A DNA stretch of 64,000 nt from Monocercomonoides exilis PA203 (lineage: Eukaryota > Protista > Preaxostyla): positions 496,001 to 560,000 of the forward strand of contig LSRY02000040.1 in assembly GCA_001643675.2 (NCBI GenBank). The letters are read 5' to 3'. The notes below the pieces were generated by a model. The model was not told the DNA's origin, did not search any database, and saw only the letters and a program-made list of their open reading frames with translations. Made by a program: the position numbers and the translations under genes. Positions 1 through 64,000 of this stretch are shown here, piece after piece. The first letter of the stretch is position 1, and the number at the start of each line of letters is the position of its first letter.

Positions 1-25
1 TTCTGTTAAAATTTTGAATGCACAC

Positions 26-982
26 CTTGTCCGAGAGCATTTATTCCTCTTTCCTTATCCAAAACAGATGTCTCAATGGTGTAAATTGGAGTAGCTTTCA
101 CTTTGCATTCAATTCGGATGTCATCGGTTTCATTAGGTGACTGTTCACCCGCTAACAACGCAGCTTTAATTCCCTGGACTCCTGATGGAGAGTCACATGT
201 TAACTTTTATATTTTTAAATATTAAAGCAAAATGAAGATTCTCTTTTGTATATTTATGTAAATTAATTAAAAACATACGACAATCTCAGCACGAAGTTTA
301 ATTGGCTGAGGATTCAGACGTCTCAGGATATTTTGCATCAGTTGTTCACGAACTTTTGGTTCAATCATCAAATCTCCAAACACGGAATCAGGATCTCTGA
401 AAAATAAATGACATTATAACCATGAAAACAAAAACTTTGAGTTTTATTTAAACCTTAAAGCAACTTTGAAAGCATCGTATGCATGCCCATATTTCTTTGC
501 TAATGGCCATGCAATATTTCTGTAAAGCAAATCAATATCAATTGATTGAGCTTGTGAAATTGCTTGCAAAATTGCGTGAACAGTCTTTGATTTCGTAAGA
601 CGATCCATTGCACGTGCAATAAGTTTTGATTCAACTCTTCTTTTTGACAAATCAATGTATCCTTAATTTTGACGAATTTCAAGTAAATAATTAATAAAAA
701 TATAAAAACATCAAAACACCACATTCTTTTTCGCAAACCCTTTTCATGGTCAACTCGCAGAACCATAACAACTTCTTGCTTTCCAACTCTTGTAACTTGT
801 GCAATTGATTTAATTCTAGCAACACTCAATTCAGGTGTTGGAACAAATCCTTCTTTTCCACCATATTCTATCAACTTACAATATACACCCATTTCATCAA
901 GTCTAGAGACTTGCACAACCACTTGCTCCCCAACATTCGGAAGAGGATTTTCGTAGTATCTGTGAGTAATACGATCTGACAT
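26..982 (-). CDS. EIF2S1: Eukaryotic translation initiation factor 2 subunit alpha (3' part outside window)
   Basis: Exons 982-739, 661-454, 396-279 and 203-26 join in frame via GT-AG introns 738-662, 453-397 and 278-204; next donor at 25. Motifs: RYYENPLP, S1 domain '[43 protein letters not shown]', 'IAWPLAKKYGHAYDAFK', 'RRLNPQPIKLRAEI'. Confidence 0.96.
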
Positions 983-1167
983 CTTTTTTATAAAAGATCA
1001 ATAAATATAAATTTATAATTATTTTAGGATCAATATTTTTTTGTTTGTTTTTCTTGTAACAATTGAATTTATATGAAATTCATTTTCATAACAGAAATGA
1101 ATATATATAAAAAAAACAAACCCTTAAGATAGTTTTGATTCTCTTTTAGTGCCTTTTTTTTGTTGTA
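983..1167. promoter_or_regulatory. Putative bidirectional promoter (eIF2-alpha / CLEC16A-like)
   Basis: 185-bp very AT-rich gap between two divergent ATGs (982 on -, 1168 on +). Confidence 0.5.
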
Positions 1168-3248
1168 ATGAGTCTTAGCCTAACAGCAAGGCGGTTAAGA
1201 GATTTGCATGATACATGCTCATCTGTTTTGCGTGTTGTTCGTTTGGCAAGGCCTTATGATAATTCTGTAATTGGAGAAATGATTCGTGTTGTTCATTTGA
1301 TGCTGTTACTGGATAAAGCTGGTATTGATCCACACGATGCGTATGATTTCAATTTAAAGTTCATTGTCATATATTATTAATGTTAAACAAATTTTTTAAG
1401 AGAACATTCTCGACCTTTTCAAGAATTTTTACCTTCTCTTGCTTCTTTTTACTCTGAAATTTTGCGTTCAGAGAGCCCATTAGAAATGAGAGCTGAAGTC
1501 TATTCTTCGCTTAGTACTATTAGCTTAAATCTAAAAAATCCAGCAAATGTATCAGCATTTATGTCAAATAGAGTGATTCATTCATTACTTGACATTCCTG
1601 TTGATTACACGAACAACGAACTGTTATCTTATTATATTTCTACCTTACGATCATTAGCTTCTCGAATGGATATGACAAATTATCACTATTTTTTTAGAAG
1701 GATTGTTTGAGCTTAGATATTCTTTGAAATTTTTCTTTTAAAAGTCTGAGTTTCTTTATATTTTTAAGAATGGAAAGCTAGAAATGCCTATTTTTATATA
1801 TGCCGTTAAGTATTTTACCAATCCAGACAATCTCATTAAAACAGCCTGCCGTTCCATCATATTGACAATTCTAAAAGTGAAAGCACAACCGATTTTGGAG
1901 TATGCTGCAGACATGGATAATCCATTCCTGCACCACTTCACGGTCTATCTGATGGCGCTCTGCTATGACATTGCGAAGGCCAGCAGCACGACAGCCGCAG
2001 AGGAGGAGTTCAGAGAGTTCTACCTGAGGGGAGCTGGCGATGAAGGGGGTGACGAAAACAGCAGTGATTTCTGCGACGGGGAAGAGCTGGACAGCGAAGG
2101 CGAGGAGGAACCGCACGCGCTGCTGGTGTCTTCTCTGCTGTCGTCGCCGCCCCAGCTGCAGTCGCCAGAGACGCGCATGCTGTTCCGCATGCTCTTCATC
2201 GGCGACTCGGAGGCAATCGACGAGAAGAACAAGATCGTGTCCCAGTTCGCCAGCATGTACGCCTCCACACCTGCTGCCAAATTCTTTGATGCTGCAGGAC
2301 TCCCGCTTTCATCTGCCCCTTCTTCTTCTTCTTCTTTTTCTCCTTCTCATTCTCCTCCTTCTCCTTTTTCTTTTTCATCATCATCATCTTCTTCTTCTTC
2401 TGCAACCTCAACAACATCATCATCTGACAGCATCACTTTCGGATCCAGCTTCAATTCTGGCAATGGCTTTGGGTTTGGCACTGATACAAACGAGCAAAAC
2501 ACTCTGTACCCCTTTCCTACCAACTCCTCTTCCATCTCTTCCATCTCTTCCACCCCTTCTGCCCCATTTGCCTCAATCGATTCAATTCCGCCATTCAATC
2601 CATTTGCTTCATCCGCCTCTTATTTTCCCTCTTCCTCATTTGCCTCTTCTGCCTCTTCTGCCTCTTCTGCACAGTCAGCCATGCGCCAAGCCGAGCTGGC
2701 CGCGCAGTTTGTGCCCCTGGGCGATCTCCTGTCCGACTTCTCTGAAACCATCCTCATCCTGTGTGACATCATCCGCCTCGACTCACTCCTCCTCTCACAC
2801 TCCGTTGCTCGCCTGCTCATCGCCAACCTCATCGTCCCTCTCGCCCAGCAGTTCTGGCGCGTGCCTTGCGTACCGTTCTACTCGGTCTCAGCTGCCAGAT
2901 GCAAAGGGGAATATGCGCTGTGGAACTATCATCTTTCATCTGAATCATCCTCCTCCTCCTCCTCACCTTCTTCTTCTTCAATTGTTCCTTCTACTCTTTC
3001 TTATCTTTCTTCTCCAAATTATAACACAAATGCAAACATAAATGCAAATGCCAATCCAACAAGCTCAACATATCCTGCATCTATTGACACAGATGAGCAT
3101 CTTTCTTTCTCCTCTTCACAGCCTTCAGACACAAACAGCTCATTCACCATGCTCAACTTGCATTGTAAAGAGCAAAAATCACTCAGAATCAAAGGAGCAA
3201 CCAACATGCAATGGCATGCTTCTCCTTCTGATGCCACACTTTCCTATG

Positions 3249-3279
<31 letters not shown>

Positions 3280-6200
3280 TTCTTCCTCTTGCTCATCATC
3301 ATTGCAATCATCATCATCATCATCATCATCATCTTCTTCTTCTTTTTCTTCCTCTTCCTCTTCCTCCTGTGCAGCCCCTCCCTCTCTCTCCATCACCCCT
3401 CCTCCCAATCTGCTCCAACTGCCCACCATTCCCACCTCTTTGTGCCTTTTCCTCTTCACCACAATTCTTTCTTCTTCCCTTCCCCCTATCATCACATCTG
3501 CTGTGTGTTCAGTGCTGTCTTTCTCTGCCAAGCCACTCGCTTTGTCTTCTCTTGCGTCTCATCCTGTTGAGTTGCTTTCGATTTCTCGTTCGCTTCATCC
3601 ATCTTCTTCATCATCTTCATCGTCATCATCTTCTTCCTCTTCCTCTTCTTCTTTGAATAAAAGAAATTATTTAAATGCATCTTCATTGTCTGCATCATCA
3701 ACGTCTTTTGCATCTTCTTCTCCTTCTTCCTATTTGCGAAACGAATTTCTTTCTTCTCTTTCTTCTTCTTCTTCTTCTTCTTCTTCTTCTCCTTTTTCTC
3801 CTTCTTCTTCTCAATCAGAATTTTCTGACAGTCGTCGTTACAACTTAACAGGCTCCACAACATCGGCACTTCCAATTCCTCTTCCCGAATTCCACACGAA
3901 ATTCAGCCAAAACAAAGCAAAAGACAAAAACTCAGAAGGAAATTCTTCTGTTTCGTGTGCTGTTCCTCGAGGGATATTTGAAGGGCTGACGGATTTGCTC
4001 ACAGGGCAGCCGCTGGATGCGCCAGAGCCATTGAAATTGAATGAGAAGAAGGAAAGGAGGAAGAGGAGATTGGGGAAGGAAGGGAGCGAAGAGGTAAAAT
4101 TTAAGGAAGGGAAAGAAAGGAAAGAAGGGGAAGGAAGAGAAAGAGGAGGAGGAGAAGAAGAAGAATTAAATAGAGAAGAAGAAGACGACGACGAAGAAGA
4201 AGAAGAGGATAACAAATTAGGCATCATTAGCAAAGCCCACAAACAGCTTTTTTCCTTCTCAATTTCATCTCCATCCAATACCCCAAACACAAACTCAAAA
4301 TATCCCTCGTATCCTTCATCAACCATCAACTCCTTCACAAACAATCCATCATCTTTCTCTTCTTCTTCTTCTTCTTCCTCCTCTTCTTCCTCTTCTTCTT
4401 CCTCTTCTTCTTCCTCCATCTCATTCAAGTTCTATTCCTATCTCCCCTCCTTCACTCTCCTCTGCACCCTGCCCAATGCCACAAACATGCTCCTTTCTCC
4501 TTCTGTGCACAAGAACATGTCCTCTCTTTTCGACATCGACCGCAGACCCACCCGATTCTTAACCAGACAACAAAGAGAAGAGGCGAAGAAGAAGAGGGAA
4601 GAGAGGGAAGAGAGGGAGAATGCGATGAGAATACAGATCGCGTTTATGCAGACCCCTCCGATGCCGCACGAGGATTTCCACAATCCTTTTGCTAACTCTC
4701 AGTTTCCGCTTCCTCTGTCGTTGCTGCTGGCAAGGAAAGAGGAGAGGAAGAAGATGGAAGAGAGGAAGAAGGAGAAGGAGAAGAAGGAAGAAGAAGAAAA
4801 GGAAGAAGAAGAAAAGGAGAAAAATCGAATGGAAGGCAGTTCAAATGCTCATTTGGTGTTGTCGCCATCTTCTTCCTCTTCCTCTTCTTCTTCTTCTTCT
4901 TCCTCTTCCTCTTCTTCATCTTCTTCTTCCTCCTCTCCCCCTCTTCCTCTGTCTCCTCCTCCTCCTCTTCTCCAGTGGAGTGGGGTGGATGCAGAGAGAG
5001 CGGTGAGTGAGTGGAAGGAGAACGCGAAAGAGATTCCGTGGCAAGAAGAAGATGAGGAAGATGAGTTGGAATTGGAGCTGGAAGCGCTGGAAGAGGATTG
5101 GAGTGAAGAGGAAGAAGGAGAAGGAGAAGGAGAAGGAGAGGAAGGAGAAGAAGAAGAAGGAGAGGAGGAGGAAGAGGAAGGAGAGGAAGAAGATGGGAAA
5201 GACGAAGACATTGATGATGATGATGATGATGATGATGAGGAACAAGAATATAGAAAGAAAGAAGAAGGCGAAGGAGGAGAAAGAAGAGGAGGAAAAGGCG
5301 ATAATGATGAAAGAGAAAGAGAAAGAGAAAGAGAAAGAGAAAGAGAAAAAGAAAGAGAAAAGGAAAGGGAAAGAAAAGAAGAAGAGGTAGATGAAGATGG
5401 ATATGTGAACATTGAGTCTGTAAAACCTTTTTCATTTGCTTCAAATGCAACTGAAGCAAACACATCAGCAGCAAAAGGCAAAGAAGAAGAAGAAGAAGAA
5501 GAAGAAGAAGAAGACGATGATTCAAGCGCATCCAATGACGGATCAATCAAAACAAAGAAATTTCTTTCTTCTTCTTCTTCCTCATCTTCCTCCTCCTCAT
5601 CTTCCTCTTTCTCCTCTTCCTCTTTCTCTCTTTCACAATATGACCTCTCCACTCCCACCACGCCCTCCTCTCCTCCCTTCCCAAGCTACGTTCCCCCGCG
5701 GCGCATGAACATCCCTCTTCCTCCGTCTTCCGCTCTCACTCGCATTCGAAACGACACTTCCCTCTTCATCAAAGGAGAACTGTCTGGGTTTGACACACTT
5801 TGCTCGCTGGTGGCGTCTGACCCGCTGCTCAGTGCGATTCTGCCGCCGTCTCTGCAACAGAAGCAATCGAAAGAGAAGATGAAGGGGAAGATGAATGAGG
5901 GAAAGGAGAAGAAGGAGAAGAAGGAAACAAAGCAGATGAAGCAGATATCTGATAGGAAACAGTTGAATGCTAATGCTTCTTCATCCTCCTCTTCTGCTTC
6001 TTCTGCTTCTTCTGCTTCATCCACATCCTCCAAAGCATCTGTGATTCCAACAGGAAATTCTGCAAATACTGTCAAATTGATCGCAACTTCAACTACCACA
6101 ACAACAACTAAAACAACTGTAACAGCTTCATTTTCCAATTCTCCATCGCTTTCTCCTTCCTCTTCCTCTTCCTCCTCCTCTTTCTCATCATCTTCTTCCT

Positions 6201-6373
6201 CTTCCTCTTCTGATTCCTCCAATACACTCATTGCTTCATCATCATCACAATCCTTCCCCCTTTCCCTCACAACCACACACGCCTCTCTCTCTGCCCTGGC
6301 ACTTGCCTCCTTCGCCATCTCCACAAGTTCGGCAAGCACATCCCTCCAAAACGACATTGTCCGGCAAACTGTT

Positions 6374-6405
<32 letters not shown>

Positions 6406-9400
6406 CAACTCCCTTTCTCTGTCTCCCCCCATCGCCCTCAGCACCACCAACCCCTTTTCCTCTGTGCCTTCCCCAAACCTCTCCCCTTCCTTGTCTCCGC
6501 AGCAGCTCGTCTCTCTTTTCAGCACTTTGATGCTCCTTTCTGGATCAGTCCCTTCTTCTCTGTCGTCGTCCATCAGAAATTTGGAGGTTGTGGAAGGAAT
6601 CGTGCAAAGGCACATGCATTTGGCTGAGGTGGCGGCGCTGAGGAGGGTGAACAGGCTGAAGAAGAGAGAAGAGCTGAGGTTTGAGATGCGGCAGCAGAAG
6701 AAGCAGAACCTGCTGAACGAGCTGAAGTTCAGGAAGGAGTGGCATGTGACTGGGAATAATAATAATAGTAATAGTTATGCTTATTCTAATGCAAATGCAA
6801 TTTCTAATTCAAATATGAATACAAGTGCTAATTTAAACAGTTTTTCAAGCTCGCTTCCTTTGAATTCTTCTTCTTCTTCTTCTTCTTCTTCTTCTTCTTC
6901 TTCTTCTTCTTCTTCTTCTTCTTCTTCTTCTTCTTCCTCTTCCTCTTCTTCTTCCTCTTCACTTTCTCCTTCTTCCTCTGCTGTTTCACTTTCCACACTT
7001 TCTCCTCTCAAGCAGCTCAAGTCTGCCACCCAAACACAGCTTCCCTTGCGATACCACTCTCCTTCAATTTCTCATTCTCTTTCTCCTTCTCCTTCTCTTT
7101 CTCTCTCTCAAACCACAACACAACTTCCGTCCCAATCTCAAACACAGCTTGTCCGCAGAGAAAGAGACAGAGAAAGACCCAAAGGTTTCATTCCATTTGT
7201 CCCGTCTTCCCCTTTCGTCGGCTTCAGCGCCTCGACATTCTCAACCCCACGCATCTGCAGGGAATATGCGCTGGGCTGGTACAAGGAGATAACAAAACTC
7301 CATTCACAGACCGATTTTGTGTGTTTGCTGTTTCAGAGGATGCTTCTGACACCAATTCGAACGGCGTCGGCGTGTGATGCGAAGGAAAACACATTGGCAC
7401 AGCTGATTGCAGAGCACAACAGACAGATGGCAGGGGAGAGAGAGAAGAAGGAGAAGAAGGAGGAGGAGAAAGAGGAGAAAGAGATGAGCAAAGAAAAGAG
7501 GATTGGAGGAGCGAATGAAAAAGATGGTGAAGTTAATTCAGGAATAGTAACAACAACTACTATATCATCATCATCACCTTCTTCTTCTTCTTCTTCTTCT
7601 TCTACTTCTTCCTCCTCCTCTTCTCATCCTTCTCCAATCAACCCAATCGACACCACACTCTCCCCGGCAAATCTTGCTGCCTTCCCTTCTCATCAGACAG
7701 AAGTTCTGATTGATGATTGCCTCCCTCTGTCAACTCTGCTCTTTCTGTATGCTTTGATACAAAGTCCGCACACTCCTCATTCGTATCTGAAGGAAGTGGG
7801 GCTGGCTCCTGTGTTTAGAAGGAATTACTTGAGATCCTCTCGAAAAAAGGTGGAGAAACAAGAAAAGGAGAAGGAGAAGGAGAAGGAGAAGGAGAAAGAA
7901 AGAGAAAGAGAGAGAGAAAGAGAAAGAGAAATATCTATTGACAAGCTGAGAAGGAATGAAACAGGAAACAAACACTCAAAATACTCTTCTGAACTTCGCA
8001 ATGGAAGTAAAAAAAGCAGAAGAGAAAGAAACAAACACAGAAAAAGTAAGCACATAGGCAAGAAATATTCCAAGCATTTCTCTTCAAATCAAAAAGATGA
8101 CAGAACAACAAGAAGAATGAGCAGCAGCCATCGTTCTAACTATCGCGCGCTTTGCCGTTCTGACTCACCTGCTAACAGAAGTACTGCTGTTACAACGTCA
8201 CACAATAACAACAACAGATTTAATAACAACAGTTATAACCAATCAATGAAGCATTTATCTGCCTCTCCCTCTCACTTTGGAGGTTATTCGCATGTTCATT
8301 CTGACAGCAGAAGCAGAAGCAGAAGCAGAAGCAGAAACAAAAGAAGCAATGGAAGAAGAAGAAGTTGTTGTTCAACGCAATTTCATCACAGTCAATTGTC
8401 AACTCTTTCTTCTTCAATGTCTTCTTCGATTTCTCATCCACATTCGCATTCCTCTTCTCGTGATTCATTCTCATCGTCATTATCATCATCTCCTTCTTCT
8501 CTTTCATCCTCTTCTTCTTCTTCTTCTGCTTCTTCCTCTTCTTCTTCCTCCTCTGTTTCTTCATCTTCTTCCTCTTCCTCTTCTTATTCTTCTAATACAC
8601 ACCACCATTATCCATCCCACCAACACGCCAAACACAACACCCGAAATCTTTCCATTTCGCACTCACGTTTTTCTCCTTCTCCTTCTCCTTCTCCTTCTCC
8701 TTCTCCTTCTCCTTCTCATTCGTCTTCTCCTTCTCCTTCTCATTTGCTTCGCCCATCTTCTTCATGCCGTCGATCTTTCCACTCCTCCCACTCGTCATTC
8801 ACCCCTTCCTCCTCTCTCTATCGCTCACACAGCAGCTATTCCTCTAACACTTCTGATAGCAACAGAATCAACAAAAGAATTAGTAGATTCAGCAGAAGCA
8901 ACGAAAGCAGCAGAAGTGAGTCAGTTTCGCGCTATCGTCGGATTCCTTCGCTTTCTCCGTCTTTTTCTCCTCCGTCGCAGTCGTTTTTCCCATCCCCGTC
9001 TCGTCAGGAGAGCTGTTTGGACACGAAAATAAGCACAAACACACACACAAACACACATTTTGACAATAAGACACCCAAAAAGAGCGATAAAAGATTGAAT
9101 GAATATTCCATTGTGCACCGTTCAAATGTGAGGGCGCATTCAAAAAAGGAAAGAGAAAAAAACACAAATTTGAGTTCAATTAGAGAGACAGAGGGGAGAA
9201 TAGGAAGGAGCATGAAAGATAGAGAGAGAGAGAAGGAGAAGGAGATGAAGGGGAAAGAGAAAGAGAATGCAAGCATTATTAAAGCAAAAGGTCAAAATTC
9301 AAGGGAAATCAATCAGAAAGCTTCTAAACAAGCAGAAAAGACTATAAAGACAACAAAGACAACAACAACAGCAACAAACAGAATGAAAGAAGGGAAAAGC

Positions 9401-11868
9401 AAGATAAGTGCAAGCATAGCAATACGTAGCACAGGAAGCAAAGCACAAAAATCTGCTCACCTCCATTCTTCTCTGTCTTCTTTATCTTCTCATTCTCGTT
9501 CTCGTTCTCCTTTTTCTCGTTTGGACTTCGAAAGAAGCAGTGCTTCTTCTGAAGCTGATGACAAGGCAGTCAGAAAGCTGAAGAAAAGAGCACTGAAAAA
9601 GGCAGAGCTGATGCAGCGGCTGCCAACCACGTTCCATTTCGCAGCTGCGATAGAGAAAGAGAAGGAGAAGGAGAAAGAGGAGAAGGAGAAAGAGAAGGAG
9701 AAAGAGAAGGAGAAAGAGAAGGAGGAAGAAAGAGAAGGAGAAGCAGCAGGAGAGAAAGAAAAGAAGGACAAAAAGAAGGACAAGAAGAAACAAAAACAAA
9801 AACAGAAACAGAAGCAAAAAGAAGGAGGCGGAAAGAAAGGCCAACAGCAATCTTCAGAGCAATCCAGCGAAAGGAGCAAAGACGACTGGGATTTGCCCTT
9901 GTTGAGCGATCAGAGCAGCAGCAAAGCGAAGCTGAAGGCGCAGAAAATGGAGAAGAAATGGAACAAGAGGAAGAAGAAGCTGGACAGAAGAAAGAGGCTT
10001 CAAAGGCTGATTGGCAGAATTACACAGGAAGCAAACACATCTTCGGCACATGCATCAGCAAGGAGTGGGAGCGAAGGGAGTGAGAGTAAGTTTGAACGGA
10101 TGGGAAGAAGCAGAGGAGGAAGAGAAGGAAGAGAAGAAAGAGAAGGAAATGAAGAGAAGATGAGGAAGATGGAGAAAATGGAGAAGATGATGAAGATAAA
10201 AGAGAAAAATGGAAAAGCTGGGAGTTCGAGAAGAGATGAAAGGAAATACCAGAGAAGAGGAGAAGAAGAGGAAGAAGAGGAAGAAGACTATTACAATGAT
10301 TCCGAAGAAGAAGAGAACAGCAAATACAAAGATAGAAGTCAAGGGGGACAAAACTACAACCGTTTCTATTCGAAGGAAAGAGGTCGAAGAGAAGAAGAAG
10401 AGGAAGAAATAGAAGAAATAGAAGAAGCAACAACCACACTTCGTGATGCCTCTAATCCCCGAGGAGCATATGCCCCTGCCAATTACTTGTCCTCTGCTCG
10501 CACCACATTCACTGCAGTCACAGGGACCATCGCCACCGCTGCCTGCACTGCGTCTGGAAGCAGCACTGTCCTGAGGAGGAAGGAGGCGCTGCTCGAAGGC
10601 GGGCGAAAGCTGATTGTGGTGCTGACGCCTCTGAACGAAAGATCGCGCCTGCTCTTCACTCTGCTCACGGGAAGCGCGCGTGAAAGCGTGCTTTTCCCGG
10701 CCAACCAGCCGATGTCTGTGCTTGTGGACACACTCTCCAAGCGCTGGGGGATGATTCCGGATGTGTCGCTGCGTCTCTGTGTGGATCCGCTGCCTCTGAG
10801 GACGAAGCACTACGAGAAGCTGATCAACAAGACTGTGCCGATCACGAAGCGTCACCAAGGGCTGGATGATGAGCTGCCTGCGCCAAAGGACCTGAGAAGG
10901 GCGGGGAAGATGATTGAGTCGGAGCGCATGGCAAAGGGATTTGACAAGCTGAGAATTGACACGCTGGTAAGGGCGAGGATGGCACAGCTGCCGGTCTGGG
11001 CGCAGGCGAAGGAGGAGGCAGCGATGGAGTCGTATGGGCAGGAGGACAGCGATGTGCTGCTGGGTGCGCTGGCAAATGAAGTAGTGCCGCTCCACAAGGA
11101 GACGCTCTTCTTCTCAGTTTTCTTCGACAAGGCAGATGAGAACAGCACGGACGATCCGATTCTCCAGTACATCCTCGACAACACGCAGAAGACGCTGTTC
11201 TCTTCAGACATCTCTCCGTTCCCGCTTCCCCCTCCGCGCCACTGCGAGGTGAGGGAGATGCAAGTGGCTGCACCTTCTGTGCTGGAGTTTCTGTGCGACC
11301 CAAACCACCCAGCATCTGGGTTGAGCGCCTTTGCAGCAAGCGGGATAGGGTGGGGCGATTCGAGTGAAGAGCGCCTGAGGAAGAAGAAGATCAACGAGAT
11401 GATGAAGAAAAGGAAGAAGAACTCGTTTCAGTCGTTTGTGGAGACGGTGAACCAGGCAAAAGATGAGAAGGAGAGGAAGAAGATGGAGAAAGCAAGGCTA
11501 AAGATGCTGGATCCAAAGGAACGAAGACTCATCAAGCAGCAGAGGAAAGAGGAGAAGAGGCTGGCGAAGAGAGAGAAGAGGAGGAAGATGATGCTGATGG
11601 CAGCTGAGATGAACAAGAATAAGGCAGTATTTGAAGGAAGAGAAAGAGGAGAGCTGAGAGAGAGACAACTGATGCAGCAAATGATGGAGCAGCCTCAGAA
11701 TTCGTTGGGACAGGCAAGATTGACATTGAATTCTTCTTCTTCCTCTTCCTCTTCCTCTTCTTCTTCCTCTTCTTCCTCTTCTTCTTTTGAAAGGAATTCG
11801 CAATTGAAGGAAATTGAAAGTTCGTTGAAAGATATACAAGGAAGAGAAAGAAGGAAAGAGAAAGAGAA

Positions 11869-11901
<33 letters not shown>

Positions 11902-14900
11902 GAAAGAGAAAGAGAAAGAGAAAGAGAAAGAGCATGTCACAGGAGAAGCAGAAGAAGGCGAAGAAGAGCTGAATGCGGTTGAGATCTCAGACATCAGCAC
12001 AGAGGAATTTGAGGAAGAGGCAGCGAAATGGATTGCTGATAACTCAGACATTGAGACAGAAAGGTTGGATCTTCCGCTGGAAGAGATAGACTTCACAGGC
12101 AGCTCAAGCGAGTCTGCTCACTCGCAGTCGACTTTCCCTTCGAAAATCAGCCGGTTCAGCTTTTGCAGCGAAGGGAGGAGCAGAACAATTGGAAGGAAAG
12201 GGAGGAAAGGGAGGAAAGGAAGGAAAGGAATGCGGAGGAGAAAGATGAGGGGGCTGTGGAGAGAGGAAGGAGAGGAAGGAGAGGAAGGAGAGGAAGGAGA
12301 TGGAAGAGTAGACGATGAAGAAGGAGAAGAAGATAAAGTGACTGAGGAAGACGGGATGGAAGAGAATGGAGAGAATGAAAATGGAACATTGTGCTTCAGT
12401 GAGGCGGAGAAAGAAGGCATTTACAGAAAGGCAAAGAAGAGTAAGAAATACAAGAGAGAGAAAGAGGAAGGGAAAGAGGAAGAGGAAGAGGAAAGGAACG
12501 AGAAAGAGAGAATGAGCGAGGAGATAAGGATTATGAACTACCATTCCGCAGAAAGAGGCGAAGCTGATTATTCGAAATCTCAATCTCTAAATGGAAGCAC
12601 ACGAACAATTGGCATATTTAACAGACGTTATCACAAGAGAGAAGCGAATGAAAGGGTGAATGTTCTCATAAAGCACAAGCCTCTTATCACAGAAAAGTGC
12701 CAGCGGTATGTTGCGTTTGCGATGACTGATCCGTCGCAGGCAGGATTCAGAGAGAAAGAAGAGATAAACAATAACAGTTGTAATAATAATAGAACTAACA
12801 ATAACAATACAAGAAGCAATTGCAATGGAGATAACATTTCACATGTCTCAAAGAAAAATCTTTTTTGTCGCAAGCAAAAAGTCAAAATCATCCGAAAAGC
12901 AGCAAATGTGCCGAAGAAGGCGCCTCGAGGGTTGCCTTATGAATACGACTGCAGAATGATGGACGCGATCATCTCTTTGCTCTGCTCAGCAGTGAGGCCG
13001 AAAAACGAAGAATTCATTGAAAACAACAAGGAAAGAAGTGATTTCAAAAGGAATCAGTTGAATTCAAATAGAGATCTGGCATCGCCTTCATCATCATCAT
13101 CATCATCATCATCATCTTCTTCTTCTTCTTCCTCCTCTTCCTTATTCCTCTCCACACGCACTTTGCCCTGTCCTCCTCCTCTTCGCCCAATTGTGGTTGA
13201 CTTGTGCTGCCGGCTGATTGTTGAGATGCTGCGGCAGACGACAGAAAAGAACAATGCTTTTCTGAAGAGAAGACGAGCACTGAAGATACAGAATGCACAT
13301 GATGAAAGAGGAGAAAGAGGAGGAAGAGGAGGAAGAGAAAAGGAAAAGGAAAGAGAGAGAGAAAGAGAGAGAGGAAGAGGAATAAGCAGAGGTTATGGAA
13401 GCAGTAAAGATGAAAGGAAGAAGAAGGGAGAGAAGAAGAAGAATGAGACACAACAAAAGTGGAATGCTGACAGCAAAGCAGATAAATCCGACAGCCAAAG
13501 AAGGCAAAGCAATGAAAGAACAAAAGGAAAAGGAGGAAAAGGAGGAAAAATTGGAAGAGAAGGAGAAAGAAAAAGAAGAAAGAAAAATAAAACGAAAGTG
13601 ATTTCACAACCAACAGCTCCACCGGCTCAGTTAAGCTGGTGGCATGCGATGCGTTTGAGACAAGTTTTTGGCTTTTTGTTGGCAGATGTTGCTTCTCTGA
13701 CAACACCTTCCTTCACAAATGTTCCCTTTGACGCTGTTCCAGCTGGATTGGAGGAGAAGATGAGGAGTTGGCTGGGACTGCCATCACAGAATTATAAATC
13801 GAAGCAGTCCACTTCTGGTTCTGAGACTTCTTCTTTTTCTTCCTCTTCCTCTTCTCCTTTAAATTCTTCTCCTCCTTCTTCTTCTCCTTCTCCTTCAACC
13901 ACCAACGGAGCAGTCTGGCCTTTTCTCCGTCTGTTTTTCGATGTGTCTCCACGAAACACACGGAAAAACGTGGCCCCTTCGAAATTCGCTGCGACAAAGC
14001 GAATTTCGCCTCTTTCTGCTGAATTTTGCTTTGATGATCCATTGGATGAAGATGCTGATGATGCTAAGAGTTATAATGATGATAACAATAACAATAATTA
14101 TTGCTCTTCTTCTTCTTCTTCTTCTTCTTCTTCTTCTTCTTCTTCTTCTTCATTAGCCTCTTCCTCTTCCTCTCCTTCATCATCACCTTCTTCCTCTTCC
14201 TCTTACTCTTCTTCCATTTGCTCCATCAATTCATTCCCAATAATTGCTCCTTCTCCGTTCACTCCTCACTTTGCTGACATGCTCTTTGAAGAAGTTCGAA
14301 ATTCTCCTTATTCCCTTTCTCTTCTCAATCAATCTTCTTCCTCTTCCTCATCTTCTCTTTCTTCCTCTTCCTCTTCTCTTTCTTCCTCTTCCTCTTCTCT
14401 TTCTTCCTCTTCCTCTTCTTCTTCTTCTTCTCCTCTTTCTTCTCTTTGTCTTTCCTCCAAATGCAACTTTTTTATAGGCCATCCTCTTTCTTCTCCTTTG
14501 GACATGGAGATTTTGATGAACAGACCCGTTTTGCTCCTTCCAACTGTCGATTTGCAGCTATCTCTAATGCATTTGATACAAAAACCAAGAAAACGATATT
14601 TTTCTTCTTCTTCTTCTCCTTCTTGCCCTTCCTCTTCCTCCTCTTCCTCCTCTTCTTCTTATCAATTTAGTCCAAAAATTCGTTCTCTTCCTTCTCCAAG
14701 CACATTGCCGCAAATTTCATCATCATCGTTATCATCATCATCATCACCTTCTTCTTCTTCTTCTCCCTCTCCTTCTTCCTCTTCTCCTCAGCCTTCAGAT
14801 GTTCCAGCTTCAACAGCATCATCTTCTTCTTTGTCCCCTTCTTCTCATCCATCTCCTTCCTCCTTTTCTGCTCCTTCTTCTTCCTCTTCTTCCTCTTCAT

Positions 14901-17307
14901 CATTTTCCTCCTCCTCCTCTTCCTCCTCTTCCTCCTCTTCCTCTTCTTCTACTGCTTCTCCAACCAATTCTTCTTCATCACCTTCATCACCTTCTACTTC
15001 ATATTCATCAATTCTTGATAATTTTCAATCTGCTCACCAAAGCTCTGCTTTAATTAACAAACCTTCATCCTCTTCTTATTCATCCTCCATCTCTTCTTCT
15101 TCATCTTCATCATCATCATCATCATCATCTTCTTCTTCTTCATCTTCATCATTATCATCTCCTTCTCCTTCTCCTTCTCCTTCTCCTTCTCCTTCTCCTT
15201 CTCCTTCCCCATCTCCTTCCCCTTCCACCGATCTCGCCCTCTCCTCTGATTTCAAGCGCCCCCGCTTCTTCATCCGCCCGAAACGGCGCCGAAAAGCTAA
15301 AGACGTTCTTTCCTTCTGCACAATGCCTTCATTTCGTGATGATTTGAGCATTGGCTCTTGCTCCACAGCCGATTTGACGTTGAATTTCACCACATTCAAT
15401 CAGAATGCGTTTGCTTCTCAGAACAGGCAGGGGAATCGCTTTTCGCAGCAGATGGGTCATAATCAGCATCAGAGCTTTCACCCAGCCAGCCTTCACGTCT
15501 CTTCAGCGTATGAACAATATCACAGTAATAACAGCAGCAATATCAAAAGCAATAATATTAATAATAATAATAATAACACAAATAATCATTTTAACCCCTG
15601 TCACAGCCACACTCACAGCCTCCTCAGTTCCTATGACCACCTCAGCGCTGTCAGTGCATTCAGCGCTTTAAGCACCCCCGCCCACTCAATAGCAGCCACA
15701 CCCTTCAGCAGTGAGTGTGAAAGCGTGTCTCAGATGTCTTCGAGCGCAGATGAAGAAGATGAAGCAATCAATGGATATCTGAAGCTGATGCAGCTGCAGG
15801 ACGGCTCGTTCAATTTCGATGCGTTTGAAACGCAGAGCGGAAGGATGGCGGAGTTTGGAGATGGAGGAATGAGGAACAGAATGAGCGATGGAATGGATAA
15901 TCCATTGGATTCTGGTGTGAATGACAGATTAACTGACAGATTTAACAGAGGAGCAAACAGTGAATACAGTGTTGATTACAGTTCCAGTGTGAACAGCAAG
16001 TATTTGAGCAGCGGTGCAACTGCAATGAGGATGCGAAGGCAGCACATTGTCCCTTTCAGAAGCAATTCGGTTTCTGCTTCTTTTTCCTGTTCAAGTTCGA
16101 ATTCGAGTTCTAATTCAAGTTCTTGTTCTTGTTCTGGTTCTGTTTCGTCTTCTTTGGCTGCTCCATCAGTTGCTTCGGTTGCTTTGACAACAACTTCATC
16201 ATCATCAACTTCTTCTTCTTCTTCTTCTGATTTAGGTTCAGATTCTTTGTTCCATGATGCAATATTAACTTTATCACCTTCATCATCATCATCTTCTTCT
16301 TCTTTCTCTTCCTCTTCTTCTTCTTCTTCCTCTTTCCCCCTTCCTTCTCAATCTTCCCCTTTCTCTGATATTGCTCCTCTTCCTCTTTCCTTCGCAATTA
16401 CTGGCCCTCCTCTTCCTTCTCCTCCCAAAATAACCTCCAAAATGCAAACTAAACAGCATCCTCTTCAAGATTCATTGTTGGTGTGCAAACTGCAACTTAT
16501 GGACAACTCTTCTTCTTCTCTTTCTTCCTCTTCCTCTTCTTCATCTTCTTCTCCGTATTTCACCATAACCTCTTCTTCCTCTTCTCCTTCTTTTTCCTCT
16601 TCCTCTTCCTCCTCCTCTTCTTCTCCTTCCTCCTCTCCTTCTCTCTGGACGTCTGTGAGGAAAGCCAAAGAAGAAGTGTATCGTTCTCCACACAATCCTC
16701 TTGAGCTGTTCCAGGCAATGAACGAAGACCCAGTTAATTCCTATGAAGTGATAGAGAAAGAAGGAAGGAAGATGAATAATAATAATAATAACAGCAATGC
16801 GATGAAAAAGAACAATAAGGATAACTTTGTTGCTGCTTCGTCTTCTGTCGTGGTTAGAGATGAATTAGAGGGAGAAAGGAATATGTCTTCTTCTTCTTCT
16901 TCTTCTTCTTCTTCTTCTTCTTCTTCTTCTTCTTCTTCTTCTTCTTCCGTTCCATTTTCTTCTTCCCCTTCCTTTTCGAAGCCTTCTTCTTTTCTTTCTT
17001 CTTCCCCTCTTTTAACAACCTCTCCTCTGCTTATATCTCCTTCTCCTTCTCTTTCTCTTTCTCATTCTCCTTCTCCTTCTTTCGCCTCTTCTCTGAAATC
17101 TTCACCCCTTCCTCGAACATCACCTTCATCATCATCTTCCTCTTCCTCTTCTTCTTCTTCTCCAATTCCTTTGCCTCTTCCTCTTCCTCTTCCATTGCCT
17201 TTATCTTCACAATACCCTTTGCCTTTGCCAATGCAGATGCCTTTATCATTATCTTCTTCTTCCTCTCCTTCCTCTCCTTCCTCTTCCTCCTTTTCTTCTT
17301 CTCCTTC

Positions 17308-17340
<33 letters not shown>

Positions 17341-20300
17341 TTCCTCTCTTCCTTTCCCTCGCTCCTCTTCTCTTATTCCATTAGCCCCACAGGCACAGCC
17401 AGACGCCATCGCTGCTTCTATTCTGATGCCTCTCACTGGAGACAAAAAAGACATTGAAACAACAGCAAAAACAGGAAAATTAACAGAAATAACAGGAAAA
17501 TTGAATGGAAGAAAGAACGAAAAAATGAATGAAAATGGATTTGAAAAAGAAAAATTCAAAGTAAAAGACAAAGAAAAAGAAGGCAAAGAAGGCAAAGAAG
17601 GCAAAGAAGAAGAAGAAGAAGAATTCAATTCGTTCACAAAAATCACACAAAACAATAAAAACAATAAAAACAATGAAAACAACCAAAAAGCGACGGAAAG
17701 TGATGTTATTACAGTGTGGGAGCTGACAGGCGACTTGGCACATGTTCAGAAGCAGGTGGTGAATGTGAAGTCAGACAAGATCATCAGAACAGAAGATGAA
17801 CAGTCAATTTCTGTACTCAACATTGGTGGTGGTGGTGGTGGAGGAAGAGAAGGAAAAGAAAGAGAAAGAGAAAGAGGAAGAGGAAGAGAAGAAAGCGAAG
17901 AGGAGAAAGATGAAAGAAATTTTGATGGAAGGGAAGGAGCAGAAGATGCAACTGAAGAAAGATCAAAAGACGAATTTTGCATTGGAATTGCAGAAGGAAA
18001 TACGAATTTTGACAAGGCATCTTGTTTGGAGATTCCAAATGAGCAAATGTCTTCTTTTTCTTCCAACCCCTCTTCTTCTTCACCCTTCGCTTCCTCTTCT
18101 TCTTCTTCTTCCTCCTCCTCCTCCTCCTCTTCTTCTTCTTCCTTCGATCTCTCCGACGACCTCTTTCCTATCTCCAAGCCCCGCCCTCATCTGAAGGACA
18201 CACCTGCTCTTCTTCCCTTTCCCCGTGCCAATCATATCCCTCTCTGCCTTCGCGGCGCAGTGAACGAAGCAGAAGCGCTGAAGATGGCATTGCAAAGAGC
18301 TATTTGTGTGGCAGGCACGCTTTTGAGGGTGACTGACAGAAAAACGGAGGTGTCGGGAAGGTTTGGCTCTTTGTTCTATGGAGCGTTTTGCTGTGAGAAG
18401 GAGAAGAATCTGCAGGCGGTGCTGGAGAAGGAAGAGGAAGAGGAAGAAGAAGAAGAAGAGGAAGAAGAAGAGAAGGAGGAAAAAGAGGAAGAAGAAGAAG
18501 AAAAAGTGAAAATTGATAAGAAAACGAAAAATTCTTCTTCAACTTCTTCTTCGAATGAAAAGAAGAAAGAAAGAGAAGGAAGAAGAGAAGAGAAAGAAGA
18601 AAATAACAAGGATGTGAATGCTCAACCTATTATTGCATCATCTGCTTCAGCCACACCTTCTCATTCACCTTCTCCTTCTCCCTCTCGATCACCTCTTCTT
18701 CCTTCTTCTTCTCCTTCTCCTTCTCCTTCTTTGTCTTTAACTTCATTCAAAAAGAACATCAACTATGAAAACTCAAAATCTTTGCGCCCTCTTTTCTCAT
18801 CTGATATGCTTCCTCTATTAGCCAAGTATTCTCCAAAACCTTCTTCACAAACAAATTCTTCCAGACAATCAACCTCTTCTTCTCCTTCTCCTTCTCCTCT
18901 TCCTCCTCCTTCTTCCTCCTCCTCCTCTTCTTCTTCTATTTTATCTTCTCTTCTTGAACTACTCAACCCCCGTCTCCCTCTTCTTGGGGAGAAAATTTCA
19001 GTTTCTGCTTCTGATTTGCTGCCAAACAGCTTTCCTTTCATTCCTCCTCTTTCTTCTCTTGTTTTGTCACCTGATCTCAATCCTTCGTTGTGCAATGCTT
19101 TATCTTCATTGAAATACTTAGACACATTAAAAGGGAATAATAATCATTGTTATTGCAATTTTGATAGCTTTAATTCTTCTTGTTCTTCCTCCTCCTCCCC
19201 TTCTTCCCCTTCTTCCTCTTCTTCTTCCTCTTCCTCTTCCTCTTCTCCTTCTCCTTCTCTCCTCTCTCTCCTCTCCTCCTTCAGTTCCTCTCTCTTCTCC
19301 TCCTCTCCTTTCTTCCCCTGCCGTGCGGTCATCAGCAAACAAGAATCGCTTGTCTTTCTGAGAATTGAGTCTTCATTCATTTGTGGCTACATCATTGAAC
19401 CTCCTCAGCATCATTTGAACATTGCACAGTTAAACAATGCATTGGGTTCTTCTCTTTCTTCTTCTCGTTCTCGTCCTTCTCCTTCTCATTATTCCTCCTC
19501 CTCCTCCTCCTCTTCTTCTTCTTCATTGCAATCATCTCAATCCCCCTTCAATTTGAATAAACAAAGCAGCAATATTGCAACTCAAATGAACAACCAACAA
19601 GCCAAACAGAAGAACCCCTCTTCAAAATTGCCTTTCCCTTTTTCTCGTTCGCTTTCTCCACAGCCGCCACAGAATCGCATTGTTGGATCAACTAAATATG
19701 TGAATTCTTTGATTAATGATAAAATCTCTTCTTCCTCTTCTTCTTTCTCCTCCTCCTCCTCCTCATCATCTTCTTCATCATCCACCATCTACACCCTCAT
19801 CCGTGTGATGCAGATGCCTCTCTCTCACTCTCTTCTCTACCAAACAAAGACCTCTCCTCTTCATCTCCTTCTCTTTGAGCATTCGACGGATTCTTTGATT
19901 GCCATCAGCTCAAAGGAGATTGTGAACGACGTGTATGGAGAGAGAGAGGCAGCGAAATATCGATTGAGGTACGAAGAAAAGAGAAGGCAAGCAGAAATAA
20001 ACAGAAATGAGAAGATGAAGATGAAGAAGAAGAAGAAGAAGGTGATGATGATGATGGCGAATGGAGATGGGAATGTGATAAATAACAATAATAATAACAG
20101 TGGAATGAATGAAAGATCAGGATTAGGAGAAAGAGGAGGAGAAGGAGGAGAAGGAGGAGAAGGAGGAGAAAGAGAAAGAGGAAGAGGAAGAGAAGGAGGA
20201 AGCATCATTGGATGTGCGTTGGAAGAGCAGAATGGAAAGATGATGGCATATCAACAACATCAACCTTATCAACAATCCCAGCAGTTTCAATGCTCACAAG

Positions 20301-20890
20301 CACATTCTTCTTCTCCTTCTCTTTCTCATTCGCCTTCTCATTCAAGATCACCCAGCCACTCCACGCTGTTCTCTGCACTTGACATCAACCCTGCCTATAT
20401 CCCTCCTCTCACTTCTGCTTCTTCTTCTTCATCCTCCTCCTCCTCCTCTTCTTCTAATCCTTCTTCTTCTTCCTCCTCCTCTTCTTCTTCTTCCCAATCA
20501 CAATCTCCTCATCTCCACCGCTCAACCACACTGCCCACACCTCAGTCTCCTGTAAAACTGTCTTCTCCTTCTCAGAACACTCAAACTAGCTCCCCCCATT
20601 TGCTTCTCTTGCTCCACGGATTCGGATGTGGCTGCGGTTGTGGCAGTGGTTGTAATTACGAACGTGATAAATGCAATGCAGATAAATCTTATTCTTCTTC
20701 TTCTTCTTATTCATCATCATCTTCTTCTTCTTCTCTTTCTTCTTCTTCTTCTCATTCTCCAACCTCTTTTTCACCAGCTGCTCGCTCGAAGAATCAGCAA
20801 AGAACTCGTTCGCAATCTCCCTTCAATCACACAGCCTCTTCTGCCACTGCTGCTTCTTCTTCTGCTACAAAACAAATAATGTCTTCTTCT

Positions 20891-20940
<50 letters not shown>

Positions 20941-21394
20941 TGCCAATTCTTCGATTGTTATCGTTACCAAATCCGATACATCTCCAAATTCTCTTTCCTC
21001 TTTCGAAATCGTTCAACCTTTGTCTCTTTCTCCATCTCCAAATATCTCTCCTTCTTCTTCTTCTTCTTCCTCTTCCTCTTCTTCTTCTCATTCTTCTCCT
21101 TCTCCTTCTCCTCTCTCTTTCGCTCTCCCCTCCCTCAAATCTCCTGCCCTTCTCTCTTCTCTCTTCCTCAACAAGCACAACATTTCTCGTCCTTCTCCTT
21201 TGTTTGCCAGGCTGTTCAGAGCAAACCTCAATGCTGCTCCTTCATTTGGCGATAAAAGAGGACTTCAATCAAATATTGGAAAATTCTCTTCTTCTGCTTC
21301 TTCTTCTTCTTCTTCTTCTGCTGCTGCTGCTGCCACTGCTTCTGCTTCGTGCAATCAATCAGCAGTAACATTAGCATCATTTATTCCCTCTTCG

Positions 21395-21433
<39 letters not shown>

Positions 21434-23851
21434 ATATCTTCTTCTTCTTCTTTGTCTTCCTTCACTTCTTCCACTTCTTCCTCTTCCTCTCGCCTCTTCC
21501 CTGAGAATGCCACGCCCTTCCGCCCTGTCAGCCCCACAGAGCAGATGAGACAGACATTCCATGCAAACAACCCCTGGCTACTCAGAAGCTGCTCTCAGCC
21601 TCGTCTTCTGCCTTCACACGTGCAGAGTAGAATAGCAGCAGATGAGGTGCTTCTTTGGAATGGTTGGAAAGAAAAAGGTGAAGAAGGAGGAGTGGAGAAG
21701 AAGGAGAAAGAGAAGGAGAAGAGGAAGAAGAATAGAAAAAGAGTAGGGAATAAAAAGAAATGCAATGAAATGACAATATCTTCATCTTCCTCATCAGAAG
21801 TGAAAATGAGTGAAATCAGCAGACGAAGCAAAAGGAATGCATTAGAGCAGCCATCAAAACTCCAACAGGATGAGTTGCTTGTGTCAATGATTGCTTCGAC
21901 CCTTCTGCTCATCCCAACATTCACTGCCTCCACTCTTTCCTTCATCAGATGCAATAGTTATCTGCCATCTTCATTATATCCATTGTCTTCTTCCTCCTCC
22001 TCCTCTTCCTCCTCTTCCTCCTCTTCTTCTTCTTCCTCCTTCAACTATTTCCCATTCCTCCCCACAACTTTCTCCCTCCACCCTTCTCATCTTCGCCCCC
22101 GCAGCCAATACCTCCTCCTCTTCGCCTCTGCTTCCACTGCAACTTCATTCGTAGCCACTGTTTATTTGCGAAAGGCTCTTCTTTGCACACTTAGAGAACA
22201 TGTGCTTGTGAATTCTATGCAAAACGAGATGATTCTGTGTGGGTTTGACCAGACGCTAAGGAAGAGGAACAAAAGAGAGGTGTTAAGGCAGAGGCAGAAG
22301 AAGGCGAAGAGAGAGAGGAAGTTTTTGCTGCGGGTGAGGAGGAGCTATGCGAAGCAGTCACTTTTGGAAGGGAAGGAAGGGAAAGAAATGAATAGGGATC
22401 AGAAGGGAGGAATAATATCTCGGTCAATGAATGCTATTTCTTCTTCTCCTTCATCCTTTTCTTCTCCATTTGCTTCTCCTTTTGATTCTTCTGCAAATGC
22501 AATCCAAGTTTCTGGTTTAATTTCTTCTTCTTCTTCTTCTCCTGTGAAGCGAATGAATGTGCTGTTGGGAAGCAATTGGAGAGGGAAGACAAAGAGAAGA
22601 GGGTGGAACGAGAGAGAAAGAGAAAAAGATGAAGAAAGAGAAAGAGAAAGAGAAAGAGAAAGAGAGAAAGAGAGTAAGAGAAAGGTAATTACTGTTAATG
22701 CCCATTCAATTACGTATGCAGATGATGCAATAAGGACAGGAATGTTGAACAGTCCGCGAGAAAAGCTCAAAATGCGAAGGAACACGAAGAACAAGACAGC
22801 AGCTTTGTTCACTGCGATGCTGAAGAACCCGTCATCAGACACAGAAGATGAGGAAGAAGGGGAAGAAGAAGAGGAAGGAGGAGAAGAGGAGGAGGAGGAA
22901 AGAGAAGGAAGAAGAGAAGGAGAAGGGAAAAGAAGCAATTCGAATGCAAAAGGAGTTAATACAAAGAGCAAACGGAAGAATTTCAGAGGCAGTTCGAATT
23001 GGAAGGAAGATGCAGACACACAATCAGAAGATGATCTTTGGACGCCTCTGAAGCCACAGGGCGAAGAAGCTGATGGGATTTCGTATGAGTCTGGAATGGA
23101 TATGTACAAGATGAACTCAAGGAAAGAAGGAGGAGAAAGAGGAGAAAGAGGAGAAAGAGAGGAAGAGAATATTCAGCTGTCAAGGGGAAGACAAATGTTG
23201 GAAAAGTTGCCTTCTTCTTCTTCTTCTTCTTCTTCTGGCTCTTCTTCCTCTTCAACATCATCATCAACTTCTACAGCACAACCAATGAACTCAATGAACT
23301 CACAGCAATCGCTGACTCTTCCAGCTCTTTCATTCACCACAGCCACACTCTCCACACAGTCAACATCAAATGCGTCCTTCACAGGCTCTTCTCATCCATC
23401 TCTTTCTTCTCATTCATTGGAGCAGCCAAACTCACCCACCAAGTTTCTTTCATCTGTTTCTATTCATTCTGCTCAATCTTCCCTCTCTGCTCGATCTACT
23501 CAATCTGCCCAGTTTTCACTGTCTGGCAGCCAATTTACAGCAGATGCCTCTCATTCACAAGGAGAAAAGACAGAACAAACAGAAAAAACAGAACAAACAG
23601 AACAAACAGAAAAAACAGAAAAAACAATAAACACATTCAATCCTCGGTCAATAGAAGAGCCCAGCGAAGACGAGAGCGAAGAATCTGCTCTGTCTGAACT
23701 GGATGACTCGCCATTTGCGCTGCCTCCTTCTTTCACGACCACTCCTTCCTCTGAAATGGAGCTCACTTTCCTGCTTTATTCAGCTTGCCCTTCTTTTGAC
23801 TGCCTCTTTGCTGCATTGCTGGCAGCGAGAAGAAGGCTCTTTCGGAAGTAG
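1168..23851 (+). CDS. CLEC16A: CLEC16A/TT9/GOP-1 family (FPL domain) endolysosomal trafficking protein, massively expanded by low-complexity inserts (~7,519 aa)
   Basis: Exons 1168-1340, 1401-1704 and 1769-23851 join in frame (introns GTATGA..AAG and GTTTGA..AAG). FPL domain 'FMSNRVIHSLLDIPVDYTNNELLSYYISTLRSLASRM..YFF..IYAVKYFTNPDNLIKTACRSIILTILKV' resembles CLEC16A 'LLSNNYVNSII..FDFSDEEIMAYYISFLKTLSLKL..FF..AIKFFNHPESMVRIAVRTITLNVYKV'. Later CLEC16A-like motifs recur in order to ~22,200. Confidence 0.88.
6864..6960 (+). repeat. (TCT)n/(TCC) coding microsatellite (poly-Ser), representative of dozens in this gene and in C2CD5
   Basis: Long near-perfect TTC/TCT run read as ~30 Ser. Confidence 0.9.
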
Positions 23852-24225
23852 CAGAAGCTCGTTGTTTTTATAATTGTTTTATATACTGTTTTATAGTTAT
23901 TTGCCGTTTTTCATTTTGATGTATTGTTAGAATTTTTTTATTTGATTATTCTTAGTTTGTATTTTGTTTTTATGAGATTATTTTGTAATTTATCTGTATC
24001 TAACAGCATAAAAGTTTAAAGATAGATGTTGATAATCATTTATCTTTGATGCTAATGCTTGCATTATTAGCAAACTTTAGAGAATGTTTTGCGTATTTCA
24101 AAAGTCGAGATTTTTTTAAGAATCCCATTGTATAAAAAGAACACTGATCTAAGACATTTTTAAGAACTTCTTTTTTATTGTATTTCTTGTAGGAAATCTA
24201 CATAAATTTTATAAGGTTTTCAAAT

Positions 24226-25144
24226 ATGTCTGGAAAAGCAACTTATCATACAAAGATTGCTCGCACACTTTTATTTCCTGTACCGTCAAAACAATATTCA
24301 TCAAAAGACATGGCCGGTCACACAGCTCTCAAATACAGATTTGAAACCCCTCAATCTATTGTATCTCCGCATAGAATTATTTCACAAACGTTTGTGAAAG
24401 AAGAACAAGAAATTCCTCCACCTAAAAAACGATCTCATTTAGATTCTATTTGTTTGTATTTTCATTTTTATTATTTTTGCAAATTCTTTCGATATTTGTT
24501 GCAACACAAATACTTTTCAGTATCTCAATTTGATGACGAAGATGAAGTTCCAGAAATCATTTCATCAAGAAAGTATGAAGTTTTCTTAATTTTGAAAAAT
24601 GGAAGTTTGTCTAATTTTTTACAGGCAAAAGAAAATGCGACAAAAAAATGAAAAGGATGATGAAAGCGATGATGAAAATGAAAATTCAAACAATGAAAAT
24701 GAAGAAGGCACTTCATATAAAAAAGAGGATAATGAAAAAGATTCAAAAGATTCTGATGATGAAGAAAGGCAGAAAAAAGAAAATGATAAAAGCAAAGAAG
24801 ACGATGACGACGACGATGACGATGAAGACGAAGAGGATGATGAAGATGATGATGCAATGCTTCTTGCTGTTTTGGAGAAGATTAAACAAGAAAGAGCTTT
24901 GAAGCAGCTTCATGAAGCAGAAGAAAATCAGTCAATGGAATCTCTGCCTGACTCAAAACCTTCTTCTCTTTCGACGACGCTTCTTTCAATGGAAAATCGC
25001 TCTTTTGCCGTTCGGCCGCGCTGGGATGAAGATACAGTGTTCAGGAATCAGGCAACAAGAGACGAGAAGGAGAAGAAAAGGTTTATAAATGATACTGTTC
25101 GAAACGATTTCCACAAGAATTTTTTGAAAAAATATGTTAAATAA
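24226..25144 (+). CDS. CWC15: Spliceosome-associated protein CWC15 (~265 aa)
   Basis: Exons 24226-24451, 24521-24572 and 24625-25144. N-term 'SKQYSSKDMAGHTALKYR', acidic middle, 'LLAVLEKIKQERA', C-term 'RWDEDTVFRNQA..KRFINDTVRNDFHKNFLKKYVK'; these match the Cwf15/Cwc15 signature motifs. Confidence 0.93.
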
Positions 25145-25835
25145 AAGAATTTTCTTTTTTTGAATAAAAAATAAAAAATAAAATCCATTTCATGAAAAGA
25201 TGAATTTTTGTAATGTTTTTTTTTTATAATTATAAAACAGAAAATGGAAAGGGAAAAAAGAAAGAAAAATATTAAATTAGAATAAAAGAGAGCAACGTTG
25301 ACATGAAAATGCAAGCAATTGGAAAATAGGAAATATGAACTTCACTAAACAATTTACTTCAAAATTTCAAAAAAGAGCCAGAAACAAAAGAGGATGAAGG
25401 GATTTTAATTGAAAACTACTCAACAATGAATCATGAAATTTCTTCTAAAAACAGAAAAGAAACGTTCAAAATTGAAAAATAAATGAAGGAGAGATAAAAA
25501 AAAAAATAGAGCAAAATAAATGTGTAAGTTTATGAGAAATCAATGCTCTTTTAAAAAAAAAAATAAAAATAGATTGAAAAAAACACTCGAAAATGTGAAG
25601 AACCCTCAAAACGGACGAAACAACAAGAACACTCAGACTTTAAATACATAAGAGGAAAAAAAAAGAAAAGATTATTTTTTTTTTTCAATTTTTTTTCATG
25701 TGTTAATAAATCAAGACTGTGACGTGGAAGAGAACGAGAATGCGCTTTCTTTATTTTAACATTATTATTTATTATTTATTAATTATTATCATTGCCATTA
25801 TCATCATCAATCCAAGTCTTTAATAATTGTTCCAC

Positions 25836-28800
25836 TTACATCTGTTTCAGCAAATCAATCACAAACTTCCTTGTCACTTCAGCCACTTGTGGTGTTGAGC
25901 CCTTCACAGTCAGCATCAGCTTCCCATCTCCCTGTGACATCTGCATCTTCAGCATCAGCGGCAGCGGGGCAGCAGAGCCAGAACAGCTCACTCCAGCTGC
26001 AAAGCACAGCGTCTGAGGAGTGGAATCATAACCCGCCAGTGGCTGCATCTTCGCTGGGCCCTGGAGAAACGCCACAGCCTGTTGAAATGTCTGCGGGTTG
26101 AGTGCCATGCCGTGGAAGAAGAACTGCTCAGACACCGTCAGAGGCGATTGTGCCGGGACGGCCCCCCACTGCTGCACAAACAGCTCCTTCGGCGGGCACA
26201 CCGGCTGGAAGAACTTAATCCCAATACAAGGCAGCTTCACCAGTGAGCGATGAGTAGTCACTCCTGCAGAGTATGACAAGCACAACACAGGAGCAGCCAG
26301 AGCTGGCTGTGTCTGAGACACCACAATGTGCTGTGTGACAGAGGCAGCTGGGTGGATGATCGGTGCAATGGGCTCTATTTGGAGAGACAGTTCAGGGCAG
26401 TTCTGGACAGACGCAGCCACATTCATCAGCGCCTGCGACGGCACCCCTCCACTGCTGCCTGTTTTGTTCGTCCACGTCAGCAGCATTCGTCCTTCATGGC
26501 GCTGGTACTCGTGATGGCACGTGATGCATAGATTAGCGTCTTCGTATAGTTTGCCTTCCACATTGCAGATGAGGGCGTTATGCAGCTGCTCCAGGAGAGG
26601 GTTGGATTCGGGTGGTGGAAGAGAAGAGGAAGAAGAAGAAGAAGAAGAAGAAGAAGTTGGTTGTGATGGCTGGCCCATCAGATTCGCCAGCAATGCTGCT
26701 GGATCGAAGGAAGATGCATCTGAAGAAGCAGAAGCAGAAGCAGATGATGACGATGACGAATGTGCCCCAACTCCAAACCCACTCAGATCAATCATATCTT
26801 TGTCGTTATCATCAACCACCACAGCTGAAGAAGGCGCAGCTTGTGCTGCTTCAGTTGCGAACGCTGATGAGTTATTTGAATGCTGAACAGGAAAAGCTTG
26901 AGATGTTGAGCCAAATGTTGCATTTGTTGCACTTCCTCCACTTCCTCCCACATTCCCACTGAATCCATTGATAACCCCTTGACCAGCTGCATCCACACCT
27001 TCTCCTTCACCTCTTCCTCCTTCCGCTTCCTCCTCTTCCTCATCTCCTTCATCTTTTATCCCTTCTAAATGCTTCGATGCCCTCTCCACCACTCCGCTTT
27101 CCTTCACTTTCTTCTTCAGATCTCTCAGCAAAATCGACTGCCTCGGCTGGAAGGGAGGCAAAGGAGCGAGTGTGGCAGAGGCACTTTCGGGGGACGAATG
27201 CAACAAAGCAAGAAATTCACAGCTCCTTTCCTGCGGATCTTCAGCAATGTGTGTGGAATATTGAGAGAGATAGGCATCAGCGACTTGCTGCACTGAAGAA
27301 GAAGGAGATGAAGAGGGAGAGGAAGAAGAAGAAGCATTTGCAGCAGCAGCAATCTTCGCAATGGCTGATAAGATGATCGCTCGTGTGTTGTTCTGCGAGT
27401 CTGTCAGGTGTTTTCCCAGCGCCTCCACAATCTCTGCTGCTCCCCACTGCTCCTTTGGCACTTGTGAGTGATGTTCTCCAAGCAGATAAGCACAGATACG
27501 AATAGCGTTGTCTGGCAATGACGCATTCTGCAGCAGAAGCATCGCAGTGGTGGCGGCGTGTGGCTGCATGGCGGGGTTGGCAGAGACGATTTGGGCTGTT
27601 CTGTACCAGATTTCTTGAGGGGTGGTGTCGCCAGCATTGCGCAGGAGATGGAGGATGATGTTGACATACCATTCCATTGAGATAGGGTATTTTTCGGCAA
27701 GAATGGCGATTTTGAGAACCTTTTTATTTGGAGAAAGATGGGGTAAGGAGGAGGGGAAGGAGTTTGGAGGAGAAGAAAGGAAAATGCAATGAGAAATGAT
27801 TCAATAAATACAAATGATGTTTTAAAAAAAAAATTACATTAAAAAGAAAAGAAAAGAAAAGAAAAGAAAAGAAAAGAAAAGAAAAGAAAAGAAAAGAAAA
27901 GAAAAGAAAAGAAAAGAAAAGAAAAGAAAAGAAAAGAAAAGAAAAGAAAAGAAAAAGAAAAGAAAAAGAAAAAAAGAAAAAAAAAGAAAAAAAGAAAAAG
28001 AAAGAAAGAAAGAAATTCTTCACATTAAAAAACTAATTATTATAATCATTCATACCAGCTCCTCCTTAATCTCGTACTCTGCCAAGTCCAAATACTCCAC
28101 GAGTCTGCCCACCACCACGTCTGAGTTCTTCTCATTGCACAGCTCAAACAGCACATCCAGTGCCCTCCTTCTGAGTGAAATGTCCGGGTGCTGAATAAGC
28201 CTCTCCACCTGAGCCACAAACATCATATCTTCCCCCGTCGCCTCAGGATCCAGCGTGCACAGCCGCTGCAGCGCCTCCAGCGACAGATAGCGGATGTCTG
28301 GGTCACTGATCGCCAGGAAGCTCCGCATGTGGTGCACACACCGCCTAATAAGCGCTGGGTCTGCCCTCAGAGAAACAGCCAAGTAGACTGTCTCAAACAG
28401 CACTGCCAGCATCGCATTGTGCCGCACGATGACACGCGACCGCGGGTCAACCGAAGCGAACTTGGTGGTGTCTGTGTTCAGAATCTTCCGTAGCACTTGC
28501 AGGAGGTCTTCCATCGCAGTGGGCGACTCAATCTCTGGGTAGTGCTGCAGGAACTGAAGAACCTTTACGATCAGCCACGGCGCTGGTAGATGGTCGTACA
28601 TGTAGTCGCCTGAGACCGCCCGCTTCAGCACAACCTGGTTGATCATGCGGCACACTACAGGTACAAGCGATTTGTATGCAGCAGAATTTGCTACAGCCAG
28701 CCCGTGCAACAATGACATGACAGCTGTCAGAACTCCACCATCGCTGTGCTGCAGAAGCTGTTCAATACGTTCGTTCATGTTTTCCGGTTGTACGGCATCG

Positions 28801-29462
28801 CTATTTTTGCGGAAGAGATGGAGAAGTGTAAGTGACGCTTTTTTAATCACATATCTATTTGCTGATTTATTCATTAATATTTTTGCAACATTATTTGCAA
28901 GTGTTTCTGCTGTTTCTGCATTTCCGCAATTTGCTATGAAAGCTAACGCAAGGCATTGAACGCATTCACGAACAGATGTTAAATCAGTTAAAAGTGCTTG
29001 ATTTATTAATCGAACAAGCTCCGATTTTTCATTAACAAGAGAGCCAATAACTGTATAACCCTATATTTTGCGGGGAAAAAATAGTAGAAAAATCTAATAA
29101 ATAAACGTTTCTGACATACAATAACTTTATCTTGAAATTTGTGGCTATGAATAAGCTCCATTGCTTCCATATGTCCAAAGTCAACTGAATAGCCTAAAAT
29201 GTCTATATACATAAGTTTAAGTACAAATTTCTTTCTTTCATATAGGTCCATCTTTTTAGGGTTCACAAAAGCTTCACGAATGTGTGAAAGCTCTTTTTCA
29301 ACTCGATCTGATTCCTGGTCATGTGTTTTGCCTTGATTTAAAATATTAAATGGTAATAATTGCATGAATATAAGCATAAAAAAAGGCTATTCAAAATTCA
29401 CAAAGCAAACAAAAACGAATATCGCTAATAAAGCTGTTAAGCCCCTTAAATGCTGAAGACAT
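25836..29462 (-). CDS. AP2A: AP-2 complex subunit alpha (alpha-adaptin, ~1,050 aa)
   Basis: Exons 29462-29411, 29331-29120, 29060-28056 and 27719-25836 join in frame. 'KGLNSFISDIRFCKT..RVEKELSHIREAF..YERKKFVLKLMYIDILGYSVDFGHMEA', 'PAPWLIVK', 'DISLRRRALDVLF', 'IKEELVLKIAILAEKY..WYV'; hinge, then ear/appendage domain 'GKLYEDANL'. Confidence 0.95.
27846..28015. repeat. (GAAAA)n / (TTTTC)n pentanucleotide microsatellite in AP2A intron 3
   Basis: ~22 perfect GAAAA units (27846-27955) decaying into A-rich variants, inside intron 27720-28055. Confidence 0.95.
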
Positions 29463-29598
29463 GATCTTGTTACCTTAATCTTAATCATTTTTTGCATAAA
29501 AAGAAAACGCGAATTATTTGAGCTAGGTTGGAAAGAAATTTAATCCAGTAAAATTATATATTTATATTTTGTGTTATATATTCTTTTTGGAAAAGTGC
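29463..29598. promoter_or_regulatory. Putative bidirectional promoter (AP2A / C2CD5-like)
   Basis: 136-bp AT-rich gap between divergent ATGs. Confidence 0.5.
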
Positions 29599-32500
29599 AT
29601 GCCCGTTTACTTTAACATTGGCGTGATTGCGGCGAGAAATCTTCCTGTGATGGACCGTGGTTCAGGAAGTGCTGACGCATATGTTGAGGTTTGAACGTAT
29701 TTCATACATGCACTTTAAGTACTTTCATGAAAAAAACCTTAAAATATATATCATTATATTAATTCATTTGAAACATTTCAAATTATTAGGTTCATTTTGG
29801 GCATAAACCTGTTGTAACCACTTCAATTGCTAAAAAGACTCTTAATCCACATTGGAATGCGTATTGGACTTTTGAACTTGGAAATGATTACAGTTGGCAG
29901 GATGTTCCGCTTGTTTTTCGGTTTGTGAATATCTTTCATATATTCTTTTGTGTTTGACTCTCTTTTAGACTTTGGGATAAGGACGTCGTTTCGTCAGATG
30001 ATGTTATAGGTTCGGTATATATTGACCTTGATAATATTCTCAGTGGCTGGGAACCTTGGAAATGTGAAGGATGGTTTCCTATTATTGATTCCGAACGGGG
30101 GCAAAGAGGTGAACTTCTTGTTTCAATAAAAATTGATGTTATCAAAGATCAAAATCCAGAGCAAGAAACGAGAGTTAGCGGAATATTTTTTTCGTCATCT
30201 TTGATTCCACCAGAAAATTGGAGGATTATATCTGTTGTTGGAATTGTGCGTGATCTGATATGTGAAGATGATCCGGAATATGAATGGGTGGACAAAATCA
30301 GAGCATCGCGAATTTCTAATGATCAGCGACTTGCACTGTTTTATAGAATGATAAGGTTTGCAAAATCACAAAATTTATTACATATTCTATTAAATATTTT
30401 TATTACTTGTGTTTTAAAAAAATAATCAAAAAAAAAATCAACAAAAACATAATTTTTATTTTAATTTGAAAATAAATCAGTGAAATGCGCAGGCATCTGA
30501 GCATCGAAGCGAGCACGTACCGCTGCAATGCAGTTTTGGGGTACAAAGTGAGTTTTGATCTGGAAGAGCAGACAGGAGTGGTGGTGGGGAGGGCAATGGG
30601 CACAGCATGTGTGGTGGAGAGAGTGAGAGGGAGTCTGATTGAAGAAGAAGAAGAAGATGATGATGATGAATGTCCTTGTGAATGCGAAGAGGAAGAGGAG
30701 GAGGAGGACGAGGAAGAAGATGTTGATGATGGTTGCAATGGAAAAGATAAACGCAAGTCACGTCTGAAACGTAAAAGCAGAATATATGATGATGATGATG
30801 ACGAAAACGAAGAAGAAGAAGAATCAGAATATTCCAGTGAAAAATACAATGAGCTTAACAGAGGGCAAGATGAAGGGAACGAGCTGAGTTTCGGGTGGGG
30901 CAGAGTGTGGAAGGCAGAGGAAGAGGCAGCAATGCCCACGAAACAGAGGAGAAGGAGCAGCGATGAAGAAGGAGGAGGATTTGGTGGAGGAGGAGGAGAA
31001 AGAGGAGAAAGAGGAGGAGACACACAGAGAGAGAAGGAGAGAGAGAGAGAAAGAGGAGGAGGAGGAGGAGGAGGAGAGAGGGAGAAAAGTGTGAAGACAG
31101 AGAGGAGGAAGCATGTTGTGGGGAGAAAGGGAGCGATTTCAACAGCATTAGCACCGTTTGTGGATGGGGCAGAGCTGATGGGAGAGGACGAGGCAAAGAA
31201 AGAATTTCAGAAGTTGGTTAGAGAGAAAGAGAAGAATGAAAAAAGAAGGGAAAAAAATAGAAGAAGAAGAAGAATTGAAATGCAAAAAAGAAGAGAGATG
31301 AAAGAGAAAGGGATGGGAGAAGATGAAATTGTGGGAGAAGAAGAAGAAGAAGAAGAAGAAGAGGAGGAGGAGGAGGAGGAGGAAGGAGAAGGAGCAGAAG
31401 AAGGAGGAGAAGAAAGAGTAAACAAAACCATGAAAAAAACGATTTCCGCCAGAAGCAGAAAAGCGAAGGAGAAAGACAAGAGTTGTGAGGCAGATGATCT
31501 TTCATTGGATGGGCTGTTTCGTGTGGAGAGCAGCAGAAGCATCGCAAAAGCTCCTCTTTCAAATGGACAGCAAGGAATGGATGTGCAGTTGGCTGGAGGT
31601 GAGCAAATGGTTGTGCCAACTTCAGCTCCTTCTTCTTCTTCTTCTTCTTCTTCTTCCTCCTCCTCCTCTTCTCTTAATTCTTCTTCCAAAGATTCATCAA
31701 CACAGTCAGAGAAGCAATCTGTTGCTCTGATTCAGAGATCATCAGGAATGAATGGAAGAGGAAGAGGAGGAGACAAAGGAAGAGGCAGAGGCAGAGGAGG
31801 AAGAGGAAGAGGGAGAGGAGGAAAAATCAATGGAACAAGAAGTTATGATGGCTATGTGGGGAAGGTGTGGCACGAGAGAGATTCGATGGGGAATGAGCAG
31901 TTTGTTCATTATCCTTATCAACAGCAACATAATCAGCAGTATCTGATGAATAGCTTTGTTCCATCTTCACCAAACCCTCTTGTCAAATACATAGACCAGT
32001 TCGGTTCTTCCAACAGGCAAAGAAAACAATCAAGATATTCTTCATTCGCAAACAATGGAAGAAGAGCTATTGACAACTTTGCTTATCCCCAAAGACCTTT
32101 CAACCAGTTTCCTTATTCTTATCCTTCCTCTTCCTCATCTTCCTCTTCCTCTTCCTCCTTCCCCTTCTCTTTGCCTTTCCCTTCCCTTTCTCTCCCTGTC
32201 CCTTATGTCCCCCTCCCTCCCCGTCTCCCCCACCTCCCGTCAGCCGCCCCCGTTGTCCTCTGCACCCTCACCACGCTCCCACTCCCTTTCTCTTTCCTCC
32301 AGCTGCTCTCTGCACGTGCTGTGCGTGTGTGTGCAGACAGGGACAAAGGGAACGCTGGGCTGCGGAGCGTGTGGTGGGGGGAAGTGCAAGACGAGATCAG
32401 GAGGCAGGCAAGGAGGTGTGGGGCAGAGCTGGTACTGGGGTACAAGGAGAGTGCGTGTGTGTTGAATGATGTGTGTGTGCTGTCGGCAGAGGGGACAGGG

Positions 32501-35500
32501 GTGAGGTGCAGAGGGTGGGACGAGGCGAGCAGGTCTATGGGGGACAGGATGTGGATGGAGAGGAAGGAGAGAGAGAGAGAGAGAGAGAGAATGGGGTATG
32601 GAGGGATGGAAATGGGGAGAGGAGGAGGGAGAGGAAGAGGAAGAGGAAGAGGAGATGGAGGAAGTATTGGAGGAGGAGTGGGAGGAGGAATGGAAATGTA
32701 TTGGTTAGATGAACAGCAGGTGGGGAAGGTGAAGAACAGGAGGAGCAGAAAGAGATGGAAGAAGAGGAGGAAGAAGCACAGAAAGAAGGGGATTATACCA
32801 GGAAAGGACGAAAGAGGGCTGCCTTTGCCAAAGACGGAGGAAGAGAAAGAGAAGGAAGAAGGAAAAGAAGAAGGGAAGGAAAAGAATCTTGAAAAGGAAG
32901 AAAATGAAAAAGGAGAAGGAAAAGAAGGGAAAGAAGGGAAAGAAGGGAAGGAAGAAGAAGAAGAAGCAACCAAAACAGGATTGGATTCGTTGGCTTCTTT
33001 GTCTTCTGCTGAAGAAGAACTTCCTTCTCCTTTGCTAATTCCTCCTTCGTCTCAATCAGTTTCTTCTTCCTCCTCTTCTTCCTCCTCTTCTGTTAACAAC
33101 CCGAATGCTTCTCTTCCTCCTCTTCCACCTCGTCCTTCTTCTCAGAAACGATCTCGAAGTGTTGGTTCTGTTGGATCTAATCAAAAATCAGCTGTTTGTT
33201 CTTCTTCTTCTTCTTCTCCAAAAGATGTGTCAAACAAACAAAAGAAGCAAAAGAAACAGAAAGGCAATGAAAGTGATGATGGAGATGCTGTTATTTCAAT
33301 GATAGAAAAAGGAGAAGGAGAAGAGGAAGAGGATTATGATAATGATGACAATAACGATTATGAAGAAGAAGGTGATGGCAATGATGATGGTGAATTTTTC
33401 AATGAAATAGATGGAGATGGTTATTATGATGGAGATTTTGAAGAAGTAGAAGATGATGATGATGATGAAATCAGTGAAAACAACAACAATGAAGAAGATG
33501 AAGATGAAGAAGAAGAAAGCCCTGATGAAGCAGCACTCCAAAACGCCCTGTGCTTACGTGATTCTCTTTATGTGCTTCCAGATGAGCTCCTCTTCCACCC
33601 ATCGCGCTCTCTTCTTCAGACACAGCGCATTCTGAGAAAGAAGAGGAAGCTGCTGAACTTGTTGTGTGGCTGCCCTTCCTTTGCTGACTCTATTCCGCCT
33701 TCCCTCAGATGCTTTTGCCCCATCCACGCTTGCTCTTTCTTCCATTCGCATCTCCCCATTCAGGCTGTGCCTTCTTCTTCTCCTTCTCCTCTTCCTCCTT
33801 TTCTTCCTTCTTCTTCTCTTCCTCCTCCTCTTCCTTATTCTCCTTCTCCTTCTTCATTTCCTTCCTCTTCTTCTCCTTCTTCTCCTTCTGTTTGTGCCAT
33901 CTGCCATTCTGCGTATGTTCCTGAATTCATCCTCGCTTCCTGCGAACCTCCTCCTTTCATCAACTGTCCTCTCCCATCATCATCTTCTTCCTCTTCTTCT
34001 TCCTCTTCTTCCTCTTCTTCATACACTTCTCTTCCTTGGATCACCATTGATGCTGTTTCTATGCGCCCATTGAGATATTCTTCTGCCTCAGGTGCCTTGG
34101 GCTACAGCTCCACTTCTGGTTATTCCTCTTCCTCTTCCTCCTCTTCTTCCTCATCATCCTCCTCCTCCTCCTCCTCTTCTTCTTCTTCCTCATCGTCCTC
34201 CTCATCATCTTCTTCTTCCTCTTCTTCTTCCCTTCTCTCCTCCGACGAGCTCGCCGAAGCTGTGTCTGAAGCACTCCCCTTTCTCGAAGCTGATATTCAC
34301 AGGCAATTAACACTGAAAGCGCGTATTTCAGCGAGGAATGCGGTGTTCAACTATTCCAGTCAGGTGTGTGTGACGGCTGACTCTGTGTTTGTGGTGGCAT
34401 CGGGAACAGCTGTGCATTTGGATGCACTCCCCACGCCGAGGACACCTGTGGGGCTGATGGAGCTGGGAGGGGAAAGAGGAGAAGGAGGAAATATGATTCT
34501 GAGAGGAGAGAAAGGGAGTTTGAGGAAGAAGAAAGAAGCAGAAGAGCGGAGGAAGTATGAGGAGATGCTGGCGAACGAGATGGCGAAGATCGCAGAAGAG
34601 CAGAGGAGAAAGTTGGATGCTGAGCTGGAGGAGAAGGCGAGGTTTGCGTTGATTGGAAGAGAAGTGAGAGAGAAAGAGGAGGAGAGGAAGAGGAGGAGGA
34701 AGAGGAGGAAGAGAGGAAAGAGAAGGAGAAGGGAGGGGGTGAAGATGAGGGAAGGAGAAGGGGAGGAGAAAGGGAAGGGGAAACAAATAGAAGAAGAGGA
34801 AGATAATGATGGTGGTGGAGAAGAGGGAGAAGAGAAGAAGGAGAAGAAGAAAGAAAGAGAAAGAGAAGAAGGAGATGAAGAAGGAGAAAGAGAAGGAGAA
34901 GAAAAAGAAAAAGAAAAAGATGAAGAAGAAGTAGAAGAAGAGAAAGAGAAAGAGAAAGAAGTCACAATCCAGACAATCGAAGCAAGTCAACCTCTTCTTC
35001 CGCCCACAGCGATTCCAACAGAAACAATAGCAGAGTTGAGAAAGGAATATCTGAAGGAAGTAAATGCATGCAACACAAATGTCAAAGCAATCCAGTTCTC
35101 TTTCAGCTCCAATCAGCAGCCTTCGTTATATTCTTCTTCTTCTTCTTCTTCCTCTTCCTCTTCTTCTTCTTCTTCTTTGGATTCCCCTCAAGCACTGATT
35201 ATGCAACAGCTGCCAACTTCTTCGAACACTTTTCATCGAAAACAAACAAACAACCCAAAAAAAACAGAAGAAATTCAGCAAAATCAGCAAAATCAGAACA
35301 AAAAAGAAGAAAAAGAGCAACAAAAAGAAGAAAGAAGGAAAGAATTCTTAAGTCAACCTTCTGTTTCTTCTCAACATTCTGTGCACTCTATTCATTCTAC
35401 CTCTCCTCCTCCTCCACCTTCTTCTTCTTCTTCTTCTCTTAATTCTCTTCCTCTTTCTTCTCTTCCTCCTTATTCGGCTTCATCTTCATCAACATCATAT

Positions 35501-37924
35501 TCTTCTTCTTCTTCTTCTTCTTCGAATTCTTCTTCTTCTTCTTCTTCTTCGAATTCTTCTTCTTCTTCTCAAAACACGTCATCTGCACCTCAAACATTAT
35601 CATCAAATCCTTCCTCTTCTTCTTCCTCTTCCTCTTCCTCTTCTTCCTCTTTCCCCTCTTCTTCCATCATCCCTGTCAGCCAATTCGATTCTGAATGGCA
35701 CAGAAGAAGAAACAGGCAGCGTCTTCTTCAAAAGAACTTTATTTTGAATACTTATTTTTCCTCTTCCTCTTCCTCTTCCTCTTCCTCTTCCTCTTCTTCA
35801 TTTCCTTCTTCTTCTTCTTCCTCCTCCTCCTCTTCCTCTCCAAAATCATTTCTCCGGTCTCTCCCCATCACATTTGTGCAGATGGACAACTCATTCGTCA
35901 GATTGGCTCTTTCTTCGCTTTTTCGCTCTGTTCTGTCGCCTCTTCTGATGCCGCTGGTGACAACACAGATGATTGGAAGAGGGAGAGGAGGAGGAAGAGG
36001 AAGAGGGAGAGGAGAAGGAGAAGGAAGAAGAAGAAGAAAAGAAGGGGAAGGAGGAAGAGGAGAAGAAGAAGGAAGAGAAAGAGAAAGAGAAAGAAAAGGA
36101 AGTGAAGCGAATGGATCAAGTTCTTTTGCTTTGTTTGCTTCTCCTTCTTCTTCTTCTTCTCTTTTGGGATGTGATTATTCAGTTATTCCATCTTCTGCCT
36201 CTTCTTCTTCTTTCTCTTCTCTGTTGTCTTCCTCTTCTTCCCCTTCCTCTTCCTCTATCAATTCTTCTTCTTCTTCTTCTTCTTCCTCTTCTCATTCTTC
36301 TTCTTCTTCAGCAAAACGAGAAATTCCATTCATATTCGTTGTAAATTCTGTTTCTCTTGATCCTTCTTCTTCTTCTTTTCCTTCTTCTTCTTATTCTTCT
36401 TCCTCTTCCTCCTCTTCCTCTTCTCTTCCTCTTCCTCTTCTCCCTCCTCCCCCATTCAAGCTCTCCCAGACAGAACGATTAACGCATCTTCTTCTCTCTT
36501 CTTTCGACTCCATCAGAAACATCCTTCTTCAGGTTGCTACTGATAACAGTGCTCATAGACATGTATTTACTAATTCTTCTTCTTCTTCTTCTTCTTTTGG
36601 TTCTTCTTCTTCTCTTTCTTCTTCTTTTAATTCTTCTTCTTCCTCCTCTTCCTCCTCCTCTTCTTCTTCTCCTTCTCCTTCTCCTTTTTCTTCTTCTTCT
36701 CTTTCTTCTTCTTCTTCATTCCATCCACATATCCATTCTCTGATTGCCTCTCAGCCATTTTCTGTTCTTCTGTCTGGCCCTCATTCTGTTCAGATCTCTT
36801 CTTCTGCTGCCATTTTGGCTGCTTCTGATGAAGAAAGAGAACAAAAATTTAGTTTTTGTTTTTATAATTCTTCTTCTTCTTCTTCTTCTCCATCAAGTTC
36901 TTCTTCTTCTTCCTCTTCCTCCTCTTCCTTCTCTTCTTCTTCTTCTTCTTCTTCAGATGATCCAAATCAATTGTCTTCTTCATTTATTCCTTTGTCCTCT
37001 TCTCAAATAAAACTGTCAGAAACACAAAAACCAAACATTCACAACGAAAATAAAACAGATTCATTCAAAGAAAACTTTTCTTCTTCTTCTTCTTCTTCTT
37101 CTTCTCTTTCTTCTTCTCCTCCTTCTCATTCATCCACTCCACAGCCTGTGCCAATCACACAGAACACGAAGGATGTTGCAAGTGGATTTGAAGGTATTTT
37201 ATTTTATTTTATTTTATTCTATTTTGTTTTGTTTTGTTTTGTTTTTATTTTTATTTTGTTTGTGTTTGAATTGATATCATTATTTTTTTTTTATCCATAA
37301 TAATTATTTGTTAAATAATAAAATATAGGGATTCTTTCATCTGTTCAGACATCTTATCTGGACGATGCAACGAAGCAGCAAACAAGTCTCTTCAGCAGCA
37401 GCAACAACAGCTTTTCTCAAATTCCTTCTTCCTCTTCCTCCTCCTCCTCCTCTTCTTCTTCTTCCAATTCATATCAATCATCCTCTTCTTCCTCCTCCAC
37501 TTCTTCTTCCTCTTCTTCTTCCTCCTCCTCCTCATTCGTTCCCCCATCTCCTGCATCCCATACCTCCTTGTCTCGAAAATTCCCCTCGTCGGCCAATTCC
37601 ACTGCACCCTTTGTGACTTCTGTCACTTTGACCCCTCTGCCGTTCCTTCCGAAACACAGAATCACACACAACGCAGGTGCTCTTTCTCTGATTTTAATAA
37701 GGGAGCAGATCATTCCTCAAGATTCGTCAGACAGCAGCTTCATACGCACAGCAGCGGCAGATTTGGTTGCAATCGCACGCGCCCATGCAATGATGCAGCA
37801 TTGCAACGCAATCACTTCAGTCTCAATTGATCTGATGGATGTAGATTATTATGCTCAAAAAAAGCATGTTTATTGCGTTCTTAGCTTTTCAGGGGATGTG
37901 TGCAGAGTATCACCACTTCACTAA
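29599..37924 (+). CDS. C2CD5: C2 domain-containing protein 5 (C2CD5/CDP138/KIAA0528) homologue with low-complexity expansions (~2,638 aa)
   Basis: Exons 29599-29688, 29790-29920, 29969-30355, 30481-37193 and 37329-37924 join in frame. C2 domain 'AARNLPVMDRGSGSADAYVEV..KTLNPHWN..WDKDVVSSDDVIGSVYIDL' with Ca-ligand Asp residues; 'DDPEYEWVDKIR', 'NAVLGY..FDLE', 'SARAVR..WWGEVQDEI..VLGYKES..VCVLSAEGT', 'LPFLEADIHRQL', C-term 'TPLPFLP..LIRE..ARAHA..SGDV'. Confidence 0.92.
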
Positions 37925-38150
37925 ATTAAATTTTCTTTAAAGCATTATGAACTTTATTTGGAAGCGAATTTAAAAAATAAATATTTTGATCATAAAATAA
38001 TATCTATAAATTAAATTGATCTGTGCCGTTCAAAGGAAATTTTTAGGGAGAAAAAAAGTTTGTTATTTTATTTTCTAAGCTTTAAAAAATTGTTTTTGAC
38101 TATGTTTAACGAATTGGTTTTTAATTTTTTTATTAAAAAATTTCAGGAAG

Positions 38151-38984
38151 ATGGGACGTGTTATTCGTTCACAAAGGAAAGGAGGAAGCGCTTTATTCAA
38201 ATCTCACGTTCACAACAGGAAAGGTTCTGCCAAATTGCGTGCTATTGATTATGCCGAGAAACATGGATATATCAAGGGTGTGGTCAGAAGGATTATTCAT
38301 GATCCAGGGCGAGGAGCACCTCTTGCAATTGTTGAGTTCCGTCACCCATATAAGTACAAGAAGAGACATGCAACTTTCATCGCAACAGAAGGAATGTACA
38401 CAGGACAATTCATTTACTGTGGAAAGAAAGGTAATTGATTTTTCTTTTCAAGGCGTATTTGTTTAAATTTTTCAAAAATTGCTTTTATTTTTTCAGCTGC
38501 CATCGATGTGGGAAATGTTCTTCCAGTTTCATCTCTGCCGGAAGGTACAGTCATCTGCAACGTTGAATCGAAAGCCGGAGACCGTGGTGTTCTTGCTCGC
38601 TGCTCTGGAAACTCTGCAGCCGTTGTTAGCCACAACCACGAAACAGGAAAGACACGTCTTCGTCTTCCATCAGGCTCAAAAAAGATTATTCCTTCATCAT
38701 GCCGTGCAATGATCGGTATTGTTGCTGGAGGTGGTCGTAATGAGAAGCCAATCATGAAGGCTGGTGTTTGCTATCACAAATACAAGGCAAAGCGTAGAGG
38801 ATGGCCAGCAGTGCGTGGTGTTGCAATGAACCCTGTCGATCATCCTCATGGTGGTGGTAACCATCAACACATTGGTGTGCCAACAACAGTTGCCAGAAAC
38901 AGGCCAGCTGGTCAGAAGATTGGTCTTATTGCTGCCCGTAGAACAGGTCGTCGTCTTGGTCGTGTTCAAGCAAAGAATGAATAA
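38151..38984 (+). CDS. RPL8: 60S ribosomal protein L8 (uL2), 255 aa
   Basis: Exons 38151-38430 and 38497-38984 (intron GTAATT..CAG). '[11 protein letters not shown]', '[12 protein letters not shown]', '[20 protein letters not shown]', 'GLIAARRTG'. Confidence 0.98.
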
Positions 38985-39684
38985 ATTATCAATCACTTTT
39001 GATTTTTTAACTTTTTTGCAGTTATCTTGTCATGTCCATTCTTCATCCTTTCCTTTCAAAAAAGAACTTCTTCGAAATAATTGGGTTTTAATTATAGTTA
39101 GAAATCATTTATAAACTTTTGCACTTCAGCAAGCCAATTATTTGCACTTAAAAAATGAACATTCTTTAAGCGTTTCCCATCTGATTCATAAACTCCAAAA
39201 TTCAAACATTCTTTTATTTTTTAAATAAGTTTAAAATTCCGCAATGCAACTGGAGCTTAATCAGAACTCAAGAATCAAATCAGCAGATATTTTAAATTCA
39301 AAAAATCATTAAATTTGTTTGATTTTTTTTCTTGAGTGTCATATGTTGCAAAGAAGGTATCGAATAACAATATTTGAAAACATAATCATTATATAGAAAA
39401 AAAATGTTTTTTTTTTCAATTGAATCTATTTGAAGGAGTAATTTGGCAAAATTCTTTCATTTATGAAATAATAATTCATAATAAATATGCAATCGATCAA
39501 AAATACCAATAAAAGAGAATCTGCGGGAGAATAAGGCAATTTTCTTGTTCTTTCTGGCTTTTTTTTCGTAAACCTATTCCAACAGCACTACGCGTGTGAA
39601 TTATTAAACACTATTTTCAATTTTTTTGTTTCATTGTTTCCAAATGCAGGCGATTCAGATTGAATAAAACAGACAACGAACAAA

Positions 39685-41167
39685 ATGTGTTCAAGTTGCA
39701 TTTTTGAAGCAGAAAATGGATCAGAAGAGGCATTGGCGTTAAAATTGTTTGAAGGTTCAGCATTTGTTTATGCGATAAAATTTTCATTCTTTCTCTTTCT
39801 CATTTTGGTTTTTCAAAAGAAATGCTTTTCAAACCAGAGGATTGCACAGCTGAAGATCAGCAAAAAATTATTGAGAAAATATATGAAATTATGTGGGACT
39901 TGAATGAGGAAGGAATGCGTTCTGTTTTTTCTGAAGAGAATTTCGAAAAATTGAACAAAATGATAAAAAAGAAGATATTATCTTTGGACAATGCGCTTTT
40001 GTTGATGAAGCGCATCGGATATTGCAAAGTGTTAAAAATGTTTTGGAGTGGAAAATTTGTTGAGTCTTCTCTTTGCTCGGACTTGGAGTCAATGATAATT
40101 TGTGAAGAAAAGAATGAAAAAGAAGAAAGCGAACGTGGAGCAAACATCAAAGAGAGGAACGAAAAGTTGCTGGCTGACCTTTGCGAATGCTATCTGATGG
40201 TTAACAACCTCTTTTCAATCGAATTATTATCGATTTGTGTGCCTTGCCTTTTGAAAGTTGCATTGAAGAAAGAGGAAAGTCAGGAAACAAGTGAAGAGGT
40301 GGAGATGGCTTTGCTGGCTTTGAGCAATATTGAATATTGCGTATGTTCACTTCTATTTCATTTTTGAAGCTATTTATTTTGTTTTTCTTGTATTTTTATA
40401 AGGAAATAAGAAGAAAACTGTATCTGAATGAGATCAAAGCGATCATCAGATATCATCAGGAGCATCACAACCTCACTCGACTTGCCTATCAGTCAGCTTG
40501 GCAGTTTTTGATAAATGAGCCTTATTTTGAGAAGGAATTTGAAGATTGGATCACAAACGATCTTCATTTTGTGAAAGAGGCAACACGAGAACTGGACGAG
40601 CTGATGAAATGCGTGGATTGGAAGAAGACAGAAAAGGAGTTAAATAAATCGAAAGAAGTGCAGATAATATGGAAGTATCTGAAGACAGCTTGGAAATATT
40701 TTTCAAAATGCCAAGCATGCTGTGAGCGGATACAATTCAATGAGTTTGCTGAAGGAGTTGTCAAACTTTTCAAAGCAGCAAAGGAGTGTGAAAGAAGTTT
40801 ACAGACAGAATGCGCTTTCCTGCTGATGCAGATGACATTGGGCAAAGCAGAAAAAATAGATATTTTTGTGAGGAGTGGAGCAGCAGGATGCATTGTGGAG
40901 GAGATGTGGCAGCAGACATTGGGAGATCGCTCCATTGTCATATGCATCGCAGCATTTGAAGCACTTTCAGAAAGATTGAGCAAAAAGACCGACAACACAT
41001 TCAAGAAAGCGAAATGGAAGATGATCAAAAGAGAGATATTTGACAAGTTTGAAGAAGAAGGATATGAAGATATCATTACGAGCTTTCAGGAGATGAAGAG
41101 CGCTCTGAAAGAAAGATGTTGGTTCGGACGATCCGAAAATTTGTCAGGCTATTTAATCCATATTTGA
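39685..41167 (+). CDS. Lineage-specific helical protein family, copy A (~451 aa; function unknown)
   Basis: Exons 39685-39754, 39820-40340 and 40403-41167. Motifs shared with copies B and C: 'EDQQKIIE', 'LLLMKRIGYCK', 'NEKLLADLCECY', 'VPCLLKVALKK..EEVEMALLALS', 'IIRYHQEHHNLTRLAYQSAWQFLI', 'EEEGYEDIITS'. Confidence 0.85.
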
Positions 41168-41799
41168 GTCAAATGCTTCTCTTTATTATGAACATCTTCG
41201 CCATCGCCACCATTTCCCTTCTTTCCATCAGTTTATTCTTCTTCTCCGACTTCTTTGAAACATCCAGCGAGAAAGGCAACAGAATCATATAAATAAATCG
41301 GTTTATAGATTTCAAGAAATGCAAGTGAAGAAAGCGAAGTCAACAAGCAACATTATTTTGTTAACAGAAGAAGAAGAAGAAATAAAAAGATGCTGCTTTT
41401 GTTATACAAAAACATAAACACACAATTTTCAGACACTTTGATTCTGATACGAAACAATGAACTTTTTTGAAATTGTGTTTCTTTTTGTTTTTCGTTACAA
41501 TTTTATCAGACTTATATATTTTGTTTGTTTCCTTTCCTTTCTTTTTTGCTCATGATATTTTTATTGATAAATACATTTTTGAGAATGGTTATGAGTTTTT
41601 CTGAATTTCAATCTGAAGAACGAACTCAAACTGAGTTGAAAGTTTATTTCTCTGAATTTGTTTTATTTACTTATTTGTTCATTTATTTGTTTGTTTTTAA
41701 TTTTTCCAATGATTTTTCCTCGATTGCAATTGCCAATCAGCAATTCTTTTGTGAAGTGATTTCTGCAGTTGAGGAAGTTTGATGGATTTGAATCTATTT

Positions 41800-42123
41800 G
41801 AATGGAATGAAAGGTATCATTGACAGAAAAATGTTCGGTTTGCAAGCATTGTTTCACTCGAATTCTTGATGACTATTTTATTTCTTTCCTTTTCCTTTTT
41901 CTTTTTCAGTTTTTTTGAAGAATTGCATCATAAACTCGATCGATGAGCTGGAGCGAAGCCAAAGAAGAAAATGGAAGAAACGAACGGGATATGTCAAAAA
42001 CTTAAAGAAGAAGAAATCTATTCTGCATTTTCTGAAGGATTATTCAACATGAATGGAAAAATTGTTGAAGAAGAGAACGCGTCAGCTGGGAATGGCGTTT
42101 CTCCACTGAAGCATTTGGGATAA
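41800..42123 (+). pseudogene. Truncated, decayed copy of the same 3-exon family (start of exon 2)
   Basis: Acceptor 'TTTTTGAAG|AATTG' identical to copy B, followed by ELHHKLDR*AGAKPKKKMEETNG..EEEIYSAFSEGLFN..IVEEE..NGVSPLKHLG* (TGA at 41944, TAA at 42121). No downstream exons recognisable. Confidence 0.65.
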
Positions 42124-43086
42124 CAATGAATTGGCAAACTTGTGAAGCATTTGCCGTTTTTCAAAAAATGTGACAGTTTATTTTGTGCTAGCTTGAGGAA
42201 ATGAGATTCATTCCATTATGTGACTCCGAAATAGCATTTTTTTCTTTTTCATCATTTCACAGAATTACCACAAACTCAGGCATTTGAAAATTTTGTGAAA
42301 AATACTTGTTTTGTTTGTCCACTCATTCAAAATAAAATGGAGCAGCTACAAAAGAAGAAGTCAGCCGCTCGTATTTTGAGAAGATCATTTCAATGAAAGT
42401 GTTTTGAGAATTTGAATGAAGAAATGCTCAAATGAAAAAGGAAGAATTGCAGTTGACAACTGAGAGGATGAAGAGAATCATAAGAAGATATTCTTTTCTG
42501 ACAAAAAACAAGTGAAATGATTGGGAGAGCTTTTGATGCTGATTGGAAGAATGGACAAATAGGAGAATAAAAGAGAGAAAGAATTCGATTTTGATTGAAT
42601 TCTTCAGAGAAAAATTTTATGAATGATTTTTTCATGCTTCTTCTCCTTCTTCAATTTGATTGCTGCATAATTCTGCACTTTCAATATTTTCAACAGGTTT
42701 CTTCAACAAACATTTCTTTCTTCATTTCTTTTGTATTCTTCTCCTTCGCCTTCACTCGTTCATTGAAAATGGTATGAGAAAGAGAATAAGCAAAGGAGAC
42801 CAGTGGCTTTCAGAGGCAATAACTGAGCAATTGAATGCATTAAAATAAAAATGAATAGTGTTGATGAAGATGGAGGGCAATGATCCTTTGATGAAGATTC
42901 TTGATGGAAAAAATTGAAAAGAAAAGAATATCATATTTTTTCATTTTTTCATTTTTTTCAGAAAAATGCTAAAAAAAACAATATTTTAATTCATTCAATT
43001 CTTGTTTTCCTCCCATTTTGTGAAATGAATAAAAAAGAAAAGAGAATATTATTTTGGAGTTTCAATTTTCATTGAAAAGAATTTGG

Positions 43087-44546
43087 TTAAACATTCACAA
43101 AATAATCAGAAGTATTTTTTGATAATTCACGATAACAATTTTTGTTCAGAAAAGAAATCACTCCATAAAGGCTTGTTGTGATATCTTCAAATCCTTCTTC
43201 CTCCATCTTTTCAAATATCTTTCTTTTCATCTCTTTTCTTTTCGCTTCTTCCTTTTCCTCATCCTTCTTTTCTTTCAATCTTTCTGAAAGTTTCAAAAAG
43301 AAATGCAAGCAATCAGATATGATTCCATCTTCCAAAGTTGATTGCTTCATTTCCTCCAAATAGAGACCAATAGCTCCACTTTTCAACAAGTCATCAATTT
43401 TCACATTTCTCTTTTCCACTGCTCTTCTTAATGAAGAAAGGCATCCATTTAGAATTTCTTTGTAATTGTCCCTTGATGCTCGAAATACCTGAACAATGCT
43501 GCAGATAAGTCCAGCAAGTTCTTCGTTCCATGATCTGCACCAGTTTAAGAAATCATCAATAACAAGAAGCCATCTCCCAATTATTTTCACTTCTTTCACT
43601 TCTTTTCTTCTTTCTTCTTTTCTCTTCCAGTCGATGCATTTTGAAAGCTCTTCTAATTCTCTTCTTGTTTCCCCCACAAAATGCAGTTCATTCACAACCA
43701 CTTCTTCAAAACTTTCTTCTTCGAGCAATCCATAAATCAAAAACTGCCAAATATACTGATAGATAAGATGCGTCAGGCTGGAATGTTCCTGGTGATATTT
43801 GATGATTTCTTTGACTTCACTCAAATACAGTTCTTTTGGCACATCCTAATCAAAAAACAAGGGGAAAAAAAAATCAATTATATCAAAATAAAAAATAGAA
43901 GTTCTCATACGGTATATGTGTTGATGCGACATAAAGTCAATAAATTCATTTTTGCTTCCTTCTGAGTTTCCTCGTTTTCATCTTTCTTCGAGGCAACTTT
44001 CAGAAGGCGAGGTACAATGACTGAAAACAATTCCTTTGAAATAAAATCTTCATTCAGCCAAGCAAAGCATTCACAGAGGTCAATCAGACGCTTTTCGTTC
44101 TTTTCTTCTTTCTTCTTCTCATTTTCATCAATTATCATCTCTTTCATTCTTTTGCTCAATGATGAATAATCAAAAGAATAAAATGGAATCTTTTTCAGCA
44201 CTTTGCAAAATCCAGCATGCTTCAACAGCAAGATTGCGTTTCCCCACGATAATGTCTTTTCTTCAATCATTTGGTGAATTTTATTGTATAGATCTTTCGT
44301 GAAAACAGTTATGAATTCTCCTTCATTCATTTCATCAATTAATCTGTTCAACTCTTCAATTTTCTGTTTCTGTTCATCTTCTGTGCGATGCTCCAGTTCA
44401 CAAAACAATTCTTCAAAAAACATTTAAAAAAACAAATTCTTTTTCAAAATTGTTCAATCCAAATAAAAGATCAAACTTGAAAACTTCTTGGTTCTAGCTG
44501 TAGTCAGAAGTTCATTTTCAGAATCATAATCATCAAACAAACTCAT
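43087..44546 (-). CDS. Lineage-specific helical protein family, copy B (~442 aa)
   Basis: Exons 44546-44477, 44410-43911 and 43845-43087. 'RTKKFSKLFCELEHRTEDEQKQKIEE', 'NEKRLIDLCEC', 'IIKYHQEH', 'MEEEGFEDIT'. Same intron phases as copy A. Confidence 0.85.
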
Positions 44547-45719
44547 TCTGTTTGTTCCAAAAAATATTCAAAAAGAAAGGCAAAGCGTGATTAGAAACAA
44601 AATAAAAGATAAATACACACATCGTTGATTATCTTGCAGTACAAAAATGATCACAATTCAAACCGATTTGTTATTGCTTAATAAAAAAAGGGCAAAACGG
44701 AGCGCAAAGAAGCCTCAGGATTGGTTGAATAAAGACCGAAAATGGAAATCTTTTGTTTCTTTTTGATCTAACCAACAAAAAATTTTCATGAAGAAATAGA
44801 TTTCGATTTTCTTTCACATTTTGCAAATTGAGTTCGTTTTTTATTGGTGTGAAATTAGGTATTTCAATCACGCATGTATATGGTTATTGTCATCAAAAAG
44901 AAAAAGAAATAGAACAATCATATTTCATAAAAGAAAAGTCTAATTCGTATGTTGGCAAACAATGTTCAGATTGAAAATAATGAAAACAAATAATTGCGTG
45001 CTTGATGAATTCAATTTGATCGATTATTCTTGTATTTCAATTTTCAGTTTTCATTCAATATTACTCATCGGATAATTGAAAGGAATAAAAAAGACAAAAA
45101 TCAAAAAGGAATTGTCGATTCAATTCGAAAATCAGTCAAACAGCAGAAGAACATTTAAAAATGGTTTTGCAGTGAAATGAGCAAATACTGAAAATTCTTG
45201 AAGGTCATCTCCAACATCAAGGATGGCAGGACAAATGATTGGAAGAAAAGCAACAATGAATGAAGATGACATTTTTCTTTTGTTTTCATCATATGCTTTG
45301 GGAAATCAAAAAAGCCATTTGATTTCTATTGAATGACGATCAGATGAGAAATGTCGTGAATGCAGCTGTTCCATGAGAAGCATTCAGGAAGCACATCAAT
45401 CCAATAACATCTTCAATTGTTTATTAAAAACCCAGAAGAAATGAATCGGAGGATTCTACTGCTAAGCCAAAAGAATGAAGAGAGCGGAAGGGAATTCGGA
45501 TTCATTGTCCGAATTCTTCCCTTTGCACACACTTTTCTCTTTTTTGGAGCAAAATAAAAATTCGTCATTGGACTTCAGTGGCTGATGAGAATGAATGGAC
45601 ATCCCTTTTGAATTCCTCATTTATCTCTCCTTTTTATCAGTTCACAGAACAGTCATCAATAAAAATACCTGTCTCTTCACTCATTTATCATCTGACACTC
45701 TCAGGATGTTTCATCTTCT

Positions 45720-46580
45720 GCATTGGTTTTTCTGCAAAAAACATCTCTTGTGAAATCATTTTCTTTTGCAGCATCTGAACATGCTGAAAAGACACGATTA
45801 ACAACAACAGCAACTTCAGTGGTGATTGAAAGAATGTAGAACATGCTTTGGGTGAAGCAAAAGAAAGAAATATTTTTTGATGTGATTTTTGAATTCTGTT
45901 TGAATTGATGATGATTGTTTGAAAGATTTCTCCTCATCATCAACTTCTTCTTTCCAACTGCAACTTCAATTTCTTCCTCTTTCTTTTTTATTTGTCTTCT
46001 TCCTCTGTTTCATTATCTTCATGCAGGAAAATACAATTTGAGGATAGATCTTCCAACATTCTTTCATTCATTCAAAACAACTTTCTTTATGTGAATAATT
46101 TTGAAATTCATTTCATGACAAATCTCTCTTGTCCTCTTTTCCTTTTAATCTGTTTATCTGTGTCTTTTTCTTTCTCCATCCAACTCTTCATTTGTTCCAT
46201 ATTGATTGTCTCAATCATAATCTCCGTCATTTAGCATTTTCTTCGTCTTCTTCTTCTTCTTTTATTGTCTCTTTTTATCCACAAATTTCGAAAGAATTTT
46301 TGAATTTTCATTCCATTCTTATGCGTTTATGTTCTTCATCTGACTGTTTGGATTTATCGATTTGTGAAATATGCATGTCACTCCTTATCTGTTGAAAGAA
46401 AGAAAGAAAATATCCAAATTTTCTCAACAGAAAAAGAAGAAGAAAAAGATTAAAAAGCAAAAAAATCAAACGTTCTTCTTGGAATTGACTACAAAATTGA
46501 ACAACGAAGATTTCTTACAATTTATTTTCACTTTTCCTTCTGTGCTGAACACTTTTGGACACAGTTTGAGAACACACGTT
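45720..46580 (-). pseudogene. Possible heavily decayed relic of a related family member
   Basis: Coding-like composition with multiple stops, an intron-like T-rich segment (~46400-46520) and faint resemblance to exon 3 of the family. Not securely alignable by eye. Confidence 0.25.
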
Positions 46581-46877
46581 GTTTGGAGCAATTGATGTTA
46601 CAAATAATTGCTTCGTACATATCTCGCTTTCAGATCAATAATATGTTGGAAGTGATTGTGGGAAATGAACAATTTTGTGAAGCAAAAACAATAAAATAAA
46701 CAGTTCAGCGTTTCTTATTTGTTGTTATTGCACTTCACTTTGGAAAAAATGTAAAAAAAGGCAAAAAAAAAATGTGCTTCAGCTATATGATTGACAATTT
46801 GTTCAAAATTGAAAAGAAAGAAAAAAAGAAAGAAAAGTTAAATAATTGAGTTGCTAAATGACATTCATCTCTCATCC

Positions 46878-48279
46878 TTAAACATAAATAAAGTAATCAG
46901 AAATAATTAAAGATAATTCAGTATAATAATTTTCATAAAGATCAAGAAGTGCTTCACAATAACTTGTAATAATATCTTCATATCCTTCCTCTTCCATCTT
47001 CTCGAACACTTCCTTTTTTGTTGCCTTTCTTTTCATTTCTTCCCCTTCGTCATCGTACTCAATATCCAGTCTTTTCGAAAGCGCCAACAAAAACTCAAAA
47101 CAATTTCTTGCAATCACATCTTCAAATGTTCGCTTCTGCATTTCATCTGAAATAAGATCAAATACACCGCCTTTCAGCAAATCGTAAACAACAGCCAGAG
47201 TTGGCTGGTATCTGATCATCATCAAAAATATTGCAAAAACTCTTTCGAAAACGTCTCTTTGCGAATCTCTTGTTGATCTTCCCAGCTTAACCAGATTCTG
47301 ACAAAGCTTATCGCATCCTTTTCCACTCAACATTAAAATATCTAAAAAATTTGAAAGCAGCAAGAGCCATCTCATTGTTGTTCTCACTTCAGTTTTTTCT
47401 TTCCTATCATTTTGCTTCCAATCCTCGCATTCTTCCAGTTCTTCCAGTTCTCTTGCTGCTTCGAAAGCAAAACCTAATTTATTCACAATCGCATCCTCAA
47501 GCTCTCTTTCATAATAAAATCTATTTATAAAGAGCTGCCAAGAAGACTGGTAAGCCAATCTGGTAAGATTTCGATGCTTCTGATGATATTGAATAATCTC
47601 AGTAATCTCATCAAAATACAATTCTTTTTCCACATTCTGTTCAAAAAATAATAAAAATAAAAAAAACAACAAAAGCAATAAAAAACACATACAACATATC
47701 TATAGACATGACTTAAAGCCAATAAAGCCATTTCCACTTCCTTTTGTGCTTCTTTGCTCTCATCTTTCTTCAAGGCAACTTTTAGAGCACAGGGAAAACA
47801 AATTGAAAGTATTCCTGAAGAAAATGAATTGCAGAGCAAAAGATAGCATTCACAAAGATCAATCAGAAGCGTTTCATTTTTTCCATCTTTTTTCATATTT
47901 TCATCAATTATCATCTTTTCTATTCTTCTGCTCAATGAAGAATGTTTAAATTCATCTGAAAAAGCTTGTTTCATCATTTTGCAATATCCGACACGCTTCA
48001 ACATCAAAAGAACATCGCCTATAGATAATGTCTTTTCTTCCATTATTTTGTGCATTTTGTTGAACAGCTTAATCGTTTGATAAACTTTAACTTCTGCCCA
48101 ATTGATTTCCCCAATCAATTTGTTCATTTCTTCCTGTTTCTGCTTTTTCTCATCCTTGTTGCACATTTCAAGTTCATCAAGAAATTCTTTAAAGCATGCC
48201 AAATCGCATGATGATGAACCTTAACAGACAAATAAAAAAAAAACAAACTAATCAATTTTTCTGTTTCAGATACTTCCAT
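46878..48279 (-). CDS. Lineage-specific helical protein family, copy C (~427 aa)
   Basis: Exons 48279-48249, 48186-47693 and 47636-46878. 'NETLLIDLCECY', 'KEVEMALLALS', 'IIQYHQKHRNLTRLAYQSSWQ', 'MEEEGYEDIITS'. Confidence 0.83.
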
Positions 48280-48828
48280 AATTCCACAATTTGATTTATT
48301 ATCGATGCACACTTCCGTTTTAATAATAATAAACACGTTTCCCCGATGAATATCCACAGCAATCAACAAAATCCAAAAAAAAAATGCAAAACTACAATTA
48401 ATATCTGAAAAATTAAGGTGTAACAATTTCGATACAATTGTTATGATCTGAAAAAATAAATTAAACAACAAAATCCTTGTCAAACGCTAAGCTTTTCTGT
48501 ATGATTCACAAATAGTAAAATTTTGTTTTCAAATTGATCAAACCAAAAGAAATGTCTCAGTTGTATTTCAAAAAAACGAATATTAATCAAATCATTTTCA
48601 GGAAATGGTATCATCGGATTGTCATAACAAGGCCTTTGCGACAAGTGAAAATAAAGATATGCACGTCTTCTTAACAGCAAAGTCAATGTCGATTTTTTTT
48701 TTTTTTTATTTTCACAATTATTATAAACTTTCTGTAATTTTCAACTTGTTTCAAAAGTCTTCTTTGACTTAAAAATGCGATTCAAATACATTTTTGCATG
48801 AACGAAAAATTAAGTGTATCATTTTTGT

Positions 48829-48831
<3 letters not shown>

Positions 48832-48874
<43 letters not shown>
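48832..48874. repeat. Poly(T) homopolymer, 43 nt
   Basis: Uninterrupted T run. Confidence 0.9.
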
Positions 48875-48875
<1 letters not shown>

Positions 48876-51594
48876 TGAAACAAAAATCAAGAAAGCTAAA
48901 AAGCAAAATTGTATAAATTAAAGAAAAAAACCTGTTTTTTTAATATTGAAAAAGAAACGTAAACATATGAATGTTGCAATCAAACCAAATACAAAATTGA
49001 AATGGACAAACAAAAACAATAGTTTGATTTTTGAAAACATTCAGTTTCAGTTCAGACAATTGAAAAATCAAATATAATTTGAATTGAAGCTTTTTTATTT
49101 ATGTTCTTTTTTTTCTGTTTGTTCCAACATTTCTGTGTCTGAAAATAATCAAAATTAAACACACCAAATTGACATTTGCCAGTAGAATTCAATTAATTCA
49201 CATTCGCTTTATACAAACACAATTGGATATTTATTTGTGGTAGTTAAATATTGATTGAAAAAATATTTCCAATATTTGAAGAAGATGAAGAAGCAGCAGA
49301 AAGAGCAAGTGAAGAAGGGAGAAATGATTGCTGTTAATTTTTTGTTACAAGACTGAAGAATTTGAGGCAAGATGGGATTATATCGAAGTGAAAGTTTCCA
49401 TTCTGAATGTTATTTAACTAATTGAATATGCATGTTATTTTATTATTTACATATTTAACGAATAAGAAATTGGTGATTCGTAAAAAATATATTAAAATAA
49501 AAATCCATTGAATAATTCAATTTTGGGTTAGGGTTTATTGAATAATATGATATATTTATCATCGCTTCAATTTGACTCGTTTTAACCTTTTAAAAATCTA
49601 TTCTTTTTTATTGTAAATACCTTCTTTTTGTGAAATTATATCGAGATAATGATATTTGTTTCATATTTTCGATTTTACATTGTTCTCCATTATTTCTTTA
49701 AAAACATCCAAATCACCAACACCACTCTCAGTCCTTTTTTTCGCTGGTGAATGTTTTCAAAAGTTCAAAATACTGATCCTTTTCATCTTCAGGATGCTAT
49801 GTTTTTTAAGATATTTGATTTGATCATACCCAAAAAATAATAATTTCACCTAAAAAATTTTTTTAAATGGAAAAAATAACCGGTATTTTCTAGCATTTTT
49901 AATGTTATTAAAAATATGAGAACTCACTAATATTCATATAACAATTGAAAAATTAAAGTTTTAAGGACTTCGATATAACACCATTATGCCGAATTTGATG
50001 TTAGCGAAAACTGAGAAGATGGAGAAATAGATACAGGAAATTGATGAGGTGAATACGAAGGAGAAATCGATGTTGAGCAATGAGGTGCAGTTGCTGGTGA
50101 TGGAGAGATCGACCAAACAAGCTGGTTATTTTGAGCTTTTGCTGTTTGTTAGGTGCTGAAAGTTATTGAATCTTGAACTGGAACATTGTGCGTTGAAATG
50201 GAAACTGTTATCTGATGAAGAGTTGACTGAAAATCACAAGGAAATGGAAGAAAAGCCTGAGTGTAAGAAGATACACTTTTCAAAGACGCTTCATTTGAAC
50301 TTTCTGAGCTTTCTTTTTTTTCTCCTCTGCAAATGCTAGTTCTCTTACTCCGTCTCTTTCTCTCCCACTTTCTCTCTATTTTCTATCTTCTTCTCTCTCT
50401 CCTTCTCCCTCGGAATTTCATCCTCCACACTCTTCTACTTATCAGCCAGCATCTGAAAGTACTCCACAATCATCTCAGAAAATCCAGTTGCTTCTCATTC
50501 AGCTACCTCCTTTTTCTTCAGCTTGTTGCGAATCTCCTCAAACTTCTTCTCGTCCTGCAGCCTTAGCACTTCTTCTTTCTGTTCAGATTGGTATCAATTC
50601 TGTTCAGTCTCCGCTTCCTTCAATTTCTGTTTTCCATGATCTGCAATTTTTTCCCCCCTCAAATCTCAAAATCTTCTCAATATTTGTTTTTTCATTTTCA
50701 TCTCTTTTCCATCTCCAATTGATTCTGCTTCACTTCCATTGCCGCTTCTCTTCTGCTTCTCCTGCTTTTTCTCTTACTGCATCTGAATCTCCTTTCCTGA
50801 CTTTGTAATTCGAACTCCTTCGTTCACCAACCCTGCTTGATTTTCCACAACCCGTTATTTTTCGAATCTCGTGCTTCTTTCGAATAAAAAATTTTCCATT
50901 TCTTTTGTTTTTATTTTTTTTTATTCTTCCTGCTGTCCTCCTCTTCAGTCAGTCTTGTTTGTGTAGCATCGTCTCCTACACCTTCCTCCAATTAATTATT
51001 CCTCACTATTTCCGAATACGTCTTAATTATTCTGAAGTGTTCGTTCGTTGTGATGTACTGAATCTCTGACAAAAACTCACTCACTCTGCCTTTCTTGTCC
51101 TCTTCCAGCATCTCCTGCCCCATCGCACACAGATTCCGCTCCTTCTCCTTCATACTGCTCAACATGTCGTTTCTCCGTTTCTGGTTGATGTGCTGTTAGC
51201 TCCAGCTCTCTCACTTCCTCCTCACTCTTTCCAGCACATTCTTGATCTCCCACTGCCACAAATCCCGTTGCTGCTTCAGCACCACTTTCTGCCAGATGAC
51301 AATTGTACCCAGCATTCAAAGTTGCGTCTTATCGACGTTTGCAGGTCAGCTGAAGGTGAAATCGAAGATGATGACAAAGAGACGGGTGAATTGCGTGATG
51401 TTGAAATAATGATATTTAGAGTGAAATTTGTGCATAATCCAAAGAATGTTGAGAAGATTGCAATTCAAAGCGATTAATGATTGCAGTTGCTTCATTTGAT
51501 TGTTCTTTGAAACATTTGGCATTGATGTTAAACTTCAAGAAGAGGAAGAAAAGAAGCAGTTGAAAGAACAAGGAAAGCCGACGAACATTAACCT

Positions 51595-51835
51595 GGGTGA
51601 TTCTTTTTGAAAAGTCACAAATGTTTAATTTTCATATACTTCAAAAAATATCATATTTTGTTCAAATTTCAATTTCAGTACACAAATATCCTCAAGAAAG
51701 TTGGAAATTATATTATCATGTAATAGATTCCATTTGAGTGAAATTTGATATTTGTTAACAAAATAGTTAGCAAAATATGAAATTTTTGGTTTATTTGAAA
51801 ATTAAACATTTGTGACTTTTCAAAAAGAATCACCC
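51595..51835. mobile_element. Non-autonomous DNA transposon (MITE), 241 bp, perfect 40-bp TIRs, 4-bp TSD ACCT
   Basis: Left GGGTGATTCTTTTTGAAAAGTCACAAATGTTTAATTTTCA (51595-51634) is the exact reverse complement of 51796-51835. ACCT flanks both ends (51591-94 and 51836-39). No internal ORF. Confidence 0.92.
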
Positions 51836-53826
51836 ACCTAATCGATTGTTATTGTTTTTTTCCTTTTGTTTTCAATATTAATTCAGCTTTCTTCTTCAAA
51901 ATCGTGAGCAGTTTCTTTTTCTTTTTCTTATTTCCAGCATCATAATCGAATTTTTAAATCTCCAAATTTTCGAAGCTTCTTTCCTTTTTCATTTGAATGA
52001 GATTCTTTCCATTGTGCAATTTGAATAATGATGAGTAAATCATCATTAATAAAATTGAATTTTCATCAGCATGATTAACAATTCTATCAAACTTCAATCA
52101 TTGTTCATCGTATTTAATAATTTAAATAATAATCTTTTCCAAACCTTTTTCATGTGTCAACATACTATTTTCACTAATCCGTTGTTTATTTTTGAAAACA
52201 AAAAATATGAAAATCTTAAGGAATGTGATCGAAAACCTTTTTATAATAATAACGTGAATGGGACAAAATTTTTTGCCATGTAATTTTTGTTATACAAAGT
52301 TCTTTCAAAGATTTTTTTCGACTTATTTGTATTTCAATATTTAATGGTGCACAGTTATATCAAAATTATAATCATCCATTTAAAGAAAAAGTATGGAACA
52401 AATCATTAAATTTTTCATTAATGAAAGAATTCTGTCCCAAATAGCAATAATGTTTGAAAGCAGATGAAATGTTTAACAAAATGTTGCATTGGACTAATAA
52501 TGAACTTAATCAGATAGATTCAACGCTCCATTTCTTTAATATTCCAACAATTTTTTTATCAAAAAAAAGCAATTCATAATAAGATCATTAAAAAGAAATA
52601 CGTTTTCAGAAAAGAAGAAATGTTTTCAAAAAATCATATCCATTCGACAGATTGATCTTTTTGACAGACTGATCTTTGTCATTCGACTGATTTCGACAAA
52701 GATCTTTCGATAACCCATTGATATTTTCAGAAATTTGAAAATTAAATATCTATTTGTTCGAATCTTGTGGAAATTAAAAAAATTAAAAAATAAAAAACAA
52801 TTGAATAAAAACGGAAAAACTTTATCTTGATTTGTTGTTTTTTCGTTTATCAAAAAATGAAGTTTTGGCTAACTGTCTTGTCAGTCGATTTGTCGAGCCT
52901 TGAAAAAAATGTCGGTCTGTGGTAAAGGTCTGGTTAAAACTGTTGCAATTTATTATAATTGCTGAATGAAAAAAGTGCAAGCATTTTCTGAAATTTTTAT
53001 TGACGATTGTGATGATTTGCCACATAGGGGAAGTCATATTGAGTTTTGTTAAGCGGAGAGCAAACATATGTCATTTGGTGACTATTAATAGACAAAATAT
53101 GTTTCATGACGGTCAAAGAGAGAATTTTCAAATAAGAACCTCCACAATGAAACAATAATTTTCTATGTATATATTTGTGTATATTCATTCGAATAAGTGT
53201 AGAAAGAAAATACGATATATAAAAAAAGAATATAGATAAAATGTCAAATTTGGAATTTTTTGATCATCAGACTGTCAGTGAAGTCAGTGACTGTCAATGG
53301 AATATGTGTCTAGCAGGGAAGAAATTTTTATTGCATTTATGAAACAATAGTGAAGTTCGATTAATAGAAAAAATGAACAAATTTCTTAATATTTATTTAT
53401 TCAACGAAATCACAAAAAAATAAGTTAAAATAAAAATATTTGAAAAAATCGAATACTGACGTGGATTTTCAATCACTGATGGACGAGACAAAAGTAATTT
53501 TATCTGCAACACATGTTTAGAGGAGAATATCCCATTGCCATAAAAACCCGAAATATTTAATGAATAAATAAAGTTTACAAAAAACTTCCCTGGTTGACTT
53601 TAACTAAAATTTAGCTCCATAAAACCATCAGCAAATATTTAGTCCTTTCCATTGTTGTTTAATTAAAAAATTTCCTGAAACCTAATAAATTTATCAAGAA
53701 ATTAAATTTTATTAATAATTGATTTTATTGATTGCACAGTAAAATGATTTACTCCTTTTTTAGAAATTTTTTCGAAATCCTTCAATGGAGTTTTCATTTC
53801 AAAATACATAGATAGTATCATTTCCT

Positions 53827-54102
53827 ATATGGGGCAAAATATTTGACTTCAGGCATTTTCATTTAAAAATTATGCTCTTTTCATTGACTATTTCATATCA
53901 AAAAATATTATAAAAATGGTTCAATTTTTTGACATTCGCGAAATGTTGGAAAACTTCATGTTTTGATTTCAATGATGCCTGTTGACGTATATAAAAATAA
54001 AATTAATTACAAAATCTGAGAATATGAAATAAAGTTATGAGCGAAGCAATTTTTCTGTGCTTTTTGCAAAAAAAGCTTGAAAGTCCGTATTTTCCCCCAT
54101 AT
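53827..54102. mobile_element. Degenerate MITE-like element with ~35-bp imperfect TIRs
   Basis: ATATGGGGCAAAATATTTGACTTCAGGCATTTT versus reverse complement of the right end, ATATGGGGGAAAATACGGACTTTCAAGCTTTTT. No clear TSD. Confidence 0.5.
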
Positions 54103-54417
54103 GTTATTTATATATTTATTTATTCATTCATTCTTGTAATATTGTAATAAAAGTGTTAACTTGCTCTTATGTGAATTCAGCAATATTAACAACATGTCAA
54201 AACAGTTCTTAGTCGAACATATGTGCATAGGTGAAACTGTCTTCCTTTTGCAATTCTGGATTTAAATAATTTATTTTGTGATATTTGAAATACATAAATT
54301 ATTAATAAACTTTTGTAAGGACCGATTTTCCGCAAAACTTAATGCTTCTTGTGAAAAAAATATTTAAAAAATGACCCATAAATATGTTTATTTTTTTTTA
54401 AAAAAATTAATAAAAAT

Positions 54418-54676
54418 GGGTGATTATTTTTGAAATCATTACTTTTTTCGGGTTGCAGGATTTTCATAATTTGCTTGTCATTGAAAAGAGCTTTTGTTTT
54501 CAAATGCCTAATATTTTCATAACTGCTGTCAAAACAAATGTTAAAGCTCAAATATAGATGAAGATGTTTTTTAAGGAACTTTTTGAACTTTTCAATGAAC
54601 TTTTGTTGAAATTCAAGAGAAATTTTCGAACAGAAAATTTTCGAATTAAAAAATATGATTTCAAAAATAATCACCC
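54418..54676. mobile_element. Second MITE with GGGTGATT termini, 259 bp
   Basis: GGGTGATTATTTTTGAAATCAT perfect inverted repeat at both ends, plus an internal TCATTGAAAAG inverted pair. Terminus is near-identical to the 51595 element. Flanks AAAT/ACTT are not an exact TSD. Confidence 0.7.
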
Positions 54677-55412
54677 ACTTTATCATTTTTTTGTGAAAAA
54701 CATGGCAAATGTGAGTGTGACGGCGAGTACGGGAGTTTGACACGTCTGCTAAATTACGAATTGAACAATGATATCTCAATAAATAATATAAATGAACTTA
54801 TTGATTTTTTCAATAAGATCACACACAACTCTCATTCACTGAATAATTTTGACCTTAATGAACAAAAAAAATACATATCGGTATTTTTTTCAGGTTGCAA
54901 TATTTTTTTATTTTTTCTTTTGATGATTGTTGATGTTTTTTCTCTTTTTTTTAATTAATTTTTTCAAATACAACGCTTCTAATAAAATTCTTTGGAAAAA
55001 GCTAAAGGCAGATGCATTGAAAACCTTCTTATTTTTAGAAAAGCGAAATGAAAATATTTACAGATCTGTTTCTTCTCCATGGAATTCAAGAGGGGATGAA
55101 AAGATGAATTTTAAAGAGGAAAGGGTGAGAGATGAAAAAAATAAAAAACAATTTTCAATTCGTGAGTCTGTTCCACAAGTTGAGTTAATTGGAAGCAACA
55201 CGTTATAATTGTTCACTGAAAGAAAAAAACACTGTTGTTTTTTGAATTAGTTTTATCAAAGTTTTTCGATTTGTTGTTTTCTGCTTTCGAATAATTTTGT
55301 CTTTGTTTTGAAAACGAACTTTTCAAGTTGTTTGTTGCTCAAGCTTTTTTTTTTTGGAATATTTTTCCAAAAAAAATTTTCGGACACCGATTTTTTTTGC
55401 AGTGTGCAGAAA

Positions 55413-55520
55413 ATGAAGGGGCTAGGCTGATTCCGTCCTGGGATTGTGCTGTGACCGATCCAGTACAGTTCCTTGAAGGCTTTGGGTCCAGAATCAGCCT
55501 CCCAGGGCAAACGCTTGATT
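55413..55520 (+). other. GC-rich self-complementary island, candidate structured RNA
   Basis: Outer stem AGGCTGATTC (55424-33) / GAATCAGCCT (55491-500). Inner 12-bp stem 55440-51 / 55461-72 with 3 G-U pairs and a 9-nt loop. No known RNA family recognised. Confidence 0.35.
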
Positions 55521-56832
55521 AGTCATTTTTGAACCAATTCAAATTTTAAATGAAAGTTTATTATTTGATAATTTTGTTTTGTTTTTGTATAAACTTTTTC
55601 GGACGGAATTTTAAGTTTAAATATTTTTGTATTCATTTTTTCCAAAATTTTTTGAAATCTGCATTTTTCGAAAGTTTTGGAGATATTGTAAATGCAAAAA
55701 TAAAATAACTATTGAGAGAATGTGATTTTTTATTTTTCGATAAAGATAAAAAAAAACATATGATGTTTGCATTTGAATAAAAGAAAATACGTTCTCCGAA
55801 GGGCTTTTACTGTTTCAGTAATATTTGGAATGTTCAAAATGAAATATTTGACTTATTAGTTATCATTAAATTTGTATATTGAATTATTGCTCATTTTTTG
55901 TTACAGATGTGTGTTGCATTCACAAATTCTTCAAATTCAGAAACGATATTAGAACTTCTGGGTGATTTCATTGAATCTTCTGCTTCAATTGCAATTGGAT
56001 GATGAGTTTGTTGAACCCACGCAGTTAAAAAATTCTTTACCATCGTGAAACACAATCAGAAACTGTTTTCATCAATTGATCGGAATATTTGGAGTTTCAA
56101 ACCGTTTTGAAATCATTTTCACACAGCAAAACTTGAAGCAAATAATAACCGTGGAATGAGACACTTTTGTATTGTTTACAGCGAAATGAGAAATCAAAAG
56201 AAAGGTTTGCGTTATTGGCTGAAAAGAACGTAGAATAGCGGTGTAAAGAAAATATGAATTTTTGCATGATTTTTTCCTTTATCAGAATGACGAAATTCAG
56301 AAAAAGAGAAATGTTTTTTGCGTTACAGTAATTGCACATTGTTCCTTAGACAATTATGTTATTCCAAGAAATTTATGGCATGAATGCTTTCGCTGAATTA
56401 TAATTTGTTTGTGAATACATTTCTGTAGAATACGTTCTGAAACAAAGCAAATATTTGATTAGAGCATCATATATTGCACAGATATATTTGATGAATAATT
56501 CACGATCAAGTGTTTGTGTTTGCAGAAATTATATATTATAAAGAATTAAAACAAAGAACAAACTGAATAAATATTGAAAACAAGCAATCATTTTTTCATC
56601 GAACTGCTATCTTCAATTCTTTTAACAAATATAATGTGACTATAAATTCTTCACATAAGCAATTTCGATTGTTTTATCATGATCAGAAAAATAATTGCTG
56701 AAATTTTTTATGAGAAAACAATAGATAATGTTTTTTCACTTTTCATTTTTCTCACGTAAATATTATTATCACCTAAAGAAAAACAGAAGTGTTAAAGAAA
56801 ATGATGGAGTGATATGATTATTTTGTGAAATG

Positions 56833-56835
<3 letters not shown>

Positions 56836-56875
<40 letters not shown>
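56836..56875. repeat. Poly(A) homopolymer, 40 nt
   Basis: Uninterrupted A run. Confidence 0.9.
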
Positions 56876-56876
<1 letters not shown>

Positions 56877-57824
56877 ATTTGTGTTTCAAAATAGCAAATG
56901 CTCACTCAAAAATATTAAAAAACTGTTTTTAACATAAATTCTATATTTAATTGTTGTCATATTTGAAAACTTTACAATTTTTCTAAACATGAAAAATGAC
57001 CGAAAATTTTTACAGAGCTTGCATGCTTTTAGAAATAATGAGCCATTTAATGTCATATTTTTTCATTTACAAACATAGTTCAAAAAACATTTAGTGATGA
57101 AAAAATTTGAAAAACAATTTTCCTAAAAAAAATATTTTTTTTGGTTATATTTTTATTGGGAAAAAGTGAAACATTCAAAAATGTTTTAAAAAAATAAAAT
57201 TTGACTAAAAAATAATGCAAAAAAGATATTTTGTTGATATTTTGGTATATTTTCGAAAAACAATTATTCCTTATCAAAAAATTGATTGATCTCAATTGCC
57301 CTAAATTTTATTTTTTTTCGATTTTTGATCTTTTTTTATGATATCAAAAAGAATCACGCATTTCAGTTGTACAAAACTTATTTTTTAAAAAAGGTTTTAA
57401 GTGAAATGCTTCCTTCTATTCTTCCGTTGGAAAAAGACAACAAACGTAGCAATTATGGGAAAAACAATAAATAAAATAATTGAATTGAATAGAAAAATGA
57501 ATATAAAAAATTTTGTGAAAGGATAAGGAACATAGCAACGGTAACAATAGGCAAGTTATTAAATTGGTAAAGTGTTCCCAACTCTTCTCTTTCAGAGCAT
57601 TCATCAAAATGTTCAATTGGGAGGGTCTTTCATTTCACAATTGAACGGATTTTCAGGGAGCAAAACAGTTCCATCATTGATTCCACCAGTCGGCACATGT
57701 ACATTGAAAGTTCTTTCATATTATTCTTCATTCTAATTTCTGAGCATAATTCTCCCCTCCATCTTATCCTCCTTCGTTTTCTGAAGCAAGCGCAACCATA
57801 TTATCTGTCCTGCTCAACGCCCTT

Positions 57825-60800
57825 CTATCCCGCATCAAGCAACCCCATTTCAGTAATATCTCGAACAATTTCCGATTTGTCTTCCCCTTTCTGATTTCTC
57901 TTTTTCTTTTTCTTCCTTTTCTTTGGTTTTTCCTCCTCTCTTTCTTCTTCTTTGTCTTCTTTCACCACTTCCTTTGCTTCATCCAATACCTTGTTGACAA
58001 CTTTTTCTTCTGAATCTTCTCCGATCATCGAAAAATGGCTGTTTTGTGCTGAACATATCCCAATATAATATTCTGTTGACTTTCCATTTCTTCCATCATC
58101 TGCAGCAACCTTACCCAACTCCTCCAATTCAATCTCGGATACTTCCTTCTCATCCCCAATTTCATCATCCTCTTCCACATGTTTCCGTTTTTTCCCCTTC
58201 TTTCTCTTCCCCCTTTTCACTTTTCTATCTCTTTTTGGTAAATTTCCATCATCCTTTCCACCTGTAAAAGAACCGCTCTTTATGCCTCCATCCTTTTCGC
58301 TGTTCAGAAGTGAAGCAATCGTCTGTATTTCAACATAATTCACAGGTACCACCTCTACAACTTCTTCTTGATCGAATTTATTCTCAATAATTTCTTTATT
58401 CTCGTATGGATGGAGTTCTTTACATTTCTCTGATTGCACTCCCATCTCTTTTCCCGTTTCTCCTGTCAATAACGTTCGCATCTCCCTCTCCTCCTCCTCA
58501 ACTCTTTCTGCAATATCTTCTTTTCTCCATTCCCCTCTCCCAACATTCTTTGATTCTTCAACATTTCCATCTTCAACTCTCCTTCCACCTCTATTCTGCT
58601 TCTTTCTCATTATCACAACCACAATAATAATAGCAAATAACAGAATCACAATAACAACAATGCACCCAATAAACGCAATCAAACTCCATTCAATTTTATC
58701 CTCTCCTTTTGATATTATTTCATCTCCTTTTTGTTCAGTCTTACTTCTGTTCTTCAGAATGAATGAATTTGTTGATGAAGGAGATTCACCATTCCCAAAC
58801 AAAATATGCACACTAACCTCAACATCATTTCCACAATTGTTGATAAGATCCTTTGTCGCACTACCCTCAACTTCTCTTTCCGATAAGAATCCATTTCTAT
58901 CAAAATCATGTTTTTCAATCTCTTTCTCTTCTCCCTTCTTTTTCACAACTGAGAATGACAAATTGCATGGAACAAGAAGCATTCCTTTGAATGTCAGCTT
59001 CATTCTGTTTGCTTCTTCTTTTGCTTCCACACTCTCCAGCACAGGAATGAAGAATGATGAATCCCTTTCAGAAATAATCCCTTCAAAACTGCACCCATCA
59101 TTCAACATCCAGAGTGATGTATTTCTTTCCCATCCATCTCCTCCCCACAAACTCATCACATTCAATGTTCCAAAATTAGAACAAATGATATTTCTTCTCA
59201 ATGATGGATATCCTTCAATTGAGGGATTATTGTTCAAAAACTTTCCTTTCTCAATTGTTTCATTTCCTCCACTCATTGTAATTCCACCTTCTTGTGAATT
59301 TGAGATTGTTATTTCCTTCATCTCCACATTGCTGTTTTCAATATCAACCAACGACCCATTCCATTCACATAATCCTTCTTTTCCTTCAACCTCTTCATTG
59401 ATAATCTCCCCTTCTTTTTCTCCATCAAGCACACATGCCTCAACCCTCACAACCTTTGACTGCTTTATCTTCATCACGCTTCCCTTGTTCACCGAATTCC
59501 TGCATTTTCCAAACGAGCAGTTCAGCACATTCACCTCTTGCTCAGCATCATTCATCCCAATCGCACACCCTCCCGACAGCAAGGAAATATTCTCAATCGT
59601 CATGATCTTCATCACCACCTTCGCTTTTCCTCCAACGCTCACAATATCTCCTTCACATTCGACGTTCGATATTCCTGTTTCAACAATTGTCACATTCGAT
59701 TCTTTGTTGAATAACAGCACCGATCCTGCTGATTCCAAATCCTTGAATGTTGTTTCTGAGATCTTCAGTTCTCCGCTTTCCACGCTCACAACCGAACTGT
59801 TCAGCCTCATCTCAACAGCTGTTGCTGAAGAGTAGAATTCACATTTATGGATCTCCATTGACCCGTTCTTCACTTTCATGATGTAGCTGTGAGAAGCCTC
59901 AAACGTATCTTCAAACTCGAATGAGCACCTCTCCACAGCGCTTTCGTTTATAAACTCCATGATGCAATCCTTCTCTGCCGATTTCTCAATCTTGGATTTC
60001 AGCTTCACAATCGCCTGAGACTTTTTGTATGAATTCACATTCAGATCCCCAATCACACATTCGCCCGAAACCACTCCTTCTCCATCAATCAGAATCGCAT
60101 TCATCACTCCTTGCTCAATGTGGTTAATTGCAACATTGATGCTGCTGCAAGGATTGCCCTGAGCCCCGCATCGTCTGCCATCCACTCCTCCTGCATTCAA
60201 AAACACTTGTAGACCTTTAAAGTATGTGATTCGGGGAATCAGATTATCAATTCCCTCGATTTCTGAATCGCATCCGCAGATGGAGTTGTCTGAGTTCAAT
60301 GACTCCTGGTTGTAGTTCAAAGTGAACAGCGTTTCGTTGATCTGTTTTGCAATCGAGTAGCATTTGATGAATATGTCATTCCCTTCGTGTGCCTCATTCA
60401 AATAAAACATGATGTTCACGATGTTGAAATTCAGAGACGGAATCCTGGTGTCATCTTCAAAATTCACATTTTCTTCGGCTCCATCGATATACAGCCCTCC
60501 TCCGCGCCCTGATTCCGTCGAGCACTTGCATATCGAAAATGAGCTGCCATTCACTTTTAAAACAGATTCATCATCCTTCAACACCACTTTCACTCCTCCA
60601 CCTTCATTGCTCAAGGTGCTCTTGCAACTCGTCATAAAACACTCATCCGTCATTCATTCTATTGCATAATCAAATGATCCCACATCAACAACACTTTCCC
60701 TATTTCCTTCATTCGTGATATTCGCAAATGAACAGCCATTAACTTTCAGCAATGGCATGCTGTTTTTAGGATGACTGTTTTCTGCCGCATTCAAACTCGA

Positions 60801-63800
60801 TGAAACTGACGCTTCATTTGTGAGTTCATCCTCAAATATCGAAATCAGACTGTTTGCTGTCAAAGTGGCTGACGAAATGTTCACATTCTGAATCGTCACC
60901 CGGCTCGCACTTGGGCTGAAAGCAATGAACCCTTTCAAATCAGAAACCAAATTCATCGTGCATTTCTCAATCAGAGCACTCCCTCCATTTATTCTTATCA
61001 TGCAATATCCAACTGCCTCTGTTAGCCCTGACAACGATCCAAATGAACAATCCGTGACTGTCAAGAATGCATTTGTTCCTGACGATTCAATGAATACTGC
61101 ATGATTGGTGGTTATGCTGGGTTTGGTGAACGAGACATTCACAAACTACAGACTCACATTCGACAATATCATTGAACCATCATCCAAATCATTCCCATCT
61201 TCATCAGATATTGTCACGCTTGTCCCTTTCTTTGTTCCTTTTATCACAACTGCTGGAGCCTCTGAATCTGGCTAAGTTGGCAACGAAGACAAGAATGATA
61301 TCGAATGGCTCAGCAGCCCTGATCCCACAATAACAATATGTTTTTCGCCTTCTCCAAGTGTTGAATATCTCAGTGATATCAGGTGATTGATCGATGAACA
61401 CGGTGCTTCAGAAAACCCGCACCCGCTGAAGTCTCCTCCATTCTCTCTCGAAACAAACCCATCACCACTCCAGTTTGCCCACAAATGCACAACCAAAGGA
61501 ATCACATATCCATTTTCTCCTGTGCTTGCTCTCTCCCATCCACACAGCTCATCCAAGGAATTCTTGTCACTTGCACTCAATCCCCATTTCAGTTGTTCGT
61601 TCGACATAACCTCGTCCAGGTCATTTCCCGATATGAATACTTTCTTCCCTTTCCAAGCATTGCACCCGCTGAATGTTGCTCCTTCCATCTTAAATGATCC
61701 CATTGCATCTGCCAATCGAACAAACATCCCTCCTCCCATTCCTCTTCCTTTCTGCAAGTTGTCCTCTGCTGGCACCTGGCATCCCGTGAATGTGACGCTT
61801 TTAATCTCCAAACTTCCTCCGTCCTCAACTGAAATCATCATCCCTCCTCCTTTCATTCCACTTCCACCTGTGCATGTTGTTGAAATGCTGCAGTTATCCA
61901 CAATAGCGCTTCCATCTTCATTTATCGCAGCACCGATGCATCCTCCTTCTCCGCTCCCGCCTTCCACAGTCACTCCACTCACTCTGCTGTTCTTAATATC
62001 CAATTTCACTCCGTTTGTCATCGATATTGGCGACTTCCCATTCATCGTCAGTGTCGCTGCAATTTCCATCACAAATCCATTCATTATTAATTCTCCCCCT
62101 TCAATGTTTATAACATTATATCCGATCTTTCCATCTGTCAATGCTCCGCTTTCAAATGAAACAGAACAGTTCGCCATGTTGAGTGTTGATGTTGAATGAA
62201 TAAATGCAGTCCTCCTTTCATTGATAACTTTGTTCATCACAAATGCCAAATTAGTCATTTCAAATGATTTTGTGCACTCGATAAGGCCATTTTGGCTAAT
62301 TTCTCCTCCATCCTTCACCTCAACTTTCATCTTCTCTCCCGCTGATACCTCTTTCCCTTTCAAATTCACGCTTCGGGAAGTCACTTTAATAACATTAGTT
62401 ATTGAAGATTTAGAAACAACTTCCACTGTTTGCAGCCCATCGTCAACTTGAGTGTTCATGCAATAGTCAATTGTCAGACACCCAAACTTCACAAACCCAC
62501 AATAACTGTGATCCAGCACCATGTCACCGCTCCTGCCGACAGTCAATGTCGATCCGATTGACTGCAAATACACAAACAGTGGAATCACTTCTCCATCTAT
62601 CAGATCTTCGCTCCCGCAAAACTTCAGCACATCTGACGGAGTGGTAGTTTTATCAAAAAATGAAAAAGAGTTTTCATTCACCATTTCATTGAGCCAAATC
62701 TTTGAACCGCAGCGAATAAACACATCCTTCCCATATAGTGCGTCATTCGGCGATAAAAGCTGAGGTGAAAACGCATTTTTTGAGGAAATATTCAATGTGC
62801 ACAGCGAGTTCTGTATCTCTACCATCATTCCCCCGCCTCTCCCTTTAGTTCCTCCTTCATAATTCTTCGCCTCGCACCCACCAATTTTATTGCTCCCATT
62901 CACAACCACACTTCCCTTTCCGTCCATCCTCACAAATATTCCCCCACCTCTTCCGATATCATTTTCTTTTCCGTGGCATTTGCAGTTCCTGATGATGCAC
63001 GAATCAATAACAACAATCCCAGATGTATCCTGTGCACTCGCACGTGCTTTTCCAATTGCTCCATTGATCAGTCCCCCGTCTCCATTTTTTTTTTCAATGC
63101 CGCTAATACTGCATCCTTCAAAATACACAACATTCATATCTGCTTCAAACTCGACGAACGAGTGCCCATCAAATGTCAGAATTTCTTTGATCATAAAACG
63201 CTCCAATCTCAGATTGCCCTCAGTTGCCTTTACGAAGCTGTATTCAATCGGGTAAGTCGTGTCAACGCCTGATGAATAGCCAACTGAGCAGTCTGTGAGC
63301 TTCAGGAGTGCAGAGCTGGCCAAAATCAGCGATTTCACATCTGTTAACGCTGTTGGGATTGAAAATGTGATATTTTCTATTGTGCATGAGCATGTGCTTT
63401 GCGTCTTAATCAACCAATCAGAACTTTTGGTTACTAGGTCAATCACATTCACTTTTGTTTCAACCGCTGCACAAAAGATCTTCCATTCATTGGTATCTGC
63501 CATGGCAACCTCTTCAGCAAGCTCGAATCCTGGATCCAGCTCAATGCTTTTATTTGAATCTGTATATTGCGCAACGGCAGCGTGAGTGATTGTGGCACAC
63601 GGATAATAATCAAACCCACAAAACCACGAGTTGTATCCCCCCAACCCTTTCTTCGCCTTCCCGACATGTGCCGCAGCGGGAAATGTGTCCAGAAACACAT
63701 TCAGCGGGAATTGTCCCATTGATGGGTCACTCCGATCGATTCCCACCAGTTCCTTTAATGTTGATATGCTCTGTATATTTTTCAGCGTTGACGTTGTTAT

Positions 63801-64000
63801 TCCCCAGCTTGCCGAATTGCTCCCATTCACAAATAGATAATTCCCTCCCGATGAAGCAGTGCAACCTGCAAAATCGACAGACACAATCGAGAAGTCGTGC
63901 GAGTTATCAGCCAGATGCAGCATCATCCCTCCTCCATATCCGCTGCACTTGCATTTGCTGAATTTTGTTAATGTTTCAACCCGCAGCTTGCTTGTTGGTG
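57825..64000 (-). pseudogene. Large single-pass membrane/surface protein with repeated beta-helix-like modules; three in-frame stops (5' end outside window)
   Basis: ORFs 63926-61272, 61142-60654 and 60653-57825 share one frame, open to the window edge and interrupted only by TAG 61274-72, TAG 61148-46 and TGA 60656-54. Repeated 'GGG[MLI]' and 'CG.{4}[PG]C.[ST]I' motifs; TM helix 'WSLIAFIGCIVVIVILLFAIIIVVVIM-RKK' (~58690-58605); charged cytosolic tail. Confidence 0.75.

Follow-up and report, generated by a model that had tools for sequence, protein, structure and literature searches.

Animal CLEC16A has been described as having E3 ubiquitin ligase activity, partnering with RNF41 and USP8 and playing a role in endosomal maturation; in mammals, the protein has also been assigned a role in mitophagy. 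The nearest named relative of the gene described here comes from a sister oxymonad, Blattamonas nauphoetae (KAK2962841.1, referred to as P0015 below), a gene prediction of 3,195 aa annotated as 'putative protein CLEC16A'. We analyzed a 64,000-nt stretch of DNA (the window; all coordinates are positions therein, and all features lie on the + strand) from Monocercomonoides exilis, an organism without mitochondria. Positions 1168–23851 constitute one intact three-exon gene of the CLEC16A (FPL-domain) family, whose phase-consistent coding sequence of 22,560 nt predicts a protein of ~7,519 aa.

Exon 1 (1168–1340), as read from the sequence, opens with an ATG at 1168–1170 and contributes 57 codons plus 2 nt; in BLASTP, its product matched residues 20–52 of P0015 (E 3e-5, 48% identity). 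Intron 1 (1341–1400; GTATGA...AAG) and intron 2 (1705–1768; GTTTGA...AAG) are GT..AG introns of 60 and 64 nt with a GC content of 17% and 22%, respectively, compared to 44% in exon 3, and both sit at matching places in the Blattamonas gene. Enclosed between them, exon 2 (1401–1704) encodes the main portion of the FPL domain: it scored 57.4 bits against Pfam PF09758 (curated cut-off, 26.1 bits; E 2.2e-15) and aligned to P0015 at E 4e-16 with 36% identity. The profile is continued at its positions 118–148 by the start of exon 3, and a profile scan of the M. exilis genome recovered the FPL locus again (55.2 bits). Exon 3 (1769–23851) consists of 22,083 nt, or 7,360 codons and a stop, and about 73% of it is low-complexity filler. 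Just as the initial annotation had stated, this exon runs without a stop: there is none in its 7,360 codons, as opposed to 251 and 319 stops in the other two forward frames and 168–339 in the reverse frames over the same interval.

The same annotation had portrayed the gene as an 'exploded' CLEC16A, in which short family blocks keep their order between large inserts. This ordered architecture is corroborated by the Blattamonas protein: colinear similarity spans exon 1 through the final residues, and the colinear chain reached 516.7 bits, versus 121–200 bits for reversed or shuffled controls. Common to both are the three-exon layout, ~19 blocks in the same order and the C-terminal motif. They differ in low-complexity content, with 21% of P0015 but 73% of the M. 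exilis protein being masked, and in their inter-block spacers, all of which are shorter in Blattamonas. The stretching is therefore real but not a one-off, given the 3,195-aa Blattamonas protein and the presence of six giants in M. exilis itself. Word-indexed protein searches with region 2900–3300 of the giant frame, with the whole of P0015 or with its residues 1–1300 retrieved only P0015, from databases without own-genome records. Phylogenetically, the oxymonad proteins group in a single clade (support 99/96). Separately, an FPL fragment was seen on a metagenome contig (L001), in a gene truncated by a retroelement.

In M. exilis, the six FPL genes of the giant type have open frames of 3,354–7,360 codons. 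The five further loci, whose open frames were located after neighboring 10-kb pieces of one contig had been placed end to end, have 3,354 (+1,318) to 4,816 codons; their blocks correspond to those of the giant and follow one another in an identical order, and the C-terminal motif is retained in four of them. This recurrence bears on whether the giant could be a fusion of several neighboring genes or an assembly artefact. Repeats are error-prone, and the M. exilis assembly is long-read based (PMC8767320); however, the locus is colinear end to end with one annotated Blattamonas gene, the layout from FPL to C-terminal motif recurs at independent M. exilis loci, and the frame contains neither a stop codon nor intergenic-type AT-rich DNA. 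We thus assign a fusion or artefact next to no probability.

Within exon 3, low-complexity inserts split the conserved core into ~19 colinear blocks. Four of them are present in all six paralogs: B1 (1775–2023), in which the FPL domain ends and a helix follows; B2 (2657–2917, around 2717), which matches P0015 residues 303–364 with 44% identity (E 2e-11); B3 (3401–3568, around 3428), with 64% identity over 22 residues (506–527); and B7 (7661–7858, around 7712), with 46% identity to residues 1181–1217 (E 1e-4). B4 (4421–4573) is restricted to oxymonads, being shared with P0015 (residues 554–589, 42% identity, E 0.003) and three paralogs. At 266 aa, B8 (10580–11374) is the largest non-repetitive island, and it has no canonical counterpart. 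It was absent from the initial list of blocks. B9 and B10 (12911–13273; around 12944 and 13181) are conserved with P0015 residues 1839–1899 and with two paralogs (C75 and C58), and B11–B13 (13607–14578; around 13643, 14270 and 14495), between which Ser runs are interspersed, with residues 1977–2144. The beta-rich B15–B17 (19286–20668; around 19319, formerly labeled 'PH-like') are conserved with residues 2617–2790 and the paralogs, and contain an invariant H-x3-C-x-C-x2-C motif. Finally, B19 (23726–23842) is the C-terminal motif ahead of the stop; 35 of its residues align with the end of P0015 at 43% identity, and four further paralogs terminate in this motif as well (E 5e-8 to 2e-16). Ten of the twelve blocks originally proposed fall within Blattamonas-conserved segments; of the others, the one around 18266 is weakly conserved and the one around 22109 was found in none of the paralogs.

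We compared the block profiles by hhalign with 17 normal-sized canonical CLEC16A homologs (800 alignment columns), with exons and blocks searched singly. At colinear columns, B1 matched 181–272 (E 1.7e-8; reversed control, 0.25), B2 matched 258–307 (E 2.2e-5) and B7 matched 399–441 (E 1.7e-4; reversed control, 0.85). B10 was marginal at columns 481–507 (E 0.006–0.011), the best reversed control of the entire comparison being E 0.026. B3 scored only E 0.15, yet its match fell on the colinear columns 323–374. Only the first ~500 of the 800 canonical columns, up to about column 507, were matchable, and no block past ~nt 13,300 showed significant similarity to canonical CLEC16A in this profile–profile comparison. 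Restricting the template to columns 500–800 likewise gave non-significant results, B12 and B13 then landing best at columns 546–594 (E 0.7 and 0.12), and so did region-level profiles of B9–B13 and B15–B17. Most C-terminal blocks match noise, which explains why the best hhalign positions of the 19 blocks show no overall trend in order (Kendall tau −0.02).

As to Pfam, the alignment to FPL that had been anticipated was obtained, whereas the one to CLEC16A_C was not: hmmscan detected no PF19439 match in the whole frame, in ten islands or in the Blattamonas protein, with the caveat that the model has 767 positions of which canonical non-animal homologs themselves match only 80–190. Describing the blocks as CLEC16A-like, as was done initially, is statistically justified only at the FPL end, the blocks around 2717 and 7712 and—marginally—the block around 13181. 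The C-terminal blocks, conserved among oxymonads, are lineage-specific so far as sequence profiles show.

Structure models were of low confidence. For B8, AF2 returned a pLDDT of 45, and residues 6–70 alone, predicted as a beta-alpha-beta-alpha-beta unit, were moderately confident. The B15–B17 model (pLDDT 44.5) has five strands and a helix; its top shape match in the ESM Atlas was a 900-aa cluster of which 100% of the members contain FPL, at a TM of only 0.33. This shape match may serve as a weak structural lead to CLEC16A. Against the canonical C-terminal beta-rich (PH-like) part, hhalign scored B15–B17 at a non-significant E 0.46. An ESM Atlas feature search with P0015 residues 1830–2160 hit generic helical (dynein tail) clusters with low recognition and was uninformative.

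The inserts between the blocks extend over hundreds to >1,000 residues and consist of in-frame polypurine/polypyrimidine trinucleotide repeats rich in Ser, Glu and Lys, with TCT/TCC encoding Ser and GAA/AAG/AGA/GGA encoding Glu/Lys/Arg/Gly. Ser accounts for 24% of the protein, ~73% of which lies in low-entropy windows, and Pfam scans detected no folded domain within the low-complexity inserts. TRF listed 118 rows in the frame, the period being a multiple of 3 in nearly all of them, compared to 5 arrays in 20 kb of adjacent non-coding DNA. Such period-3n inserts, placed between blocks conserved with shorter orthologs, identify the gene as a low-complexity-inflated ortholog. Each of the 52 pyrimidine tracts on the coding strand is in the Ser phase and none in the Leu or Phe phase, while the Ser runs use mixed codons. 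This strict phase argues for selection on the translated product and, together with the stop-free frame, supports the initial proposal that the reading frame is under selection for translatability. A neighboring C2CD5-like frame has 22% Ser and the Ser phase in 28 of its 30 tracts; inflation by repeat filler is a genome-wide tendency in M. exilis, of which the CLEC16A-family giant is an extreme instance.

Two mechanisms had been offered at the outset to account for the inserts, namely a fold that tolerates disordered loops or a removal of the inserts. Removal at the RNA level—through editing or through splicing, whether conventional or not—would leave a mature mRNA for a protein of ~1,000–3,000 aa. 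What speaks for it are two weak AT-rich GT..AG candidates, the only ones in-frame or near-frame, at 15508–15606 (99 nt) and 16733–16794 (62 nt). However, nothing would keep spliced-out sequence free of stops, hold its repeat periods at 3n or maintain a Ser phase; the GC content of the inserts is exon-like rather than the 17–22% of the real introns; and five paralogs and Blattamonas display the same architecture. The inserts hence do not qualify as hidden spliceosomal introns, and their stop-free, exon-like and Ser-phased nature favors full translation, rendering RNA-level removal highly improbable.

Alternatively, full translation might be followed by proteolysis in the Ser/Glu/Lys linkers, or by protein splicing, to release smaller working pieces. 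In favor of this idea, proteases typically gain access to proteins at long disordered linkers. On the other hand, Pfam scans of the frame and the islands contained no match to a Hint/intein family, a protease or another processing domain, and the insert boundaries lack a recurrent junction motif in our alignments. Moreover, inserts also interrupt individual structural units, the beta-rich region among them, so simple cleavage would split these units. Protein processing is therefore very unlikely in our view, and we see no sign of a new insert-removal mechanism. The fold tolerating disordered loops is the mechanism that agrees with the data.

The studied copy exceeds its five paralogs in inflation by a wide margin (7,360 codons versus 3,354–4,816), and one of its sisters (C64a) already has a frame break within a pyrimidine/C-run tract. 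Both observations would suit a redundant paralog under relaxed constraint that, with five sisters covering its function, accumulates filler and, despite its open frame, may make a minor contribution or none. Yet all blocks shared with Blattamonas are kept, down to the final 35 residues, and 22 kb without a stop combined with a constant Ser phase in 52 of 52 tracts require that the translated frame still be under purifying selection. We consider redundancy unlikely.

Taken together, it is very probable that the locus is a single intact member of a six-paralog gene family, encoding ~7,519 aa in which core blocks alternate with fully translated repeat inserts. The core would comprise an FPL/alpha-solenoid N-terminal part, more helical blocks, the beta-rich region and the C-terminal motif. 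The inserts probably arose via in-frame expansion of polypurine/polypyrimidine trinucleotide repeats and, judging from the sequence, the whole frame is expected to be represented by a full-length mRNA and protein, in which the inserts would persist as disordered hydrophilic loops or linkers between folded elements. Selection would merely police them, tolerating no stops, frameshifts, Leu or Phe phase. The enlargement presumably proceeded in at least two stages, from ~3,000–4,000 aa attained by the common ancestor with Blattamonas to an approximate doubling in the studied paralog. Endolysosomal and autophagy trafficking is the likely function, as extrapolated from Ema, GFS9 and CLEC16A; mitophagy is impossible for the M. 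exilis protein because the organism has no mitochondria. That CLEC16A was kept, in six giant copies, without mitochondria fits an ancestral job in endolysosomal/autophagy trafficking rather than mitophagy. It is also conceivable, if quite unlikely, that the Ser/Glu/Lys spacers have a selected function in the six-member oxymonad giant family, e.g., as very long entropic tethers under phospho-regulation, or as scaffolds that form condensates at endolysosomal membranes; the family would then have expanded in a lineage in which the loss of mitochondria released CLEC16A from mitophagy.

Our findings have a practical side, too. Since simple repeats were masked prior to gene prediction in the M. exilis annotation (PMC8767320), giant genes of this kind could have been broken, and their models deserve checking. 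The locus further provides a clean, alignable case of a trafficking protein diluted ~7-fold, with >70% low-complexity sequence, whose blocks, order and frame are kept, and the Ser phase of its pyrimidine tracts offers a simple signature of selection on the translated product.

In relation to known systems, the M. exilis protein shares with CLEC16A/Ema/GFS9 (TT9) the N-terminal FPL domain and helical blocks colinear with the 17 canonical homologs to about column 507 of 800. It departs from them in its length (~7,519 aa versus 750–1,217 aa in canonical matches), in the number of paralogs (six versus the usual one), in having an extra 266-aa block (B8) and a Cys motif without a demonstrated equivalent in canonical members, and in lacking a Pfam CLEC16A_C match. 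Its mode of growth has parallels in the homopeptide-inflated proteins of other protists. Dictyostelium has Gln/Asn tracts, and Eimeria has homopolymeric repeats. Plasmodium falciparum proteins carry homopeptide, Asn-rich inserts (PMC7534687). As in these organisms, in-frame trinucleotide-repeat inserts occur between and within the conserved domains of orthologs that are ordinary in other respects, hydrophilic loops are tolerated and the bias is genome-wide. The M. exilis residues, in contrast, are Ser/Glu/Lys/Arg/Pro, derived from purine/pyrimidine repeats, and the degree of inflation is extreme, at ~7-fold the canonical length and >70% of the protein.

The giant CLEC16A/FPL-family gene (1168-23851, + strand) consists of three exons (1168-1340, 1401-1704 and 1769-23851) separated by introns of 60 nt (GTATGA...AAG; GC 17%) and 64 nt (GTTTGA...AAG; GC 22%). 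Exons 1 and 2 together contribute 477 nt, which puts the start of exon 3 in phase 0; the CDS measures 22,560 nt and encodes a protein of about 7,519 residues. As the initial annotation had stated, the third exon (22,083 nt) lacks a stop: we counted none in its 7,360 codons, versus 251 and 319 over the same 22,080 nt in the two other forward frames and 168-339 in the three reverse frames. GC content is 44% in exon 3, versus 18-27% in the flanks and 17% and 22% in the introns; AT-rich parts of the exon are repeats coding for Asn or Lys, and it contains two GT..AG candidates, both weak.

The conserved blocks of this protein (B1-B19) are separated by low-complexity inserts, and overall it contains 24% Ser, 8% Glu, 7% Lys, 6% Pro and 6% Arg. 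TRF returned 118 rows inside the frame, nearly all with periods of 3, 6, 9 ... 57 and with units of pyrimidine (TCT/TCC) or purine (GAA/AGA/GGA) type; all but one (period 17 at 18559-18602) of the few rows with periods not divisible by three overlap rows with divisible ones. In the neighboring AT-rich, gene-poor 20 kb (37.4-57.8 kb), just five arrays occur, and the period is 1, 19, 20 or 25 in four of these; this argues that the repeats are a property of coding sequence rather than of the genome at large. Long open frames are scarce between 38000 and 57800 (GC 26-35%) and tandem repeats nearly absent, in contrast to the repeat-laden coding sequence on both sides. The genome papers on M. exilis report a simple-repeat share of 3.3% and the masking of classified repeats ahead of gene prediction (PMC8767320).

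All coding-strand pyrimidine tracts of at least 24 nt (52/52) are read in the Ser phase, while the alternative phases would read mainly Leu or mainly Phe. The frame is intact, and selection acts to keep stops, frameshifts and hydrophobic repeat phases out of it, in line with the selection on translation that had been proposed from the sequence. Ser runs of six or more number 57 (the longest being 32) and mix TCT, TCC and TCA, with only seven built from a single codon; given these mixed codons, the runs are not all fresh slippage products.

We presume that an mRNA of about 22.6 kb is translated whole and that the inserts would remain in the protein as hydrophilic disordered loops and linkers. 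The initial annotation had also considered removal of the inserts from either RNA or protein. Removal at the RNA level is very unlikely, because spliced-out sequence would not keep an open frame, a constant Ser phase and the exon-like composition that the inserts display. Excision at the protein level found no support, as we detected neither a Hint or intein domain nor a recurrent motif at the insert junctions; such excision, or proteolytic processing of the full protein, might nevertheless occur.

Family membership is clearest at the N-terminus. Exon 2 matches Pfam FPL (PF09758; E 2.2e-15, 57.4 bits, cut-off 26.1), and the profile carries on, at positions 118-148, within the opening 35 codons of exon 3. 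With exon 2 as the query, phmmer run exhaustively retrieved 39 proteins, most of 750-1,217 aa—compared with the roughly 7,519 residues here—and with FPL plus the start of CLEC16A_C. The length outlier was a 3,195-aa protein of the oxymonad Blattamonas nauphoetae, annotated as 'putative protein CLEC16A' (GenBank KAK2962841.1; hereafter P0015). The top match was an FPL-domain fragment (34% identity; L001:7094-7861) on a 10.8-kb eukaryote-like ENA metagenome contig (ERZ25071330), where reverse-transcriptase frames adjoin it.

The initial annotation had listed CLEC16A-like blocks along the whole gene and pointed to alignment with FPL and CLEC16A_C as a check. The FPL part held, but Pfam CLEC16A_C matched neither the giant frame nor its islands nor P0015. 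Because canonical (normal-sized) non-animal homologs themselves cover just 80-190 of the 767 positions of that model, we built a profile from 17 aligned canonical proteins (800 columns) and compared it with oxymonad block profiles by hhalign. This way, we recovered B1 (1775-2023, +; canonical columns 181-272, E 1.7e-8), B2 (2657-2917, +; 258-307, E 2.2e-5) and B7 (7661-7858, +; 399-441, E 1.7e-4), followed marginally by B10 (13151-13273, +; 481-507, E 0.011); B3 (3401-3568, +) fell in its colinear place (323-374) at E 0.15. Among 19 reversed controls, the lowest E was 0.026. Residues 15-347 of P0015 matched the whole-length canonical profile with E 3e-15. Past B10, neither blocks, restricted templates nor region profiles gave significant canonical similarity. 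Restricted matches of B12 and B13 were best at columns 546-594 (E 0.7 and 0.12, respectively), where an acidic 'FEEEW'-type motif and an 'LLP' motif of the canonical consensus resemble the blocks proposed at ~14270 and ~14495.

P0015 is colinear with the giant gene throughout. Exon 1 (E 3e-5) and exon 2 (E 4e-16) both match it, exon 3 does so in nine colinear BLAST segments, and a sensitive colinear chain joins 19 segments at 516.7 bits, versus 121-200 bits for reversed or shuffled controls. At the end of the pairwise alignment, the final 35 residues are 43% identical. The Blattamonas gene spans 9.7 kb for 3,195 codons and has two short introns, which match both M. exilis intron places. Given this colinearity from exon 1 to the C-terminal end and the corresponding introns, a fusion of several genes across 1168-23851 appears ruled out, as far as comparative data can do so.

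Searching the 82.3-Mb M. exilis assembly, in which the window is C37:496001-560000, with the FPL profile, we identified six loci, and the DNA downstream of each of the five others runs into one huge open frame: C64b (C64:242373-255028; 4,108 codons), C58 (C58:708395-720250; 3,830), C37b (C37:895108-909863; 4,816), C75 (C75:29509-41602; 3,933) and C64a (C64:364232-378287; 3,354 + 1,318 codons with one frame break). Their Ser content is 17-30%. The C64a frames overlap at C64:374334-374629, in a pyrimidine tract with C-runs (CCCCCT units) and no intron-like sequence nearby; the break reflects a genuine frameshift or else a homopolymer error of long-read sequencing. Block HMMs made from the M. exilis/Blattamonas pair recovered these blocks from the paralogs without change of order: B1, B2, B3 and B7 in all six family genes, the C-terminal motif in five (the giant gene and four of the five paralogs), and 17 of the 18 blocks searched in C75. 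Of the blocks initially proposed, that at ~18266 recurred among paralogs in C75 only and that at ~22109 in none. Conserved blocks keep a conserved order in seven genes, and the giant CLEC16A-like family of M. exilis has six members. In a tree of the B1-to-B2 region, the six and Blattamonas form one clade versus ten canonical proteins (support 99/96), with the giant gene pairing weakly with C75 (86/80). As the tree does not resolve Blattamonas inside the clade, some duplications, if not all, may be older than the M. exilis/Blattamonas split.

The largest non-repetitive island, B8 (10580-11374, +; 266 aa), was absent from the initial block list and is common to Blattamonas, C75 and C58; canonical CLEC16A has a short linker there. 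Its structure model is poor overall, with a beta-alpha-beta-alpha-beta unit of moderate confidence in the first 70 residues. For a beta-rich region (P0015 2612-2800, five family rows), AF2 gave a low-confidence model (pLDDT 44.5) of five strands and a C-terminal helix, for which the ESM Atlas gave, as the top hit by shape, a 900-aa cluster with FPL in every member (TM 0.33 over 88 residues); coincidence would seem unlikely, but we take this match as a weak structural lead rather than a test. After this region, all six aligned rows (Blattamonas, giant gene, four paralogs) share without variation an H-x3-C-x-C-x2-C motif (~20600-20650, +) that could bind metal.

Inflation is staged, as interval sizes rise from canonical proteins through Blattamonas to the giant gene: from about 140 columns to about 880 and about 1,670 residues between B2 and B7, and from about 80 columns to about 700 and about 1,830 residues between B7 and B10. 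Genes for an S1 RNA-binding domain protein (500-982, -), the splicing factor Cwc15 (24599-25144, +) and an adaptin large subunit (25836-28874, -; split by at least one intron) are ordinary, separate neighbors. Beyond these, 30485-37300 (+) forms one uninterrupted frame of 2,271 codons, which matches the YbjQ-like domain of C2 domain-containing protein 5 (PF23025, E 8e-33) in three stretches; with 22% Ser and 28 of 30 pyrimidine tracts in Ser phase (the other two Pro), it encodes another trafficking-type protein inflated by repeats, close to the giant gene.

Our literature search returned no paper naming CLEC16A together with Monocercomonoides, and six-fold CLEC16A-like paralogy in a mitochondrion-lacking organism adds modest interest. 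The giant gene shares its three-exon layout and block order with its Blattamonas counterpart, whereas low-entropy windows cover about 73% of its product versus 21% of P0015. It is extreme in degree, yet ordinary in mechanism. Conserved proteins inflated by low complexity occur in Dictyostelium and Eimeria. Such inflation is well known in Plasmodium falciparum (PMC7534687), and the giant gene represents an extreme case of the same kind.
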